DNA of 64,000 bases, taken from positions 13,279-77,278 of the forward strand of contig CASIAI010000001.1 in the NCBI GenBank assembly GCA_949372655.1. The letters run 5' to 3'. Each line of letters opens with the position of its first letter. The stretch's first letter is position 1. Origin of the DNA: Candidatus Poseidoniaceae archaeon. GTDB lineage: Archaea > Thermoplasmatota > Poseidoniia > Poseidoniales > Poseidoniaceae. Shown here piece after piece: positions 1 through 64,000 of this stretch. Made by a program: the position numbers and the translations under genes. The notes under the pieces are model-generated. The model was given only the letters and a program-made list of their open reading frames with translations. It did no database searches and was not told the DNA's origin.

Positions 1-1
1 G

Positions 2-997
2 ATAATCACTCTATTTGGAGAAAATGGCTTAATCCCACAAGTTTATGACTTAATTCCACTATTTTTAGGATCGCTATTTGTAGTTTGGGCGGCAATTCAA
101 GGAATCTCATTCAGTACTTGGGCATCCTCAATATCTGCCAAGAGTACAAAAAGTAAACGTTCTATATCTAACTTGAAAGCATCTACTACTTTCAATGGTC
201 TGGTTTTAATCACCTTTTCCATGGTTACTGTAAGTATTTTTCAATTCTTCAAAGATACTTCCTCATCAATAACTGATATCTTACTAGGGAACTGGGTATA
301 CTTGGGATTGATAATTGCGCTATATGCTTCAACATCTGCATGGACATGGAAATTAAGGTCGCTTGGCGAAAATAACCAAACGCTAAACTCTTTTTCCAAT
401 CGATGGTCGTTAATCTGCCATTTATTCTTATCTTGGCATATACTGACAATTTGGCGGCAGAACTTCATGTCTCCAAACCCAATAGAGATATTCTTAGAAG
501 AACTACTACTGATGATATTTACTGTATTTATGGCTATTTGGTCTCTTACTTCCAAGGGCTATGCTACTAAATTCAAACTATTGGACGAAGAAAACGCTCT
601 ACCTTGGGGTCTTGCATTCGGTTATGCATATGCTGGAAGTGTCGCTATGTTGACCAATGTATTCGATGAAATTACCACTGTTATGACAATCGGACATACA
701 GTAGTGATAATCACCGTGATTTATGTTTATCGAAGGGTTCTGATGAATGTATTTTCCAAACATGACGATGGAATACTCATGCGGAGGTTAGCCGCTAAAG
801 TAAATCCTAATACTGAATCGAAAGAAGAAGAACATTCTGAAACTGAAGAAGAAAAAGAAGTAGAGGTCGAATTAGATGGTGAAGACTCTGATGATGAAGA
901 TTGGCAAGAGGATTCAGATGTGGATTGGGAAAAAGAATCTGAAGATAATACGATAAGCAGTGATGTCGAATGGCAAGAAACTATCGAAATGGATTAA
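2..997 (+). CDS. Multi-pass membrane protein, 5' end outside window, with long acidic Trp-containing C-terminal tail
   Basis: The frame is open from nt 2, with no stop upstream of the TTG at 173 used by the ORF track, so the gene starts before the window. It has several hydrophobic helices followed by the tail EEEHSETEEEKEVEVELDGEDSDDEDWQEDSDVDWEKESEDNTISSDVEWQETIEMD. No family recognised. Confidence 0.6.
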   Translation: MITLFGENGLIPQVYDLIPLFLGSLFVVWAAIQGISFSTWASSISAKSTKSKRSISNLKASTTFNGLVLITFSMVTVSIFQFFKDTSSSITDILLGNWVYLGLIIALYASTSAWTWKLRSLGENNQTLNSFSNRWSLICHLFLSWHILTIWRQNFMSPNPIEIFLEELLLMIFTVFMAIWSLTSKGYATKFKLLDEENALPWGLAFGYAYAGSVAMLTNVFDEITTVMTIGHTVVIITVIYVYRRVLMNVFSKHDDGILMRRLAAKVNPNTESKEEEHSETEEEKEVEVELDGEDSDDEDWQEDSDVDWEKESEDNTISSDVEWQETIEMD

Positions 998-1938
998 TCT
1001 TCTGACTTGATTCCAGAAAGAAGAGTAACCACACGCATGGTATTTGCCAAATCCTCACTAACTCTAGCTCCAAGAATAACTTGTGCATCTCGGTCTAATG
1101 CTTCAGTAAATAACTGAGCGACTGAATCTACTTGGTTCAAAGTCATCCCTAAGCCCCCTTCAATTTGGATAAGGCATCCTTTAGCACCACCAACATCCAA
1201 TGCTGCCAAAGGAGCCATCATAGCGGAGCGTAGAATTGCTTTAGGGTCATTAGGGTCTCCAACTCCGACGAGTAAAGTGGCATTACCCTCTTGTTCTACA
1301 ATTGCACGTAAATCCATTAGGTCGAGGTTTATCAAGCCCATTCGGAGTAATGTTCTAACAAGACCGTCTACTAAATCCTCAACCCATTCGGCACCCATTT
1401 GCCACGAACGACCCTTTTCTCTTGCCTGACGAACCAGTCTTTCAAGCGAAAGTCTAACTGTAACATGTGCTACTTTTTGCAGTCTTTCAATACCGTCATC
1501 TGCAATCTTCCTACGTGTTTCTTGGATATCGAATGGCAAGGCTGCCACTGCAATTACAATGGCTCCTGACTGTCGTGCTTGTCTAGCAAATTCATGTGCA
1601 GCACCTGTTCCCGTACCCCCGCCCATACCGGTTAACAATAGAACTAATTCTACTGGTTCCATGATTTTTCTAACGAGTGCTGAAGAACTCCTCATTCTTT
1701 GTTCTGCAAGTGGTGGAAGGGCGGCACAACCGAGTTTGTCAACAGCAGTTCCTAGGCGCAGTACATGAGCACTGGCACAGTTCTCAAAACTAGAATCATC
1801 CGCATCAATTAGTAGAATATCTGCTCCACCATCTGAGCGCTCCCAAGCGCCTTTAGCCCATGAACAACCCAAACTACCTACACCGGCAATTAAGATTTGA
1901 GATGACTCCATCATACACAGGCTTTTGACGAACCTCAA
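994..1938 (-). CDS. Compact divergent FtsZ/tubulin-superfamily GTPase (314 aa)
   Basis: Tubulin/FtsZ signature LLLTGMGGGTGTGAA (GGGTG[ST]G). N-terminal ILIAGVGSLG. VIAVAALPFDIQETRRK resembles FtsZ KPFxFEGxxR. GLINLDLMDLRAIV resembles the FtsZ T7 loop NxDFAD. The C-terminal half is present (CLIQIEGG...AQVILGARV), but there are no N- or C-terminal extensions. Confidence 0.75.
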   Translation of the reverse strand: MRFVKSLCMMESSQILIAGVGSLGCSWAKGAWERSDGGADILLIDADDSSFENCASAHVLRLGTAVDKLGCAALPPLAEQRMRSSSALVRKIMEPVELVLLLTGMGGGTGTGAAHEFARQARQSGAIVIAVAALPFDIQETRRKIADDGIERLQKVAHVTVRLSLERLVRQAREKGRSWQMGAEWVEDLVDGLVRTLLRMGLINLDLMDLRAIVEQEGNATLLVGVGDPNDPKAILRSAMMAPLAALDVGGAKGCLIQIEGGLGMTLNQVDSVAQLFTEALDRDAQVILGARVSEDLANTMRVVTLLSGIKSED

Positions 1939-1956
1939 TGAACTTTAGTGTTGATT

Positions 1957-2298
1957 TCACTCAACATAGCGCAGATACCTTCTTCTGGCATCTCTCGCCC
2001 AAGCATTATCAGGTTCGAGGTGTAAAACTCGATTATAGTATTCAATTGCAGTCTCAAATTCAGATAGGTGCCTGCCATATAAATGGCCGAGATTAGATAA
2101 CACCGGTATACATTCTTCATCTTCTTCTAACATTTCAAGGAGTAATCTCTCAGCAGCACCTAGATCATTTTTCAGCATTAAGTCCTCTGCTAAGTCTAAA
2201 TTTTCCAATTGCTTCATGTTCAAATCATAAGTATTCTCAAATGGTGTATCCATAAGACTCATGCCGTCCATAACGACTTTACATTTCAACCCATCCAA
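1957..2298 (-). CDS. Small TPR-like repeat protein
   Basis: 113 aa. NLGHLYGRHLSEFETAIEYYNRVLHLEPDNAWARDARRRY reads as a TPR helix pair. It lies 18 nt upstream of the FtsZ-like gene on the same strand. Confidence 0.5.
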   Translation of the reverse strand: MDGLKCKVVMDGMSLMDTPFENTYDLNMKQLENLDLAEDLMLKNDLGAAERLLLEMLEEDEECIPVLSNLGHLYGRHLSEFETAIEYYNRVLHLEPDNAWARDARRRYLRYVE

Positions 2299-2439
2299 GG
2301 TATAATTTAACAGTACTTTAAGTATAAATTCCGGACCCTTATAAACCTTATTTTTGCTAAATAAAAAACGCTTACTGCGAAAGAATTTTGTTGTTTGTTT
2401 CGATAATGTTTAAAGAGTTCTTACGAGTGGAAAGATTAC

Positions 2440-3276
2440 TTGGGTGTGTTAATTTTGCGTAAGCCTTTTTCAATACGTCTTGTGTTGATACTGACTCTAT
2501 CGATATTTTTGCTTGCCCCGGGCTTAGTTTCTTCTTCTCACCTTGGCATTGGAGGAGAGCAAATCAACTCCCAAGATGGAAGTACAATAAATGATGTTGC
2601 AAAGGAAGGATGCCTCTGCCACAACATCGCTGCTGATAACACAGTACAGATTATTCTCGACCAAGTCCCTTACTCTTGGATTGCTGGTGAGGCTTATGAA
2701 ATGACTCTTCAAATCATAGGTGGACCACCAGCAGCATCTCCTTACACTGCTGGATTCTCGATGAGAGTTAGTGCCGGAGAATTATCCGGAGACACGTCTC
2801 AAAACTGGGAAGGCGACCTAGGGACTTTGACCCATACTGGCGATAGCGCAGGGGTTTCTGACAGGGCATGGGTACTGACTTGGGTAGCACCAGCAACAGA
2901 AAATGGAGCAGTAAACTTCTGGATTACCGGCAATTCTGTTAACGGCGACCAAGGTCCTGGAGAAGCTGATAAGTGGAACCAACTCCTATTCTCAATGCAA
3001 GAAGGTAATGATGCTACAACGGCACTTGGAAAGCGTACATTATTTGCTGGTGATGGAAATGTTAGCCCACCTGTACCTGAAGAAGGTGGAGTCGACCTAA
3101 AACACATGGGCGCAGAATTTAGAGCGCATATTTTGGGACTTCTTGGTTTTGGAGCAGTTATTGCAGTAATAATATTCGCTGGATTGATGCTAAGATATAG
3201 TTTCTCTACGTCCTACAAAGGACGAAGCAATCAACTTAGATTGAGATATAAAATAAGAAGAAGAGGTGATCAATAA
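2440..3276 (+). CDS. Exported, C-terminally membrane-anchored protein with Cys-x-Cys-His motif; first gene of the Rieske/cyt b operon
   Basis: TTG start (GTG 2446 is an alternative). Signal-like N-terminus LVLILTLSIFLLAPGLVSSS. C-terminal TM ILGLLGFGAVIAVIIFAGLML followed by a basic tail. CLCH at aa 58-61 (nt 2611-2622). GFSMRVSAG...WVAPATENGAVNFWITGNSVNGD suggests a beta-sandwich domain. TTTAAAG lies about 27 nt upstream of the start. Confidence 0.6.
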   Translation: MGVLILRKPFSIRLVLILTLSIFLLAPGLVSSSHLGIGGEQINSQDGSTINDVAKEGCLCHNIAADNTVQIILDQVPYSWIAGEAYEMTLQIIGGPPAASPYTAGFSMRVSAGELSGDTSQNWEGDLGTLTHTGDSAGVSDRAWVLTWVAPATENGAVNFWITGNSVNGDQGPGEADKWNQLLFSMQEGNDATTALGKRTLFAGDGNVSPPVPEEGGVDLKHMGAEFRAHILGLLGFGAVIAVIIFAGLMLRYSFSTSYKGRSNQLRLRYKIRRRGDQ

Positions 3277-3719
3277 TGGATGACATGATTACTAATCTAC
3301 TTCGTGATGTTTCCAAAGGGAAAGTCAGTGTCGAAGATGCAAGGTTAGCCCTTGAAGATGCTACCTTGACCGAAGAACAATTGGAGTCAGCGATTGAAAA
3401 AGGCGTTTTCAAAGAAGCAGAAATGGGTTCGATTGTAAGTGCATCATTAGCACCATCAGGGGCTTCATACCTCACAATGTTCTTCTTCATATGGGGAATC
3501 TTTTGGGTCTGTTATTGGTTCTTTTCGCTAATATATGGATTGGCCAAAGATTGGGACCAAAGGCAATTATCATTCCATATGGCTATGGGAATCACAACTC
3601 TAATCTTCATGGGACTGGTTTACTTGAAGTTCATTTTGCCAGATAAAATCATTGTTAAACATTCGATAAATAAATTCATTCCCGAGCATCAGAAAGATTG
3701 GAAGGAGTATAAGTGGTGA
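3276..3719 (+). CDS. Small membrane protein (soluble N-terminal about 60 aa plus 3 TM helices)
   Basis: TAATG stop/start overlap with the upstream gene. Hydrophobic segments include YLTMFFFIWGIFWVCYWFFSLIYGL and MAMGITTLIFMGLVYLKFIL. No family recognised. Confidence 0.5.
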   Translation: MDDMITNLLRDVSKGKVSVEDARLALEDATLTEEQLESAIEKGVFKEAEMGSIVSASLAPSGASYLTMFFFIWGIFWVCYWFFSLIYGLAKDWDQRQLSFHMAMGITTLIFMGLVYLKFILPDKIIVKHSINKFIPEHQKDWKEYKW

Positions 3720-4573
3720 GTATCATGGCTAGAGAATACGAACTTAAGGTAGACCCATCGACATTGGGAAGCGGTGCATCCGGCTCATCGAGTAGCACCA
3801 TAAATCGTAGACAATTCCTGAAATATGGTTTTAACACAGCCACTGGAGTTCTTGCAGCATCTCTTGGAGTCCTTGGTTTTTCAGCGATCCTATTGCCACC
3901 TGGTGGAGGTACATCTGGAGACTTAGGTGTTGTTTTCTGGGCTAAAGGTCGTGAAGATGAAGCATGGTACGGCGATAAACATGAACTACCTATGACTCGA
4001 ACTGATTTCGTTAATGAAGCAGCCAAATCAAACACTGGGACTTCCGGTGCAGCCGGCATTTGGAATGGAGTTCCTGTTGTCGTAACATATGTAGACCACG
4101 TCAAAAACAAAGATACACCAGTATTCAACGGAAAGGCAAGGTTCCAAATGATGGAAGGGTTTGATGAAACAGGAAAGAGAATCGGTCACTTTGAAGATAT
4201 GAGTGACGCTGACCCCCGAATATTCCCTTCCGATAATCTCGTCATGATATTTGGACGATGTACTCACTTGTGTTGTATACCTGGATGGCAACTTGTTTCC
4301 AACTCTTACACAGATGACACTTGGACTCCTGGTGGCGGTGATGAAGGTGGAACAAAACTATTCTGTATTTGCCACTCTTCACGATTCGACCCTACTGCAT
4401 TAGAGATGAACTCAAACCGAAACCGTTCATCTGGAGCTACTTTCAGTTATGCTGGAATTCGCAGAGCAGGTGGACCTGCTCCCGTAGGACTTCCAATAAT
4501 TCCAATTCAACTTAATGGCGATGTCATAGAGGGCATTACAGACTATATCGATTGGTACACATATTGTGATTGA
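3713..4573 (+). CDS. Rieske [2Fe-2S] iron-sulfur protein with Tat signal
   Basis: Twin-arginine motif NRRQFLK followed by a TM helix. Rieske boxes CTHLCC and CICHSS. GGAG lies 5 nt upstream of GTG 3713; ATG 3725 is an alternative start. Confidence 0.9.
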   Translation: MVSIMAREYELKVDPSTLGSGASGSSSSTINRRQFLKYGFNTATGVLAASLGVLGFSAILLPPGGGTSGDLGVVFWAKGREDEAWYGDKHELPMTRTDFVNEAAKSNTGTSGAAGIWNGVPVVVTYVDHVKNKDTPVFNGKARFQMMEGFDETGKRIGHFEDMSDADPRIFPSDNLVMIFGRCTHLCCIPGWQLVSNSYTDDTWTPGGGDEGGTKLFCICHSSRFDPTALEMNSNRNRSSGATFSYAGIRRAGGPAPVGLPIIPIQLNGDVIEGITDYIDWYTYCD

Positions 4574-4582
4574 GGTGATTTT

Positions 4583-5449
4583 ATGACAACAATGTTTTGG
4601 ATTCTTTGGTTCTTTATTGCTTTCGTAATAGTGCTGATCGCTTTCACCTTGAGAAAGGAAAATGATGAAATGCCACGTAGAGAAATCCTACGTGCTGTTG
4701 AATCAAGCGGAAAAATGGGCTTTGCCGAAAGGTCATTCCTTTGGGTATTCTCTTGGCTTGATACCCGTTTTAGAATCCAAGATTATTGGAATATGTCAAA
4801 AGGTGCTTACTACAACATGCACAGACAGATGCCACTTACGCACGCAGAGAAGTATAAGTTGAGAATCATTTGGTATTGGTACCCGCTATACTGTCTTGGT
4901 GGAATCTCATTCCTTTCATTCATTATTCTGGTAATCACTGGAACTGTATTAGGAATATACTACGTTCCTGGTGGAGAAGGAATTCCTTCGCCTGCCTATC
5001 TTAGTATGCAATATATCATGACTGAATTACCATTTGGCTATATTATTAGAGCAGTTCACCACTGGGGTACTCACTTCATGGTTGCCAGTGTATTCTTACA
5101 TATGTGTAGAGTATATTTCACCGGAGCATACAGGAACCCAAGAGAACTAAACTGGCTGATTGGAGTTGCATTGATGGCATTGACAATTGTGTTTGGATAT
5201 TCTGGATACTTACTTCCTTGGGATTCTTTGGCATATGGTGCTGCAGTTATCGGAATCAACCTAGCAAACTCCAGCCCTCTTGTAGGGAAGTACATCGCTA
5301 CACTATTGTTCGGAGGCTCTTCGCTAACCTCAAGAACCGTCACACGAATGTACTTCATTCACGTATTTATCTTGCCAGTTATCGTAACTGGACTAATTAT
5401 TGTTCACCTGTTTATAGTATGGGTTCAAGGAATTGCGGAGCCACATTGA
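4583..5449 (+). CDS. petB: Cytochrome b, N-terminal (b6-like) half
   Basis: RAVHHWGTHFMVASVFLHMCRVYFTG gives His-x13-His in helix B. HVFILPVIVTGLIIVH gives His-x14-His in helix D, the b6-type spacing. Also has YLLPWD. GAGGTGAT lies just upstream of the ATG. Confidence 0.9.
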   Translation: MTTMFWILWFFIAFVIVLIAFTLRKENDEMPRREILRAVESSGKMGFAERSFLWVFSWLDTRFRIQDYWNMSKGAYYNMHRQMPLTHAEKYKLRIIWYWYPLYCLGGISFLSFIILVITGTVLGIYYVPGGEGIPSPAYLSMQYIMTELPFGYIIRAVHHWGTHFMVASVFLHMCRVYFTGAYRNPRELNWLIGVALMALTIVFGYSGYLLPWDSLAYGAAVIGINLANSSPLVGKYIATLLFGGSSLTSRTVTRMYFIHVFILPVIVTGLIIVHLFIVWVQGIAEPH

Positions 5450-5464
5450 TCAAGGAGGGATATT

Positions 5465-8284
5465 ATGGGAATTGTAGAGAATCTAGGCAGAGTTGCATCT
5501 TCTTACATGGAAGAGAAAGAAAAGTTACAGACTGTAGGTGAGAAAAGAAAAAGAACTCGTCTTGGGCATGGCTTTTGGCCTCATGAAGTGTTAAGAGATC
5601 TGTTGATTTTTGCATTCATGTTTGCTGTTTTATTGTATTATGCATGGCTGATACCTCCGCCACTTCACGGTGCTGCTGACCCATATGCACAAGCCGGTTT
5701 CGTATTCCCTGACTGGTATGTTCTATTTTCCTATGGTTACCTCAGATGGGGTGAATATTTACCTCAATTCTTAGTTCCTACTGGTTTTATTGGAGAAATA
5801 GTTGGTCAACCTGTATTCCCTTGGAACGCTGCATGGTGGGGAGCTGCATTAACCGGAATTCCAATCGGTATTTTGATTCTACCGCCATTCCTTGGTGGAA
5901 GAGAAAAGCGACCTGTTGAAGACCCATGGTTTGCATCTGCTGGAGCGGTTTATCTTGCTCATATATGGTTTATCTCAGTATTCTCCATCAATATTTTCTT
6001 GGAATTATACCATAAAAATCGTTCAGATTACTGTAAATTAGATAGTAATGCAGACTTGTTGTGTGGAACTCGGGAACCATGGTTAGCCGAAGCATTCAAT
6101 GCGATACCCTGGGTGATGACTGGGGTTTTGATGTGGATTTGTATCTATTTCATTGCTAGAGGAATACTTTCCAGAGCATGGGGGTCAGGATTCACTCCAC
6201 GCCATGCTAAGCAAATCATAGTTGGTGCATTGATTCTATCAACTGCTGCAAGCGTTGCTACATGGGACGTTTATGACAAAGGGTTCTGGGATGCTAAGGG
6301 TCTTCTAACCATCAAAGATTATGATGAACTAGAGGCTATGCGAACTCAACCTTCAGACATAGAGGTTCATGAAACAAATGAGTTCACAGATGAGTTTGGA
6401 TGGTCAGAGACTGGAATCGTTCCTACAACAGCATGGCTGGACTGGACTATTTATCAGCCTGGAAGAGAAGTTATGATAGATTTCGCAGATTCTAATGGCC
6501 ATCAAGACGCAAGTAATGGGATAAATGCTGCTTCTGCCTCCACGGTACTAACTTCGGTAAACTCTTGGCAAATTATTGGAAGTTTTGATGTAACTGAAGA
6601 CCCAGTAAATTTCCCTGATGGACATCATGAAACAATTTCTGCATTTACTACTGATGTTACTTGTGAGCATCGTGCTGATGAGAGAAAAATCAATGATGTA
6701 AAGACCGATACTATGTTTAGTAGTACCTTGAAGGTCACTGACTCAGATGGAAGTGTTGTCTCGGAATTAATTGACTGCCCTGCAGTTGGAGAATCTGTTG
6801 AACTACAAGTAGGAACATATCAATACCAATTCAATGTTGATGTCACAGGCCCTTTGGCTCTAAATGATACCATGGCCAAAGAAGTCAGTTTCAAAATATC
6901 ATCATTCCAGCCGCTATTGGTTTGGGATAGTAGTGTAGATAACTCGATTGCTGGCATGACTGTAAACCTAAGCAATACAACTGAAATGGCACTTGGAGCA
7001 GGACAATTCGGTGTTATAGAGAATCCTTCATACCATGTTAACCCTCTAAGTCTTGATGCAAAACTAACCTATGCAATGTTTATTCCATGTTTGACATTTG
7101 GCGCTATGGTATTTGTCTTACTAAGATCAATGGCTCGAGGATATGAGTTTGAGATGAACAAGTGTTATGGTTGTGACCTTTGTGATGATGCATGCCCTGT
7201 TAGATTGTTTAATGGTGGAGATAAACTCAACATCATCTATAATTCTTGGAACAATGAGGATGATGGAGTACCGATGTATTCTTGCTTAACATGTACTGCA
7301 TGTACAAATGCTTGTCCTCAACTTGTCAACTATGACTCATATGTAGATATTCGAAGAGGATTAATTGTTGGAGGCCCACAAGCTGAAATCCCTCACACAG
7401 TACTACAAGCGGTTCTGGCTGCTGAAGCGGAAGAAGAAGCAGATGCAGACTTCGTATCTGTTGAAAACTACCCACTATCATCCAATATTGGATACTACCC
7501 CGGCTGTGTCGACTACCTCGACCAAGAGATGGTTTTCTCGCATGTCAACGAAGGAGAAATGAATCTTGGAGATTCTACTACCGCTGCTTTCACTCTATTT
7601 GATGAGATGGAAGTAGATGTATCTTATCTTGGAAGAGACTTCCTAAAGTGTTGTGGTCACGACCAAAAGTGGCAAGGATTAACCGAAGTATTTGACAAAC
7701 TAAAGGCATATAATCAAAAGAAAATCAAGCAATCTGGAATTGATACTCTTGTTTCGTCATGTGCAGAGTGTTTCAGAACATTTGCTCGTGACTATGAACT
7801 TGAAGACGTCAAGGTCATGCATACAACTGAATTCCTTATTGAAAATGGCTTTGATATGAACCTAAAGGCTAATGAAGAAACTACAGTAACTTACCATGAC
7901 CCTTGTAGACTTGGTAGACAAATGGGAATTTATGAAGAGCCAAGAGAACTGATCAATGCTGTTGAAAATGTAAGTATCGTCGAGATGGAACACCATGGCG
8001 AAGATGCAATGTGTTGTGGTGTCTCAAGTATGATGTCTTGTAATGAGAATGCACGTGCTCTAAGAGTTTCTCGTATGGAAGAAATTAGAGATACTGGTGC
8101 TGATACAATGCTTACATCATGTCCTAAGTGTGTATCTCACTTTGAGTGTCTCAAGTTTGAAGGCGATGAGAAGTATGCTGATATCGAGATTCTTGACGTA
8201 GTGTCATTCCTTGCTAAGCAAGTCAACGAAAAGAAGGCTGCAATAGGTTCCGAAACCTTGAATGTTGTAGAATCTGAGGCTTGA
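5465..8284 (+). CDS. Fusion protein: cytochrome b C-terminal half/subunit IV, exported about 280-aa domain, extra TM helix, then HdrD/GlpC-like 2x[4Fe-4S] + 2xCCG module
   Basis: Single 939-codon frame with AGGAGGG upstream. FPDWYVLFSY is a PEWY-type motif, and there are about 5 TM helices in the first 260 aa. A hydrophilic stretch spans aa about 265-545, followed by TM helix YAMFIPCLTFGAMVFVLLRSMA. Ferredoxin motifs are CYGCDLCDDACP and CLTCTACTNACP. Cys-rich motifs are GC..KCCG..SCAEC and PC..MCCG..SCPKC. Confidence 0.85.
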   Translation: MGIVENLGRVASSYMEEKEKLQTVGEKRKRTRLGHGFWPHEVLRDLLIFAFMFAVLLYYAWLIPPPLHGAADPYAQAGFVFPDWYVLFSYGYLRWGEYLPQFLVPTGFIGEIVGQPVFPWNAAWWGAALTGIPIGILILPPFLGGREKRPVEDPWFASAGAVYLAHIWFISVFSINIFLELYHKNRSDYCKLDSNADLLCGTREPWLAEAFNAIPWVMTGVLMWICIYFIARGILSRAWGSGFTPRHAKQIIVGALILSTAASVATWDVYDKGFWDAKGLLTIKDYDELEAMRTQPSDIEVHETNEFTDEFGWSETGIVPTTAWLDWTIYQPGREVMIDFADSNGHQDASNGINAASASTVLTSVNSWQIIGSFDVTEDPVNFPDGHHETISAFTTDVTCEHRADERKINDVKTDTMFSSTLKVTDSDGSVVSELIDCPAVGESVELQVGTYQYQFNVDVTGPLALNDTMAKEVSFKISSFQPLLVWDSSVDNSIAGMTVNLSNTTEMALGAGQFGVIENPSYHVNPLSLDAKLTYAMFIPCLTFGAMVFVLLRSMARGYEFEMNKCYGCDLCDDACPVRLFNGGDKLNIIYNSWNNEDDGVPMYSCLTCTACTNACPQLVNYDSYVDIRRGLIVGGPQAEIPHTVLQAVLAAEAEEEADADFVSVENYPLSSNIGYYPGCVDYLDQEMVFSHVNEGEMNLGDSTTAAFTLFDEMEVDVSYLGRDFLKCCGHDQKWQGLTEVFDKLKAYNQKKIKQSGIDTLVSSCAECFRTFARDYELEDVKVMHTTEFLIENGFDMNLKANEETTVTYHDPCRLGRQMGIYEEPRELINAVENVSIVEMEHHGEDAMCCGVSSMMSCNENARALRVSRMEEIRDTGADTMLTSCPKCVSHFECLKFEGDEKYADIEILDVVSFLAKQVNEKKAAIGSETLNVVESEA
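7150..8281 (+). other. HdrD/GlpC/GlcF-like Fe-S + CCG domain region of the fusion protein
   Basis: Two CxxCxxCxxxCP motifs. Two CCG-type motifs, hand-counted as C-x47-CC-x35-CxxC and C-x35-CC-x34-CxxC. Confidence 0.8.
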
Positions 8285-8554
8285 TTAACTCTCGTCATTC
8301 ATTCCAACTATCTCATAGTTAGAAGGGAACAGAGCAATCGCTACTCCACCAATCAAAGCGAGTAAGCCCCAACCGAACATTTGTTGAACAAAGAGCATCT
8401 CTAATGCTAATACTACCAGTGCAAGCCCGCCAAGATTAGAAATCCAGACCAATGTTTTGAAAGTCGAAAGTGAAACACCTGTAGTCTCACCCTTTCTAAA
8501 CGGCCCGAACTCTCCACCAAAACGTTGTGCATCTGTTTTTCCATCTTCTGACAT
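8285..8554 (-). CDS. Small 2-TM membrane protein
   Basis: 89 aa with two hydrophobic helices (LVWISNLGGLALVVLALEMLF and GWGLLALIGGVAIALF). It is the last gene of the minus-strand block, 5 nt after the ferredoxin gene. Confidence 0.45.
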   Translation of the reverse strand: MSEDGKTDAQRFGGEFGPFRKGETTGVSLSTFKTLVWISNLGGLALVVLALEMLFVQQMFGWGLLALIGGVAIALFPSNYEIVGMNDES

Positions 8555-8559
8555 TTACA

Positions 8560-8892
8560 TCACCTATCTATCGTTGTAATCGCATCCGTAGGACATGCCA
8601 GTACACAAAGTCTACACCCTGTACAAGCATCTCGAATTATCTTAGCTTTACGATTGGACTCTACATTCATTAGTGGACTACGCATCTTCACTTTGTATAA
8701 CTCAATAGCATTATCATCACAGACAATATCACATTGGTCGCAACCAATGCATAAGCTTTCATTGACAAAGGCTACAACTTCTTCTCCGCCTTTAATCGAA
8801 GAATGTTGAACTCCTCTTTGTCGATTAAGTGAAGCCCGAATACGCAAAGCCTCCGCTTCACGGCGTTTGAGCAACTCATCAGCAGACGTCAT
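8560..8892 (-). CDS. 2x[4Fe-4S] ferredoxin-like protein
   Basis: CIGCDQCDIVCDDNAI and CTGCRLCVLACPTDAI. ATGA overlap with the upstream membrane-protein gene. Confidence 0.85.
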   Translation of the reverse strand: MTSADELLKRREAEALRIRASLNRQRGVQHSSIKGGEEVVAFVNESLCIGCDQCDIVCDDNAIELYKVKMRSPLMNVESNRKAKIIRDACTGCRLCVLACPTDAITTIDR

Positions 8893-9563
8893 ACAGACAC
8901 TCCGACGGCGGCCTTCTCTTCAAACCTAACGACTGTCATGTTGACAAGTAAATCCCCAAAACAATAGAACGCACCGACCAGTAGTGGTGGGTTCCAAGCG
9001 GTTAAACCTGTCCATGGCACCTCATTTGCCCAAGTCCAATTACCTAATTGCGTACCAACTATTTCCATTGCTAATGCAGCCCAAGCCATAGATGCATACA
9101 AACGAGGTTGTGGGCCAAATCTAGTGAAAACCAATACCAATATCAAAAGAATAAGTCCAGATGTATCACTGCCATCATAGACGCCATAAGCCACCATCGG
9201 TATGAAAGGAACCAAAATTGGTAAAGCCAGTGATTGTTTCATCTTGTTTGCCATAATTCTACCGAGGTCGAATAAGAAATAATGACCTGCAGGAACAAAT
9301 AGTGGCATTAGGCCTCGTTGGTATTCATAGATATCCCAAACTTCACTGAAGAATAATTCCATAGGTGTAGCAAATGCAAGGACTGTAATCATCTCTATTC
9401 TTTCTTTACGATTAGTAGTCTTGTAAATGTAAGCAAAAACACCCCAGCACCAGATATTTACCGGCCACTCTGCCAGGTTATCTGGAAGTAATCCACCAAA
9501 TGCAGTAGCAGAAATCCACAGGCCGATAACGATAGTTAGTGAGTATAACCATGCTCTGCCCAT
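8889..9563 (-). CDS. Multi-pass membrane protein, unknown family
   Basis: 224 aa and about 6-7 hydrophobic helices. It lies 47 nt downstream of the gshA-like gene and is translationally coupled (ATGA) to the ferredoxin gene. Confidence 0.5.
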   Translation of the reverse strand: MGRAWLYSLTIVIGLWISATAFGGLLPDNLAEWPVNIWCWGVFAYIYKTTNRKERIEMITVLAFATPMELFFSEVWDIYEYQRGLMPLFVPAGHYFLFDLGRIMANKMKQSLALPILVPFIPMVAYGVYDGSDTSGLILLILVLVFTRFGPQPRLYASMAWAALAMEIVGTQLGNWTWANEVPWTGLTAWNPPLLVGAFYCFGDLLVNMTVVRFEEKAAVGVSV

Positions 9564-9610
9564 ATATATCCCAGTAGATGTTCAGTATAATTGATATGCC
9601 TGATTAGTGA

Positions 9611-10825
9611 TCAGTTTTGATATGCTGAGAACTCTTTGCCCATAGCAAGCATCGAAAGTTCAGCAACCAAGGCATGCCAACCATGGGCATGCTTGCCGTA
9701 TAGGTGTCCAACTTCTGAATGACTTTGAAAAATAGCACTTGGAGAATTGAGATTCTCGATATCACTCTTCTTCTCATTAATTCTATAGAACCACGAAGCA
9801 GCCTGCCCATCAACTAAGTAAACCACAGGTTCAACTGGACCATCCGATTCAGTATTGAGACAGGTTGGAACCCCTTCTTGAATAAGGAAGTTTTCGACAT
9901 CAACTCCGCCTTTAGAATACATTAGTTTTTTCATCTTACGATTGGATAAGGCGAGTAATTCATCACCATTCTTAACCGATAAAATCCCTAAACCATATGT
10001 TCCACTATCATTCTTAATGAATACTACAGGCTCTCTATCTATCCCCATTGCTTGATATCGTGCTCCAATCTTAGCAAGGAAATCATCTACCTCTGCAGCA
10101 AGTTCAATTCTACAAGCCTCTTTTTCTAAGCATTTATCTTTAGAAACAAACCAATCGGTCATCAAATACCATGGTTCAATTCCAAGCATTTCGGCTATCT
10201 CATGAACATACTCTTTTAGTGCATCATAATGATTTGACTTTCTTCTTACGTGCCATCCCATTTGTGGCGGAGGAGATACTCTTGTTGACCCAATACCTGG
10301 CACTATTCCTTCTGTTAGGTCATTATTTAGCAGAATTAAATCTGGTCTCTTACCATCAACAACAATACCTTGTTCGCCATCAAATTCCTTTAATTCGACA
10401 TAGTCTAGTAGTAATGGAGCAGATAAACCATCTATTGAACCATGACTTTGCAGTTCAGGAGAACCGACAGTACATCGAAAACCTGCCTTAGAAATCAATC
10501 GTTGAAGAGTGCGAAGATTCTCCACATATGCTGCATTTCTAGTATGTGCTTCAGGATATAAGTGAACCCATTTACACGTCTCATCTCTACGTAAAATATG
10601 ATTTCTAAGTAATGCTGCAAGATGTTCTTCGTCTTCTTTGGCGACATTATTGAAACCTGCAGGAAAGTGATTTGCATCAACGACTGCAATTTTCCAGCCT
10701 GCATCACGAATATCGACACTACCATAGATTGGAATTGATACTTCGCTTCTCTTTTCCTCCATCCAAGAAGTGATCTCTTCTCGCTTATCCTCAATCAGTG
10801 AGGTTAGTTCATGTAAATTCATCAT
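9611..10825 (-). CDS. Probable glutamate--cysteine ligase-like enzyme (Acidithiobacillus/Leptospira-type GshA family)
   Basis: The N-terminal IPIYGSVDIRDAGWKIAVVDANHFPAGFNN matches my recollection of the Pfam GshA (PF08886)/TIGR02049 family. About 400 aa. ATGA overlap with the upstream asnB-like gene. Needs HMM confirmation. Confidence 0.55.
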   Translation of the reverse strand: MMNLHELTSLIEDKREEITSWMEEKRSEVSIPIYGSVDIRDAGWKIAVVDANHFPAGFNNVAKEDEEHLAALLRNHILRRDETCKWVHLYPEAHTRNAAYVENLRTLQRLISKAGFRCTVGSPELQSHGSIDGLSAPLLLDYVELKEFDGEQGIVVDGKRPDLILLNNDLTEGIVPGIGSTRVSPPPQMGWHVRRKSNHYDALKEYVHEIAEMLGIEPWYLMTDWFVSKDKCLEKEACRIELAAEVDDFLAKIGARYQAMGIDREPVVFIKNDSGTYGLGILSVKNGDELLALSNRKMKKLMYSKGGVDVENFLIQEGVPTCLNTESDGPVEPVVYLVDGQAASWFYRINEKKSDIENLNSPSAIFQSHSEVGHLYGKHAHGWHALVAELSMLAMGKEFSAYQN

Positions 10826-12603
10826 ATCACCTCATCGAGTAGTTCAATTGCAGAACCTGTACGCTTACTACGCCCACCATCTAAGATGTGCATAGCCTCA
10901 AACAACCCAAGTCCAATCGCTAATTCGGGCTGACCCTCAAGAACCTTAGCAAATTTAGAATACTTTTTGCAGACCTCATCACCTCTAGGCTTTAGTTCAC
11001 TTAGAAATGCCTTGAGAAGTGAGGGGGAAGTTGCGGTTCCTGCTGGTAATTTTGGCCTTCGAACAATATCTTTGGGTAGATTGGTTAGGTCAGCTGCCGC
11101 TCTTAGCGCTGCTTTCTCTTCCATATTATTTGGCAATCTCCAGTCCATTGGAAGTTTACTTGAAGCCTCACGATGAGATTTACCTAAAAATGGTACTCTC
11201 ACCTCTAATGAATGTGCCATAGAATGCCTATCGACCAGTCTAAGTTGAAAATTACTCAACTGACCATGTTCTAATTCAAATTCTAAGAATTCATCCAATG
11301 AGGAAGTATGTTGCTCCGGCAAATGGTTGGCATTATACCAATTATCGCCTACCAGTAAATTAGAATTCAATATATCAGCAGTAACCGAAGAATCAATACT
11401 TTCGATTCTACTTCGAATTAGATTTGCATGACTATCCAAGTCACGATAGCGAGGGTATCCTGCGTGTAATTCATCAGCACCTTGACCGCACAAGCCAACT
11501 GTTACCTGCTCTCGCATTTTCTTGAATAATGGCTGGAAGAATAATACTGATACATCTAAATCTTCACCATGCCAAGCCAAATCAGGTAATGTTGATTCAA
11601 ATGAATCTTCAGGCAGTATGTATTGATGATGTTTCAAATCCAAAGTTGAGGCAACTACCTCCGCTGCTTGCCAGTCAGGGTTATCTTCACTCTCTGCAAC
11701 TGTCCAACAATCAGGAACTGGTTGGTCTGCTCTCTTAGCAGCCTCATGCGCAACTGCTGCTACAAGAGATGAATCCAAGCCACCTGAAAGTACGATTCCA
11801 ACCGGAACATCTGACATTAGTCGTTCTTGAACTGCTTCAACAAAAGTATCGAGTAATTTTTCAGCATCTGTATCTGGATTCCAAGTATCACTTGGATTGA
11901 CTTTTTGTCGCTCAACATTAGCGATAGAATGCAAGTAAGCACCCCCCGACTCTCCAAGTTTCCAAACTTCTACAGTACCAGGTCTAACTTGTGTTACATC
12001 TTTGATTAAGGTTGTTCCATCAAGGGGATATTCCCAAGCCAAACGAATTGCCAATGCGGTTTCATCCAATTGTGGAATATGACCTTCATGGCCTCTTAGT
12101 GCTTTTACTTCACTAGCAAATAACAGACTGCCATCGACTACTGTCCTAACAAGTGGTTTGATTCCCATAGGGTCTCTTGCCAAAATTAATTCCTGACGCC
12201 TAGAATCCCAAAGTGCAAAACCATACATTCCATTCAGTTTAGCAATCCATTGTTTATGGTCATCGGCTGAAGTGGTGGATAGATTAAGTTTAGACATGGC
12301 ATCTGAATGTAATGCAATTATAGATTCAGAGTCACCTCTTGTTTGCCATGAATAATTGGAACTATTACGAATAGAACGGTGGTTGTAAATTTCACCATTA
12401 GCGATCAAAACTTCGCCATCATGCCCATGCATAGGTTGTTGACTGCCATCAAGGTCGACTATTGCTAATCTGGTATGTCCAAGTGAGATGTTATCATCAG
12501 ACCAAATGTCCTGACCGTCAGGGCCTCGATGTTGAATCAATTTGGTCATACGATATACGATAGATGAATCTGGATGACCAAACATACCAGCAATGCCGCA
12601 CAT
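10822..12603 (-). CDS. asnB: Asparagine synthase (glutamine-hydrolysing)-family amidotransferase
   Basis: MCGIAG N-terminal nucleophile Cys of Ntn-type glutamine amidotransferases. SGGLDSS PP-loop. 593 aa. Confidence 0.85.
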   Translation of the reverse strand: MCGIAGMFGHPDSSIVYRMTKLIQHRGPDGQDIWSDDNISLGHTRLAIVDLDGSQQPMHGHDGEVLIANGEIYNHRSIRNSSNYSWQTRGDSESIIALHSDAMSKLNLSTTSADDHKQWIAKLNGMYGFALWDSRRQELILARDPMGIKPLVRTVVDGSLLFASEVKALRGHEGHIPQLDETALAIRLAWEYPLDGTTLIKDVTQVRPGTVEVWKLGESGGAYLHSIANVERQKVNPSDTWNPDTDAEKLLDTFVEAVQERLMSDVPVGIVLSGGLDSSLVAAVAHEAAKRADQPVPDCWTVAESEDNPDWQAAEVVASTLDLKHHQYILPEDSFESTLPDLAWHGEDLDVSVLFFQPLFKKMREQVTVGLCGQGADELHAGYPRYRDLDSHANLIRSRIESIDSSVTADILNSNLLVGDNWYNANHLPEQHTSSLDEFLEFELEHGQLSNFQLRLVDRHSMAHSLEVRVPFLGKSHREASSKLPMDWRLPNNMEEKAALRAAADLTNLPKDIVRRPKLPAGTATSPSLLKAFLSELKPRGDEVCKKYSKFAKVLEGQPELAIGLGLFEAMHILDGGRSKRTGSAIELLDEVI

Positions 12604-12651
12604 GGATTAGGCTACAAGGCTTTGTTCTTCAATAATGGGATTAGTAAAATC

Positions 12652-12804
12652 TCACCATAATGGATATTGGAACATAGAAACTGCGAGGAAAATCATGCTT
12701 AATGCAAATACGAAATAATAAGCTCCTTGGGAAGGGCCGGAGTTTTCACTTTCATCATACATGTGTCTCAACATTCCTTCGACAATCCATTCCCATTTTA
12801 ACAT
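12652..12804 (-). CDS. Possible 50-aa single-TM micro-protein (below the ORF-track cutoff)
   Basis: Hand translation of the minus strand gives MLKWEWIVEGMLRHMYDESENSGPSQGAYYFVFALSMIFLAVSMFQYPLW*. It sits in the otherwise empty 212-nt gap between two minus-strand genes. No homology evidence. Confidence 0.25.
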   Translation of the reverse strand: MLKWEWIVEGMLRHMYDESENSGPSQGAYYFVFALSMIFLAVSMFQYPLW

Positions 12805-12815
12805 ATTGAATAAAA

Positions 12816-13439
12816 TCACATTAAACCAATGAATGGTTCAAGAATCATAATAGCCGCCAGAGGGATAAGAAGCATGGTGGCATTGTCATCGATATAGCGC
12901 AATCTTGGCATCTCAGCAAATACGCAGATCGGTGCAAAGATAAATGCTAACCACCATGGTGTTGCAAAAAGATACCAGCAGATTAACCAAAGTACGATTA
13001 AGAAAGAAATTGAGTAAATTACTACTTCCCTTGTTTCTACACCTAAGCGTCTTAATTCACCCATAAATGGGTCGCCGAAAGTCAAAGAGAAAATTAGTGG
13101 ATAGGCATATTCTTTGATTGGCACCAATAAGAATACCATTCCAATTGCCAAACCCCCCCATGCTAAAGCGGAGACTTGCTTTGCCTCGTATTCACGTTGA
13201 CCAAAAATAGTAAAACCCAATTTTAGCCTAATTGTTTCCCCAATTATTGCCACAATTATTACCGCTGATACCAGTTGTGATAGAGTGAAATCGATTTTTT
13301 CGGCTACAGTATCTCCAAATTCGAAATATGCAATTGGAATTAAAAACATTAGAAGATGGAAAACTCTTCTGAATATATGGCCCTTGAAACCACCAACTGA
13401 CTGTTCAACTGGGTCGGTTAATTCAACTTGTTCTGACAT
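12816..13439 (-). CDS. Multi-pass membrane protein; weak resemblance to CTP-dependent polyprenol/dolichol kinase-type proteins
   Basis: 207 aa and about 6 TM helices. FGDPFMGELRRLG is reminiscent of the GDxxAxxxG motif of that superfamily, a weak match. The start codon directly abuts the meaB stop (TAAATG). Confidence 0.4.
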   Translation of the reverse strand: MSEQVELTDPVEQSVGGFKGHIFRRVFHLLMFLIPIAYFEFGDTVAEKIDFTLSQLVSAVIIVAIIGETIRLKLGFTIFGQREYEAKQVSALAWGGLAIGMVFLLVPIKEYAYPLIFSLTFGDPFMGELRRLGVETREVVIYSISFLIVLWLICWYLFATPWWLAFIFAPICVFAEMPRLRYIDDNATMLLIPLAAIMILEPFIGLM

Positions 13440-14345
13440 TTAATCCTCTCCTAATTGCTTCAAGGCTGATTCAACAGAGGTTGAACCTATCGCTAAATTA
13501 TGAAGGATTTCGTCTAGTTTATCAGATTCTAAAATTTTCCGTTCGTGGTGTGCAAGTAACCTTTCACGCCATTTGGCTTTCTTCGAACGACCTGTATCCT
13601 CAAGTTCCAGCAACACAGAAGATGCTTCTTCGATTCCCTCGCCCAATAATGCTGAAGTTAGAATTATTGGTGGCGTTTGACCCAAACCTAATTCGAAGGA
13701 TTCCTTAATCTCACCAGCATGTTGACTTGCCCCTGAAATATCGGATTTATTGACAATTACAGCATCTGCTAATTCTAGTAGACCGGCTTTTTCGGCTTGT
13801 ACTCCATCTCCACGAGCAGGCCCTTCAACCACTACAATTCTGTCGGTAATCGCTGCACACCTCACTTCTGATTGCCCAGAACCAACTGTTTCGATAATCA
13901 CTCTTTCCCAGCCGATTGCGCTAAGAAACTCAACCATATCTGACACAATTAAAGGAGCGCTACCAGAGGACTTCCTTGTTGCGATTGAACGAATATAAAT
14001 TAGGTCTTTGTATTGTTCATTATCAATTGCAGTAATTCTAACTCTATCGCCAAGCAGTGCGCCACCTGTGCGAGGCGAAGAAGGGTCAATAGCCAGTAAG
14101 GCTGTCTTAATTCCCTTTGAAGACCAATCGATTAGGATTTTATCAATCAAGCAAGATTTGCCAACCCCTGGAGCACCAGTAATAGCCAGTGACGACCAAG
14201 TGTCCTGAACTGAATCCGTGAATATTGAAGGAAACTCATCCTTGATATCACTCAAATTCAAGGTTCGATTTTCTAAAGAACTCAAAACTCTGGCAATAGA
14301 ACGTCTATCTCCTTGTATTGCATCGGTGACGAGTTGTAAATCCAA
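13440..14345 (-). CDS. meaB: Methylmalonyl-CoA mutase-associated G-protein (MeaB/ArgK)
   Basis: Walker A GAPGVGKS, LAIDPSSPRTGGALLGDRVR and VNKSD. Confidence 0.85.
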   Translation of the reverse strand: MDLQLVTDAIQGDRRSIARVLSSLENRTLNLSDIKDEFPSIFTDSVQDTWSSLAITGAPGVGKSCLIDKILIDWSSKGIKTALLAIDPSSPRTGGALLGDRVRITAIDNEQYKDLIYIRSIATRKSSGSAPLIVSDMVEFLSAIGWERVIIETVGSGQSEVRCAAITDRIVVVEGPARGDGVQAEKAGLLELADAVIVNKSDISGASQHAGEIKESFELGLGQTPPIILTSALLGEGIEEASSVLLELEDTGRSKKAKWRERLLAHHERKILESDKLDEILHNLAIGSTSVESALKQLGED

Positions 14346-14354
14346 ACTCTCACC

Positions 14355-14834
14355 TCAAGCTGATGATTCCCAATGCCATTCGCTGTTCTGTCCTACTCCA
14401 GCATCTGTTCTTTCACATGCCTTAACAATGAATTCTAAGATTTCTGCAGTAGGAGTTCCAGGTCCAAAAATTGCTTTCATTCCACAAGAAAATAATTCTT
14501 CACGGTCTTCGGAAGGAATGATTCCTCCTCCAAAAACAATAACATCATGCAGACCTTCCTTGACCAAGAGTTCGCAGACCTTAGGGAAAAGGTGATTATG
14601 AGCGCCAGAAAGTGAAGATAAGCCCAGGAATCGGGCGTCTTCATCTCTAACGGTCTCGACTATTTGTTGTGCAGTTCTTCTAAGTCCTGTGTAAATCACT
14701 TCATGACCAGCATCTCTTAGGGTTCTTGCCACAACCTTTGCACCTCTGTCGTGTCCATCAAGACCCGGCTTAGCAACTACAATCCTCAGAGGTTCTCTCA
14801 TTAAATCTTCGAAGTCACGCCCACCTAATAACAC
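14355..14834 (-). CDS. Methylmalonyl-CoA mutase, small cobalamin-binding subunit
   Basis: RIVVAKPGLDGHDRGAKVVARTLRDAGHEVIYTG contains the DxHxxG B12 motif. Also LSSLSGAH and VFGGGIIP. GTG start at 14834; ATG 14801 is an alternative. Confidence 0.85.
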   Translation of the reverse strand: MLLGGRDFEDLMREPLRIVVAKPGLDGHDRGAKVVARTLRDAGHEVIYTGLRRTAQQIVETVRDEDARFLGLSSLSGAHNHLFPKVCELLVKEGLHDVIVFGGGIIPSEDREELFSCGMKAIFGPGTPTAEILEFIVKACERTDAGVGQNSEWHWESSA

Positions 14835-14961
14835 ACCCCCTAAATTTACTGTTTTAGTAATATTAGTGTATTAAAACAGACTTCCTAAATACTGAATTCC
14901 ATGTCTATTTCATAGGCAAGCAATAAGGGCGGCTTTTGTGTAGCAAAGATTGGCGAAGCCT

Positions 14962-16515
14962 ATGTCAAGTACTGAAGATAGACTCAAAGACCTACGAGTT
15001 CGTAAAGCCCAGAGTGAAGCAGGAGGTGGCCAAACAAGGGTTGATGCACAACATAACCGTGGTAAAATGACTGCTAGAGAGCGTTTAGAAATGCTACTAG
15101 ATGATGGTTCTTTTCAAGAGATTGATGCCCTTGTCGAACACCGATGCAAAGATTTCGATATGGATAAAAATGTTATTCCTGGCGATGGTGTAGTTACTGG
15201 ACATGGAACAGTGAATGGGAGAGAAATCTTCGCATTTGCCCAAGATTTCACTGTATACGGTGGTTCACTTGGAGAAATGCATGGCCTAAAAATATGTAAA
15301 ATTCTAGATATGGCTCTAAAAACAGGAAAACCTGTGATTGGATTAAATGACTCAGGAGGAGCAAGAATTCAGGAAGGGGTTGCATCTCTAGGTAGTTATG
15401 CTGAAATATTCTTTAGAAATGTTAGAGCATCTGGTGTTGTCCCTCAAATCTCGGTAATAATGGGACCGTGTGCTGGTGGCGCAGTATATTCTCCAGCAAT
15501 TACTGATTTTGTCATAATGGTTGACCAAACTGCTCACATGTTCATTACGGGACCTGAAGTGATTAAGACCGTCACCAATGAAGTAGTCTCGTTTGAAGAA
15601 TTAGGCGGGGCTATGACTCATGGTAGTAGATCGGGAGTATCTCACTTCACTGCACAAGATGATGAAGCAGCAATTAACCTTGCAAGAGACCTATGTGATA
15701 TGCTACCATCCAATAACTTAGAAAAGGCTCCAACTAAGAAAACTAATGACCCTTCAAATCGCTCTTGTGATAAATTGGATTCCATCATACCTGATGAATC
15801 AAACAAGCCATATGACGTAATTGATGTTATCACCGAAATAGTCGATGATGGAGGATTCCTTGAAGTTCAAGCCGATTGGGCTCAAAACATAGTGATAGGA
15901 TTTGCACACATGGGTAGCCATACTGTAGGCATAGTAGCCAATCAGCCGAAGGTTCTTGCTGGCTGCCTAGATATAGATGCCAGTGATAAGGCTGCCAGAT
16001 TTGTTCGATTCTGTGATGCTTTCAATATCCCGATAATAACTCTTGAAGATGTCCCTGGGTTCTTACCAGGAACAAATCAAGAATGGGGTGGAATAATTAG
16101 GCACGGTGCTAAGTTACTCTATGCATTTGCTGAAGCAACAGTTCCAAAATTAACAGTCATTCTAAGAAAAGCATACGGAGGGGCATATGATGTAATGTCT
16201 TCTAAGCATATTCGTGGGGATTACAATGTCGCGTGGCCCTCTGCAGAATTGGCGGTAATGGGTGCTGATGGCGCGGTTGAGATTATTCATCGAAGAAGAC
16301 TAAAGAGTGCTAGAAATCCTGAACAGGAAAGAGAGAGATTGACAGATGATTTCAATGAGACCTTTGCTAATCCATACAAAGCCGCTGCACTAGGCTATAT
16401 CGATGATGTTATCGAACCGTGTGAGACTAGAAATAAGTTAATTCGTTCATTGGAGATGTTGCTCGATAAAGAAGAGCTTAGACCTGCTCGAAAGCACGGA
16501 AATATTCCACTGTGA
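14962..16515 (+). CDS. pccB: Acyl-CoA (propionyl-/methylmalonyl-CoA) carboxyltransferase subunit
   Basis: [23 protein letters not shown] and [25 protein letters not shown] are typical of carboxyltransferase beta/12S subunits. The first ATG is at 14962; the ORF track begins at TTG 14950. Confidence 0.85.
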
Positions 16516-16524
16516 GGCGATGAG

Positions 16525-16713
16525 ATGACAGATATAGAAATTCTAAGAATGGCTGCAATAGCCGCAGTTATTTCAATTCTAAATGAACAATCTGAGGACC
16601 CTTCACAAGCAGGTAGAATGTCAGGTTCATCTTGGTCGCAAGACCATCGAAGAATGAATATGGGCAAAGCATCGTTGATGAATTTAAGAGCCAGTCGCTC
16701 GCCATGGAAGTGA
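16525..16713 (+). CDS. Small operon-internal protein, possibly an acyl-CoA carboxylase epsilon-like or decarboxylase delta-like subunit
   Basis: 62 aa between the carboxyltransferase and BCCP genes, with 9-nt and 4-nt spacers. The pattern EILRMAAIAAVISIL...SSW...SPWK loosely recalls ACC epsilon subunits. Confidence 0.35.
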   Translation: MTDIEILRMAAIAAVISILNEQSEDPSQAGRMSGSSWSQDHRRMNMGKASLMNLRASRSPWK

Positions 16714-16717
16714 TTAC

Positions 16718-17119
16718 ATGTCAGATAAACGAAAAGTCATAGTTGATGGTACTGAATTCGAAGTTGAACTCGAAATGGACGGAACTACTTGGAGTGCTAC
16801 TGTCGAAGGGCGTACATTCAACATAGAAGTTCCTGACTCAGGGCCTGTCTTGAAGAAGAAAAGAAGTCCTGGTGCTAAGAAAAAGAAATCGGGAACTGTT
16901 TCTGCAAATATCCCGGGTAAAATTGTAACGATAGAAGTCAAAGAAGGACAAGTTGTAGAGGAAGGTCATGTGATTCTAATTCTTGAAGCAATGAAAATGC
17001 AGAATGAAATCCAAGCACCAATTTCTGGAACTGTTAAGTCAATTCATTGTGAAGAAGGGCAATCAATCGAAGCAAATGTGCCATTGGTCGTTATTGAACC
17101 AAATTCTAGCGAAGACTGA
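16718..17119 (+). CDS. Biotin carboxyl carrier protein domain protein
   Basis: EAMKMQNEI biotinyl-lysine motif and a Lys-rich linker KKKRSPGAKKKKSG. Confidence 0.85.
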   Translation: MSDKRKVIVDGTEFEVELEMDGTTWSATVEGRTFNIEVPDSGPVLKKKRSPGAKKKKSGTVSANIPGKIVTIEVKEGQVVEEGHVILILEAMKMQNEIQAPISGTVKSIHCEEGQSIEANVPLVVIEPNSSED

Positions 17120-17139
17120 AAAATCTATTTCCCTCACGA

Positions 17140-17421
17140 GTGAAAGCGATAATTAAAGTGCATCTATGTGTACCATGTAGTATGTCCGCAGAAACTGTGT
17201 GTGATTTTATCGGATGTGGAACTTTTGGAGAGATAGTTTCTAGACTATCCCCGGAAGGATTTCTTGTCGCTACTGGCAAGAAAGCCTACTCTTTTAGAGA
17301 GGCTTACAGAAGATTTCACTATTGTCCAAAGCATCATGATGAATTGATGGGTGGAGTTTGGTCAAGAGTACGTAAACCGGATGACAAAAAGGACGGCCAT
17401 GTCGCTCCGACTGCTATCTAA
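17140..17421 (+). CDS. Hypothetical small Cys/His-rich protein
   Basis: GTG start; an internal ATG giving MSAETVCDFIGCG is an alternative. CDFIGC...HYCPKHH could be a zinc site. No family recognised. Confidence 0.3.
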   Translation: MKAIIKVHLCVPCSMSAETVCDFIGCGTFGEIVSRLSPEGFLVATGKKAYSFREAYRRFHYCPKHHDELMGGVWSRVRKPDDKKDGHVAPTAI

Positions 17422-17472
17422 TTCTTGTACAGATACCAAGGCAATCATAAATGAGTACTTACTGCGTAGTTT

Positions 17473-20400
17473 ATGGCTGAGATAAATATTTATCGTGAAT
17501 ATAAAAAAACTTCAACTATTATCATAGTATTGATGTTTCTAATTATGAGTTTTACTTCAATTATTGGTAATGTCTCTGCTGTTGGAACAAACCAAAATGA
17601 CATAGGAACATCAGGCGGAGATTTACCTGACAATTTATCATCCATAACCTCAATACCAAACTTAATTTTTAGTGGGTCAACTAACGGTACTGGTGAACTA
17701 TATCCATCTAGTGATCAATATGATTACTTGAGAGTTAGTTTGGCTGCAAATGAAGGTTTAGCAGTTGAATTATCATTTGATTCTTCGGATGATTTTGACT
17801 TGGCAATATATGATTCATCTGCACAAAATATTATTGATGATTCATATATGTACAATCCAGAAACTGTAACAACTAATGGTTCAACACATGGCGGCGTGGT
17901 TTATATCGAAATTTATGGATACTTATTCGGTTCAATATCGAATTGGTCTTATGATATTACCATCTGGAAATTCACTACTGGTTCAACTGGTGGTGGAAAT
18001 GGAAGTGGAGGAAGTAGCGGAATAGCAATTCCAAGTCCATGTACGGGCAATGGAACTACTGCCCCTGATATTCTGGAGCCTAATGACACCCCTGCAACTG
18101 CAACTTTAGCCTCACTATTACCAGTTTATTGTACTGGACTAAGTGTTGAAATTAATTCTGCTGGTGTTGCTAATGATGATTACTTCGAAGTACAAATGGT
18201 TAGTGGAGTAACTTACTATTTCAATTTGACATTTACCCACTTCAATGGTGATATTGACGCAACTCTAGAAGATTCTTCAGGTACCTTAATTTCATTTAAT
18301 AGTTTTACTTCAATGAGTTCCTCTTCAGATAATGAGGCCGGAGAATATACAGCAACCTCAAATTTCACTGCTTATTTCAAGGTATACCACTATTCTTCAT
18401 TTGGATCTACTGGGACCATTGCAAATGTCTACGATATTGAAATTTCAACTGATAACCCTGGTGGTGGACAATCATTTTCAACCATTGATGTAACTATGAA
18501 TAACCTAACAAATGTAACACTAGAGATGACTGGATTGACAGTTGGAGATACTTATCAGTATGAGTTTTATCAATCTTTTGAAAATGGAATTAATTCATCC
18601 ATAACTAATCAATTAACTCAAGGTCCATACTCATTTGTTGCAACTTCAACATCTGAAACTGTAAATTACACAATCTCAGGTGGAGACATTGAAGGATACT
18701 ATTCCGTTTCTGCTAACCTTTCTGATAACTTAGGAGCAAGACTCAGTTCTAACGTGGATTCAATCTACAAAGAAATGTTAATCTTAGATACAACATCCTC
18801 GACAACTGGAGAAATTTTTGCCAGTAACTTAACTGCTGGAAATCAATATACATTACAATGGATTGTTGTTGATTTAGTACTTTACCTTGATGAACTCAAT
18901 GCTGGGCAGAGTATAGAATTCGCGCTCAACCAATCTATGGTAGACCAAAACTATACCAACTTCTCTGCACTCTCCAATTCAAACTATTGGCAAGTTGGTT
19001 GGCAAAACCCAATAACTGCTAATGAGCATGGTTTTCTTGCAATATTATCTATTCAAGGAGTCAACACCAACCTTTCAGCCGGCGAAGGTTACATAGGAGT
19101 GCACAACGATGAATTTATTCCCCAACTACCTTCTGCAGTAATTACTAATTATTCATTGAGTACTACGTCTACAAATAATGACTATACCTCTGAAGGTCTT
19201 GACTTAGTTCTTGGTGACTCTTACTATCAGCAATATAGGGTTGAAGACTCAGGTGGCGCAGATATCGCATTTTCCACTCTCACTTCCTATACCGCCACAT
19301 CACAAAATATGTCATTTGGAAAATTCTTCTATACCACGCCAACTGTTTCTGGACAATACTGCCTATATTCAGAATTATATGATTCAAATAATGTACAATT
19401 GATCGGTGATTATGTTTGTATCTTATTTGTTTTCGATGATGACAATGATGGTATTGCTAATGAGGATGATATCTGTCCAAATACTACACCTGGTTCAATG
19501 GTTGATTCTAATGGTTGTGCACTATCTCAAAAAGATACAGATGGTGACGGATATAACGACGACGTAGATGATTATCCTAACGACGCAACCCAATGGGTTG
19601 ATGGAGATGGTGATGGATACGGAGATAATCCAAATGGAAACGTTCCTGATGCATTCCCATATGACAATACTCAATGGGCTGACCAAGATGGAGATGGCTA
19701 TGGAGATAATCCAAATGGAAATTATTCTGATGCATTCCCTACCGACCCAACACAATGGAGTGATTCTGATGGTGACGGATACGGCGATAATGCAAATGGA
19801 AACAATGCTGATTTGTGGCCTACAGATTCAACACAATGGACAGATTCAGATGGTGATGGCTATGGAGATAACCCAACTGGAACCAACGGTGACCAATTCC
19901 CATTTGATGTAACTCAATGGGCTGACCAAGACGGTGATGGGTTTGGGGACAATGCTAGTGGAAATGATCCTGACCATTTCCCTACAGACGGAACACAGTG
20001 GGAAGACCAAGACGGCGATGGGTTTGGAGATAATATCGGAGGTAATAATGCAGATAAATTCCCGACTGAGCCAACACAATGGTATGACTCAGATAATGAT
20101 GGATATGGAGACAATCAAGCTGGACTGAACCCTGATGCATTCCCTAATGATGGAACTCAATGGGCTGATACAGATGGCGATGGTTTCGGTGATAATCAAA
20201 ATGGAAATAACCCTGATAAATTCATTTCCGACCAAACCCAATGGTTTGATGCTGATGGCGATGGCTACGGAGATAATGCAAATGGAAATAATCCGGACTT
20301 GTGCCCAAATACTCCTTTTGGACAAAATGTCGATATGACCGGATGTTCATCATCACAATTAGATGATGATATGGATGGACTCTCTAATGATTTAGATTCT

Positions 20401-21603
20401 TGTCCTTCAACCCCAGCAGGTGAGTCTATAGATTCTAATGGATGTTCTGGCTCTCAAAAGGACTCTGATAACGACGGCGTCATGGACTTGTATGATTCAT
20501 GCCCTTCTACTTCGCTAAACTCAGTTATTGATAATTCAGGGTGTTCAGAAAGTCAGTTGGATACTGATAATGATGGGATTAATAACGATATTGACCTTTG
20601 TCCTAGCACTTCACCTCAGGCTCCTGTCAACGGACAGGGTTGTTCTGCTTCAGAAAGAGATACTGACCTAGATGGAGTAAAAGATAACTTAGACCTTTGT
20701 CAAGCAACTCCAACAGATGAGGTGCCTGATGATGAAGGATGTTCAAACTCACAAAAAGATGATGACTTTGATGGAATATTCAATGACCAAGATATCTGTC
20801 CTAATACTGTACTTAATTCTGGCCAGGATTCATTTGGATGCTCTCCAGACCAATATGATGATGACAATGACCAAATTGACAATACATTAGACCAATGCCC
20901 TGCAACACCTATTGATCAACAAGTTGACTCTAGTGGATGTGCAGAATCTCAAAAAGATGAAGACAATGATGACATTTGGAATTCAGATGACCTCTGTTAT
21001 GATACCGTTGAAGGACAATCAGTCGACCAAAAAGGATGTTCTGATTATCAAAAGGATGATGATGACGATGGGGAATTTAATGCAAATGATGAATGTAAGA
21101 ATACTCCAATTGGGGCTATTGTAAATTCCAAGGGTTGTGCTAAGAGTCAACTAGACACTGATAATGATGGTGTTAATGATGATGAAGATGCTTTCCCAAC
21201 AGATGGTAATGAGTCTCTAGACACTGATGGAGATGGTATTTCTGACCGATGGGATGACTACCCCGAAGATCCAACAAAGTCTGAATCGGTATCCGAAGAT
21301 AGTGGAAATGGTATGATGTTTGCTTTCCTAGCCATAATCGTACTAGGTGTAATAGGCGCTCTACTAGTAGTTAAAAATCGACAAAGTGAAATTCAACAGA
21401 ACTCTCTGTTCTCTCAACAAATGCAATATGACAATTCAACTGAATCAAGTATGGACGCACAGAAAGAAATCCCAAATATCGAGGCCGAAACAGCAGCTAA
21501 TTCATGGGAAGAAAATGGAGTTCACTGGAGTCGAGATTCCGAAGGAAATTTATCATATTATGACCAAGAAAATCAAACTTGGACTCCTTACACTATGCAG
21601 TGA
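17473..21603 (+). CDS. Giant surface protein: PPC-like modules, unknown beta-rich region, two Ca-binding (thrombospondin type-3-like) repeat arrays, C-terminal TM anchor
   Basis: N-terminal signal anchor IIIVLMFLIMSFTSIIGNVSA. LEPNDTPATATL...DDYFEVQM...GDIDATLED is typical of pre-peptidase C-terminal domains. DxDGDGYGDN and CPxT..GC..SQxDxDxDG repeats. C-terminal TM MMFAFLAIIVLGVIGALLVV followed by a cytoplasmic tail. Confidence 0.85.
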   Translation: MAEINIYREYKKTSTIIIVLMFLIMSFTSIIGNVSAVGTNQNDIGTSGGDLPDNLSSITSIPNLIFSGSTNGTGELYPSSDQYDYLRVSLAANEGLAVELSFDSSDDFDLAIYDSSAQNIIDDSYMYNPETVTTNGSTHGGVVYIEIYGYLFGSISNWSYDITIWKFTTGSTGGGNGSGGSSGIAIPSPCTGNGTTAPDILEPNDTPATATLASLLPVYCTGLSVEINSAGVANDDYFEVQMVSGVTYYFNLTFTHFNGDIDATLEDSSGTLISFNSFTSMSSSSDNEAGEYTATSNFTAYFKVYHYSSFGSTGTIANVYDIEISTDNPGGGQSFSTIDVTMNNLTNVTLEMTGLTVGDTYQYEFYQSFENGINSSITNQLTQGPYSFVATSTSETVNYTISGGDIEGYYSVSANLSDNLGARLSSNVDSIYKEMLILDTTSSTTGEIFASNLTAGNQYTLQWIVVDLVLYLDELNAGQSIEFALNQSMVDQNYTNFSALSNSNYWQVGWQNPITANEHGFLAILSIQGVNTNLSAGEGYIGVHNDEFIPQLPSAVITNYSLSTTSTNNDYTSEGLDLVLGDSYYQQYRVEDSGGADIAFSTLTSYTATSQNMSFGKFFYTTPTVSGQYCLYSELYDSNNVQLIGDYVCILFVFDDDNDGIANEDDICPNTTPGSMVDSNGCALSQKDTDGDGYNDDVDDYPNDATQWVDGDGDGYGDNPNGNVPDAFPYDNTQWADQDGDGYGDNPNGNYSDAFPTDPTQWSDSDGDGYGDNANGNNADLWPTDSTQWTDSDGDGYGDNPTGTNGDQFPFDVTQWADQDGDGFGDNASGNDPDHFPTDGTQWEDQDGDGFGDNIGGNNADKFPTEPTQWYDSDNDGYGDNQAGLNPDAFPNDGTQWADTDGDGFGDNQNGNNPDKFISDQTQWFDADGDGYGDNANGNNPDLCPNTPFGQNVDMTGCSSSQLDDDMDGLSNDLDSCPSTPAGESIDSNGCSGSQKDSDNDGVMDLYDSCPSTSLNSVIDNSGCSESQLDTDNDGINNDIDLCPSTSPQAPVNGQGCSASERDTDLDGVKDNLDLCQATPTDEVPDDEGCSNSQKDDDFDGIFNDQDICPNTVLNSGQDSFGCSPDQYDDDNDQIDNTLDQCPATPIDQQVDSSGCAESQKDEDNDDIWNSDDLCYDTVEGQSVDQKGCSDYQKDDDDDGEFNANDECKNTPIGAIVNSKGCAKSQLDTDNDGVNDDEDAFPTDGNESLDTDGDGISDRWDDYPEDPTKSESVSEDSGNGMMFAFLAIIVLGVIGALLVVKNRQSEIQQNSLFSQQMQYDNSTESSMDAQKEIPNIEAETAANSWEENGVHWSRDSEGNLSYYDQENQTWTPYTMQ
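19588..20316 (+). repeat. 9 tandem in-frame copies of an 81-nt (27-aa) unit: TQWxDxDGDG(Y/F)GDNxxGNxxDxFPxDx
   Basis: Copy 1 starts at ACC 19588 and copy 9 at ACC 20236, which is exactly 8 x 81 nt later. The copies are divergent at the DNA level and lie within the coding sequence. Confidence 0.9.
20302..21192 (+). repeat. 9 tandem in-frame copies of a 99-nt (33-aa) unit: CPxTxxxxxVDxxGCSxSQxDxDxDGxxNDxDx
   Basis: I counted each of the nine units at 33 aa, starting at TGC 20302. A tenth isolated copy lies at 19474 before the first array. Confidence 0.9.
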
Positions 21604-21608
21604 TTTCT

Positions 21609-22397
21609 ATGCTTGTATCACAGAGTATACTGAAATCCATATTGATATCTTCTATGATGTTGATTTCTATTAATTTATCAGGATGTATATCCGATAGTTC
21701 AGAGTCTGAAGAGATTGATTTGACAATCAATTATGAATATACTAATGGTACAATTTCAGAGATGTACTCTGATGGTGAATTAGTCTCAAAAAATAATGTT
21801 GAGCTTGATTTTGATTTTTCACAAACCACGTCAAGTAATGAATTGATATCTTTTGGAATAGACCCTAATGATGGTAGAGAACCGGTTGAAATTGATGCTA
21901 CTACCGAGTCAGTATTGACTATTGTTTTTACTGAACACGGAATTTATCATTTGGATGCTTTTGCCATTGATACTGATAATTTACGGATAAATCAATCGAT
22001 TATAGTTCGCATTGATTACACCGTTGAATGGAGCGAATCTAATACCAATAATCCCAAAACACTGGTTATTGACCCCATTCCAAGAAATAATGGTCCACAT
22101 CCATACATGATGGAAGTCTCTTCTGTGGTAGAAAACCCTAGCATCATTGATGAGTTAGGGGGAGGAGGACAAACAGTAGAGTTCTCATGGGAAATAAGTG
22201 ATGAGGCTAACGATGTATGCCAAAAAAGAAGTACCAAAGTTGAGGATGGTGAATCTAAAGATTGGTATATAATTCATTTCAATACTCGCGAAGTTCATGA
22301 ACTAAAAATAGTATACAATGACGGACAGGATAATATCAACATAAATCAGGTTATGTCAATTATTTACCATAGCATTGAGTCTGAACCAAATGCTTGA
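21609..22397 (+). CDS. Putative lipoprotein/secreted protein
   Basis: MLVSQSILKSILISSMMLISINLSGC carries a lipobox-like LSGC. ATG 21609 lies 5 nt after the upstream stop. The ORF-track TTG 21579 would overlap the upstream gene. Confidence 0.5.
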   Translation: MLVSQSILKSILISSMMLISINLSGCISDSSESEEIDLTINYEYTNGTISEMYSDGELVSKNNVELDFDFSQTTSSNELISFGIDPNDGREPVEIDATTESVLTIVFTEHGIYHLDAFAIDTDNLRINQSIIVRIDYTVEWSESNTNNPKTLVIDPIPRNNGPHPYMMEVSSVVENPSIIDELGGGGQTVEFSWEISDEANDVCQKRSTKVEDGESKDWYIIHFNTREVHELKIVYNDGQDNININQVMSIIYHSIESEPNA

Positions 22398-22406
22398 TGG
22401 TTAAAA

Positions 22407-23771
<1,365 letters not shown>

Positions 23772-23861
23772 TTACACTATGTCTTATTCACGGGCAATGG
23801 TAGACCCTTTCTAATAGTTGCCCCCCTTCGGCCGGAAAAAGTTCTAAAATCGGATATTTAG

Positions 23862-24326
23862 TCATTCGTTAAAGGGGCAAACAATATTGAATCTATGAAG
23901 TCTTTCAAGACGTCTTTGTCCCATAGAGTCGACTTCAGCCATAGCATGAATTGCTTCTTCAATCATAGCATGCTGGTCTGGTTGTAATTGAATAATAGTT
24001 CTAAAAGAATTTAGCATCGACCACTCGTCTTCCGAGATAACTTCGTCATCTAGGGCTGCAATCAATGCTGCTTGATAAGTAGATACATCACCGATCTGTT
24101 GGCCAGAGTAACCTTCTTCTAAATCATCAAAAGGATTCTTCTCATCACCTCTAACAACTGCTAAACATGCCGCTGTATCACTTGGAGAAACGCCCAGTGA
24201 ACCAGCCAGTACATGTAATATTACAGCTTCATCATCCGTAATAATTTGATCGTCCATCGCTTGATTAAGGGTTCTAAGATAAAGGTAAAGTCCTCGATTA
24301 GGAATTAGGCTCATAAAACATCTCAA
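23862..24326 (-). CDS. Hypothetical acidic protein with an internal duplication
   Basis: Two similar segments, DDQIITDDEAVILHVLAGSLG and DDEVISEDEWSMLNSFRTI. This is only a vague TerB-like pattern. Confidence 0.35.
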   Translation of the reverse strand: MRCFMSLIPNRGLYLYLRTLNQAMDDQIITDDEAVILHVLAGSLGVSPSDTAACLAVVRGDEKNPFDDLEEGYSGQQIGDVSTYQAALIAALDDEVISEDEWSMLNSFRTIIQLQPDQHAMIEEAIHAMAEVDSMGQRRLERLHRFNIVCPFNE

Positions 24327-24356
24327 CTACTCCAGCCGTATATTTATTGTCATACA

Positions 24357-24469
24357 TCGTAATCACCAAATCTCAGATTACAATTTCATTTCCTACACCT
24401 AAACCCTCGCAATATAGCGTTTTTTATAACAAATTAGCGTAATACACTGTAAGTCAATTCGTAATCACC
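24357..24469. promoter_or_regulatory. Two exact 11-nt direct repeats TCGTAATCACC (24357-24367, 24459-24469) plus a degenerate copy CGTAATACAC (about 24438), upstream of the RHH regulator gene
   Basis: Read directly from the 180-nt divergent intergenic region. Candidate operator sites. Confidence 0.3.
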
Positions 24470-24522
24470 TGTAATAAATACTATAAGGTATAGACATTTA
24501 GACAGGTTTGAGAGGAACCAAA

Positions 24523-24897
24523 ATGACTGCTCCAAGTACATTGATATCCCTTCGAATTACCGAAGAGGATTTACAATTACTAGATTCTAGAATTGGGACT
24601 GATGGTGCTCGAAGTCGATCTGATGTTGTTAGATTGGCAATTCAAGAATTCCTAAACGGCCAGCCTCTTCTTTCAGAGATGGATTCGGTTAGAATCCCAC
24701 TCGGCCGTGGCGACCAAATGCGGCTAGGACACTTGTATGAATTACAAGGAACTACAACTCAAGAAGCAGCCCAACAAGGATTGAAGCTGTTCATTCGACA
24801 AGCCTTAGAGAATGAAGTCGAAGAAACAAGAATGCTCGAGGAAGCTGTTGCGAAAGCACGTGCTTCTACGATTAAACGCGAAGAATACCAACAATAA
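24523..24897 (+). CDS. Ribbon-helix-helix (CopG/Arc-like) DNA-binding protein
   Basis: ISLRITEEDLQLLD...RSRSDVVRLAIQEFL fits a beta-strand/helix/helix RHH N-terminus. ATG 24523 is preceded by GAGAGGAACCAAA; the ORF track starts at TTG 24508. Confidence 0.55.
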   Translation: MTAPSTLISLRITEEDLQLLDSRIGTDGARSRSDVVRLAIQEFLNGQPLLSEMDSVRIPLGRGDQMRLGHLYELQGTTTQEAAQQGLKLFIRQALENEVEETRMLEEAVAKARASTIKREEYQQ

Positions 24898-24904
24898 TGG
24901 TGAG

Positions 24905-25210
24905 AGTGCAAGAGGGGATGGGATGATTAGGCATAACGACAAAGGAAACTTTCGTGATGCCACCTTCGGCGCTAGACAAGACAGGTCCAGTCTGTTTGGC
25001 TTAGCCGCTTTGCGTTTGCGTGCCCGTTTTGCACGTGATGGACCAGGTCCGGAATCTAATGATAACGGACCGAATTTCCCCCCGGAAGACGGACGGGGGG
25101 ACTCAGATTCCACCCCAGCTTGCTGAGTTGGTGGTTCCCACGTGCCTAGCCCCACTTACTAGGCACAATTATTCACATCAGTGCGGCCGCGCCCCCAATC
25201 CTTTAGAATG
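24905..25210 (+). ncRNA. GC-rich, highly structured RNA candidate of unknown class (about 300 nt)
   Basis: My hand count gives about 55% G+C over 24901-25200, against AT-rich flanks. Stems: GGCAU..AAAG-GAAA-CUUU..AUGCC (24930-24961), GCGUGC/GCACGU (25018-25036), CCCCCCG/CGGGGGG (25078-25100), CCACC..CAG-CUUG-CUG..GGUGG (25110-25134) and GUGCCUAG/CUAGGCAC (25142-25166). GAAA and CUUG tetraloops appear only in the + sense. The overlapping ORFs on both strands look like GC artefacts. Confidence 0.55.
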
Positions 25211-25230
25211 GTCGACTGTGGATTGATACT

Positions 25231-27291
25231 ATGAAGCCTCGAGCCGGTGTTGATGTCGAGAGTGATTTTCGCTTTCTGGCACATGAAACACCGAGGCCAG
25301 GTCAAATTGAGATGATTTATGAATGTCGAGAGGCTCTAAGGCAGAATGGCTATCATCTTGCCGCTGCACCAACTGGTATAGGTAAAACTGCAGCATCACT
25401 AGCGGCAGCGGTAGAAATATCGAGAACTTCAGAACAAAAAGTGCACATACTATTCCTTACTGGGAGGCAATCTCAACATCGGATAGTTATTGAAACTGTA
25501 AGACAAATTAATCTAAGACTTCAAGGAATTGAGTCAAATGTTAAGGTTGTTGATTTGATTGGAAGAGAATCAATGTGTGAATTAATTGACATGCAAACTG
25601 GAAAATGTGATTGTGAAAAAGGTTCCTCTGAAGGTTCTAAGTTCGCACGGCGAGACGAAATGAGCGACTATATCCTAGAACATCCACGCCATGTGGAAGA
25701 AACAATAGAAAAATGCAAGATATGGGGTCTTTGTGCTTGGTCTACCTGTAGATTTGCTGCCAAGGACTGTGATATCTTGGTATGTGACTATAATCACGTA
25801 TTTTCTGATAATGTCAGAGAAAATTCATTACCCTCGATGGGAATAAATATGGAGGATACAATTCTAATAGTCGATGAAGCACACAATTTACCTGATCGAA
25901 TCAGAATGAATATGGAACGAATCGTGACACCCACTATAGTGAGAAACACAACCATGGAATTAGAGGAATATCTCGGCCACTTAGAGATGGATTACCAAAG
26001 AAATACATCTACTGCAGTTGGTAAAGAAATGGAAATCGTGGATTGGACATTCGAAATTATGAAACTTGTGCGAAGTAAGATGGCAGACTTATTTTCTGCA
26101 CTACACTCGCAATTGGGTCATGATAAAGATGAATCGATGGTAGAGATATCTCAACTAGTCAATATATTTCATTCAGCATGTGATGAATATGAAGGTCTTT
26201 CTGGACAGAAAAAACTTGGTCAAGATGAAACTCAAGTGATTACTAAAGTAAACAAAGATGAAAGAATAAAGAAAATTAGTGAAGTTTTGAATCGTGTCAA
26301 AATAGAAATTGATTCCGAGGAAGACGAGGCGATGGAACCTGATGCTTATCGGCTTGGTCATATCCTTGAATGCCTTGTATTATTCACAAATAGCAGTGCT
26401 TTGAGTTTAGTATTTAGCAATAAAGGCAAAGAGGGAAAAATCACATCTCACCTGCTAGACCCTGGTATTGTTTCAGGAAAATTATTTTCTTCAGCAAAAG
26501 GTGCAATTTTAATGTCTGGTACTCTTTATCCACCACAAATGTACAGTGATATTCTTAATTTACCAAAAGAAAAAACTACTAAATCCGAGTATAAGTCTCC
26601 GTTCGCAAGTGAAAGAAGACCAGTACTAGTCGCTACCGATGTGTCTACAAAATACAATGAACGCTCTGAATTAATGTGGAATAAGATTAGGAGCCACATT
26701 CAAGCATTAATTGATGGAAGTAATGGCCATATTGCGGTTTTTTGTCCATCTTACCGCCTATTGGATGAGATATTGGAAGATGTTTATTTCAAAGGTGTAA
26801 AGAAAGTTGTTGAAAGTAGAGACTGGTCCAAGAATGATATCGATAAAATAGTTGGCATGCTACGCGATGAGCGCTCCAAAGAGAATCGTATCTTACTTTG
26901 TGGAGTATTCGGCGCAAGACTTTCTGAAGGAATCGATTATAGTGATGGAGTGCTTGATGGGGTTGTGTGTATTGGAATACCTAATCCTCCACCATCTGTA
27001 TTATCTTCGGCATTAAAAGAATATGCTTCCGATAAATTTGGAAAGAATAATGCATGGCGATATACAGTTACCCAACCGGCTATTAATTCAATTCTACAAG
27101 CGATGGGGCGTCCGATTAGATCGATAAACGATAGAGCACTAATCCTTCTGCTAGACAAACGAAATAGAGACCAGACCTATGCTAGATGCTATCCGGTTAA
27201 CATGAAGATGAATGCTACCAGTGAGCCTGATACTACCACTAGTTTCGCTAAAAGATTCTTTAGAAAAGTCAAACCTAATCAAAAAGAATAA
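25231..27291 (+). CDS. xpd: XPD/Rad3-family (DEAD_2) Fe-S DNA helicase
   Basis: AAPTGIGKT Walker A and VDEAHNL DEAH box. A Cys cluster lies between them (MCELIDMQTGKCDC...LCAWSTC), consistent with the XPD 4Fe-4S domain. C-terminal helicase motifs include QAMGRPIRS. Confidence 0.85.
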   Translation: MKPRAGVDVESDFRFLAHETPRPGQIEMIYECREALRQNGYHLAAAPTGIGKTAASLAAAVEISRTSEQKVHILFLTGRQSQHRIVIETVRQINLRLQGIESNVKVVDLIGRESMCELIDMQTGKCDCEKGSSEGSKFARRDEMSDYILEHPRHVEETIEKCKIWGLCAWSTCRFAAKDCDILVCDYNHVFSDNVRENSLPSMGINMEDTILIVDEAHNLPDRIRMNMERIVTPTIVRNTTMELEEYLGHLEMDYQRNTSTAVGKEMEIVDWTFEIMKLVRSKMADLFSALHSQLGHDKDESMVEISQLVNIFHSACDEYEGLSGQKKLGQDETQVITKVNKDERIKKISEVLNRVKIEIDSEEDEAMEPDAYRLGHILECLVLFTNSSALSLVFSNKGKEGKITSHLLDPGIVSGKLFSSAKGAILMSGTLYPPQMYSDILNLPKEKTTKSEYKSPFASERRPVLVATDVSTKYNERSELMWNKIRSHIQALIDGSNGHIAVFCPSYRLLDEILEDVYFKGVKKVVESRDWSKNDIDKIVGMLRDERSKENRILLCGVFGARLSEGIDYSDGVLDGVVCIGIPNPPPSVLSSALKEYASDKFGKNNAWRYTVTQPAINSILQAMGRPIRSINDRALILLLDKRNRDQTYARCYPVNMKMNATSEPDTTTSFAKRFFRKVKPNQKE

Positions 27292-27340
27292 CATTAAAAT
27301 TAGTACGAAGGTTCATTGAGGGTAGACTGGAGGCAATAAT

Positions 27341-27820
27341 ATGGCATCATGGGAGAATATTGACATAAACCTAGATTCAAGTTTAGTTGGAGATTTAGAA
27401 GAGGAACTAATTGATACCTCTGGACTTACAATTTCACCACAATCATTACATGGAGAATTTCATTCTACTGCTCAACACTTGACTGAAGTCGAAACACGTC
27501 ACAGACAAGTGCTAGTAACTGCAGGAATGATTCCTGAAGAACATATTTCTTCTGTCGAACCAGGTATGTCACTTAAGTGGATGGTTGAGGAACTGAATGG
27601 AAGAATGAATCCAGATGGACTCTCGATACCCCTCATGGGTGTTGAACTAGGAGACTTCCAGCTTTCTACAAATCACGATGACCGATATATCAATGTCAAA
27701 CTTAGTATTAAAGATGGTCATACTGAATCTTTCGAACGAACCTTTAGTATTCCTAGAGAATCTATGGATAGTCAAATCAATGCTCACTTCATCAATAATC
27801 GATTATACCTAAGATGGTAA
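27341..27820 (+). CDS. Hypothetical protein with a weak Hsp20/alpha-crystallin-like C-terminus
   Basis: YINVKLSIKDGHTESFERTFSIPRESMDSQINAHFINNRLYLRW resembles the C-terminal half of an alpha-crystallin domain. The match is weak. Confidence 0.3.
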   Translation: MASWENIDINLDSSLVGDLEEELIDTSGLTISPQSLHGEFHSTAQHLTEVETRHRQVLVTAGMIPEEHISSVEPGMSLKWMVEELNGRMNPDGLSIPLMGVELGDFQLSTNHDDRYINVKLSIKDGHTESFERTFSIPRESMDSQINAHFINNRLYLRW

Positions 27821-30800
27821 TCATCTGTTTGGTATATTAGCAATCATTGCGATCTCTTGACTCATTCTTTCAAGCGCTTGTTGGGCAGCAGCCTGATGTT
27901 GAGGACCTAACTCTTCTCTGCTATACCTAGCCATTTCGAACATATTGTCAATCGCCGATAATGCATCGTCAGAAATCTCAGGCATTGCTTGTCTAATAGC
28001 AACTTCAAACTCTCTGACTGTTTCGAAATCTCTTCTCAGGAAGCCATTTTGTTGAAGTACCGTACATAGATTTTGATAGCAGTTGAATATGGTTTCACGA
28101 ATCGAGTCACCAGCAGCCAAAAGTTCAGCGGTATAAGCAAATACTTCAGCGGCCTCGTTTAGTAATTCATCAGCGATTCTTCGACGATAAACTACCACTC
28201 CACCAGCAATTAGAGCTGAGATCAATAAAACAACAAGATAAATCCATAAGGACTGACCAGATGCTTCGTCTATAGATTTATAACTAGGATCAAAACTACT
28301 CTCAGTACGTAATAATTCAAACTTCTCCTTACTGGTAGTAGATATAATTGGGTCCTTAATTTGAACATCTAGACTTAATTCACCATAAGTATCTTGATCT
28401 CCATATGGAGGGTCAGAATTGAATTCAAACGATGCAATACCATCTGAGTCAGTAGTAATTGTCAAAGGACTCGTTACTTCACCATTGGATGAATTGGTCA
28501 GAGTGAATGTTACAGCAATTCCTGGAACTCCTGCACCTGTATCATTTGCAGTTATTGTTAAACTTCCACTAATCTCTTCTCTTTCATCAGGAATAACTTG
28601 TTGCATATCAAATTCAAAGTCTACGTTCAACTGAACAAAAATCGGATGGCTAACTGTTGCTGCATTAATGTAAAGTGATTCATTACTTAATGTATCAAGA
28701 TGTAAGTATTGTGAACCATACTGGTACCATGAAGGTGCAATAGTAGAAATCGTGAAATTACCATTAGACCATTGGATATTGGTTAGGCTACTAGAAATAC
28801 ATCTCGCTCCTTCTCTTTGATTGACACAATCTGAACCATTTCCAATGAATATTGTTACAGTTTCAAAGACTTCACCAGTGCCACCAATCTCTGAAATCGA
28901 GCCTGTTAATTCTATTGGACCAAATGTTCCATCCGAACGAATGGCAATCGCAGTAGAAGATTGGTCTATTGATATCTCAACATTTGCCCAAACATATCCG
29001 AATACTGAATCATTGGTTCCCAAGTGGGAATTCGTCCCATCAAATATTACTTCAAAGGAATGAATACCTCTAGCTAAGTCCATAGTAGCAGGAATAATAA
29101 GTTCCCACTCTCCATTCTTATTGGTTGAAGAAGTTCCTATTTCCTCATCATCGAGAAGAACTCTAATTGTTTCACCTTCAAGACCTTCTTTAGTCAAAGA
29201 ATCAAAGTCAAACAATCTTCCAGATAGAACCCAGATTTCGCCCCTTGTAACCTCAGGTCCTTCATCAAATATTACTGTCAAATCTGAGCGATGTGCTAAG
29301 AAGAAAGTGATGTTACTACTATTTGCTCTATAGTATCCCTGAGATTCCGAGTAAGCAAATAAAGTATGGTTACCAAATTCAAAGATGTCCGGTACCGTCC
29401 ATTCGAACAAGAAGTTTCCATTCAAATCAGTAGTTACTGTGCTGATTACGATTCCGTCGATAATCAAATCTACACTGTGGTTGGAAACTGCTATCAACTG
29501 ATTATCGACAACTGTTCCAGTAATAGAAATATTCTGAGCAACTGCAATAGTTTGTGGCATATCGACTGTTACCAGTATATGACTAAATATATTCCAGGTG
29601 GAATTTGCATCACTGGGTAAGTAAAATGTAGTACCTGTAAATCTAACTTCGAGTGGCACTGGACCCAGTTCAGCATCAGCAGGAACAGGGTAAACAGCTG
29701 TAAAGAATCCTTCAGAATCGGTTTCCACATTTGTCATAAACTCTCCATCAAGCCATACTTCGACTGTCAAGTTTTCAAGAGGATTGTTAACAACATCAAC
29801 AAGCATTCCTTCTATGATCATTAATTCTTCACGATTAACATCTCCACTTTGAGTAAGTAGTGATATGACGGTTGGAACACTAATATTGAAATCAACAGTA
29901 TCTGAACTTGGTAGATAATATTCCGGATTGGATGGCTCACCAAATCCAACTGGATCTACCCAATCACGTCCACCATAGAATTCAACTACAATAGTGTGAA
30001 CACCTGCTGATATATCGTCTGGAACCGCCCATCCAATAGTGAAAGTTCCATTACTGGCATCTGTTTCTATACTCGCCACAGATACACCATCTACCACTAA
30101 GTGCACCACTGATGATGATGGAACTCCCATACTATTCAATGGCAATGACAAGTCATCAAGTAGAGTTCCATTCACTAACATATAATCCCCAGATACTAGA
30201 CCTTCAGGAGAATCAATGATTGTTAGGTTTGTTTGAGCAAGAACTACGAATGATGTATTGGTTTGAGAACCTATCATTCCAGTAGAGCCTGGTATTCCAG
30301 CAAATACTGCTTCAATAGCCATCGGACCAACTTCTTGGTCAGAAGGAACTTGAAGTTCCCCAAATGCACTACCATTAACTAAGGTAGTCAAAGTAGTAGT
30401 AATCGAAGTACCTATGAATGTGACTATCAATTGTTGACCCTCGACAGGAGAACCAGTATTATCTTGAAGTAATAATTCTATAGTTATGTTATTACCCCTT
30501 TCGGTTCTATCATTAAGAGTTGGTTGACCGAGTGAATCGATTGTTGGAACCATGAAAATAAGTTCACTAAAGCCCCTACTATCAAATTCACCAGTATCAT
30601 TCGAACCAAGATAGAAATTAACAGCAGGCGTGTAAGAAGCATCTATGACATGGGTTCCTGCAGCGAAAGAATTAGTCAAGGTAATTGTGGCATTCCAAGC
30701 ACCACCAATCTGAACTGCTCCACCAGAGACACTAAATCCGGTCGGTTGACCATCGATAGAGAATAAAATGTTAGCAGGAAGTACTGTACCATCTATCTGC

Positions 30801-33800
30801 TCCAATCCACTACCGTTGTCCGATAGAATATTTCCAGAAACATTGAATGATTGTCCTGCAACCGGATTATCAGTAATAGCGTCGACCAACAGGAACGTTT
30901 GAGAACGAACGATTATTGTTGAAATATTAGAGTTGGCTCCTAATAGGTCTGAACTTCCATTGAACCAGAAAGTCGCAGTTATCAAGCCCAATGGGTTTGA
31001 TGTCGGAATGGTATATGTTAAATCAAACAATCCTGTACCGTTGGTCTGTAGACTACCAATCCATGTTTCACCAAGTTGAATCGCCACATCATAGCCAGAA
31101 AGTGGCAAGAAACGATTAGACGCCTCAACCAATTGACCTGAGATATTTACATCGTCACCACGGTTGACAATTATTGGATTTAGAGGCTTCAATGAATCAA
31201 ATTCTGAGACTCCAAACACAAATATTGGTGTTTCAACTGATGATTCAAGATAGAAAGGTGAAGAATCTTCTACAACTGAGATGACTAATACTTTGTCTCC
31301 TCTAATCGTTCCATTATTCAAAACATCAGTAGGGACAGTCATATTGAATGAACCGTTTGTAGTGGTAGTATAACCTGAGATTAAAGTCTCATTAGGATTA
31401 CTTTCCCAAAATACTTCTAACTTGACTGGACTAATTAACAACCTCGAATTATCATCATCATCGATGACTTGTCCAATTACATTGAAATCTAGCCCAGCAG
31501 TGATTGAAGAAGGAATACTATCAATTCGGAAATCGGTATTACCTTGAACTGTTAAATTCATGATTGTAAAGTTGCCTAAGTGACGGGTACTTCCCTTAGC
31601 TAAAGGTGAAGTTACATTATCAGAAGCAACAACGCGAATGTCGTAGATACCTGGTGCAATTCCAAGTGCAGTCCATGAGAAATTAGCAACTCCGTCACCA
31701 TTACTTCTTGCTGTACCAATCGATTGATTGGTGCCATTCCAGTCGAAGATAAACTCAACATCCTCATTTGGAACAAATGAATTATCTGCAACGTCAGTAA
31801 CTAGTATGCTAAAGTTAAATTGTCCATTAGTAGTGACAATATTTTCACTTTCTCTATCGCTAACTACATTCAAAACTAATTCAGACTCGATTCCTGCTTC
31901 AATTGACGGTATAGGTTGTTGAGAAATATTACCTGTCGTGATATTCAAGAATGATTCTTCAGAAGAGTAGAATGGGCCACCAGCAGGCCCCAAAGAATAG
32001 AAATCAAAAGTAATTTGGAAATTATATACCGATGATGCGAATGTCGTAGGAATTAGAATTTGCTGACTAAAAGTGGATGTATTATTATCCACAAGACCTT
32101 GGGCAATATCGAAATTACCACCTGGAGAAATCATGGAAATGGAATATTGAGTTACATTTTGGTCTAATATTGGAGTTCCAAATACTCCATCAAAGATTGA
32201 ACCATTGATGAATGATGTATTACCTAAATGTGTCCAATCTTGAGCTAAAGTAAAAGTCCACCCGATTTCTGCTTTGATTCTAATCGTGTCTGAACTAACT
32301 GAAGGAGCATAGAAATCTGAACCATTAAAAGATACTTCCAATGTGTAATCACCTGCAACTAAATTAGCATCAAGGGGTAAAGAAGAGATTAATTTACCTG
32401 TAGAATTAGTAGTGGTATTGAACCAATTACTATTGAAACTTAAGTCAAAGTTACCTTCTACAAAGTCTACACTTACTCCCCGATGATCTGTTATCGATAC
32501 ACTAAATGTACCTAGTGAGCCTCGGATTTGAGGAGAGGTTTCAATGCTTAAATTAAGTGTACTAATCAGTAAATAGGGGTCATCAGAAGATAGGTTGGCA
32601 TCATCGGTTGTATCAATGGAATACGGGTAGAATCTTAATTGAAATTCAATTTCTCCGGCTGGAACATCTGCCAAAGATGCTGAAAGGTTCTCCCTTACGG
32701 AGAAGGAACCGTTTACAGTGGCATTGAATATTTGATTCCATGAATCGAAAGAACCATTTTCTCTTATAGAGAGAATTAAGTCACCCTCCATGTCTACAGG
32801 AGTGGTACCTGCAGAAACAGCACTACCATTCACCCAAAGATCTTCTCCCACAACATATCTACTATTATTAAAGGAAAGTCCTTCGATAGACGCCGTCAAA
32901 TTAGGAGCCTCTCTCACGTCTAAGTTTAGATTAAGAGATGATGGACGTATGTGGAATTGAGGAGTTGGGTTTGTAGGGATTGTAAAGTCATCAACCCATC
33001 CACCATACCACAGTGTCGCTGGAACAAGTCCTATTGACTCAGTTATGTCAAGTTCAAGAGTTACAGACCATGAACCACTTGGAGAAACTAAACCACTGAT
33101 ATTATTAGAACCATTAAACGATGAAGTAAAGGACAGCCATACCAACTGTGATTCAAATTTATCTGTTAATCCATTAGGGTCATTTTCAAGATTTAGATTA
33201 CCTTGGATAATGGTAAGTGAACCTGCACCTGCAATCGGTGTGTTTATTGCTAAAGGTACCGAATGTGAAAGATTTGAATCATCGGTCACATTGATGATAG
33301 TGGAGTAAATAATTGCATCATTAGAGATAAACCCACTTGATTGATGCATTATTGCAACTACATGCAAACCTGGTAGATTTGGCTCAATTGGTGAACCATT
33401 GAAAGAAAAGTTACCTTCCAAATCAGTAGTTGCAGTTCCAATTAGTCTAACAGGAGTGATTCCAGAACCGGGAACTGAACCAACATCTTCAACTGGAATT
33501 AAGTATGCCTTTAGTTCTGCATTTTCAATAATTGAAGTATTCTCAGTATATCTAAATTGACCATCTAAAGTGAAATTCTGGCTCATATCTCTATCCCAAG
33601 TCAACGGGGCTAATGTTTGATTAACAATCTCTAGTTCTTCCGCATCAGGACAAGAATCAAACGGAACCCAGCCTAAATCTAGGTTTGATGCCCCGCCTGT
33701 AAGTTCTAGTCTTACTTCACCCCAGGTTGCTCTATTCTGAGTTGAAACTGTATATCCATTACCATTCCATTCGCCACCAGAGTATCCTGTGACATACCTA

Positions 33801-36754
33801 GCTGGAAGTCCCGCTAGTCTAGCCATTGTTACGAATGCTGCATTATAATCAGAGCATTGACCATAACTATTTTCCATGATGAATTGGGCTATATCATCTC
33901 CAGGATTAATTCCTACAGATTGATGATACCTCTTGAAGTCAAAAGAATCGTTACCATCTTTCAAAAAGTCGCTCAAGGTCTTGGCTACATCATATCCACT
34001 GATAACTCCTGATTCAGAAATCACTTCATTGGTCACATTAAGAACGATAGATAGGGGGTCGTTAATATTAGTAAAATCAATCTTAAAATCTGATTCATAA
34101 GGATAATTTTGACCTGCTACTGTATTTGCTGCAATAGTATCCCAGTCAAGGAAATATTCATTTTGCTGTAGGAATAATGTGTCGATTACTCCACCATCAA
34201 GTCTGATGGTATGGGTGTCATTACTTCGAGAAACAAATGAAGAAGGGTCTGACCAAAATGATAGATTGTAATATTGTGAAGATATTGGTATTGTACCTCG
34301 TGAAATCGAGTTATTGAAATCTATTACCCAATCAACAGAACCATTAGAAAAACTTGAGTCTGGGAGGTGAGATAGATTGGTGACAGCAGGAACTAAGTCT
34401 TCATAAGGGTGAACAGTGCTTAGATGAGCATAGGTGGTACCTGTATAGAAATCAAAGGTATTTTGTGTCCAACGGTGTGTTTGGTCTAAATCAACTGTTC
34501 CTGATGAATTATTTGCCCAGAATACGACACCTTGTGAGATTATATCATCGGTTGGGTCGAGTGGGTCAAACCCTGAGCCAACACATGCTGTACCCCAGAA
34601 TTGTTGAGGGCATTCATCACCATCGATCATTCCCCCTCCATCGGTGTCCGGATTAGTCCAGTCGGTCCCAGTCAGGTTTTCGATAGCATCTGGAACCCCA
34701 TCACCATCAAAATCTTCGGGAAGAACATCGTCAAGAGGATTATTTTCAGGGTTGGTTCCATCGAAATATTCGGTTCTATCATCGACACCACCGCTATCTG
34801 TATCAAATAGCGAGGAATCAGTAGTCCATACGTCTTGAGAACCATTGAATACTCCAATCCATGATAGGTCACAACCGATGGTTGTCTCAAAATAATTATT
34901 CAAATTATCAGAGTCATCATCTAGTAAATTACTACATGGCTCATTTGGATCTGTAAAATCAAATACTTCATCAAAGTCACTAACTCCGTCAGCATCTGTG
35001 TCAACAATTGAAGGATTAGAGAAAAATCCATAGGTGCCTAACAGTTCTTCCCAGTCTGCCAAACCATCACCATCACTATCACGGTAATCGTCATCACAGT
35101 ACTGTTGGGTTGTACTTAATGTTCCGGCAGCAAAGGCAGCAGTATGACAAAATGAACCATTTCGATTCGAAACTTCTGTAACCCCAGGTGAAGGTAGAGA
35201 AGAAACTCCAACAAGTAATTGACCTACCACGCTTGCATAGGTGAACGATAGGAAGGCACCTGATGCATTATACCACCCAACTCCTCCACTTGGGTTGAAT
35301 CCAGAACTATCTGTCAAATCGAGAATACTTGTTCCACTTATACTAATAATAGTGGTCTCGAAATTAACAAAAGAGTCACAAGGGTCAGTACCATGAGTAA
35401 CATTTCGTTCTTCACCATCATCTACTCCGCCAAAATCAGAGTCCGCAACATCCCATAGAGTGCAAGACATGTTTTCTTCCCAATTTTGAAGGCCGTCTTC
35501 ATCTTCATCGCCTGAATCTTCCTTTCTTGTAGGATCGGTTTCTCCAGGATCGATTTGACCATTGCTGTTGTTATCTTCTTCCCCATCATCAAACTCATCA
35601 TCATCGGTATTATTATCACGTGGATCGGTTGGTTGAGGAGGGTTTCCATAAGCTCCATTGACTTCAACACCATCGCTAATTCCATCATTGTCGGTATCAG
35701 ATGCAGTTGGATCTGTAAGTAAAGTAAGCGCTTCATATGAATCATTCAGTCCATCATTATCACTATCTTTTCGTTGTGGATTAGTAGATGTAATTCCATC
35801 AACTTCAGCAGTAAAAGTCAAACAACCTTGTAACGGGTCACATGGGCTGGTTGTTTCAGTAACTGTACCATCAGGGCCGTTTCTAAAACAAGGGTTAGGA
35901 CCACACATAGTATCCCATGTAGGATTAACATATTCTAAGAGATTATTCAAACCATCTCCATCCGGGTCACCATTTGGACCATCGGCATTTGAAGCTGAAG
36001 TTGCGTTCAATCCATTAGCAGCTTCCCAACCATCTGGCATTCCATCGCCATCAGTATCCCAGCCTGCAACATCCTCATCGGCAATTCCATCTCCGTCATC
36101 GTCATCAGAATTACAATCTGCATCGCCATCTCCATCTGGATCAGCTGAATCAACTAACCCATCTTTATCATCATCAAATCCATTGGCACAGATATTCCCT
36201 ACTGGGTCTTCATCGCATAGAATTATGTTACCAGTACCATCTGAACCCGCAGCCCCACAGGCAGGCCTGTTGTATTGCATTGCATTTTCTTCATCCCAAT
36301 CATTTACTGGAACTGTTCCATTCCACCAAACTCCATTGTCGAGAATTGTGGATGTAGCACTATTATCCCATCCTGTTGGCATTAAGTAAGTATATTCTTG
36401 GAGATTGGACATTCCGTCACCATCTGGATCTCCAACCGCTCCATCGTCGTTGGCGCTGGATAAAGGATCAAGTCCGTATTTCCATTCCCAACCATCGGGG
36501 AGTCCATCATTATCAGAGTCTGGGTCGCTTGGTAATAGATTCAATAGAAATTCCAAACCATAAGTCAAACCATCTCCGTCTTGGTCTGTTGTTGAAGACG
36601 CTCTAACATCCAAAGATTCGAATTGAATGGAAGCAAAAACCGATAATAGCATTAAAGCGACTAGTGATAGTGATTTCAACTCTTTACGGTAATGTGAAAT
36701 TTGCAATTTTCGCCCCGGCTCGGAAGATAATGAAGGCATTCGCATGATACTCAT
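27821..36754 (-). CDS. Giant (2977 aa) surface protein: Ca-binding DxDxDG repeats, transglutaminase-like core, long Ig-like beta-domain array, TM anchor, DUF4129-like cytoplasmic tail
   Basis: N-terminal signal anchor LSLVALMLLSVFASIQF. More than 15 motifs such as DSDNDGLPDGWE and DPDGDGMSNLQE. GQCSDYNAAFVTMARLAGLPARYVTGY...GWVPFD is a transglutaminase-like core. About 1800 aa of repetitive beta-rich sequence follow. TM helix LWIYLVVLLISALIAGGVVVY. The tail ...FETVREFEVAIRQAMPEISDDALSAIDNMFEMARYS resembles DUF4129. Confidence 0.85.
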   Translation of the reverse strand: MSIMRMPSLSSEPGRKLQISHYRKELKSLSLVALMLLSVFASIQFESLDVRASSTTDQDGDGLTYGLEFLLNLLPSDPDSDNDGLPDGWEWKYGLDPLSSANDDGAVGDPDGDGMSNLQEYTYLMPTGWDNSATSTILDNGVWWNGTVPVNDWDEENAMQYNRPACGAAGSDGTGNIILCDEDPVGNICANGFDDDKDGLVDSADPDGDGDADCNSDDDDGDGIADEDVAGWDTDGDGMPDGWEAANGLNATSASNADGPNGDPDGDGLNNLLEYVNPTWDTMCGPNPCFRNGPDGTVTETTSPCDPLQGCLTFTAEVDGITSTNPQRKDSDNDGLNDSYEALTLLTDPTASDTDNDGISDGVEVNGAYGNPPQPTDPRDNNTDDDEFDDGEEDNNSNGQIDPGETDPTRKEDSGDEDEDGLQNWEENMSCTLWDVADSDFGGVDDGEERNVTHGTDPCDSFVNFETTIISISGTSILDLTDSSGFNPSGGVGWYNASGAFLSFTYASVVGQLLVGVSSLPSPGVTEVSNRNGSFCHTAAFAAGTLSTTQQYCDDDYRDSDGDGLADWEELLGTYGFFSNPSIVDTDADGVSDFDEVFDFTDPNEPCSNLLDDDSDNLNNYFETTIGCDLSWIGVFNGSQDVWTTDSSLFDTDSGGVDDRTEYFDGTNPENNPLDDVLPEDFDGDGVPDAIENLTGTDWTNPDTDGGGMIDGDECPQQFWGTACVGSGFDPLDPTDDIISQGVVFWANNSSGTVDLDQTHRWTQNTFDFYTGTTYAHLSTVHPYEDLVPAVTNLSHLPDSSFSNGSVDWVIDFNNSISRGTIPISSQYYNLSFWSDPSSFVSRSNDTHTIRLDGGVIDTLFLQQNEYFLDWDTIAANTVAGQNYPYESDFKIDFTNINDPLSIVLNVTNEVISESGVISGYDVAKTLSDFLKDGNDSFDFKRYHQSVGINPGDDIAQFIMENSYGQCSDYNAAFVTMARLAGLPARYVTGYSGGEWNGNGYTVSTQNRATWGEVRLELTGGASNLDLGWVPFDSCPDAEELEIVNQTLAPLTWDRDMSQNFTLDGQFRYTENTSIIENAELKAYLIPVEDVGSVPGSGITPVRLIGTATTDLEGNFSFNGSPIEPNLPGLHVVAIMHQSSGFISNDAIIYSTIINVTDDSNLSHSVPLAINTPIAGAGSLTIIQGNLNLENDPNGLTDKFESQLVWLSFTSSFNGSNNISGLVSPSGSWSVTLELDITESIGLVPATLWYGGWVDDFTIPTNPTPQFHIRPSSLNLNLDVREAPNLTASIEGLSFNNSRYVVGEDLWVNGSAVSAGTTPVDMEGDLILSIRENGSFDSWNQIFNATVNGSFSVRENLSASLADVPAGEIEFQLRFYPYSIDTTDDANLSSDDPYLLISTLNLSIETSPQIRGSLGTFSVSITDHRGVSVDFVEGNFDLSFNSNWFNTTTNSTGKLISSLPLDANLVAGDYTLEVSFNGSDFYAPSVSSDTIRIKAEIGWTFTLAQDWTHLGNTSFINGSIFDGVFGTPILDQNVTQYSISMISPGGNFDIAQGLVDNNTSTFSQQILIPTTFASSVYNFQITFDFYSLGPAGGPFYSSEESFLNITTGNISQQPIPSIEAGIESELVLNVVSDRESENIVTTNGQFNFSILVTDVADNSFVPNEDVEFIFDWNGTNQSIGTARSNGDGVANFSWTALGIAPGIYDIRVVASDNVTSPLAKGSTRHLGNFTIMNLTVQGNTDFRIDSIPSSITAGLDFNVIGQVIDDDDNSRLLISPVKLEVFWESNPNETLISGYTTTTNGSFNMTVPTDVLNNGTIRGDKVLVISVVEDSSPFYLESSVETPIFVFGVSEFDSLKPLNPIIVNRGDDVNISGQLVEASNRFLPLSGYDVAIQLGETWIGSLQTNGTGLFDLTYTIPTSNPLGLITATFWFNGSSDLLGANSNISTIIVRSQTFLLVDAITDNPVAGQSFNVSGNILSDNGSGLEQIDGTVLPANILFSIDGQPTGFSVSGGAVQIGGAWNATITLTNSFAAGTHVIDASYTPAVNFYLGSNDTGEFDSRGFSELIFMVPTIDSLGQPTLNDRTERGNNITIELLLQDNTGSPVEGQQLIVTFIGTSITTTLTTLVNGSAFGELQVPSDQEVGPMAIEAVFAGIPGSTGMIGSQTNTSFVVLAQTNLTIIDSPEGLVSGDYMLVNGTLLDDLSLPLNSMGVPSSSVVHLVVDGVSVASIETDASNGTFTIGWAVPDDISAGVHTIVVEFYGGRDWVDPVGFGEPSNPEYYLPSSDTVDFNISVPTVISLLTQSGDVNREELMIIEGMLVDVVNNPLENLTVEVWLDGEFMTNVETDSEGFFTAVYPVPADAELGPVPLEVRFTGTTFYLPSDANSTWNIFSHILVTVDMPQTIAVAQNISITGTVVDNQLIAVSNHSVDLIIDGIVISTVTTDLNGNFLFEWTVPDIFEFGNHTLFAYSESQGYYRANSSNITFFLAHRSDLTVIFDEGPEVTRGEIWVLSGRLFDFDSLTKEGLEGETIRVLLDDEEIGTSSTNKNGEWELIIPATMDLARGIHSFEVIFDGTNSHLGTNDSVFGYVWANVEISIDQSSTAIAIRSDGTFGPIELTGSISEIGGTGEVFETVTIFIGNGSDCVNQREGARCISSSLTNIQWSNGNFTISTIAPSWYQYGSQYLHLDTLSNESLYINAATVSHPIFVQLNVDFEFDMQQVIPDEREEISGSLTITANDTGAGVPGIAVTFTLTNSSNGEVTSPLTITTDSDGIASFEFNSDPPYGDQDTYGELSLDVQIKDPIISTTSKEKFELLRTESSFDPSYKSIDEASGQSLWIYLVVLLISALIAGGVVVYRRRIADELLNEAAEVFAYTAELLAAGDSIRETIFNCYQNLCTVLQQNGFLRRDFETVREFEVAIRQAMPEISDDALSAIDNMFEMARYSREELGPQHQAAAQQALERMSQEIAMIANIPNR
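33645..33865 (-). other. Transglutaminase-like core segment of the giant protein
   Basis: The Cys in GQCSDY and the Asp in GWVPFD are present. The position usually occupied by HAW reads ATW (NRATWGEV), so the catalytic His may be absent. Confidence 0.6.
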
Positions 36755-36835
36755 GTGACGGGGTGATTAATGCTTCATAAGGCAAATGGTACGATGTTCA
36801 TACAATACATCAAAACCAAGCAAATAGAAAATACT

Positions 36836-39754
36836 TCAAATTTCATCAAGAGCATCTAATAATTCGATGTCATCATCCAATTCAGACTCTTCAACTACTG
36901 GTTCAGGTACATCGATTTCATCATCTAATTCTAATTCGTCTTCAATAGATGTTTCTACTAAATCATAACCAGAGGAATCATATTTACCTCTTCGGTAAAC
37001 TGCTATAATGAATAATCCTACAAGTCCCGCAAGAAGAGCGATCGTTTGAGGTTCAGGCTCATACAACTCGTTGAGAAGGCAGGAAACTCCTTTGCATTCG
37101 GTTTTGAAAGTGAATTTAGATAATTGATTGTAATCTTCACTGTAAGGAACTTCATCGTCCATTGGAGTTACTTTGAGAGCGAAATCTGCCTCAGAGCCAT
37201 CCTTCAAGTTTGCAGGAGCAGTTAGCTCTACAAAGAAATCTTTACTCGAATAAGCAGGTAAAGTTACGAACAAGAAACCTCCACCGGATTGACTTGAAGA
37301 TGCTGAAATTTCACCTTCCCAGCCTGACGGTTCTTCCAATTCAATAAATACATCGAGTTCGACATTGTTATCATTGGTAATCCTAAATTCAATACTCTTC
37401 CTTTCTTCCGAAGAGAATCTAGTGAACTCGCTCTTTTGAGTAATAGGTAAATTCCCAGGCTGTACATCTTCGTTTACTTCTACGGTCAAAGGCAAGTCAA
37501 AATATCTAGCCTCATTAGAATCTACACCTTCTTCTCTGATTTGAACATATATTGTATGATTCCCGGCCTCGACATTTGATGGTAACGTCACATCAATTTT
37601 GATATCTGAGTAAGACTCAGATTCCAAAGTGAGAATTATTATATCGTTATTTGAGCCGTCAGTAATCTTGTAATCCCAACTAGAATAACCGCTTTCAGCG
37701 TCAATATTTCTATTCAAGTCCTTTGGATTAATTAATTTCCAAGTAGTCTGTCCTGCGACATCACTAGAATCTGTGACACGTACAGAGAAGGATACTGAAT
37801 CCCCTGGATTAACTGATTCTACACGCCCTAACTCATCTGCATCGCTGTCGGATATCACTTCTGCAAGAATACCAAACGTACGGTGAACTGTGAAACTAAC
37901 ATCGGTACGAAGATCTGTCTCGCCTGAACTAGTGACTTGTAAACTAACCAAACCGATGTCTTCAGCATCTCTTTCTGCCGGTGGGAACATGTCCATTCTA
38001 ACTGTCAAAATATCATGAGAGCCGATACTAGGTGTGACCGAATTAATTCCCTCTTCTGTTAGTTCTAAGCCTGTATCATTATCATAAAACTTGTATTGCC
38101 AAGAGGTAGGCATTGCGTTAACTCTGATAAAGAAGGTATCAGAATCGAATCCTGAATTGAATACGTCAATAAAGAAATCTCCAACTTCTTCTGTATCAAC
38201 ATAGTGTGATAATGATTCGTCATAAAATTCTGGCCTTGTCGAATCAACAATCTGAATTTGATGCTCATCATCTTCAAAGATAGAAATTCTTGGTTCTGCA
38301 AAAACGCCAACCTCTTCGATATCCAGAACTATCTCAACAATTGCCACTTCAGTGGTAGTTCCATCTATATCTGCAAACGCTCTTGCTTCTATTTCCAATT
38401 TTTCAGGGCCTGTTGATAAATCACCTTCGGGGACATCTATCTGTAAAATTGGTTTAGCAGATGAGCCACCGCCGTTAAGTGAATATCCTCCAGGCTTATC
38501 CCATGACTCTGACCATGTTGATGGAAGAGAGCGTGCAAGGTCAAAAACTACCTGAATGTCAGAAGCATCGGAACCTGTGTGAACGACTTCAAATTCAACA
38601 CTTGAAGTCATACCAGGAGCGATCAGTACAGTTTCAGGTTGGGAAGATGGTAGAGTCAAGTAAATGTCATGCTCGACAAATACCAATCCCTGGTGCTCGA
38701 ATAAAACTGTATGACCTTGAATATCCTGTATTTCCAAGACTACATCATAATCTCCAGAATCTATTCCAGATGAATATGTGAAAGTATAATTCCCTACTAA
38801 ACCATCATTGTCTAGAGTCAAGTCATCATCTTCGAATTCTTTGTTAAAGACTGTAGTCGCTCCCGAATTGGTACTCATTATCAAATTCACTGTTTCAATA
38901 TCGTCTCGACCAAATGAGTCCTTTATTTGAACAGTAAATTGCATTGTTCTAAATTCACTACGATGATTCGGTGCCCATTCTAAAACTTCGGAATCTGTCC
39001 ATCCAGAACCAGTCATATGCACCTTTACTGCAGATTGCGAAAGCGCATTAGCTCTAATTTCAATTTTTGAGAAACTATTGGTTGAGTCTATATCACCGAA
39101 TTGCATCATCACATCACAATTTCCATCGCCACCACCAATTCCGCCACCTTGGCATCCCTCGATTGTTGTATCAATTTCAAGAGATAGCCTCTTACCATTC
39201 TCAACAAGGAATCCGCTTGCAGGTATTTCCATATTGATCACGTTAACTGAATAACTGCAAGAACTTCCACCGAAGGGATTGCTGTTTGAGCAAGGGTCTT
39301 CTAAAGAAATCTGTTCGGATGCTTTTACTTTGGTTCCTGATTTAAGTACAAAATTTATATCAGCAGTAGCGCCTTCATTACCTTCAAATTTCAGATAAAC
39401 GCTTACCTCGATTGTAGGGGTTGAGCCTTCACCATAAATTTGGATATCACTTATCATTTCATTGGTATAAAATTGCAGAGTGGACAATGTTGTCTCTTCT
39501 TCAGAAGAGCCATCAGGCTCCATAGTTGAGATTGAGCCATCTCCACCAGATTCAGTAGTCGAAGTCCCTATGTAGAGGTCATATGATTCGTTTGAAGAAC
39601 CTGCTTGGAATATATTATTAGGTTCATCAAGAGAAATCCTGGAATCTAAATTAAAGTCATCCATAGGCATCATTGAACCTAAGAATAGTATAACAATCCA
39701 CACTGGAATTAAGCGACTCGGGAGAGTAGTTTTGCTCACGCTCATCTTGTTCAC
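36836..39754 (-). CDS. Large (972 aa) secreted beta-rich protein with C-terminal TM anchor and acidic tail
   Basis: N-terminal signal anchor LIPVWIVILFLGSMMPM. C-terminal TM IALLAGLVGLFIIAVY followed by DELELDDEIDVPEPVVEESELDDDIELLDALDEI. It lies 81 nt upstream of, and on the same strand as, the 2977-aa gene. No family recognised. Confidence 0.7.
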   Translation of the reverse strand: MNKMSVSKTTLPSRLIPVWIVILFLGSMMPMDDFNLDSRISLDEPNNIFQAGSSNESYDLYIGTSTTESGGDGSISTMEPDGSSEEETTLSTLQFYTNEMISDIQIYGEGSTPTIEVSVYLKFEGNEGATADINFVLKSGTKVKASEQISLEDPCSNSNPFGGSSCSYSVNVINMEIPASGFLVENGKRLSLEIDTTIEGCQGGGIGGGDGNCDVMMQFGDIDSTNSFSKIEIRANALSQSAVKVHMTGSGWTDSEVLEWAPNHRSEFRTMQFTVQIKDSFGRDDIETVNLIMSTNSGATTVFNKEFEDDDLTLDNDGLVGNYTFTYSSGIDSGDYDVVLEIQDIQGHTVLFEHQGLVFVEHDIYLTLPSSQPETVLIAPGMTSSVEFEVVHTGSDASDIQVVFDLARSLPSTWSESWDKPGGYSLNGGGSSAKPILQIDVPEGDLSTGPEKLEIEARAFADIDGTTTEVAIVEIVLDIEEVGVFAEPRISIFEDDEHQIQIVDSTRPEFYDESLSHYVDTEEVGDFFIDVFNSGFDSDTFFIRVNAMPTSWQYKFYDNDTGLELTEEGINSVTPSIGSHDILTVRMDMFPPAERDAEDIGLVSLQVTSSGETDLRTDVSFTVHRTFGILAEVISDSDADELGRVESVNPGDSVSFSVRVTDSSDVAGQTTWKLINPKDLNRNIDAESGYSSWDYKITDGSNNDIIILTLESESYSDIKIDVTLPSNVEAGNHTIYVQIREEGVDSNEARYFDLPLTVEVNEDVQPGNLPITQKSEFTRFSSEERKSIEFRITNDNNVELDVFIELEEPSGWEGEISASSSQSGGGFLFVTLPAYSSKDFFVELTAPANLKDGSEADFALKVTPMDDEVPYSEDYNQLSKFTFKTECKGVSCLLNELYEPEPQTIALLAGLVGLFIIAVYRRGKYDSSGYDLVETSIEDELELDDEIDVPEPVVEESELDDDIELLDALDEI

Positions 39755-40215
39755 ATCAAGGGCTGATACTAATTCGGTTAAACCGTTTTGGGTTAATGTT
39801 TCAAAAAAACGGGTAAATTTAGCATTCTAATCAATTGCGACATATGGTGCAGGGGATGGTTAGAATTCGATAAATAGCCTAGTTAATTCCAATCACTTTC
39901 TTTTTTGTTCTTCCCGATACTTTTTCTTTCACTCTCTTTGCTCTTGTTCCCATTCCTCTTGACTCTTTGGCTTTACAGAATTAATTGATTTGATAGAGTA
40001 TAATTCAATAAGAGCGAAGACAAAAAGACCTCCACCACAAATAGTCTAAAAAACATCAACCATAAAAATCCTATAAGCAAATACTTGATAGAGTTTTACC
40101 AGATTACGGTAATTTATTACTCAAAAGAAAAATCAAAATTGATGATAATATGAACTTAAAATGTAAGTTTTTACTCAGGTATAACACCTTCACAGCATAG
40201 CGTTTTTGAGTAAAA

Positions 40216-40299
40216 TGCAGGGAGTGGGATACGAACCCACGAACCCATATGGGACCGGATCTTAAGCCCGGCGCCTTTGACCACCTCAGCCATCCCTGC
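40216..40299 (-). tRNA. tRNA-Leu (anticodon UAA), type II with long variable arm, no encoded CCA
   Basis: The reverse complement reads GCAGGGA-UG-GCUGAGGUGGUCAAAGGC-G-CCGGG-CUUAAGA-UCCGG-UCCCAUAUGGGUUC-GUGGG-UUCGUAU-CCCAC-UCCCUGC-A. The 7-bp acceptor, 5-bp anticodon and 5-bp T stems all pair. 84 nt. Confidence 0.9.
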
Positions 40300-40326
40300 A
40301 ATCGAGCCGTCGAAGCGACATCACTT

Positions 40327-40334
40327 GAATTAAA
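40327..40334 (-). promoter_or_regulatory. TATA-box-like TTTAATTC about 28-35 nt upstream of the tRNA-Leu 5' end
   Basis: The reverse complement of gaattaaa at 40327-40334 is correctly spaced for an archaeal TATA box relative to the mature 5' end at 40299. Confidence 0.35.
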
Positions 40335-40342
40335 CGCATAGA

Positions 40343-41089
40343 TTATTGATTTAAACTCCAGCCACCATCTACGTTGATCACTTGTCCGGATATATGCGTA
40401 GAGTTAAACAAAAACAATACTGCTTTTGCTATGTTAGATGGATGACCTGACCTACCTAGAGGAATTTCTTCAATTATTTTAGCGAAATGTTCAACTTCCC
40501 AATCAGCCGATATTATTGCACCAGGCGCAATGCAGTTTACCCTTACATCTGGATGGAAGTCTCCTGCAAAATTAATCATCAATTGTCTTAGAGCGGCTTT
40601 ACTGGCTGTATAATGTGAAAGGCCTTTCCAAGCACGACCCAATGAAGTATCTACCATTCCAATTACACAGCCCTTTTTAGAACGTAAAGAATCTAATAAA
40701 CCAAGTGTCAAATTAAATGGAGTCTCGACATGTAATTTCATGTTTTTCTGTAAGTCACCGATAGAAACTTTGTCGACGTCAATCGAACTATAGATTGAGG
40801 CATTGTGAATCAAACCTGAAATACCACCTGCTTCTTTTACAGAATGATGTTCTAAAACCTGTGAAATCAACCTATCGACTTCTGAATCATTTAGAAGATT
40901 TGCTTGTAAAATATCCCCCGGCGCCTCTACTCCAAACTTTGAAGAATGTTCTGAAAGTATTTGTTTTGCTTCTTCAATAGATGAATTGACATGGATTAGA
41001 ACATACCAACCCATCTCCATGAGTTCTTTAGATACCGCAGCACCAATTCTTTTCCCTGCACCTGTTATGAGTACAACCGGCTTCGACAT
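40343..41089 (-). CDS. Short-chain dehydrogenase/reductase (SDR), pteridine-reductase-like
   Basis: VVLITGAGKRIGAAV is a TGxxxxxG-type dinucleotide motif. YTASKAAL is the YxxxK catalytic motif. Confidence 0.8.
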   Translation of the reverse strand: MSKPVVLITGAGKRIGAAVSKELMEMGWYVLIHVNSSIEEAKQILSEHSSKFGVEAPGDILQANLLNDSEVDRLISQVLEHHSVKEAGGISGLIHNASIYSSIDVDKVSIGDLQKNMKLHVETPFNLTLGLLDSLRSKKGCVIGMVDTSLGRAWKGLSHYTASKAALRQLMINFAGDFHPDVRVNCIAPGAIISADWEVEHFAKIIEEIPLGRSGHPSNIAKAVLFLFNSTHISGQVINVDGGWSLNQ

Positions 41090-41229
41090 GAACTTACCAA
41101 GAGTAATTGATTCAATAATTCTCGTATTGATTCCTTCAACAAATGATAGTTTCCCTTAAATTTCTAAATTTGCACTCAAGCACATCTTTTTGATAGACAA
41201 CTCATGGGAGTGAACAAGGAGGACATCTT

Positions 41230-42258
41230 ATGAGTGGTAAACAACTTCCAATGGCTGGAAATAATAGTGCTACGAAGAAGAGAAGACGCCTCCCCCCTTG
41301 GTTTAAGACTACTTTGCCTAGTGGCTCTCAACAAGAAATGTTCAATGAGACTAAATCGGCGGTCAAAAATAACAAACTTCACACTGTTTGTGAAGAAGCC
41401 AGATGCCCGAATATTCATGATTGCTGGTCGAGTGGTGATGCGACATTTATGATCGCAGGCCAAGAGTGTACTCGAGGATGTAGATTCTGCGCCGTAGGGT
41501 CGATTAAAACCCCTCCTCCACTTGATACTGAAGAACCTGAAAACCTCGCAGATGCTGTGGAATCTATGAATCTAAAGCATGTTGTAATTACTGTAGTGAA
41601 TAGAGATGATTTAGGTGATAGCGGTGCATCGCATTACAAAGAATGTATCGAAGCAGTACACAAAAGACAACCTGATTTGACAATAGAACTTCTATGTTCA
41701 GACCTTGCAGGAGATATTGGAGACTTAGAATTCTTACTAAAGCAAAGTCCGCTCTCGGTTTTTGCTCATAATGTAGAATGTGTTCCTCGCTTGGATAGAA
41801 CTGTAAGAGATAGAAGAGCTTCTTTCTCTCAATCACTCAATATACTCAAAGAAGCAAAACGAATTAGACCCGATATGATAACTAAATCTTCACTTATGGT
41901 TGGTGTCGGTGAAACAGACGATGAAATCATTGAGGCTATGAAGATGCTACGTACTGCTGATGTTGATTTACTGACTATTGGACAATACCTCGCACCTTCT
42001 AGTAAACATCTTACTATTGACCGGTTCCCAGAACCAGAACTATATGACCAGTGGGCGGAAGTCGCTATTGATTTAGGTTTCTTGGGTGTTGCCAGTGGAC
42101 CATTTGTTCGTTCTTCTTTCAAGGCGGGGCTATTACTTAGGAAACTAAAAGACCCAAATAATAATGAAAGTATGCCAGGAGCACATGTTTTAATTTCTAA
42201 CAACTTAAACTTTGACCGGCATCACTTAATGTCTCGACTAACTGAGGTGAAACAATGA
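41230..42258 (+). CDS. lipA: Lipoyl synthase
   Basis: CEEARCPNIHDCW is the auxiliary-cluster Cx4Cx5C motif. CTRGCRFCAV is the radical-SAM CxxxCxxC motif. GGAGGA lies upstream. ATGA overlap with the next gene. Confidence 0.9.
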   Translation: MSGKQLPMAGNNSATKKRRRLPPWFKTTLPSGSQQEMFNETKSAVKNNKLHTVCEEARCPNIHDCWSSGDATFMIAGQECTRGCRFCAVGSIKTPPPLDTEEPENLADAVESMNLKHVVITVVNRDDLGDSGASHYKECIEAVHKRQPDLTIELLCSDLAGDIGDLEFLLKQSPLSVFAHNVECVPRLDRTVRDRRASFSQSLNILKEAKRIRPDMITKSSLMVGVGETDDEIIEAMKMLRTADVDLLTIGQYLAPSSKHLTIDRFPEPELYDQWAEVAIDLGFLGVASGPFVRSSFKAGLLLRKLKDPNNNESMPGAHVLISNNLNFDRHHLMSRLTEVKQ

Positions 42259-43496
42259 CGGAACGTAAGACCATTGCAACTACACCTTATACAATTGGTG
42301 TTGCGCCATTTAGGCCTGGCGATGAGTCTAGTTTCGGGGGTTCTTTCACCGAAAAGCCCGAAGATTTGAATCGTCCAGACCCAGCAAAGTGTGAATCTAA
42401 CGACACTGTCAAACACGCATCGGGATTGATTAGAGTAATGGATGATGATAATCAAGCGAAAGGTGAATGGGACCCAGGACTTGATGCAGAAACTATGATT
42501 CAAGGACTAGAATATATGATGCGATTGAGAATTTTTGACGATCGAATGTTGAAAATGCAAAGAACTGGTAAGTTGTCATTCTATATGCGCTCCTTTGGAG
42601 AGGAAGCAATCGCAATCGCACAAACTATGGCACTCGAAACTCAAGATTGGATTTTTCCATCATACCGACAACCAGGTGCCCAATTCGTCAGAGGCAGAGA
42701 TATGGTCAGTATGATCTGTCACTGTATAGGAAATACTGAAGATAACGTAAAAGGAAGACAGATGCCAGTCCATTACACATGGAAAGAAGGACGATTTATC
42801 TCTATTTCTTCCCCTGTTGGAACCCAATTCTCACAGGCTGTGGGTGTAGCAATGGCCAGTGCATACAAAGGACTGGATGAGGTTTGTATCTCATGGCTTG
42901 GAGACGGTACATCTGCACAAGGTGATTACCATTATGCACTAAATTTCGCATCAACTTTCAAGCCCCCAGTCATCCTAAATGTGGTAAATAACCAATGGGC
43001 AATTTCAACTCACAAAAATTTAGCAACCGGGGGACGAACTTTCGCAGAGCGTGGATTAGCATATGACATCCCGTCTCTAAGAGTAGATGGAAATGATTTC
43101 TTAGCACTATACAGTGTTACAAAATGGGCAAGAGAAAGAGCAAGTGCCGGTCTTGGCCCTACACATATTGAAGTCTATACATATAGGGCAGGAGCACACT
43201 CATCTTCGGATGACCCATCGGCATACCGTCCAGAGAATGAATTCGAGTTTTGGCCAGGCGGAGACCCTGTTGAAAGACTAAAATTGCATTTGATGGAAGT
43301 AAAACTTTGGGATGAAAAGAAGCATGCTGCTCTTGAAAAGAAAATCGATGATGAAGTAATGACTGCCTATAAAGAAGCATGTGAGTTTGGCGACTTAGCA
43401 AGTGGACCTTACCCCCCAGCATCTACTATTTTCACAGAAGTTTACGAAACCGTTCCTTGGCATGTACAGGAACAACGAGAGGAACTCGGTAAGTGA
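42255..43496 (+). CDS. 2-oxoacid (branched-chain-type) dehydrogenase E1 alpha subunit
   Basis: YRQPGAQFVRGRD, KGRQMPVHY and the ThDP motif GDGTSAQGDYHYALNFA...VNNQWAIS. Confidence 0.85.
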   Translation: MTERKTIATTPYTIGVAPFRPGDESSFGGSFTEKPEDLNRPDPAKCESNDTVKHASGLIRVMDDDNQAKGEWDPGLDAETMIQGLEYMMRLRIFDDRMLKMQRTGKLSFYMRSFGEEAIAIAQTMALETQDWIFPSYRQPGAQFVRGRDMVSMICHCIGNTEDNVKGRQMPVHYTWKEGRFISISSPVGTQFSQAVGVAMASAYKGLDEVCISWLGDGTSAQGDYHYALNFASTFKPPVILNVVNNQWAISTHKNLATGGRTFAERGLAYDIPSLRVDGNDFLALYSVTKWARERASAGLGPTHIEVYTYRAGAHSSSDDPSAYRPENEFEFWPGGDPVERLKLHLMEVKLWDEKKHAALEKKIDDEVMTAYKEACEFGDLASGPYPPASTIFTEVYETVPWHVQEQREELGK

Positions 43497-43505
43497 GGTG
43501 TTATT

Positions 43506-44516
43506 ATGAGTAAAATGAATATGATAGCCGCACTAAACTCTGCTTTGCAACTACAACTCGAAAGAGATGAAAATGTAGTAATCTTTGGCGAAGATATTGG
43601 ATACTTTGGTGGAGTATTTCGAGTCACTGCCAAACTCCAAGAAAAATTTGGAGCACATAGAGTATTTGACTCGCCTTTAGCAGAAGGTGGTATTGCAGCA
43701 ATAGCAATGGGTATGGGACTAAATGGACTAAGGCCGGTTGCCGAAATACAATTTGCTGACTATATTTTCCCTGCATATGACCAAATTGTCAATGAGATTG
43801 CTAAGATTCGTCACCGCTCTGGAGGAGAGTTTACTGCTCCAGTCACCTTTAGAACCCCTGCTGGTGGAGGAATCAAAGGTGGACACCACCACTCACAATC
43901 ACCTGAAGCACAATTCACTCATACTCCAGGTCTCAAAGTAGTATACTGCTCTAACCCATACAATGCAAAAGGATTGTTAACTTCTGCAATAGAAAGTAAT
44001 GACCCTGTGATTTTCTTTGAACCTAAGAGATGTTACCGTGGACCGTTTTACGGTGATCCACACAATGTACCTACATGGAACGACCATCCTGATGGTGAAG
44101 TTCCAGATGAATATTACAAAATTCCTCTCGAACAGGCTAGAATAGTCAAAGAAGGAAGCGCTTGCACTGTAATAGCATGGGGTGCAATGGTTCATGTTTG
44201 TGAACAAGGAATCAAAGATTCTGGTATTGATTGTGAACTTATTGATTTACAAACATTGGTACCTTGGGACAGAGATGCAATCGTTAACTCAGTCAAGAAA
44301 ACTGGACGCTGCGTGATTGTCCATGAAGCACCAAAGACAAGTGGATTTGGCGCTGAGATGAGTGCCTCAATTCAAGAAAGGTGTTTCTATAGTTTAGAAG
44401 CACCAATAATACGTGTCACTGGATGGGATACTCCATTCCCGCACACGACAGAATGGGATTATCTGCCAAGTCCAGAAAGAATTGCAGAAGCGATAAAGAA
44501 AACACAGGAGGAATAA
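43506..44516 (+). CDS. 2-oxoacid dehydrogenase E1 beta subunit
   Basis: VVIFGEDIGYFGGVFRVT and FDSPLAEGGIAAIAMGM. GAGGTG lies upstream. Confidence 0.85.
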   Translation: MSKMNMIAALNSALQLQLERDENVVIFGEDIGYFGGVFRVTAKLQEKFGAHRVFDSPLAEGGIAAIAMGMGLNGLRPVAEIQFADYIFPAYDQIVNEIAKIRHRSGGEFTAPVTFRTPAGGGIKGGHHHSQSPEAQFTHTPGLKVVYCSNPYNAKGLLTSAIESNDPVIFFEPKRCYRGPFYGDPHNVPTWNDHPDGEVPDEYYKIPLEQARIVKEGSACTVIAWGAMVHVCEQGIKDSGIDCELIDLQTLVPWDRDAIVNSVKKTGRCVIVHEAPKTSGFGAEMSASIQERCFYSLEAPIIRVTGWDTPFPHTTEWDYLPSPERIAEAIKKTQEE

Positions 44517-44518
44517 AT

Positions 44519-45796
44519 ATGGGAACATTTGCATTTAAATTACCAGACATAGGAGAAGGAGTTGTAGAAGGAGAAGTCGTAGAATGGATGGTCGCAGTTG
44601 GCGATGTAGTCAAAGAAGACGACCCTATTTTGTCGGTTATGACCGACAAGGCAACTGTAGAAATCCCTTCACCTGTAGATGGTAAAGTAACCAAAGTAGT
44701 TGGAGAAGCAGGAGATATTCTTCCAGTTGGAGCAGTTTGTATTGAATTCGAAGTTGATGGAGATGGAAACGCTTCTGATAAAAAAGATGAACCAGTAAAG
44801 GAAAAAGTCGAAGCAAAGGCACCTGAAGCGAAAAAGGAAGTAACTCCAGAATCTAATCCTACTCCGGCACCTGCACCAAAGGAAACTGCTCAACCTGTAG
44901 CGAGAGCCGCAGGAACAAAGGCACTTGCCAGCCCAGCTGTTAGACAAAGAGCACGTGAAGCAAATATCAATCTTGAGCATGTTGCTGGTTCTGGACCAGC
45001 CGGAAGAATCAGTCATGCTGATTTGGATAAGCATATCTCAGGAGGTGCAAGTGGCGCTAGTTCTTGGTCGCCTGTTGGAGCTTCAACGAAAACTGAACTC
45101 AATGGAACTGAACAAATTAAGGTTATTGGACTTAGAAGAAAGATTGCAGATAGTATGATGGCTTCATACAGTTCAATCGCTCACTTCTCTTACTTTGAAG
45201 AGGTTGATATCACTGCACTTGAAGATTTAAGACAACACTTGAATGCTACAAGACCTGAAGGTGCACCAAAGTTGACATACTTACCATTCATTATGCAAGC
45301 ATTGGTAAAGGCCTTGAAAGAAAGTCCCGAATGTAATGCATTATATGACGATGAAGCAAATATTGTCACCAGACACCAAGCGATAAATCTCGGAATTGCA
45401 ACTCAAACTGACAGAGGACTTTACGTTCCTGTTGTCAAGCATGTCGAAGCAATGGATATTTGGCAGGCAGCCAGTGAAATGGTTAGAGTTACATCTGCAA
45501 CAAGAGAAGGTAAAGCATCTGCAGATGAATTATCTGGTTCCACATTCACTATCACAAGTCTAGGAAGACTTGGAGGATTAGGAGCCACACCAATAATCAA
45601 TAAACCAGAAGTGGGAATACTTGGTGTTCACAACGCAAAGGAAAGAGCGGTCGCTAGAAATGGCCAAGTTGTAATTAGAAGAATGATGAATTTATCATCT
45701 TCTTGGGATCACCGAGTTGTTGATGGACATGATGGCGCAACCCTTGTTCAAAGAGTTAAGACATACCTGGAAAATCCTGCTACAATTTTTATGTGA
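44519..45796 (+). CDS. Dihydrolipoamide acyltransferase E2
   Basis: Starts at ATG 44519 (MGTFAFKLPDIGEG) with GGAGGA upstream; the ORF-track start at 44423 overlaps E1 beta. Lipoyl-Lys motif VMTDKATVEIPSP. Subunit-binding segment ASPAVRQRAREANINL. Catalytic SWDHRVVDG. Confidence 0.9.
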   Translation: MGTFAFKLPDIGEGVVEGEVVEWMVAVGDVVKEDDPILSVMTDKATVEIPSPVDGKVTKVVGEAGDILPVGAVCIEFEVDGDGNASDKKDEPVKEKVEAKAPEAKKEVTPESNPTPAPAPKETAQPVARAAGTKALASPAVRQRAREANINLEHVAGSGPAGRISHADLDKHISGGASGASSWSPVGASTKTELNGTEQIKVIGLRRKIADSMMASYSSIAHFSYFEEVDITALEDLRQHLNATRPEGAPKLTYLPFIMQALVKALKESPECNALYDDEANIVTRHQAINLGIATQTDRGLYVPVVKHVEAMDIWQAASEMVRVTSATREGKASADELSGSTFTITSLGRLGGLGATPIINKPEVGILGVHNAKERAVARNGQVVIRRMMNLSSSWDHRVVDGHDGATLVQRVKTYLENPATIFM

Positions 45797-45806
45797 AGGT
45801 GATTTA

Positions 45807-47237
45807 ATGCAAACAAAAAAATGTCAAGTTTTGGTAATAGGCGCTGGTCCTGGAGGATATGTATCTGCGATTCGTGCAGGGCAATTGGGTCTATCTACAA
45901 TTATAGTTGAAGGAGAAAAAGCTGGTGGTACATGTCTGATTAGAGGATGTATTCCTTCCAAAGCATTAATCCATGCTGCACATAGATTTCACGACCTTGC
46001 AAAGCACTCTAAAGACGCAGGACATATGGGGATTTCAATTCCTGGACCTGCAGAATTAAATATGGCAAATATGATTTCTTGGAAAGAAGGAATTGTCAAT
46101 AGATTGAATAGTGGTGTTGAGCACTTGCTAAAGGCTGCAGGAGCAGAACTAATACATGGTTGGGCTGAATTCCAAGATGCTAAAACAGTTAAAATTGGTA
46201 AAGGGAAAGATGCAATAATAGTTCAAGCTGAAAATGTAATCCTAGCCAATGGCTCAGTTCCAATTGAGCTACCATTCATGCCTTTTACTGAGAATGTAAT
46301 ATCTTCAAGAGAAGCATTGAACTTAGAAGTCCTTCCAGACCATGTAGTTGTAGTTGGTGGAGGATATATTGGATTAGAATTAGGAATCACCTACCGCATG
46401 TTAGGTTCCGAAGTAACTATCGTAGAAGCGATGGACTCAATATTGCCGATTTTTGATAAAGAACTTAGAAGGCCTCTCGAATTATTCATTAAAAAGAATA
46501 AGATCAAAGTAAATACTGGAGTTTTTGCTAAAGGTGTAGAAGAGATGAAAGATGGCAAGGTTAAGTTATTCTTTGTCGATAAAAATGCTAAGGAAGATGC
46601 CAAGTTCGAAGAAATAATTGCTGATAAAGTACTGGTTACGGTTGGAAGAAAGCCTAACAGTCAATCACTAGAACCAACTGGGGTTGCACTTGATGAAAGA
46701 GGGTTTGTCAAGGTTAATGAGCGCTGTGAAACAAATATGAAGGGTGTTTATGCAATTGGTGATGTCTGTGATTCTGGAGAAATGCTTGCACATGTTGCAT
46801 CATTCCAAGGTGAAATGGTTGCTGAAATAATCTCTGGAAAGAAAAGAGTATACGATCCAGTTGCGGTTCCTGCAATCGTTTTCACTGAACCTGAAATTGT
46901 CAGTGTTGGTCTTTCCCCTGAACAAGCAAGAGAAGCCGGTCATCCAGTAATAATTGGTAAATTTCCACTCGGCGCTAATGGACGTGCTTTAACACAAGAG
47001 GCTGAAAAATCTGCTGGATTTGTCAGAGTATGTGCTAGAGAAGATGACCATCGAATTCTTGGGATCCAAGCTGTTGGCACTCACATAAGTGAACTGGTTG
47101 GTGAATGGACTTTAGCCTTAGAAATGGGAGCATTACTAGAGGATATCGCAGGAACAATTCATGCCCATCCAACTATGACTGAAATGACTCATGAAGCAGT
47201 TCTAGCAACCTTGGGTCATGCTATCCACTCATCGTGA
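45807..47237 (+). CDS. lpdA: Dihydrolipoamide dehydrogenase E3
   Basis: Starts at ATG 45807 (MQTKKCQVLVIGAGPGGY); the ORF-track start at 45717 overlaps E2. GGTCLIRGCIPSK is the redox-active disulfide. HAHPTMTE lies near the C-terminus. Confidence 0.9.
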   Translation: MQTKKCQVLVIGAGPGGYVSAIRAGQLGLSTIIVEGEKAGGTCLIRGCIPSKALIHAAHRFHDLAKHSKDAGHMGISIPGPAELNMANMISWKEGIVNRLNSGVEHLLKAAGAELIHGWAEFQDAKTVKIGKGKDAIIVQAENVILANGSVPIELPFMPFTENVISSREALNLEVLPDHVVVVGGGYIGLELGITYRMLGSEVTIVEAMDSILPIFDKELRRPLELFIKKNKIKVNTGVFAKGVEEMKDGKVKLFFVDKNAKEDAKFEEIIADKVLVTVGRKPNSQSLEPTGVALDERGFVKVNERCETNMKGVYAIGDVCDSGEMLAHVASFQGEMVAEIISGKKRVYDPVAVPAIVFTEPEIVSVGLSPEQAREAGHPVIIGKFPLGANGRALTQEAEKSAGFVRVCAREDDHRILGIQAVGTHISELVGEWTLALEMGALLEDIAGTIHAHPTMTEMTHEAVLATLGHAIHSS

Positions 47238-47285
47238 AATAAAAAACGGCGATAACTATAAGAAAAAGGATTCTCTAACGGGTTC

Positions 47286-48062
47286 ATGGATTATGACTCG
47301 ATGACTCTATTAGACCTAAAGAAGATCTGTAAATCAAGAGGCCTGAAGATTTCTGGCAAAAAGGATGAAGTTATTATCCGCTTGATGGAAAGTGATGAAC
47401 AAAGTGAGCAGTCTGTTTGGCAAACTCAGCAACCCGTTCCAACTAATGCTGGAGGCTATATGCCACTACAGGTCAATCCACAAACATATTCCAATGTACA
47501 ACGTGTTTATCTCAACAATAACAATAGTACTGTGAACGCAATTGGATGGGTTGTAATAATCTATGGTGCATTTAGGATGTTTATGGCATTCGCTTTCTCA
47601 TTGATCGGAATTGGACAATTGGGCGCTGTTGTAGCACCAATCGCATTTATCTTGGCATTTGCATTTATCTTTGGTGGTATTTTAATGACAAATGAGTATT
47701 TGAATGGAGTATATTTCTCATTAGGTACCTTCTTAGTTTCGGGATTATTGAGTATTATATTCTCTGGAGGAGAATGGAATCCATTATCAGTATCTCTTGC
47801 AGAAGATGGTTCGATGGTTTTATTCTCTCTTATGTGTACAACATTCGGAATGGGTTTGGTTGCATTACCCCTCCTAATGTCATTTGATGACTTGAAACAA
47901 GGATGGCCTCCTGCTATTGAACGTATTTTTGGTGCTAGAAGAGGTAATGAATCGGATAAAAAGAAAATCATATGCTCATCATGTGATAAATCATTACAGA
48001 TTCCAACTGATTACTCCGGCAATATTAGTTGCCCGCACTGTGATTCAAAAATGACAGTTTGA
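47286..48062 (+). CDS. Membrane protein: N-terminal SAP/HeH-like motif, 4 TM helices, C-terminal zinc ribbon
   Basis: LLDLKKICKSRGLKISGKKDEVIIRLME fits the SAP consensus. Four hydrophobic helices follow, then CSSCDKSLQIP...CPHCDSKM. Confidence 0.6.
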   Translation: MDYDSMTLLDLKKICKSRGLKISGKKDEVIIRLMESDEQSEQSVWQTQQPVPTNAGGYMPLQVNPQTYSNVQRVYLNNNNSTVNAIGWVVIIYGAFRMFMAFAFSLIGIGQLGAVVAPIAFILAFAFIFGGILMTNEYLNGVYFSLGTFLVSGLLSIIFSGGEWNPLSVSLAEDGSMVLFSLMCTTFGMGLVALPLLMSFDDLKQGWPPAIERIFGARRGNESDKKKIICSSCDKSLQIPTDYSGNISCPHCDSKMTV

Positions 48063-48133
48063 TTAAGTCTAAACTATAACATACAACAATAACAAGTTGC
48101 AGATATATCACATAACAAGATTAGTTATTCTAA

Positions 48134-50539
48134 TCATGAACCGCAACTTAGACAGTCATCTGGAGTATCAAGGCTACAAGCAATTGCTTCTAAACTGGTT
48201 ACTTCTGCTCTATCAGCTAGGCCAGAAACTGTTTGGTCTTCAGCCTTCTTTGCTTCAACTGTGAATTGAATAGCATCCACTGCAGCCTTTGTCCTAAGAT
48301 AGTACATTCCAGTTTTCAGACCTTTCTTCCATCCATAGAAATGCATAGAAGTGACCTTAGCCGCATTTGCATCCATCATATGAATATTCATCGATTGACT
48401 TTGGTCAATGTAAGCTCCTCTATCAGCAGCCATATCAATGACGTGCTTTTGCTTAATTTCCCAAGTAGTCTTATACAATTCTTTGATATTATGGGGGATT
48501 CCTTCGATATCCTGAATTGAACCCTTATGACGAAGAATTTCGTCTTTCATTTCTAAACTCCAAATTCCAAGTTTAATCAAATCCTTGATTAGATGTCTAT
48601 TCGGTACGATGAATTCACCAGATAAAGTTCTACGCACATATAGATTAGAAGTAAATGCTTCAAAACATTCATTATTTCCTAATATCTGTGATGTAGAAGC
48701 AGTTGGCATGGGTGCTAGTAATAGTGAATTTCTCATTCCGTTATCGATGATTTCAGATTTTAGTGAATCCCAATCCCATCTTCCGCTGTGCTCATTCATA
48801 TCCCACAAGTCAAACTGTAGAAGACCTTCGCTTGCTGGAGAACCTTCGAAAGTAGAATATGCGCCTTCTGCAATTGCTGCATCTTTTGATGCTGTACATG
48901 AAGCGAAGTAAAGTGTTTCAAAGATCTCTTTGTTTAGCACCTTGGCTTCTGGGCTTTCAAAAGAAAGTCCAAGCATTGCAAATGTATCTGCCAGCCCTTG
49001 TACTCCAAGACCAATAGGACGATGACGCATATTGGAATTTCTAGCTTCCTCAACTGGATAATAATTGACATCGATGACTCTGTTTAGATTTCCTGTAGCA
49101 TGATATGTTACATCGTATAAGAGTTGATGGTCAAACATACCCTTTTCTTCATCAACAAACTTAGGAAGAGCGATTGATGCAAGATTACAGACCGCAACTT
49201 CATCCTTAGCAGTATATTCCATGATCTCTGTACAAAGATTAGAAGAACGAATAGTACCCAAGTTCTTTTGATTAGATTTTGTATTTGCTGCATCTTTGTA
49301 AAGCATGTATGGAGTTCCAGTTTCAATTTGGGATTCTACCACTTTATCCCAAACTGTTCTAGCAGGAATTGTTTCTCTTGCTAGTCCTTGAGCTTCATAT
49401 GATTCATACAGTTTTTTGAATTCTTCACCATAGGCATCTTGAAGACCAGGGCACTCATTAGGACAGAAAAATGACCAATCAGCATTCTGTTCAACTCTTT
49501 CCATGAATAAGTCTGGAGTCCAAAGAGCGTAGAATAAATCTCTCGCTCTAAGTTCTTCCTTACCGTGATTCTTTCTTAGGTCTAAGAATGCAAGAATATC
49601 TGGATGCCATGGTTCCAAGTAAATTGCGATTGAACCTTTTCTCTTGCCACCGCCTTGGTCAACATACCTTGCTGTGTCGTTGAATACACGTAGCATTGGA
49701 ACAATACCATTGCTTTCTCCATTTGTACCTTTGATGTAAGAACCCTTGGACCTAACATGGTGAATAGATAATCCAATTCCACCAGCAGACTTGGAAATTA
49801 GAGCACATTGCTTCAATGTATCATAAATACCCACTAGAGAATCATCTTGCATGGTCAGAAGGAAACATGAAGACATCTGTGGTGTCGGTGTTCCAGAGTT
49901 GAACAAAGTAGGAGTTGCATGAGTGAAATATCCTTGGCTCATCAAATCATAAGTATGTAATGCCTTTTCGATATTACCGTGATGGATTCCAACAGATACA
50001 CGCATTAGCATGTGTTGAGGTCGCTCTGCTACTTCGCCATTTAACTTTAGTAAATATGACCGTTCTAGAGTCTTAAATCCAAAGTAATCATAATTATAAT
50101 CGCGAGTATAATCGATGTGGCTATTTAGCACATCTGCATTATTCATTATTACTTCAAATACCTCTTCTGAAATCAACGGAGCGTGTTTCTTTGATTCCGG
50201 GTCAATGAATTCCCTTAGGTCACGGACAACATCTGTGAATAATTCTTTTGTGGAACGATGTAAGTCATCTACACAAATTCTTGCCGCTAATCTACTATAA
50301 TCCGGGTGGTGAGATGCAAGTGAAGCGGCTGTTTCTGCTGCCAACTGATCTAACTCACGGGTTGAAACTCCATCATATAATCCTTCAATTGTTAATTTAG
50401 TCAGGTGAGCTGGGTCTATCCAATTAGGGTCTAACCCTTCTGTAAGACTTGACAATTTCTCTAGAATAGCATCGAATCTAACGTCTTCTTTTTCTCCTTT
50501 CCGATTTACTACTTGCATTGTCATTTTTGTCATCTCCAT
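48134..50539 (-). CDS. nrdA: Ribonucleotide reductase class Ia large subunit (eukaryote-like R1) with ATP-cone
   Basis: ATP-cone [20 protein letters not shown]. Also [24 protein letters not shown] and the C-terminal redox tail CLSCGS. The start is uncertain: ATGs at 50539, 50524 and 50518, and the ORF-track TTG at 50587. Confidence 0.9.
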
Positions 50540-50583
50540 TGTGTTGTTAAATTGCGCAGTATTTCCATTCCATCGCGTACGGT

Positions 50584-51624
50584 TCAAAAGTCTTCGTCTA
50601 CAGAGAAGCGTTGTTGGACACTTCCTAGAGTTGCTCCATCCTTAACACCAGACTTTTGGTATTCGCCAACTCTCTTCTCAAAGAAATTAGTTTTTCCTTG
50701 CATTGAAATCATTTCCATCCATGGGAATGGATTGGTTACATCGTATAATTTTGAAGCACCCAGTGAGATCAACAAGCGGTCTGCTACAAACTCGATATAT
50801 TGTCTCATCAAGCCTGCATTCATTCCTATTAACTCGACAGGTAGTGCACTGGTGACAAACTCTGTTTCTATTTCAACAGCCTCCGAAATAATTCTATGAA
50901 TGATATTTTCTCCAGCCCCACGGTTTAATTGATTGTGTAGTAAACAAGCAAAGTCACAGTGAAGCCCTTCATCTCTTGAGATTAATTCATTTGAAAATGT
51001 TAGGCCTGGCATCAATCCTCTTTTCTTCAACCAAAAGATTGCACAGAATGAACCTGAGAAGAATATTCCTTCGACTGCTGCAAATGCTACAAGTCTTTGA
51101 GCGAATGTGCCTTTCTTCCTAGAGAGCCACTTTAGTGCCCAAGTACCTTTCTTCTTAACAGAAGGTACTGTTTCCAGCGCATTGAACAAATGGTCTTTTT
51201 CTGCTGGGTCGGTAATGTATGTATCAATTAGTAAAGAATATGTTTCAGCATGAATATTCTCCATCATTATTTGGAATCCATAGAAACAACGCGCTTCAGC
51301 CCATTGCACTTCATCGGCGAAATTCGTCACCAAATTTTCATTGACAATTCCGTCGCTTGCCGCAAAGAATGCTAAGACGTGTTTTAGGAAATGCCTCTCG
51401 TTATCATTAAGCTTTTTCCAATCTTTAGCATCTTCTGCTAAATCGATTTCTTCCGCAGTCCAAAATGCTGCTGCATGGAGTTTGTACATTTCCCAAATCT
51501 CATTGTGCTCGATAGGGAATAGAACGAAGCGATTCATGTTCTCTTGGAGCATAGGTTCAATATGCTCCATCGATAGGTCTATCTCATTATCATCCGGCCC
51601 TTTTAAACTATGTTCTATTACCAT
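50584..51624 (-). CDS. nrdB: Ribonucleotide reductase class Ia small subunit (eukaryote-like R2)
   Basis: [52 protein letters not shown] and the C-terminal ...FSVDEDF. I place the start at ATG 51624 (MVIEHS) because GTGAGGTGA sits 5 nt upstream; the ORF track extends to 51771. Confidence 0.9.
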
Positions 51625-51895
51625 ATCTGTCACCTCACTTCTCCAATTGCGCCGGAGTTTCTTCTCGTTCGATAGGGTGTATAATGATACCCCCCTTAGT
51701 TCCTTAGGAAGAGCAGGTTTTCGGACATTTATCAAGGATTGGAAACTGGGGCAATGCAAGCCGAAAACCACCTATTATAACAGGTATCATTACCACATCG
51801 AATAAGAATTCAAGCGCCTTTGTTTCCACTGCATGCAAGTAAGTAAATTCATACTTTAGATAATAGTCAATAACCTTACTCAATTACCAATATCA

Positions 51896-52345
51896 ATGGG
51901 AGCACAACTAACGATAGAATTTGCCAAACTTTCACAAGACGCCAAACTCCCCACTCAAGGCTCACCACAAGCCGCAGGGTGGGACCTATATGCACTTGAA
52001 GAAATAATAGTTGAAAGAAGAAAGAGTTCGATGATAAAAACTGGTCTTGCCGTAGCTATCCCTGAAGGATGGGAAGGGCAGATAAGGTGCCGCTCTTCAC
52101 TTGGGAAAAAAGGTATGATAATGCCAAACGGTATTGGAACAATCGATTCTGATTATCGTGGCGAACTTATGGTACTAGCGACATGGATTGGAGAAGGAGA
52201 TTCTTTTACTGTAAGTAAAGGTGAGAGAGTTGCTCAACTATTATTTGCTCCAGTACCTAAAGTGACAATAGTAGAAACAGAATATGAGAATCTTGGCGAT
52301 ACAGAGAGAGGAAAAGGCGGTTTTGGATCTTCTGGCCAATATTGA
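51896..52345 (+). CDS. dut: dUTP diphosphatase (trimeric dUTPase)
   Basis: AAGWDLYA, GIGTIDSDYRGEL and the C-terminal RGKGGFGSSG. Confidence 0.85.
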   Translation: MGAQLTIEFAKLSQDAKLPTQGSPQAAGWDLYALEEIIVERRKSSMIKTGLAVAIPEGWEGQIRCRSSLGKKGMIMPNGIGTIDSDYRGELMVLATWIGEGDSFTVSKGERVAQLLFAPVPKVTIVETEYENLGDTERGKGGFGSSGQY

Positions 52346-52403
52346 TTTCTTACAAGAGTATTAAATACAAACTATAACAAATATACTAACAAGGGGAAGT
52401 GGG

Positions 52404-53687
52404 ATGAAAATACAGTCGGTTAATGGGCAGGTTCTTATCTTATTTTTCACCATATTTGTGATTTTTGTTTTTTGGTCAGGAGGTTCAAAAAAGCAACATA
52501 GAACCACAACTACTACCGTGGTACATCAGAGGTATTATTCAAACCCCCCTCGAGACCCTCTCAATAAACCTCCCGGATTCCTATCGATGTTTATTGTTGG
52601 TGCTGCTATTTTCACACTATGTACAACTAGTTTAATCGCTTTGTCCGAGTGGAATAATTCTGTTGAAAATATTAATTATGATTGCCATAAATGTACTAAA
52701 TGGGAAGAATTTTTCACTGCCGATGCCGATATGGGTTTTGAAGTAGGGGGCGAATTGCCTATGACTCTCTCACCAAATGGGCCATACTATTGGATTGGGT
52801 TTTTGTTTGGTTCTTGTTTAATGGTAATCGGATTGTATAGTGGAGAAAGTCGGAGACATAGTCACAAAAAGAATTTGAAAGAAGCAGAAAAAAGATTACG
52901 TCCCATGCTAAGGAGATTAGCAATGGACCCTAACGGAGTAATTGAAGGTAGAATTAGACTGCCTGATGCAATACCAATTTCCAAGCCCACCAAATCTAAT
53001 GAAAGGATAATCATACTATTGTATGCGATTTCTTCGCTAATGTTAATTCTGACATTCCTGAGTATTGGGAGTTACTTCAATGAGTTATCAATAGATTCTC
53101 GTGGCAATAAGATGACATCTAAACATGATGCTCAAGCATTTCTAATAATTTCTTTACTACTCTTACATTCAATTGGTTGCCAAAAGGTTGTCAGATATCT
53201 CTTCGCCGAATATGAAGGTGAAGATGATTCTATTATACCTCCTAATGTAAGAAGGCAATCAAATAAAATAGAAGAAGTCAGAACTCGAGAATTATCTTCT
53301 GAACCTGCAACAGCAAATGATGTTCTAGAAGCATTATCAAAAGAAATGGAAGCGGCTAAAGCAGAGGCTGCATTCCTTAGACATGAATTGAACGAGACCA
53401 AAAATAAAGTTAAAGGTCTAGAGACCGAACTCGATGAGAAAACAATCGAATTAGAAAGTATTCAAGAGATTACCAAGAGTATGGAGCAAATTGTTGAGCA
53501 AAACATAGAGGCTGGAGATAAATCATTATCACTAAATGATTCTGTGATGGTTGGCGATAACTTGTTCAATGGTGATAAAATTGACAAGCAGATAATAAAT
53601 GACCCAGAGGCTATTGCGCGGGCTGCGATTGAAGCATATCGCGAAGGGCAAAGGGATAGAAGTAAGATAGATCTTGACTTTGACTAA
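52404..53687 (+). CDS. Hypothetical membrane protein with C-terminal coiled-coil region
   Basis: Several TM helices, then a heptad-like stretch LEALSKEMEAAKAEAAFLRHELNETKNKVKGLETELDEKTIELESIQE. No family recognised. Confidence 0.45.
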   Translation: MKIQSVNGQVLILFFTIFVIFVFWSGGSKKQHRTTTTTVVHQRYYSNPPRDPLNKPPGFLSMFIVGAAIFTLCTTSLIALSEWNNSVENINYDCHKCTKWEEFFTADADMGFEVGGELPMTLSPNGPYYWIGFLFGSCLMVIGLYSGESRRHSHKKNLKEAEKRLRPMLRRLAMDPNGVIEGRIRLPDAIPISKPTKSNERIIILLYAISSLMLILTFLSIGSYFNELSIDSRGNKMTSKHDAQAFLIISLLLLHSIGCQKVVRYLFAEYEGEDDSIIPPNVRRQSNKIEEVRTRELSSEPATANDVLEALSKEMEAAKAEAAFLRHELNETKNKVKGLETELDEKTIELESIQEITKSMEQIVEQNIEAGDKSLSLNDSVMVGDNLFNGDKIDKQIINDPEAIARAAIEAYREGQRDRSKIDLDFD

Positions 53688-53717
53688 CTGAAGTTTCATG
53701 TTTGGTTGCCTTCTGGC

Positions 53718-54386
53718 ATGTTTATGTCGGAGATTCGTAAAGTCCATATTATGAACCTTGGATTAACTCCTTACGAGGAATCGCTCAATTTGATGAAAAG
53801 TCTGCAAAAGAAAAGAATTGATGATGAAATCATTGATACACTGATCTTTTTACAGCATCCTGAGGTTGTGACAGTTGGTCCACGAGCAAGAAATGATGGG
53901 ATTACACCTCCTTCAGATTATCACTCAGTTCCTGTCGATAGGGGCGGTGGATTAACTTGGCACGGACCAGGACAATTAGTAGCATATCCTGTATTCAAAT
54001 GGGATATGGAAGGTGAAAACTCTGTAGCACAAATAATTTCAAAACTAGAAGGGTGGATAATCGCTGCATTATCTCTTTGTAAAATCGATTCTTCTATCGA
54101 TAAAAGAATGCAAGGAGTATGGGTTGATGGGAAGAAGATATCGAGCATTGGTTTATCATTCCTGAGGTGGACTTCAAGGCATGGATTAACAATAAATTAT
54201 GACACTCCTCAATCAAGAGTTGAACTATTATCTGGTTGTGGACTTGAGGCTCAAACCACTACATCTCTAAAACGATTAGGATATGATATATCTTTTGAAG
54301 TGTTGATGGAAAATCTAATTTCTAGTATGAATCAACATTTAAATCGTGAATTCGACTTACCAATAATTGATGACCCTTCTCAATAA
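53718..54386 (+). CDS. lipB: Octanoyltransferase (lipoate-protein ligase B)
   Basis: HIMNLGLTPYEESL, LQHPEVVTVG, RGGGLTWHGPGQLVAYPV and KKISSIGLSF..RHGLTINY. The first ATG is at 53718; the ORF-track TTG is at 53706. Confidence 0.8.
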   Translation: MFMSEIRKVHIMNLGLTPYEESLNLMKSLQKKRIDDEIIDTLIFLQHPEVVTVGPRARNDGITPPSDYHSVPVDRGGGLTWHGPGQLVAYPVFKWDMEGENSVAQIISKLEGWIIAALSLCKIDSSIDKRMQGVWVDGKKISSIGLSFLRWTSRHGLTINYDTPQSRVELLSGCGLEAQTTTSLKRLGYDISFEVLMENLISSMNQHLNREFDLPIIDDPSQ

Positions 54387-54389
54387 CCA

Positions 54390-55568
54390 GTGTACATGTC
54401 CGAGGACTATTGGCCGAGTTACGGGTCTCAAAGCGGGGATTCAAAGATTCCCACAATTGGTTACTTAGATTGGTATGTACCTCGTTTAGAAGAAAATAGG
54501 CCGTATAATTTGTCATTCAGCGGGATGCAATATGAGTGGGACGTCAAAGAGATTATGGATGAGTCGATATATGAAATCGCCAATCACCACTTAGGTTCGC
54601 TAAGTGATCCAAGGATCCATGTAGCTAAAAGAGAAAATGTAGATGTGGAAAATATTGTTATTTGTCATGGAGCAACTCAAGCATTACATCTTTCCATTTG
54701 TGCAGCGATGGCCATTAGTAGAAAAGAAACAAAAAATATTGCAGTAGAATCACCTTGCTACGCACCAATTGTTCAAGTACCTCAACTCTTCAACTACCCT
54801 GTAAGTAAAGTAACAAGATTCCAAAAAGAGCAATTCGGACCTTGGAGAATCGACAAAAAAGAATGGTTACCAGTTATCGAAGATTCAGCCATATTAATGA
54901 TTACACCTATACTAAATCCATCCGGATGGGACTATCATCCTGAAGATAGGGATTGGATAGTAAAAGTTTGTAAGGAAAATAATGTCATCATCATAGCTGA
55001 TGAAGTATACTTAGATACTAAAAGAGAACATGAGACATATGCTCCATTCCATAGTTTGGGAGAGCATTGTATTTCGATAAACTCGCTTACTAAAGTTTAC
55101 TCTTTGGGTACACTTAGATTCGGGTGGCTGATATCCTCAAAGGAGATTATCGAACAGGCGAGAAGGGCATTTTTTACCCTTTCAGGAATGATGGGTAGCC
55201 CTACCCTTAGAATTGCAGATTCGATATTCCCTAAACTAGATTCAGCAATAATTAAGATGAAACATTATAGAGAAAAAAACCTCCCTCTGCTAGGTCGAAT
55301 GTTGGAAAAAATGGGTATTGCTTGGAATGAACCCCCATACGGAGTGTTTGGAGCATTTGAATTACCTCTAGGAATTGATTCCATAGATTTCGTAGATAAT
55401 GAGTGTAAGCAATTTGGAGTTCTTGCCGTACCAGGTTCTATGTTTAGTCCTAAATTAAAAAGTTGGCTAAGAGTGGCTTGGTCTATAGAGCCTAAAATAT
55501 TTGCAGAATCTTTAATTTACCTTGAACAAGCACTTGTTTTAGCGATTAACAAAAAAACAAGTCAATAA
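54390..55568 (+). CDS. Class I/II PLP-dependent aminotransferase
   Basis: IIADEVYLD and SLTKVYSLGTLRFGW carry the PLP-Lys context. GTG start; ATG 54396 is an alternative. Confidence 0.65.
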   Translation: MYMSEDYWPSYGSQSGDSKIPTIGYLDWYVPRLEENRPYNLSFSGMQYEWDVKEIMDESIYEIANHHLGSLSDPRIHVAKRENVDVENIVICHGATQALHLSICAAMAISRKETKNIAVESPCYAPIVQVPQLFNYPVSKVTRFQKEQFGPWRIDKKEWLPVIEDSAILMITPILNPSGWDYHPEDRDWIVKVCKENNVIIIADEVYLDTKREHETYAPFHSLGEHCISINSLTKVYSLGTLRFGWLISSKEIIEQARRAFFTLSGMMGSPTLRIADSIFPKLDSAIIKMKHYREKNLPLLGRMLEKMGIAWNEPPYGVFGAFELPLGIDSIDFVDNECKQFGVLAVPGSMFSPKLKSWLRVAWSIEPKIFAESLIYLEQALVLAINKKTSQ

Positions 55569-55592
55569 AAGGAAGTTCCTCGAGCACCTAAC

Positions 55593-56165
55593 ATGGGCGA
55601 AGTTGTTGTTGCTATTACTGGGGCATCCGGTGCGATATATGGAAAGCGTCTCCTTGAAGTCCTAAATGAGATGAGTATAGCAACTAGATTGGTTGTAACT
55701 AAATCCGGAGAAATTACTCTAAAACACGAATGTCAAATGACTAAAGAAGAACTGGTTGAACTTACAAATTCTACATTGGAGGATGAATCTAATGTCGGTG
55801 GTAAGTCTGCATCCGGCTCTTCAAAAATCGATGCTGTAGTGATATGCCCTTGTTCAGGAACTACTATCGGAAAACTCGCTGCTGGAATCAGTGATAACTT
55901 AGTAACAAGGTCTGCAGTCGTGGCAATGAAAGAGAGAAGGAAACTAATTATTGTCCCTAGGGAAGCCCCCTATGCCACAATCCACCTTGAAAACATGGCT
56001 AAACTTTCATCGATGGATACAATCATCATACCTGCATCTCCAGGATTCTATAACCATCCAAAATCTATCGATGATTTGGTCGACTTCATAATTGCTAGAA
56101 TCTTAGACCACATTGGATATGACCACCAAATCGGAAAGCGTTGGACTGGTGAAGAGATAAACTGA
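55593..56165 (+). CDS. ubiX: Flavin prenyltransferase UbiX
   Basis: VVAITGASGAIYG, VICPCSGTTIGKLAAGISDNLVTRSA and LIIVPREAP. Confidence 0.85.
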   Translation: MGEVVVAITGASGAIYGKRLLEVLNEMSIATRLVVTKSGEITLKHECQMTKEELVELTNSTLEDESNVGGKSASGSSKIDAVVICPCSGTTIGKLAAGISDNLVTRSAVVAMKERRKLIIVPREAPYATIHLENMAKLSSMDTIIIPASPGFYNHPKSIDDLVDFIIARILDHIGYDHQIGKRWTGEEIN

Positions 56166-56224
56166 GCAATTAACCGCCGAGTTATTGAATGAAAACCTCC
56201 AGCATTAGTTGTTGAGGTATCGAT

Positions 56225-58003
56225 ATGAAATATGAATCAATGCGTGTTTCTGATTTAAAAGATGAATTAAGGAAGTACGGAGCCCCTATTAGTGGGACAA
56301 AGAGTGAACTAATACAGAGGATAATGCAGTTCGAACCAGATACTGGTCTTGAACATGATGAATCTAATACGATTAGTTTAGAAGATGATAATGAACAAGA
56401 TGAATCTAATGAAACAAATTATTCTGCTATGATTTCTCTAATGAGGACTCATGTCTATGGCCCGCTAAATGTTGGAGCAATAACCGCAATAGGGATCTCA
56501 TTTCTAATGCTCACAACTGTGCTTATAATTCAGCCTTCGTGGCTTGGTTTTGGAGAAGATTACGAGTATGAACTGATAGATTTTGATCAGCAAAGGGCTC
56601 GGACATTCGCTCAAGAACTTGTAGACCTCGGTCATCCTGACTGGGAAGGTCGGATGAGTGGTACTGTTGAAGAGCAGAACACATCACAATATATCAGTGA
56701 TAAATTTACCGAAATGGGCTATACTGCAGAGATTAATGAATTCTTGGTTCCAATGCATCATATCAATTCCGAACCTAGTTTCAGACTATGTGTTCAAGGA
56801 TTAGGAGGAATATCTCCGTGCGACGGACCAGCTGCTTTCGGCTCTCAAGTAACTCCTTTCCAACATCGAGTCGACTATGTCATCCAGGGGTTTTCAGGAC
56901 AATCAGAATATATGTTCAATGAAGATATACAAGTTACTGACCTGGGTAATGGTTCAGATGAAGCCTTATGGCAAACAGCCACTGGTACAATTGGTTATGT
57001 AAGAGGAGATAGTTCTAAAATTGGCAATACAGAATTATACAGTAATGCAGCAATAAATGACCTTGCAGGTCTAATCAGTGTCAATAAGAATTATAATTGT
57101 GGTAAGATTGAAGGAAATGATTGTGTACCTATCTTCAAAGGTACAAACTATGACTCTCTAGTAGAGGCAAATGGGGGTAGTATACCGACAGATATACCGT
57201 TCATTTCTATGTCCAAGGATGCTGGTGATATCTTTGAGGCTGCAGTAATAAATGCTACTTCTGAACCTGCATCTATAGAATTAATTATCGATGTAACTAA
57301 TGATGAGGAAAGAACAATTTATGTTCCATGTGGCACCATAGAAGGTAGGACTTCAGAAGTCGTAATTGCTGGAGGCCATCATGATACAGTTTACCAAGCC
57401 CAAGGAGCAGTTGATGATAGTTCAGGAGTTGCTAGCGTCCTTGAGATGGCAAGACAAATCTCTGATATCGTCAATGAAACAGGAACACCGGAAAGAACAA
57501 TTCGATTCTGTACTTGGGGTGGAGAAGAAGAAGGTCTGTGGGGGAGTCGAGCCTATGTTGAACAAATGCAAAGTAGCCTTAGTGATAACCTAAGGCTTTA
57601 CATCAATCTAGATATGAACCATGTTGATGCTGACTTTGAAAGTAGAGGCAACTCATTGAGTCTTTTCACAAATAATGAAGATGACTTCGGCCATATTAAA
57701 AGAATTTCAGAACTGTATAAAGAAGAAAGAAGTGAAATCGCTAATAGATATGAAATACAACTTAGCCTACTTGATGGAGACCAAGGAGATGATAATCAAA
57801 TGCCTTGTAATTCAGATCACTGTCCGTTTGTATATGACCTTGGAGGGAAAAACGGTAGAGCTGTTGTATGCTATGGCAGTGGAAGTTGGGAATACCACAC
57901 ATACCTCGATACAATGGATAGATTCAATGAAGAATCCTTAGCAGTGTCCACTACAATTTACGGTACTTACATGAGATTACTCGCTTATGATTTGGATGTT
58001 TGA
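56225..58003 (+). CDS. Membrane-anchored M28-family aminopeptidase with N-terminal SAP/HeH-like motif
   Basis: VSDLKDELRKYGAPISGTKSELIQRIMQ fits the SAP consensus. One TM helix, GAITAIGISFLMLTTVLII. M28 metal ligand contexts GGHHDTV, DDSSGVASVLEMAR and WGGEEEGLWGSRAY. Confidence 0.75.
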   Translation: MKYESMRVSDLKDELRKYGAPISGTKSELIQRIMQFEPDTGLEHDESNTISLEDDNEQDESNETNYSAMISLMRTHVYGPLNVGAITAIGISFLMLTTVLIIQPSWLGFGEDYEYELIDFDQQRARTFAQELVDLGHPDWEGRMSGTVEEQNTSQYISDKFTEMGYTAEINEFLVPMHHINSEPSFRLCVQGLGGISPCDGPAAFGSQVTPFQHRVDYVIQGFSGQSEYMFNEDIQVTDLGNGSDEALWQTATGTIGYVRGDSSKIGNTELYSNAAINDLAGLISVNKNYNCGKIEGNDCVPIFKGTNYDSLVEANGGSIPTDIPFISMSKDAGDIFEAAVINATSEPASIELIIDVTNDEERTIYVPCGTIEGRTSEVVIAGGHHDTVYQAQGAVDDSSGVASVLEMARQISDIVNETGTPERTIRFCTWGGEEEGLWGSRAYVEQMQSSLSDNLRLYINLDMNHVDADFESRGNSLSLFTNNEDDFGHIKRISELYKEERSEIANRYEIQLSLLDGDQGDDNQMPCNSDHCPFVYDLGGKNGRAVVCYGSGSWEYHTYLDTMDRFNEESLAVSTTIYGTYMRLLAYDLDV

Positions 58004-58042
58004 TTACGAGACTTTCAATAACTAAACCTACTGGGTTGTTAC

Positions 58043-58333
58043 ATGGTCGCTCCTAGCGCTTGGGCATCTCACATATTGGTTAATTCCAAATCTGAGGCTA
58101 TGCAGATAAAAGATAAAGTTAGTAAGTTAAAGGATTTTCAAAAAATGGCTCGTAAAAAGAGCACATGCCCTTCGAGTCAGAAAGGTGGAGACTTGGGATG
58201 GTTCCGTAGAGGGATGATGGTCAGAGAGTTTGACCAAGCAGTTTGGGAGATACCCATTGCTTCAACCTCACAACCGGTTAAAACTCAATTTGGCTATCAT
58301 TTGATTTGGGTTCATGAAAGAGACGTAGAGTGA
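58043..58333 (+). CDS. Parvulin-type peptidyl-prolyl cis-trans isomerase
   Basis: ASHILV, GGDLGWFRRGMMVREFD and QFGYHLIWV. 96 aa, single domain. Confidence 0.8.
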   Translation: MVAPSAWASHILVNSKSEAMQIKDKVSKLKDFQKMARKKSTCPSSQKGGDLGWFRRGMMVREFDQAVWEIPIASTSQPVKTQFGYHLIWVHERDVE

Positions 58334-58337
58334 TAGT

Positions 58338-58691
58338 ATGTTCACTATTTCTCTAGAGGATTACTTGGTGATGGCAAAACATGGTGCTTATGACTTTGAG
58401 CATCTTGAAGACCAGCCGTTTATAGTAACAATAAAAGTGGCAATAAGTGGAACTAAAATTAATGAAGATTTAGAAAAGACTGTTAATTATGCAGACTTAC
58501 AAGCAACAATCGACCAAGTGATTCTAAACTCAGAACCGATTCGCTTGATGGAAACTATGGCTGAGATGATGATTGAAATCTTAAAAGAAAATCAATTGAT
58601 ACAAAATATTTCTATACGTATTGAGAAACCTGAAGCACCATTACCGCACAAAGGCGGATTGGCTGTAGTTGAAGCCGAATGGTCAAAATAG
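58338..58691 (+). CDS. folB: Dihydroneopterin aldolase (FolB)-family protein
   Basis: The size (117 aa) and pattern (HGAYDFE..QPF.V.I......D.L..TVNYADL......EPIRLMETMA..I) fit the FolB/tunnel fold. Moderate confidence. Confidence 0.5.
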   Translation: MFTISLEDYLVMAKHGAYDFEHLEDQPFIVTIKVAISGTKINEDLEKTVNYADLQATIDQVILNSEPIRLMETMAEMMIEILKENQLIQNISIRIEKPEAPLPHKGGLAVVEAEWSK

Positions 58692-58729
58692 ATGCGAGCA
58701 TTCAAGCCCGATGACTAAATCGCTATGCT

Positions 58730-59245
58730 ATGGTCGAAGATGTTCAACGAGTATTCGTTCCATCTGTTACCGAAGAGGATGGTAATACTATCGGACTTGG
58801 ATGTTTTAGTACTGAAAAAGTCGCTTGGGAAGTTTTACGAACCTTTCTAAAAAGAAGTGAACAGATGCTATTGATTAACTCTAGTGTAGTGGTATGGGAC
58901 ATAGATCGAATCGGTGAAGATGCCATGACGGTTCTAGCAACTATGGATTGTAAAGACTGCCCGGTATGCTCAAGAAGGACATTTTGGATTGACTTAGAGC
59001 ATTTCAGTGCTCTATGCTATGGAAGTTCCTGCTCTGCTTGGATAGAAGAGAATACTATCGACCCAGAATTAATCGACTGTGGTTGGCCAACAATACGCTT
59101 TTTAAAACAAAATAAGTCTATAGATGATGCAGTAATGGAACTTTACAAACTGGGAGATAAACTAAAGGCGGCAGGAGTAAGAGAACAAGTCAGTGGTACT
59201 GCCGAACAAATGATGCAAGAACACTTTGAGCAATCCAATGACTAG
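58730..59245 (+). CDS. Hypothetical protein
   Basis: 171-aa open frame with a Cys cluster CKDCPVC...C. No family recognised. Confidence 0.4.
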   Translation: MVEDVQRVFVPSVTEEDGNTIGLGCFSTEKVAWEVLRTFLKRSEQMLLINSSVVVWDIDRIGEDAMTVLATMDCKDCPVCSRRTFWIDLEHFSALCYGSSCSAWIEENTIDPELIDCGWPTIRFLKQNKSIDDAVMELYKLGDKLKAAGVREQVSGTAEQMMQEHFEQSND

Positions 59246-59258
59246 AACTAATTCATTT

Positions 59259-59537
59259 TCAAAGGAATGAATTCATTATCAAAGGACCGACAAAACTGAA
59301 TGCGAATAATCCGAAGAAGATAAACATCCAAAGACGCATCTGTTTCTGGTTTCTCTCATCCCTAGTATTCTTATTGACACATTCGGGGCTCTTACAAACT
59401 CTTGGCTCTGAGCTTATCGAGATCGGTTTATGACAGATTCTACAGTGTTTATGTGCTTGATTCTTTGAACCAGAAAATACTTTCTCTGAAACTTTCGATA
59501 ATTTTTCCTTAACTTTTTTTGCATCTACCATGTTCAT
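59259..59537 (-). CDS. Small zinc-ribbon protein with C-terminal TM helix
   Basis: HKHCRICHKPISISSEPRVCKSPEC followed by MFIFFGLFAFSFVGPLIM. ATGA-type overlap with the pyrH stop. Confidence 0.45.
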   Translation of the reverse strand: MNMVDAKKVKEKLSKVSEKVFSGSKNQAHKHCRICHKPISISSEPRVCKSPECVNKNTRDERNQKQMRLWMFIFFGLFAFSFVGPLIMNSFL

Positions 59538-60262
59538 ACACTCCTAATTAAAGTACCACTGAACTCTTTTCCATCCAAAGCACTATCCAGTAATGAAATA
59601 TCTCTGCCATCCAATACTGCGATGTCTATAGAAGCAGCCTTTGCCCATCCAACAGCAACAGGGTCTACAATAGCTGACTGACCTGGAGAGAGTGGTTCTG
59701 TACCAGTTATTTCTGCTAATTCATCGATTGAGATATCAAACATTGGTTTAGCATCATCATGCTCTCTAGGGTCTTTGTTATACACATAATCAACATTAGT
59801 AGCAATTATACAATTTTTTGCACCACAATCTCGAGCCAATGCGATAGCAACTGCATCTGTTGTATGACCAGGAGTTGTTCCGCCCATCACCACAATCGAG
59901 TAATCATCCATTAGATTGGATGCCTCAGCAGTGGTGATTGGAATTGATGGGGATACATTACAACCAATGTCTAGGAATATCTGTTGCAAAATCGTTGCAT
60001 TAAGCCTAGTTGCTGCAATACCTACTTCATCCAGTTTATTAGAATCAGAAATTATATTTTTAGCGAGTTCAATACCTTCTCTAGCAGGTAGACCTCCGCC
60101 AACAACTATGCCCAGTTTCCCCCCATTGCCTTCAACATGAACTATCAATTGCCTCAACTGGCCAAGCCATTGGCGTCTTTTTTCGGCCTCTTCAGGCCTG
60201 AGAAGACTGCCGCCTAAGGCAACAACATGAGTTCTTGTCATCATTCTTCGCTCAAACCTCAA
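59534..60262 (-). CDS. pyrH: UMP kinase, archaeal type
   Basis: Amino-acid-kinase fold motifs HVVALGGSLL, GIVVGGG, VVMGGTTPGHTTDAVAIALA and NVDYVYNKDP. The start may be an internal Met (MMTRTH). Confidence 0.8.
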   Translation of the reverse strand: MRFERRMMTRTHVVALGGSLLRPEEAEKRRQWLGQLRQLIVHVEGNGGKLGIVVGGGLPAREGIELAKNIISDSNKLDEVGIAATRLNATILQQIFLDIGCNVSPSIPITTAEASNLMDDYSIVVMGGTTPGHTTDAVAIALARDCGAKNCIIATNVDYVYNKDPREHDDAKPMFDISIDELAEITGTEPLSPGQSAIVDPVAVGWAKAASIDIAVLDGRDISLLDSALDGKEFSGTLIRSV

Positions 60263-60389
60263 GTCTTTGAGGCTATCCCTATATTAGTCATCAACATAGC
60301 ATTTTTATCATTTCAAATTAATAATGCAGTATTGAATGGGGAGAGATTTGAAAACCTTTAGCGGACGCCCTGTATATGGAGGAAGAGGT

Positions 60390-61637
60390 ATGAGCGAAGA
60401 TGCAGAAACTTCTACTCGCCGCCTTCGTCTAAAAATGGCTCTTGAAGAACTTCGGGAGATGAAAGGATTTGGAACTGAATTAGTAACCATAATTATCCCA
60501 CCCGACAGACAGGTTTCCGATGCAAGAACAATGCTTCAAAATGAGCATGGACAAGCTGCAAATATCAAGTCTAAAGGGACAAAGAAAAACGTCCAAGGCG
60601 CAATTGAATCTGCAATATCTACACTTAATCGTTTCAAAAATGCTGGCGAAAATGGCATTGCTGTATTTGTCGGCTCGGTAATAATTGGAAATAATAAATC
60701 AAGAATGGTCAATGTTGTCGTAGATAATCCACCTCAGCCATTTATCTCCTTCCGTTATCGTTGTGATTCAAAGTTCGAACTAACTCAACTTGAAGATATG
60801 CTAATAGATAAAAAATCATATGGGTTATTTGTAATCGATCGGTCAGAAGCAGCATATGGTATTGCTTCAGGAAAAAGAATTCACGTCCAAGAGCACTTGG
60901 TCTCTAACATTATGGGTAAACACCGTCAGGGTGGTCAATCTGCCCAACGTTTCGAACGACTAATTGAAGAAGCTGCTCATAACTTTTTCAAAAGAGCGGC
61001 CGAGCATGCATGTAGCTATTGGCTTCCAAACCTTGACGATATTCAAGCAATAATTATTGGAGGACCAGGAGCAACTAAAGATTTCTTAGTAAAAAACGAC
61101 TATTTCCATCACGAAATTGTCAAAAAGATAGCCAAAACTTCCTTTGATGTAGGATATTCAAATGATAGCGGGGTAAGAGAACTAGTCGATAATGCGGGTG
61201 GCTTGATGGGTGAGATTGAACTCGATGCTGAAAGACAAAGAATGAACCGTTTCCTTCAAGAATTGATTAAGCCACATCCTAAAGCAACTTATGGTGAAAT
61301 GATGATTAAACAAGCACTTGATCAAGGAGCAGTAGATACTTTACTTATTTCTGAAGGACTTAGAAAGAATTCTTTATCGCTAAAATGTAAAAAGTGCTCG
61401 AATGAATGGAAAGTTACCTTATCTCGAACTGAAGAAATACCGGATTGCCCTTCATGTAATGCCAGTTCAGAAGATATCACTGAAGTAGAGAATATTTCAC
61501 TGATTGATGAACTGACTATAATGGCAGCAAAAGGTAATTCTTCAATATCTTTTATCTCTATAGATACTGAGGAAGGTACACAATTATTAGAAGGATTTGG
61601 AGGGTTAGCTGCAATCCTCAGATACCCTATGATGTGA
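60390..61637 (+). CDS. prf1: Peptide chain release factor aRF1
   Basis: NIKS in AANIKSKG, and GGQ in HRQGGQSAQRFERL. GGAGG lies 7 nt upstream of ATG 60390; ATG 60336 from the ORF track is an alternative start. Confidence 0.9.
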   Translation: MSEDAETSTRRLRLKMALEELREMKGFGTELVTIIIPPDRQVSDARTMLQNEHGQAANIKSKGTKKNVQGAIESAISTLNRFKNAGENGIAVFVGSVIIGNNKSRMVNVVVDNPPQPFISFRYRCDSKFELTQLEDMLIDKKSYGLFVIDRSEAAYGIASGKRIHVQEHLVSNIMGKHRQGGQSAQRFERLIEEAAHNFFKRAAEHACSYWLPNLDDIQAIIIGGPGATKDFLVKNDYFHHEIVKKIAKTSFDVGYSNDSGVRELVDNAGGLMGEIELDAERQRMNRFLQELIKPHPKATYGEMMIKQALDQGAVDTLLISEGLRKNSLSLKCKKCSNEWKVTLSRTEEIPDCPSCNASSEDITEVENISLIDELTIMAAKGNSSISFISIDTEEGTQLLEGFGGLAAILRYPMM

Positions 61638-61641
61638 TATT

Positions 61642-63429
61642 ATGAATATTCTTAGAGAACATGTGGAGCCTGTACTTGGTAATGCTCTCGAATCGATCGG
61701 AATCCAAAACCCTAATTGGAAATCTATGCTTGCTCAGTCGAGAGAACACTCTCAAGGCGACTTATCATTGCCTTGTTTCCCATTTGCCAAACAATTGGGT
61801 AAAAATCCAAATGAAATCGCTCATGAATTATCTGAACTGATTGTTAAAAATGAGGCGATAGGTGAAATTAATGCGAACGGTGGATACCTGAACTTCAAGG
61901 CTGAAGCAAAATGGCTTAGTATGCAATTACTTTCTGGCAAAGTCAGAATTGGAGATGCTTTTGGTAAAAAGTCTGATACTGGAAGGCAGATACTAATTGA
62001 GCACACATCTGCTAATCCGAATGGTCCCTTCCACGTTGGAAGAGCACGAAATGCTATTCTGGGTGACACTTTGGTCAGATTACATAGGTTACTAGGCAAT
62101 GAAGTTAGAGCTGAGTATTATGTCGATGACATGGGTAAACAAGTTGGAGTACTTGCCTGGGCATTAGATAATTTATCAGATGATGATGTCGATAGTATCC
62201 TTGAAGATAAGGATTCGGTTTCAACAAAGTGGGCCGATAAAGCAGACCATACAAGGGTTAGATGGTATCAAGCGGCTCAGAAATTGAGAAGTGATGAATC
62301 AGAAAGCCAGACGATGGAGAAAGAAATCGGTGAATTAGTTCATGCTAGTGAACACGGAGATGAATCTGTTCTTGAACAATTCCACAATTCTTTTCAACCT
62401 GTTTTAGATGGCATGCTTGAAACATTAGGTAGACTCGGTATTGAATTTAATCAATTCACCAATGAATCTATGTTTGTGACAAATGGAGATGTTGCAAAAC
62501 TAACCAAGACACTTTCCGAGTTAGAGATTCACGGTGTCGCAGATAATGGTGCTGAGTACTTAGATTTAGGTGCTAGAGGACTTAAGGGTAAGACAGAATT
62601 CTTCTTCAAGAGAGGTGACGGCTCATCACTATATGCGACAAGAGATATTGCTTATCACATTTGGAAATGGAGTCAGTGTGATGAACTTATCAATATTCTT
62701 GGAGAAGACCATAAATTACAATCCAAGCAAGTAGGTATGACTCTTCAAGAATTAGGCCACAAAGTGCCTGAAGTACTTTTTTACTCCTTCATTAAGTTAC
62801 CAGAGGGTAAAATGTCTACCCGCAAAGGAAATGTTGTTTTTATGGATGATTTATTGGAAGAAGCGAGAGAGCATGCATCAACAATTGTCAGAGAATTGCG
62901 AACTGAATATTCTGAAAAAGAGGTATTCCATATTGCTGAGTCTGTTGGCAGATCTGCAATTAGGTTCAATATAATCAAAGTTAGTCCTGATAAAGGATTT
63001 ACCTTTAGGTGGGAAGAAGCATTAGCCTTTGAGGCGGGTTCAGCCCCTTTCATAATGTATAGCCTTACAAGAGCCCTTTCTATAGCCAAAAAATGCTCTG
63101 ACAATGGAGTAGATGTTGATGAGATTTCAAACAAAATCTTGGACTTCGCTTCCATGAATATGGAATTTCCTGATTCATTGATTAACTTACTAAGGTGTAT
63201 GGCGATTCAAAATGATGTACTCGAACGCTCTGTAAATCAGTGTAGGCCTAACCTTTTCGCCAATCAAGTATTGAACCTTGCAACGAGTTTCAATGGTTTT
63301 TACCGTGACTGCAAGATTTTTTATGAGGGACAAGTTAATGAATTATATTTACAGGTATCTCAATTAGCCTCTAAATTCCTAAAAACCGGGATGGAAGGCT
63401 TAGGGATTACGCCTTTGGAAAGAATGTAA
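61642..63429 (+). CDS. argS: Arginine--tRNA ligase
   Basis: SANPNGPFHVGRARN is a HIGH-type motif and MSTRKG is KMSK-type. The C-terminal anticodon-binding domain ends in ...ERM. Confidence 0.9.
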   Translation: MNILREHVEPVLGNALESIGIQNPNWKSMLAQSREHSQGDLSLPCFPFAKQLGKNPNEIAHELSELIVKNEAIGEINANGGYLNFKAEAKWLSMQLLSGKVRIGDAFGKKSDTGRQILIEHTSANPNGPFHVGRARNAILGDTLVRLHRLLGNEVRAEYYVDDMGKQVGVLAWALDNLSDDDVDSILEDKDSVSTKWADKADHTRVRWYQAAQKLRSDESESQTMEKEIGELVHASEHGDESVLEQFHNSFQPVLDGMLETLGRLGIEFNQFTNESMFVTNGDVAKLTKTLSELEIHGVADNGAEYLDLGARGLKGKTEFFFKRGDGSSLYATRDIAYHIWKWSQCDELINILGEDHKLQSKQVGMTLQELGHKVPEVLFYSFIKLPEGKMSTRKGNVVFMDDLLEEAREHASTIVRELRTEYSEKEVFHIAESVGRSAIRFNIIKVSPDKGFTFRWEEALAFEAGSAPFIMYSLTRALSIAKKCSDNGVDVDEISNKILDFASMNMEFPDSLINLLRCMAIQNDVLERSVNQCRPNLFANQVLNLATSFNGFYRDCKIFYEGQVNELYLQVSQLASKFLKTGMEGLGITPLERM

Positions 63430-64000
63430 TCACTCTGTGTCTGATCTAAACCAGCCATCAGGTAATTGCATTGGGTCATAAACATTGGAATCTTTGACCT
63501 TACGAACAATCTCAAGTTTCATCGATTCCATCCCTACTCCTTCGATTGCAGACATGGTGACTCTGTCATTTTCATCAAAGAGTAGAGGTAAATCGGGTTC
63601 GCCCTCGCTACCGTCTTCAATCCATTCCAGTTCCGAGTTCCTAACCAAATCCCAATCCGCAGGCTTAGGCTGCATTAGGTCTGCCTTTGACGAAACTACC
63701 ATTAGTTCTGTACCGGGAAGAAGTACCTTTACATCCTCCAGTAAATTCATTTGTTCTTCAATCGAAGTACCACAATCCTGACTCTCATCGACCAAGAATA
63801 GTACCAATGACCCTAGATTTTCAAGTGCTGAAATAGCTTGTAATTCAATGTCATTCCTCTTTTCCATCGGTCTATCCAGCAGACCAGGTGTATCGACTAG
63901 TTGATACTGTAATCGGCGATGGATGAAGTGACCAACGTGGATTTGTTTAGTCGTGAATGGATAATGATTAACCTCCATTTTACCTGAACTTAGTGCTGAG
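63430..64000 (-). CDS. Nog1/OBG-class GTP-binding protein, 5' end outside window
   Basis: YPFTT (G2), DTPGLLDRP (G3) and SKADL (G4). The frame stays open to the window edge, upstream of the annotated Met. Confidence 0.7.
   Translation of the reverse strand, partial: SALSSGKMEVNHYPFTTKQIHVGHFIHRRLQYQLVDTPGLLDRPMEKRNDIELQAISALENLGSLVLFLVDESQDCGTSIEEQMNLLEDVKVLLPGTELMVVSSKADLMQPKPADWDLVRNSELEWIEDGSEGEPDLPLLFDENDRVTMSAIEGVGMESMKLEIVRKVKDSNVYDPMQLPDGWFRSDTE

Follow-up and report, generated by a model that had tools for sequence, protein, structure and literature searches.

The window analyzed here, a 64,000-nucleotide stretch of a Candidatus Poseidoniaceae archaeon genome (GCA_949372655.1, CASIAI010000001.1:13279-77278), contains an operon encoding, in order, an outside protein (O278), a small membrane protein (O147), a Rieske protein, a cytochrome b6-type protein, and, as its last product, a subunit IV protein fused to an iron-sulfur module (Table 1). 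This five-gene operon is repeated in four divergent Marine Group II (MGII) loci. O278 combines a signal peptide with a beta-rich outside domain, in which a GCxCH motif is conserved, and ends in a transmembrane (TM) anchor; no relatives of it were found in Pfam and PDB searches. O278 homologs lie upstream of the Rieske and cytochrome b genes in MGII, MGIII, and other Thermoplasmatota loci, and the protein is a candidate for the outside partner of the Rieske protein. O147 homologs occupy the equivalent position in most related loci. The Rieske protein carries a Tat signal (RRQFLK), box I (CTHLCC), and box II (CICHSSRF), and the S..F pair after box II marks the 200-230 mV class (Baymann et al. 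2012). The cytochrome b6 has an extra N-terminal TM helix, R..H-x13-H in helix B, and H-x14-H in helix D, in agreement with a preliminary description of the locus, which had recognized a Rieske/cytochrome b complex of the b6 type. Its helix A contains YCLGG, as it does in four further MGII loci. This CxGG motif is the heme-ci motif (Dibrova et al. 2017), and a putative heme ci is inferred from it without attachment data. The window thus has the Rieske CxH..C and CxCH boxes and the four heme-ligand histidines of bc1/b6f complexes but not their cytochrome c1 or f subunit, as no CxxCH protein is encoded in the operon and O278 has GCxCH instead. MGII are known to lack a canonical bc1 complex (Tully 2019).

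Table 1. Features of the operon, the fusion gene, and the neighboring ferredoxin gene (positions in the window)
Feature	Position	Strand	Basis or remark
O278, first operon gene	2440..3276	+	Translation; NCBIfam choice-of-anchor V, E 1.3e-22
O147, small membrane protein, second operon gene	3276..3719	+	Translation; weak DUF7318 match
Rieske [2Fe-2S] protein	3713..4573	+	TIGR01416, E 2.1e-10; translation
Cytochrome b6-type N-terminal half	4583..5449	+	PF00033, E 6.9e-43; NF002990 (cytochrome b6 subfamily), E 1.3e-59
Fusion gene	5465..8284	+	ATG start; 939 aa; single frame; internal stops, 0
Subunit IV/cytochrome b C-terminal domain, aa 1-240	5465..6184	+	Helices E-H; profile against PDB
TM helix 5, aa 248-269	6206..6271	+	MGII-specific; hydropathy; missing from short fused relatives
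Outside domain, aa 270-533	6272..7063	+	MGII-specific; beta-rich, acidic, variable
TM helix 6, aa 534-555	7064..7129	+	Brings chain back to cytoplasm; hydropathy, alignment
HdrC-like 2 x [4Fe-4S] ferredoxin domain, aa 563-621	7151..7327	+	Pfam Fer4_8/9/10
CCG domain 1 (C681, C729, C730, C766, C769)	7505..7771	+	Pfam CCG; Cys invariant
CCG domain 2 (C814, C850, C851, C886, C889)	7886..8143	+	Pfam CCG; Cys invariant
FDX, 110-aa 2 x [4Fe-4S] ferredoxin	8560..8892	-	Pfam Fer4 families

The fusion gene starts 15 nt past the stop of the cytochrome b gene and, as described before, is one uninterrupted 939-codon frame. Its N-terminal domain, previously assigned to the cytochrome b C-terminal/subunit IV type by its motif and helices, is established as a homolog at the family level by profile comparison. 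Pfam gives no cytochrome b C-terminal match (PF00032) on the fusion protein, even at an E value of 10, and a single-sequence PDB search matched cytochrome b/subunit IV weakly (E of about 0.09 to 0.4). A profile of the domain and 10 distant relatives matched residues 223-349 of Rhodobacter cytochrome b with an E value of 4.8e-16 and b6f subunit IV with 2.7e-9. Distant relatives with 30-40% identity exceed the PF00032 (Cytochrom_B_C) gathering score. Of the three Pfam checks suggested earlier, CCG and Fer4 hold for the fusion protein itself and Cytochrom_B_C only for its relatives. In a scan of 1.84 billion proteins, the domain matched long cytochromes b at their positions of about 220-310. The expected PEWY-type Qo motif is present as PDWY (aa 82-85, nt 5708-5719; within FPDWYVLFSY, aa 81-90) in the outer-side loop after helix E. 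None of the 22 MGII and 11 distant sequences compared deviates from it, and among archaea this menaquinol-type variant of the motif is the common one. The gene order also fits, as subunit IV directly follows the genes for the Rieske protein and a four-helix cytochrome b6.

Hydropathy analysis gives six TM segments (aa 46-64, 122-144, 157-179, 213-238, 248-269, and 534-552), and the first 45 residues contain nine Lys/Arg. The predicted topology supports the earlier proposal that both termini are inside, the insert outside, and the Fe-S module in the cytoplasm. The 264-aa insert, which had been read as hydrophilic and without a recognized cofactor motif, indeed has neither a conserved cofactor motif in the alignment nor a Pfam match. 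It contains 13 Lys/Arg against 43 Asp/Glu and an invariant Cys pair (C400/C438), and its AF2 model is all-beta, with a pLDDT of mostly 70-90 over aa 300-520 and only weak Foldseek matches, to GOLD/jelly-roll sandwiches. The AF2 monomer of the whole protein is poor (pLDDT of 59), and there is no structure of the assembled complex. TM helix 6 is followed by the junction RGYE(F/Y)xMNKCYxC, a motif kept in distant relatives.

The ferredoxin domain contains two CxxCxxCxxxCP motifs, CYGCDLCDDACP (aa 567-578) and CLTCTACTNACP (aa 607-618), and is matched by Pfam Fer4_8/9/10 at aa 563-619 above the gathering score (E of 3.5e-7 to 2.9e-6). All 8 of its Cys are invariant in the alignment, and the first cluster Cys lies 8 to 15 residues past TM helix 6, depending on the choice of helix end. 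Pfam CCG matches two stretches above the gathering score (E 1.9e-22), the best being 808-893, and the Cys spacings counted earlier are exact, being C681-x47-C729C730-x35-C766xxC769 in CCG domain 1 and C814-x35-C850C851-x34-C886xxC889 in CCG domain 2. Across the module, 18 of 18 Cys are invariant, and both CCG domains have the complete C..CC..CxxC pattern. These data support the earlier identification of an HdrD-type module with 2 x [4Fe-4S] and two complete CCG domains, for which ligand conservation is the sole indication of a disulfide reductase activity; that the b hemes supply electrons to reduce a disulfide is unproven, in chemistry as in direction. Neither CCG domain has lost any of the five Cys of catalytic HdrB, and a thiol/disulfide active site is therefore not ruled out. 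Fold matches of the module, including CCG domain 2, are EtfD, LutA, and HdrB, and CCG domain 1 aligns to EtfD C503/C538-T539/C581/C584. All NCBIfam equivalogs score far below their cutoffs (TfrB, 113.8 of 385 bits; GlpC, 42.5 of 278; DsrK, 41.7 of 400; HdrB, 22.7 of 345), and the best of them, TfrB, is a thiol-oxidizing enzyme.

Full-length orthologs of the fusion protein number more than 100 in MGII metagenome-assembled genomes, with 59-93% identity, and 107 of the best 120 database matches are 908-942 aa long and cover 98-100% of the query. They derive from many samples and assemblers and include clusters of up to 967 member sequences. An artifact, in which a missed stop, a frameshift, or a chimeric assembly fuses two separate genes, could be argued from the shorter database versions among the matches, 12 of 705 aa and a few of 674-731 aa, which resemble a separate Fe-S protein. 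However, a 705-aa version on a polished long-read contig (L086) has two frame changes within an otherwise continuous subunit IV sequence, and the AsnB gene of this contig is broken too. Judging from this one 705-aa case, the rare "split" MGII versions are frameshift errors. The GC content across the fusion gene is even (0.38-0.43), and independent fused forms without the insert are present in other classes. On the strength of the full-length orthologs, the even GC content, and the insert-less fusions elsewhere, the artifact reading is rejected and can be regarded as virtually impossible, and the doubt about the assembly raised in the preliminary description is settled by recurrence in more than 100 independent assemblies. 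The other two refutations envisaged there, HMMs without support for CCG and a module placed outside the cell, do not apply either. The fusion is a real, conserved, but undescribed design in MGII.

The window operon was compared with 80 other related Thermoplasmatota loci. The order of Rieske, cytochrome b6, and subunit IV genes is kept in L083 to L086 and in nearly all of the 80, and the module outside MGII occurs in three states: split, fused without the insert, and absent. In the split form of MGIII, subunit IV is fused to 2[4Fe-4S], and the CCG protein (295 aa) has a gene of its own, whose start overlaps the stop of the preceding gene. Other Thermoplasmata have a fully fused form without the insert. 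Related archaea, whose survey had been suggested earlier, thus have both fused and split forms, which is classic evidence that the parts work together, and both forms always lie within the Rieske/cytochrome b operon. The junction GYE(Y/F)xLNxCYxC is common to all forms, and its conserved shortness is predicted to place the first cluster at the membrane surface in each of them. Helix A of cytochrome b has CxGG in 9 of 9 fused loci and xGG in all 42 scorable split loci, and TLGS is found in 16 of the 23 loci whose subunit IV lacks the Fe-S module; in 5 of the 7 exceptions, the subunit IV gene is cut by the locus end or is of doubtful length. An FDX ortholog lies directly downstream of the CCG gene on the same strand in 32 of 43 split loci and in 0 of 28 module-less loci. 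Fused anaerobic-type relatives have HdrA-like and MvhD genes downstream, and L001 has a separate HdrC/HdrB/HdrA/MvhD set behind the fusion gene. The Fe-S module co-occurs with the xGG pocket and with FDX-type or HdrA/MvhD genes, with the reservation that the counts are not phylogenetically independent. FDX itself is of the polyferredoxin type, with a basic N-terminal helix, and its best PDB relatives are polyferredoxins of Hdr/Fwd/Mvh complexes; it is likely a cytoplasmic partner or subunit of the fusion complex. Its adjacency to the fusion gene in MGII loci is weak evidence of this, because FDX is on the opposite strand in the window and the synteny of the whole region is conserved.

Like b6f and the b6c complexes of Bacillus and Heliobacterium, the MGII operon has the Rieske, cytochrome b6, and subunit IV order, a split cytochrome b, H-x14-H in helix D, the CxGG heme-ci motif, and a PEWY-type motif in subunit IV. 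It differs in having an unrelated protein (O278) in the position of the missing cytochrome f/c1 gene and a subunit IV with four rather than three core helices, two further helices, and a cytoplasmic part of about 390 residues that provides sites for four Fe-S clusters; we know of no b6f/b6c complex with a built-in n-side Fe-S chain. HdrDE of Methanosarcina and DsrMK share the two [4Fe-4S] clusters, the two complete CCG domains, the cytoplasmic face, and the b-type cytochrome, but the MGII membrane partner is a cytochrome b6/subunit IV with a Qo site instead of a NarI/HdrE-type diheme cytochrome, the DsrK and HdrB equivalog scores are far too low, and, unlike the HdrDE host, MGII are aerobic nonmethanogens. 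The best solved homolog of the C-terminal module is mycobacterial EtfD (PDB 9ojn), with E values of 2.4e-22 (single sequence), 1.7e-27 (profile), and 8e-13 (Foldseek). EtfD has the same succession of a TM domain, two cubane clusters, and two CCG domains, and its wire runs from CCG through CCG, 4Fe4S, 4Fe4S, and heme b to the quinone (PDB 9ojn). However, its 5-TM, single-heme domain is unrelated to subunit IV, its CCG1 has Cys-Thr and a linear [3Fe-4S] cluster where the fusion protein has C729-C730, and its His583 (CxHC of CCG1), which completes the CCG2 cluster, is replaced by Glu768. The closest precedent in print is the PDWF-FeS clade, whose cytochromes b likewise have a cytoplasmic Fe-S module built in: a whole cytochrome b, Qo motif included, is fused to 4Fe-4S/MvhD or ferredoxin/flavin oxidoreductase domains (Kao & Hunte 2014). 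That clade is bacterial, with a PDWF motif and without Rieske or CCG domains (Kao & Hunte 2014), whereas MGII have the Rieske protein, the b6-type split, the heme-ci motif, and HdrB-like CCG domains; the novelty claimed earlier is qualified by these fusions. In anammox bacteria, a Rieske/cytochrome b core is co-encoded with NAD(P) oxidoreductase subunits as a cytoplasmic redox module, and the proposal is that its Qo bifurcation delivers low-potential electrons to the cytoplasm (PMC12954380). The anammox module is a separate flavoprotein subunit of unproven function, unlike the fused, HdrD-like module of MGII. No description of a subunit IV::HdrD-like fusion in a Rieske/cytochrome b complex was found in the literature.

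It is very probable that the gene truly encodes a subunit IV::HdrD protein and that this forms an Fe-S wire on the n-side. The product would be subunit IV of a Thermoplasmatota-type Rieske/cytochrome b6 complex, extended by an HdrC plus HdrB-like module, and the inferred continuous wire would run bL - bH - ci - [4Fe-4S] - [4Fe-4S] - CCG - CCG, with the co-encoded FDX (HdrA/MvhD in anaerobic relatives) docking at its cytoplasmic end. A module merely attached to subunit IV, without electron contact to the hemes, such as an independent enzyme or a redox sensor, is conceivable while there is no structural model of the complex, and the CCG modules of SdhE and GlpC work at the membrane surface without a heme partner. 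We consider this highly unlikely because the presence of the module follows the xGG heme-ci pocket, the short junction puts the first cluster at the membrane surface beside helix H or TM helix 6, and fused and split forms alike are confined to the Rieske/cytochrome b operon. If the wire conducts electrons, it may serve aerobic MGII to reduce quinone at the Qi site via heme ci/bH, fed at its cytoplasmic end by a donor of low potential. This donor would be reduced FDX, although a thiol or a flavoprotein is also possible. The complex would then combine a donor:quinone reductase, like EtfD or a reversed HdrDE, with a quinol oxidase whose electrons would pass via the Rieske protein and O278 to a terminal oxidase. 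This input direction is favored only tentatively and is the weakest step of the proposal. Direction cannot be read from sequence, and the heme-cluster distance has no model. CCG proteins of aerobes (EtfD, GlcF, LutA, and SdhE) pass electrons to quinone, and the closest solved homolog, EtfD, is an ETF-to-menaquinone wire. MGII are obligate aerobic heterotrophs (Tully 2019). The conserved ferredoxin, the HdrA/MvhD neighbors, and the EtfD homology make input at least as likely as an HdrDE-like output, but the CCG domains keep the HdrB five-Cys set and not the EtfD pattern, and the best NCBIfam match is the thiol-oxidizing TfrB, though far under its cutoff.

The main rival is the output direction, implied in the preliminary description by its comparison with HdrDE and DsrMK and driven here by bifurcation at Qo. 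The high-potential electron would go to the Rieske protein and the low-potential one via bL, bH, ci, and the wire to an acceptor in the cytoplasm, perhaps the ferredoxin or a disulfide, for example bis-gamma-glutamylcystine; such an open Q cycle would yield low-potential reductant and membrane potential together. HdrDE operates in this manner, neither CCG domain lacks a ligand of the HdrB type, and the PDWY motif together with the S..F class of the Rieske protein points to a complex of low potential and menaquinol type, for which bifurcation would be needed to reach disulfide or ferredoxin potentials. The proposal that anammox complexes produce NAD(P)H is analogous (PMC12954380). A GshA gene lies 1.3 kb downstream and nearby in 2 of 3 other complete MGII loci examined and in L086, but this adjacency is inseparable from general synteny, L083 has no GshA in the corresponding stretch, and no MGII-specific disulfide substrate is known. 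In addition, the intact xGG/heme-ci pocket suggests a working Qi site competing for the same electrons, and the obligatory loss of half the respiratory electrons to the cytoplasm fits aerobic heterotrophy poorly, so that a quinol-driven bifurcating machine delivering low-potential electrons to ferredoxin or a cytoplasmic disulfide remains possible but rather unlikely. A variant of the input model with a different donor, comparable to EtfD, GlpC, GlcF, and LutA, has the CCG end oxidizing a small or protein thiol or accepting electrons from ETF or another dehydrogenase, with FDX as an accessory. EtfD is the top match in both sequence and fold, TfrB leads the NCBIfam matches, MGII degrade fatty acids and proteins (Tully 2019), and the L001 gene set is compatible with a shared thiol/disulfide couple. 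However, in none of the loci examined does the operon have a linked gene for ETF or for a lactate, glycolate, or glycerol-3-phosphate dehydrogenase, the fusion protein lacks the ligand changes specific to EtfD, and every equivalog cutoff is missed by a wide margin, which leaves this variant improbable.

The archaea of Marine Groups II and III rank with the most abundant ones in the ocean. Their "complex III" has so far only been called noncanonical (Tully 2019); it is defined here as a module of seven parts, O278, O147, Rieske, cytochrome b6, subunit IV, the HdrC/HdrB-like chain, and FDX. The fused module would give the complex a second electron port, on the inner side of the cell, which is fused, split, or lost according to lineage. 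If the input direction is true, nature would here have hard-wired the ferredoxin:quinone reductase route via heme ci that has long been sought and is proposed for cyclic electron flow through cytochrome b6f, and the case bears on ferredoxin injection into the Qi/heme-ci site, the disputed ferredoxin-plastoquinone reductase role of b6f. If bifurcation is true, aerobic marine archaea would obtain low-potential reductant directly from the quinone pool, and the case bears on Qo bifurcation feeding low-potential cytoplasmic acceptors, proposed but unshown for anammox complexes. In either direction, the complex would represent a living link between Fe-S dehydrogenases anchored in the membrane and complexes with a Q cycle, and an extant example for the descent of cytochrome bc complexes from Fe-S dehydrogenase membrane anchors (Dibrova et al.). 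In current databases, the fusion gene is annotated as "heterodisulfide reductase subunit D" or "Fe-S oxidoreductase," which conceals its place in the respiratory chain.

The fusion gene is a single 939-codon ORF with an ATG start and no internal stop, as the preliminary description had read it, and it begins 15 nt 3' of the upstream cytochrome b stop codon, with a flat GC content of 0.38 to 0.43 along its length. The N-terminal domain had been assigned to the cytochrome b C-terminal half (subunit IV), for which the evidence from the single sequence is weak. Pfam and NCBIfam gave no match to the isolated N-domain and insert (Pfam none even at an E value of 10), and the N-domain alone matched PDB cytochrome b at residues 220 to 282 and subunit IV at residues 27 to 89 only weakly, with E values of 0.085 to 0.6. 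The question was settled by a scan of aa 1 to 275 against 1.84 billion representative proteins, which returned MGII (Marine Group II) fragments and relatives with 30 to 40% identity across aa 12 to 180, the latter passing Pfam Cytochrom_B_C, and long cytochromes b were matched at their own positions ~220 to 310. Since Pfam and NCBIfam are silent on the isolated domain, the assignment needed a family-level profile, and the profile built from the N-domain and ten of these relatives matched Rhodobacter cytochrome b residues 223 to 349 at an E value of 4.8e-16 and b6f subunit IV at 2.7e-9. PDWY is invariant in the N-domain alignment; this variant goes with menaquinol and low- or mid-potential Rieske proteins (Kao & Hunte 2014).

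Features of the window and of related loci (nucleotide positions unless marked aa; loci other than the window are numbered on their own)
Feature	Position	Strand	Remarks
O278	2440-3276	+	First operon gene; signal peptide, beta-rich outside domain, conserved GCxCH, C-terminal anchor
O147	3276-3719		Second operon gene; small membrane protein
Rieske protein	3713-4573		Third operon gene; Tat-dependent RRQFLK; boxes CTHLCC and CICHSSRF
b6-type cytochrome b	4583-5449	+	H-x13-H, H-x14-H; helix A YCLGG
Fusion protein	5465-8284	+	
Qo motif FPDWYVLFSY	aa 81-90		In fusion protein
Fe-S motifs of dicluster domain	aa 567-578 and 607-618		In fusion protein
FDX (ferredoxin)	8560-8892	-	110 aa; basic N-terminal helix, CxxCxxCxxxCD, ~30-aa insert, CxxCxxCxxxCP
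FDX-type ferredoxin, L009	7883-8722		
FDX-type ferredoxin, L061	8297-8707		
FDX-type ferredoxin, L085	11768-12148		
HdrA-like and MvhD genes, L011	7350-11041		Continuation of the operon
Glutamate-cysteine ligase GshA (PF08886)	9611-10825	-	Just downstream
Asparagine synthase	10822-12603	-	Just downstream

Hydropathy predicts six TM segments in the fusion protein (aa 46-64, 122-144, 157-179, 213-238, 248-269, and 534-552). The first 45 residues carry 9 K/R, the loop at 145-156 is basic (3 K/R), and the stretch beyond TM6 is also basic, while the 264 residues between TM5 and TM6 are strongly acidic, with 13 K/R versus 43 D/E. By the positive-inside rule, this charge pattern places both termini, and with them the Fe-S/CCG module, inside and the insert outside, in agreement with the topology proposed earlier. 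TM counts are claimed solely for this protein (six) and for P0147, a relative's protein, and locus L030 (four), because the simple hydropathy splitter was too noisy across all relatives. An invariant Cys pair, aa 190/200, lies in the predicted outside loop that joins helix G to helix H, and another, aa 400/438, is the exception in an insert that is otherwise variable among 22 MGII representatives; both pairs are probable disulfides.

In the C-terminal part, Pfam recognizes a Fer4_8/9/10 dicluster domain (aa 563-619) and two CCG stretches (E value of 1.9e-22), all above gathering scores, which bears out the HdrD/GlpC-type module recognized by eye, and the Cys spacings counted for it (x47/x35 and x35/x34) are exact. 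The 22 representatives show no variation in the 18 cluster-ligand Cys residues, in the Qo motif, or in most of the TM core. The best solved homolog of this module is Mycobacterium smegmatis EtfD (9ojn), with E values of 2.4e-22 by phmmer, 1.7e-27 by profile, and 8e-13 by Foldseek, followed by LutA and HdrB. The EtfD cofactor wire runs through CCG1, CCG2, two [4Fe-4S] clusters, heme b, and menaquinone with gaps of 7 to 9 Angstrom; its CCG1 has Cys-Thr in place of Cys-Cys and therefore holds a linear [3Fe-4S] cluster, and the CCG2 cluster is completed by His583. C729-C730 of the fusion protein aligns to the EtfD Cys-Thr and Glu768 to His583, indicating that both CCG domains retain the full HdrB-type five-Cys set. 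The fusion protein differs from EtfD in its TM domain and its CCG ligands, and the ligand pattern rules out an EtfD identity. The NCBIfam equivalogs TfrB, LdhH, GlpC, DsrK, TmcB, GlcF, and HdrB all score far below their cutoffs; such scores, together with the different membrane partner, rule out methanogen HdrD, DsrK, GlpC, GlcF, TfrB, and LdhH. Judged by its predicted ligands and profile scores, the module forms a subfamily of its own among HdrD-type modules. AF2 modeling of the full-length protein from a 22-sequence alignment gave a poor model (pLDDT of 59, pTM of 0.37), and no geometry was taken from it because its TM part and Fer4 domain were unusable; a Foldseek search with it confirmed the CCG fold and gave only weak generic beta-sandwich matches for the insert.

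A missed stop, frameshift, or chimeric assembly might have joined the cytochrome and Fe-S parts artificially, and about a dozen 705-aa versions of the protein, all singletons, could be taken for true short genes. In a search of 5.8 billion proteins, however, 107 of the 120 matches listed are 908 to 942 aa long, with 98 to 100% query coverage and 59 to 93% identity. These full-length orthologs come from ENA, JGI, NCBI, Tara, and Logan assemblies, and those with names belong to Candidatus Poseidoniaceae, MGII, or Thermoplasmatota MAGs. The one 705-aa version examined, from the MGII locus L086 on a polished long-read contig, has two frame changes at 3288-4100 inside continuous subunit IV sequence, and its nearby AsnB gene (8693-9641) is fragmented, which indicates an indel error rather than a short gene. 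An artificial origin is ruled out by the listed orthologs and the frameshifted short form, and no stop or frameshift parts the cytochrome from the Fe-S module. As an architecture, the fusion is well supported; its function is inferred, not shown.

The Rieske protein and b6-type cytochrome b (with H-x14-H in helix D) reported upstream are both present, and the five-gene order is identical in other MGII loci in which the fusion protein has 60 to 81% identity. The S..F Rieske class, to which CICHSSRF belongs, was placed at 200 to 230 mV by Baymann et al., and CxGG in cytochrome b helix A marks covalent heme ci (Dibrova et al. 2017). The cytochrome b also has an additional N-terminal TM helix and a ~70-aa extension ahead of canonical helix A. 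O278 has no Pfam or PDB relative, with NCBIfam "choice-of-anchor V" as the sole match, and a few of its relatives keep only the CH of the GCxCH motif; it sits in the cytochrome f/c1 position and may be a partner in electron transfer with the Rieske protein that has gone unrecognized. An HdrD-like module is thus joined to a core of the b6-type Rieske/cytochrome b kind. The complex differs from canonical bc1/b6f complexes in lacking c1/f and in having an additional Fe-S module, and from HdrDE in its membrane partner, the Rieske/cytochrome b core.

Related loci were collected by scanning GTDB species representatives with a subunit IV profile and the pattern PDWY[LF]L[WF]x[YFW]G, and ORFs called in the best 80 of 145 loci were searched with HMMs made from the window's own domains. 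Since the pattern leaves out MGII itself (PDWYVLF) and only the best 80 loci were used, the figures describe a sample, not a census. The 80 loci are almost all from Thermoplasmatota (MGIII, Poseidoniia, Thermoplasmata, and others). Both fused and split forms occur, in five architectures inside one conserved operon: subunit IV alone (about 210 to 300 aa); in MGIII/Poseidoniia, subunit IV joined to 2[4Fe-4S] (341 to 391 aa) and then a separate ~295-aa CCG protein whose gene start overlaps the preceding stop, an HdrC-like/HdrB-like split; subunit IV bearing additional TM helices plus the dicluster domain (435 to 490 aa), with CCG encoded by its own gene downstream; subunit IV, Fer4, and CCG fully fused without the insert (543 to 789 aa); and the MGII form, fully fused with TM5, outside domain, and TM6. 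The stretch linking the last helix to the first cluster, (K/R)GYE(Y/F)xLNxCYxC, is conserved in all forms and puts the first cluster ~8 to 19 residues from the membrane (~30 more in MGIII). Subunit IV, with four Fe-S sites arranged in a chain on the cytoplasmic side, is co-encoded with a Rieske protein and a heme-ci-type cytochrome b6, whether the chain is kept fused or split.

CxGG is found in helix A at 9/9 fused loci; of the 42 split loci that could be scored, 14 have CxGG and 28 (epipelagic MGIII) have SxGG, and TLGS occurs at 16 of the 23 loci that lack the Fe-S module. Among the seven exceptions without the module, four have a subunit IV gene truncated at the locus end and a fifth, L058, has an unusually short one in a lineage otherwise module bearing. 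In epipelagic MGIII (L008 to L045, among others), SLGG replaces CLGG, which retains the pocket but not the Cys for covalent heme ci; MGIII loci L053, L064, and L071 retain CLGG. An ortholog of FDX, a polyferredoxin-type ferredoxin, lies directly 3' of the CCG gene on the same strand in 32/43 split loci, the remainder mostly ending right past the CCG gene, and in 0/28 loci without the module. Among solved structures, its best relatives are the polyferredoxins of Hdr/Fwd/Mvh supercomplexes, and in MGIII the homolog makes up the C-terminal half of a polyferredoxin of 280 aa. In MGII, FDX starts 5 nt past the fusion gene at locus L085 and is found 345 nt 3' of it, on the same strand, at L083; in the window it is on the opposite strand, making a small local inversion relative to these two loci likely. 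Fused relatives from anaerobic-looking Thermoplasmatota have HdrA-like flavoproteins and MvhD downstream in place of FDX, and L001 (3729-13632) adds an HdrC-like and an HdrB-like component, with multiheme cytochromes c on its flanks; operons of the L001/L011 type suggest a membrane-bound Hdr-type complex on a Rieske/cytochrome b core. The counts are not phylogenetically independent, but they point one way: the module goes together with an n-side heme-ci-type pocket and cytoplasmic ferredoxin-level partners.

The Fe-S chain is inferred, without a model of the complex, to be in tunneling contact with heme ci/bH, which would make the low-potential side accessible from the cytoplasm. Electrons could then pass from a donor through the CCG/Fe-S sites and ci/bH to quinone at Qi. 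Output, the HdrDE-like direction implied by the preliminary description, is the main rival and would here be powered by bifurcation at Qo; it stays viable because the CCG domains have complete ligand sets of the catalytic type and the complex is low potential in character. The direction is not readable from sequence, but input to Qi is favored over output because EtfD, the nearest characterized wire, runs from donor to quinone, and CCG proteins of aerobes carry electrons in the same direction. Input is further favored by the HdrA/MvhD or polyferredoxin partner, a natural donor to a quinone-level acceptor, by the retained heme-ci pocket, which implies a working Qi site, and by the aerobic heterotrophy of MGII (Tully 2019).

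In a full-text literature search, the only precedent found for a cytochrome b with a built-in Fe-S module was the bacterial PDWF-FeS clade, whose cytochromes b carry fused 4Fe-4S/MvhD or ferredoxin/flavin domains and have neither a Rieske protein nor CCG domains (Kao & Hunte 2014). No description of this fusion or operon was found there; the MGII literature goes no further than a cytochrome b with a Rieske protein and a complex III called "MGII specific" (Tully 2019).

GshA is also nearby in the MGII loci L084, L085, and L086 and is missing from the equivalent place in L083. Its adjacency hints at gamma-glutamylcysteine as the thiol of these archaea, with no link to the CCG module demonstrated; for a gamma-glutamylcysteine disulfide as the substrate it is only a weak hint, given the region-wide synteny in MGII and the lack of GshA in L083. 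The window also contains three very large ORFs, at 17473-21603 (+; 1376 aa), 27821-36754 (-; 2977 aa), and 36836-39754 (-; 972 aa), the first and last having no Pfam match at an E value of 1e-5. Lipoyl synthase, E1 alpha, E1 beta, E2, and E3 of a 2-oxoacid dehydrogenase complex, and lipoate ligase are encoded at 41230-47237 (+) and 53706-54386 (+). SAP-domain proteins are encoded at 47286-48062 and 56225-58003, the second with an M28 peptidase domain.

Follow-up and report, generated by a model that had tools for sequence, protein, structure and literature searches.

Bacteria carry dual-function (coding) small RNAs, such as SgrS/SgrT, RNAIII/hld and SR1/SR1P, which base-pair with target mRNAs and in which the ORF and the regulatory part are largely separate. 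The mRNAs of the hok/sok type I toxin systems are about 300–400 nt long and highly folded, contain an ORF of about 50 codons for a small hydrophobic membrane peptide, and have a cis-encoded antisense RNA. Among archaea, the uncultured Poseidoniales (marine group II, MG-II) are some of the commonest in the surface ocean, and their regulatory RNAs and small proteins are almost unstudied. RNA-seq placed Tan1, an unclassified MG-II ncRNA of 229 nt, fifth in rank (Hou et al. 2016, PMC5069720), and 13 MG-II "disordered-protein mRNAs" took 93% of the MG-II reads (PMC5069720). Rfam also finds an SRP RNA of 305–315 nt (RF01857) and an RNase P RNA of 292–306 nt (RF00373) in MG-II genomes (PMC5069720).

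We analysed a GC-rich interval between two genes in a 64,000-nt stretch of a Candidatus Poseidoniaceae genome (the window). As best read from sequence comparison, the interval is a translated small ORF (sORF) within a structured mRNA, and both its protein and its RNA fold are absent from Pfam, NCBIfam and Rfam. The upstream RHH gene stops at 24895–24897 and the ATG of the downstream XPD gene is at 25231. The G+C content of 24901–25200 was 0.553, compared to 0.400 for the whole window and ~0.39 in the flanks, so that the boundaries and the ~55% G+C of the original prediction were correct, as were its two CACGUG palindromes (CACGTG at 25032 and 25139). Two further motifs, GCGGCCGC and CCAGGTCCGGAA, lie at 25183 and 25043, respectively. 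The genes and signals of the locus are as follows.

24523–24897, + strand: RHH (CopG/Arc/MetJ-type) gene, 124 aa, assigned by Pfam RHH_1 and synteny
24880–24894, + strand: final RHH codons, GAAGAATACCAACAA, with nearly invariant synonymous sites in the alignment
24899–24906, + strand: GGTGAGAG, an SD-like block right after the RHH stop, almost invariant in all clades
24912–24919, + strand: Shine-Dalgarno (SD) sequence of the sORF, GAGGGGAT, invariant in the alignment and of the genome's SD type
24923–25126, + strand: sORF, 67 aa plus stop, MIRHNDKGNFRDATFGARQDRSSLFGLAALRLRARFARDGPGPESNDNGPNFPPEDGRGDSDSTPAC, recognised by its open frame, indels, periodicity and gene calls
25197–25215, + strand: AATCCTTTAGAATGGTCGA, a candidate BRE/TATA core promoter of XPD, with TTTAGA at 25202–25207
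25231–27291, + strand: XPD/Rad3-type helicase gene, 686 aa, assigned by Pfam DEAD_2, Helicase_C_2 and HBB and by synteny

In all 82 related Poseidoniales loci that we found, the region is conserved between the RHH gene and XPD. RHH was the upstream partner and XPD the downstream neighbour, on the same strand, at every locus, and the order RHH-sORF-XPD was kept in all loci with enough flank. The locus occurs in one copy, keeps its synteny and is vertically inherited throughout the order, and a search of viral contigs found no copy of the sORF peptide or the SD block. Alignment of the homologous intergenic regions, a check suggested by the original prediction, revealed both conservation and covariation. 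Nucleotide identity of the region was 71–73% where the XPD protein was merely 59–64% identical. The true RHH start is ATG 24523, not TTG 24508; its homologues form 103 clusters of 124 aa, and all source names that bear an organism are marine euryarchaeote or Poseidoniales MAG. Sliding diversity falls from ~0.3–0.4 to 0.12–0.19 from ~24870 on, and the final RHH codons mark, as judged from the alignment, the 5′ edge of a zone of nucleotide-level constraint. The octamer GGTGAGAG that follows the RHH stop is also used as SD by a different gene of the window.

Three overlapping ORFs in the region had been regarded as by-products of GC-rich non-coding sequence, a view that fails for the + strand frame, which is SD-led, conserved and periodic. 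The sORF runs from ATG 24923 to TGA 25126 and measures 60–68 aa in relatives. Its frame is uninterrupted in all 54 distinct homologues and in five loci of greater divergence; only 9% of shuffles yielded an open frame. Among the other frames, four were open in 0–1 of the 54 homologues and one, antisense, in 44. We judged this antisense ORF (24805–25155) not to be conserved because it has stops in 10 of the 54. A short upstream frame from GTG 24905 to TGA 24925 is lost between clades and was also rejected. A possible internal promoter in GAAGAATACC showed neither a convincing TATA nor convincing spacing.

The homologous sORFs are 180, 186, 189, 198, 201 or 204 nt long, all indels inside them keep the frame, and where the start codon is shifted (by two codons, in L077) it is still in frame. 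The flanking spacers do not change in threes: the SD-ATG distance is 1–4 nt and the distance from the stop to the TATA-like box upstream of XPD is 73–91 nt (nine lengths), with variation by 1, 2, 7, 12 and 13 nt. Diversity by codon position in the sORF was 0.25/0.20/0.32 (permutation p=0.004), and this periodicity was seen in unpaired columns too. The variable SD-ATG spacer follows an invariant GAGGGGATGG block (24912–24921), and the SD itself matches the GAGGTGAT type found before many genes of the window. Gene callers annotate the sORF as a hypothetical protein in other assemblies, although they are inconsistent in treating it. The comparison of homologues shows that the sORF reading frame is under selection, and its position suggests that it is probably the second cistron of an RHH-sORF transcript.

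A Pfam and NCBIfam search with the sORF peptide returned no family. HMMER against 1.84 billion representatives retrieved only 20 clusters, all of them the sORF family except P0132, a spurious tandem-repeat protein. The peptide is charged and hydrophilic and contains the segments DATFGAR, SSLFGLAALR and DGPGPESNDNGPNFPPEDGR, with clade variants in relatives. AlphaFold, run on a 13-sequence alignment, gave a low-confidence model with a single helix (pLDDT 56.6), and the peptide is predicted to form one basic amphipathic helix (LRLRARxAR) with disordered ends on either side. The best-conserved peptide motifs, AALRLRARLA and RGDSDSTP, coincide with RNA helices H3, H5 and H6 (below); apparent protein conservation may therefore partly be RNA conservation. 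The dN/dS ratio ranged from 0.18 to 0.82 by pair, reaching 0.8 in some pairs because dS is depressed by RNA constraint.

The RNA elements within and beyond the sORF are the following.

24930–24961, + strand: H1, with base GGCAU/AUGCC plus CGA/UCG and a variable apex; 5/8 pairs change on both sides
24963–24967, + strand: CCUUC pyrimidine block, a putative anti-SD complementary to the SD GAGGG
24972–24999, + strand: H2, 24972–24979 with 24992–24999; 6/8 pairs change on both sides and 93.6% of cells pair
25018–25036, + strand: H3, GCGUGC/GCACGU; 98.3% of cells pair, with a change on both sides at one pair
25046–25071, + strand: variable hairpin GGUCCG...CGGACC with the SRP-like CCAGGUCCGGAA, a clade-specific in-frame insertion
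25078–25100, + strand: H5, CCCCCCG/CGGGGGG; 100% of cells pair
25106–25134, + strand: GAUUCCAC block and H6 (CCA/UGG, CCAGC/GUUGG), with covariation
25142–25166, + strand: H7, in the 3′ untranslated part, with a stem free to vary and a conserved loop CCCCAC(W)U
25181–25192, + strand: small GC hairpin GUGC GGCC GCGC; 2/4 pairs are double-changed in a weak H8 test

We tested 50 pairs against slid controls, which keep composition and phylogeny, and against 500 shuffles. Paired cells made up 91.9% in the tested pairs vs. 33–43% in the slid controls, 23 pairs changed on both sides vs. 4–13, and double-change cells numbered 130 vs. 12–48; none of the 500 shuffles matched the observed pairing and double-change values. 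Compensatory changes were seen in seven hairpins. G·U combinations exceeded A·C in the tested pairs (160 vs. 63), which favours the + strand as the structured one. Fold z-scores were −4.17 (333 nt) and −4.59 (273 nt) on the + strand and −1.60 on the − strand; three homologues scored −3.41, −2.80 and −1.04, the last no better than shuffles. The alignment thus shows H1–H3 and H5–H7 to be under separate RNA-level selection on the + strand.

Covariance-model scans with Rfam 15 (4227 models), including those for SRP and RNase P as the original prediction had advised, gave no match at the gathering threshold in the window, at E<=10 in 24700–25400, or at E<=1 in nine homologous loci from different clades. 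The only nearby match, to CRISPR-DR35 (E=3.6), fell inside XPD on the − strand, and we regard it as noise. The predicted conserved + strand multi-hairpin RNA that matches no Rfam family is thus borne out by covariation and by the empty scans. All five of the stems proposed for it exist in the window, and four (H1, H3, H5 and H7) are conserved with covariation.

The helices differ in which parts are held constant. For H1, only the basal GGCAU/AUGCC and CGA/UCG are conserved (GGCAU/AUGCC becomes GGGAG/CUCCC in L010), while the GAAA-capped apex of the predicted stem is restricted to the window's clade. H2 is a further conserved helix that the prediction had overlooked. H3 encodes the RLRARxA helix of the peptide. 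The hairpin at 25046–25071 is absent or replaced in most clades, with all deletions multiples of 3. Several positions of H5 change from C-G to U-A in independent clades (L014, L078–L082), altering the peptide. The hairpin predicted at 25110–25134 is real, but covariation does not support the register with a CUUG tetraloop; it favours CCAGC 25115–25119 with GUUGG 25127–25131 around a 7-nt loop, UUGCUGA. The loop or 3′ strand of this hairpin, H6, carries the sORF stop UGA (25124–25126), and synonymous changes in a Pro codon covary with non-coding bases past the stop (A-U, G-C, U-A, C-G). The H7 stem is wholly rewritten with its loop kept in L010, L078, L079, L080 and L082, and the most divergent loci retain H5, H6 and H7 with different sequences. 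The loop sequence CCCCACW is not a general motif, with 4 matches in the window vs. 9.8 expected. At 25181–25192, other clades have NCAG...CUGN' beside a 7–13 nt insertion, and the H8 register differs between clades.

Constraint at the nucleotide level was also evident at synonymous sites. Between the window and L006, pS was 0.31 in the region, 0.69 in RHH and 0.81 in XPD, with equal pN (0.25–0.26). Third-position diversity was 0.32 in the sORF vs. 0.52 and 0.61 in the neighbouring genes, and synonymous divergence of the sORF was under half of theirs.

A long-range helix joining the ends of the region (24911–24922 with 25192–25204) had been proposed as well; we found no covariation for it, and distant clades do not keep its C-run. 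GAGG and CCUU(U) are paired by RNAalifold, but both sides are invariant, and the 3′ arm lies inside AATCCTTTAGA, overlapping the likely XPD TATA box. The CCUUC block at 24963–24967 was 100% pairable with the SD in 51 sequences vs. 60–80% when slid; this pairing shows no covariation because both sides are invariant. All candidate partners of the SD are in fact invariant, and therefore none has covariation support; the partner that would sequester the SD is ambiguous among three invariant pyrimidine candidates.

We favour, at a probability of roughly 0.55, the reading that the region is an sORF with its own SD, probably the second cistron after RHH, on a conserved GC-rich multi-hairpin mRNA. The hairpin structure would then act in cis on its own messenger. 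The SD/AUG segment GAGGGGAUGGGAUG could pair with CCUUC 24963–24967, AUUCCA 25107–25112 or CCUUU 25200–25204, all of them invariant, and which of these pairings forms may gate translation. A ribosome reading the sORF would have to melt H1–H6, the stop-codon hairpin included. H7, with its free stem and fixed CCCCAC loop, may be a recognition element or a 3′-end/stability element, and would separate the sORF transcript from a leaderless XPD promoter at 25197–25215.

Alternatively, the region may be a stand-alone stable structured RNA of ~230–270 nt (24899 to ~25130–25170) that works in trans or in an RNP, with the ORF a second function or merely tolerated. Such an RNA might be identical or akin to one of the abundant unclassified MG-II RNAs, for instance Tan1, and MG-II do make RNAs of that kind (PMC5069720). 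Synonymous sites and the unpaired blocks GGUGAGAG, GACUCNGAUUCCAC, UUCCCAC and the CCCCAC loop show tighter constraint than hairpin stability by itself would require, pairing is kept despite the amino-acid changes at H5 in L014 and L078–L082, and the peptide is predicted to be mostly disordered. However, the frame-preserving indels, the start that moved in frame, the SD at an SD-like spacing and the codon periodicity would not be expected of an untranslated RNA, and the 3′ end of RHH showed no evident promoter for such an RNA. We consider this reading possible, with the odds clearly against it.

A further reading, which we hold only tentatively and think improbable, is an archaeal dual-function RNA: a stable, Poseidoniales-wide ~230–270 nt sensor, scaffold or trans-regulator, possibly one of the very abundant unclassified MG-II transcripts, whose arginine-rich peptide would bind the conserved CCCCAC elements of the RNA. 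If so, the RHH protein, the RNA and the peptide would make up a self-regulating RNP module beside the XPD repair helicase.

Our preferred reading of an sORF messenger also has to be weighed against the earlier suggestion of a long structured leader of the helicase mRNA, in which the hairpins and an upstream ORF would control XPD by attenuation or uORF-type coupling. XPD follows immediately downstream of the region in every case, on the same strand, and since no clear oligo-T terminator comes after H7, transcription from the RHH promoter could read through. Nevertheless, the TATA-like AATCCTTTAGA is almost invariant and fixed 23 nt before the XPD ATG, no SD is present between it and the ATG, which is preceded by T, and leaderless archaeal mRNAs with a promoter of their own are arranged in this way. 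In addition, the spacer from the sORF stop to the box varies in length, and in L079 XPD starts ~260 nt past the sORF with a different intervening sequence. By its position, AATCCTTTAGA most likely serves XPD as the promoter for a leaderless mRNA, which makes the leader quite unlikely. TTTAGA also occurs at −30 of another ORF in the window; its occurrence at −26 of RHH is not conserved in the alignment, so that the XPD box and one other ORF are the support left for it as a TATA element.

It is less likely again, and very doubtful, that the sORF is an ordinary small protein gene whose hairpins and low synonymous rate are side effects of GC-rich biased codon choice. The ORF evidence is compatible with this, stems arise easily in GC-rich sequence, and the fold of one homologue had z=−1.04. 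Against it, compensatory double changes lie far above the slid controls, synonymous Pro-codon changes covary with bases past the stop, H7 covaries outside the ORF, and GC3 is 0.46 in the sORF vs. 0.29–0.30 in the neighbours, without an explanation from expression bias.

Finally, membership of a known class (archaeal SRP RNA, RNase P RNA or some other Rfam family) in highly diverged form was suggested by no more than the ~300 nt size, the G+C content and 12 nt of CCAGGUCCGGAA that match the 5′ side of SRP helix 8. It can be set aside as next to impossible, given that neither the region (E<=10) nor the nine loci (E<=1) matched Rfam, including the RNase P models RF00373 and RF02357 (P4, CR-I to CR-V), that CCAGGUCCGGAA sits in a clade-specific insertion most relatives lack, that no AGCA occurs on the + strand of the region (confirming the lack of a helix-8 signature noted before), and that MG-II has ordinary SRP and RNase P RNAs, which Rfam recognises and which are located elsewhere (PMC5069720), so that the region is neither.

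The sORF locus holds a single-copy small gene found throughout the order, in which constraint on the RNA is about equal in strength to that on the protein; its neighbours are a putative regulator (RHH) and a DNA-repair helicase. The case illustrates that a GC-rich island in an AT-rich genome need not be non-coding RNA, and that an ORF with a "low-complexity" translation need not be spurious. Pfam, NCBIfam and Rfam hold no family for it, which leaves room for both a new protein model and a new RNA motif.

Compared to described systems, the region resembles archaeal SRP RNA (RF01857) and RNase P RNA (RF00373) in its ~300 nt, above-genome G+C and many hairpins, but unlike them it matches no covariance model and lacks the helix-8 and CR-I to CR-V signatures. 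Tan1 of the MG-II "Thalassoarchaea" (PMC5069720) is alike by description, as an unclassified structured RNA of a few hundred nt, outside Rfam to the extent of our scans. With SD-sequestering regulators (RNA thermometers and riboswitch expression platforms) the region shares an invariant SD/AUG facing invariant complementary pyrimidine blocks, as well as H5, which pairs a C-run with an SD-mimicking G-run. No known aptamer or thermometer family in Rfam matches it, and those regulators are 5′ UTR structures, whereas the fold here spans and passes the coding part; such switching is a candidate role only. The hok/sok mRNAs likewise combine a folded mRNA round a small ORF with distant SD-complementary segments, an overlapping upstream frame and strong covariation; in contrast, the peptide studied here is hydrophilic and charged, no antisense RNA gene was noticed, and the locus is single-copy, syntenic and absent from viral contigs. 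SgrS/SgrT, RNAIII/hld and SR1/SR1P have no sequence or family relationship to the region, and they differ from it in that its helices lie inside the ORF and its host is archaeal, but they resemble it in joining, on a transcript of a few hundred nt, a small ORF and a separately selected RNA structure.

The stretch between the RHH stop codon (24895-24897) and the XPD start codon (ATG 25231) had been proposed as a GC-rich RNA of many hairpins, and its limits and composition agreed with the sequence: G+C content was 0.553 at 24901-25200, compared to 0.400 for the whole window and ~0.39 for the flanks. The motifs named in the original prediction were likewise present (GCGGCCGC at 25183, CACGTG at 25032 and 25139, and CCAGGTCCGGAA at 25043), and AGCA was indeed absent from the + strand of the region. 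The + strand was predicted to fold more stably than its dinucleotide shuffles (z = -4.17 over 333 nt and -4.59 over 24898-25170), and the - strand of the region showed no excess stability by this comparison (z = -1.60). Folds of the + strand beat shuffles in three of the four sequences folded: the window itself and all but one of three homologues. The features concerned are as follows.

24523-24897, + strand: RHH, ribbon-helix-helix gene, 124 aa
24923-25126, + strand: small ORF, ATG to TGA, 67 aa
24930-24961, + strand: hairpin H1
24972-24999, + strand: hairpin H2
25018-25036, + strand: hairpin H3
25078-25100, + strand: hairpin H5, C-G to U-A exchanges at several sites, arising independently in different clades, despite peptide change
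25110-25134, + strand: hairpin H6, synonymous proline-codon changes covarying with non-coding bases past the stop
25142-25166, + strand: hairpin H7, outside the ORF, stem fully rewritten in distant loci, loop CCCCAC(W)U kept
25231-27291, + strand: XPD helicase gene, 686 aa

All XPD relatives in the genome collection were Poseidoniales/Poseidoniaceae (marine group II, MG-II) MAGs. The region proved to be conserved: 82 related loci were gathered via homologues of RHH, via the protein of the small ORF and by scanning metagenomes, and the order RHH, element, XPD was found in every locus with sufficient flank. No copy of the element was found on viral contigs. The intergenic stretch was 90-94% identical in close relatives and still 71-73% identical over ~330 nt where the XPD protein was just 59-64% identical. 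A sliding diversity profile placed the constrained zone at ~24870-25213, with diversity below that of both flanking genes.

The overlapping ORFs had been set aside as non-coding, yet one of them is real. The frame from ATG 24923 to TGA 25126 was open in all 54 distinct homologues, compared to 0-1 of 54 for four other frames and 44 of 54 for one antisense frame, and just 9% of shuffles left it open. Gene callers in other assemblies placed a 60-67 aa ORF at the same position, a protein database held 27 clusters of its product, all "hypothetical", and the 104-aa ORF of the mechanical ORF list is this frame prolonged backward into RHH. An invariant GAGGGGAT precedes the ORF and fits the GAGGTGAT Shine-Dalgarno (SD) sequence found before many window genes. 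ORF lengths among homologues were 180, 186, 189, 198, 201 and 204 nt; the spacer from the invariant GAGGGGATGG block to the ATG (1-4 nt) changed by single nucleotides, and that from the stop to the downstream CCTTTAG took nine lengths (73-91 nt). Chance can hardly account for a dozen or so independent ORF length changes that without exception preserve the frame. At the homologous locus L077, the start codon was shifted by two codons with the frame retained. Diversity by codon position was 0.25/0.20/0.32 (permutation p = 0.004), a pattern also seen in columns outside helices and absent from the non-coding part downstream of the ORF. The protein family is narrow: HMMER against 1.84 billion representatives returned 20 clusters, including one spurious repeat protein, and the peptide had no match in Pfam or NCBIfam. 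Its AlphaFold model contained a single helix over residues 24-38, where LRLRARxAR lies, with low confidence elsewhere. A six-codon frame (GTG CAA GAG GGG ATG GGA TGA, 24905-24925) ends in ATGA, overlapping the small-ORF start; its frame was not preserved in other clades, and some gene calls there join it to the small ORF. The short metagenome contig of L077 terminates (~856-875) in CTGTCTCTTATACACATCT, presumably an Illumina Nextera adapter, which would be an assembly artefact and may be the reason for the odd C-terminus of the retrieved protein P0146.

Besides the frame, the RNA itself is under selection, and synonymous sites of the small ORF were constrained. Between the window and homologous locus L006, pN was equal (0.25-0.26), while synonymous divergence was 0.31 in the small ORF vs. 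0.69 in RHH and 0.81 in XPD, a depression seen in all 13 pairs tested. Third-position diversity was 0.32 vs. 0.52 and 0.61 in RHH and XPD, and GC3 was 0.46 vs. 0.29-0.30 in the neighbour genes. Pairs were counted in seven local helices (H1-H3 and H5-H8; H4 is a clade-specific hairpin) across an alignment of 51 distinct sequences, using 3' partners slid by 1-3 columns and 500 shuffles as controls. Paired cells made up 91.9% vs. 33-43% in the slid controls, cells with double changes numbered 130 vs. 12-48, and the covariation looked for in the predicted RNA was evident in 23 of 50 pairs altered on both sides vs. 4-13; none of the 500 shuffles matched the observed values. G·U pairs outnumbered A·C (160 to 63), identifying the + strand as the folded one. 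H5, H6 and H7 are the most telling helices: compensatory changes in H5 turn PP...RGD of the peptide into SL...QGG, among other replacements, and in H6 the stop codon always falls in the loop or 3' strand. We conclude that an apparently translated frame and conserved + strand hairpins occupy the same 270 nt. The C/A-rich motif CCCCAC(A) recurs single-stranded at 25135-25156, both before H7 and in the H7 loop, and, in several clades (including loci L014, L029 and L080), before H5; the rest of the window showed no enrichment of it (4 matches vs. 9.8 expected).

We favor, at roughly 55%, a translated small ORF within a cis-acting structured mRNA. Judging from the sequence, the ORF would be an SD-led second cistron behind RHH; the gap to RHH is 25 nt and a promoter is not evident. 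The invariant SD/AUG segment could pair with CCUUC (24963-67), AUUCCA (25107-12) or CCUUU (25200-04), all invariant, and initiation is probably structure-gated; CCUUC was 100% pairable with the SD segment. The C-run of H5 would pair with an SD-resembling G-run in an anti-SD/anti-anti-SD arrangement, and H1-H6 would have to be unwound by translation. H7 has a fixed loop and is closely preceded by a second CCCAC; it resembles a recognition or 3'-end element. A primarily stand-alone or trans-acting structured RNA, with coding as a second function, is possible, if doubtful.

The proposed closing helix between the SD region and CCCCCAAUCCUUU did not hold up, both sides being invariant and the C-run lost in distant clades; RNAalifold suggests pairing of GAGG with CCUU(U) between the SD region and the 3' end. 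The sequence AATCCTTTAGA(R)(R)GGTCGAC is nearly invariant and lies a constant 23 nt upstream of the XPD ATG, which has a T directly before it and no SD. A near-invariant box at fixed distance without an SD is the arrangement that leaderless archaeal mRNAs are expected to show for their TATA box, and we infer that this is a candidate TATA box of XPD. A structured leader of the helicase mRNA, as originally suggested, is therefore quite improbable, and other readings share with it the probability that is left. The window itself offers thin support for such a box: TTTAGA lies at -30 of one other ORF, and the copy at -26 of RHH is not conserved. In the divergent locus L079 (680-938), XPD begins ~260 nt past the small ORF, separated from it by an AT-rich spacer that holds GTACA/GTCAAT/GCATTAC boxes like those upstream of RHH.

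Upstream of RHH (24430-24480), repeated TGTAAT, CGTAAT, TGTAAG and TGTCAT-CA boxes are conserved across clades and followed by a conserved TATA-like CTATAAG/GATATAC ~40 nt before the ATG; they probably serve RHH as operator and promoter. In the mechanical ORF list RHH begins at TTG 24508, but all 124-aa homologues support ATG 24523, preceded by SD-like GAGAGGAA. Synonymous positions of the last RHH codons (24880-24894, GAAGAATACCAACAA) were nearly invariant in all clades but one, so nucleotide-level constraint starts inside RHH; these codons may belong to the RNA structure or hold an internal promoter. The RHH protein matched the aCcr1 archaeal cell-cycle regulator family weakly and below threshold (E = 0.0019, 18 bits, cut-off 60). 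Elsewhere, a 301-aa P-loop (GAPGVGKS) protein gene (13440-14345, - strand) starts at a TTG six bases past GAGGTGAGAG, directly behind the preceding gene's stop, which shows GGTGAGAG in use as an SD in this genome. A giant 2977-aa protein (27821-36754, - strand) stays beside the locus in relatives, where its homologues have Pfam matches including transglutaminase core and TSP3-type repeats.

The region matched no known RNA family: at Rfam 15 gathering thresholds the whole window gave just a tRNA-Leu (40216-40299, - strand, anticodon TAA, long variable arm), the sole Rfam/ARAGORN match in 64 kb, with nothing relevant on 24700-25400 even at E ≤ 10 and no match at E ≤ 1 on nine homologous loci of different clades. 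An SRP or RNase P RNA is effectively ruled out by this null, by the position of the SRP-like CCAGGUCCGGAA within a clade-specific in-frame insertion, the hairpin 25046-25071, which most relatives lack, and by MG-II metatranscriptomics, where Rfam recognised ordinary RNase P RNA (292-306 nt, RF00373) and SRP RNA (305-315 nt, RF01857), so that both are accounted for (PMC5069720). An unclassified 229-nt MG-II RNA, Tan1 (PMC5069720), may be connected with the element. The element, which is archaeal and spans an entire uncultured order, shows no relationship to families described so far. RNAs that code for protein and also carry functional structure are a known kind, among them dual-function sRNAs, hok-type mRNAs and SD-sequestering leaders.
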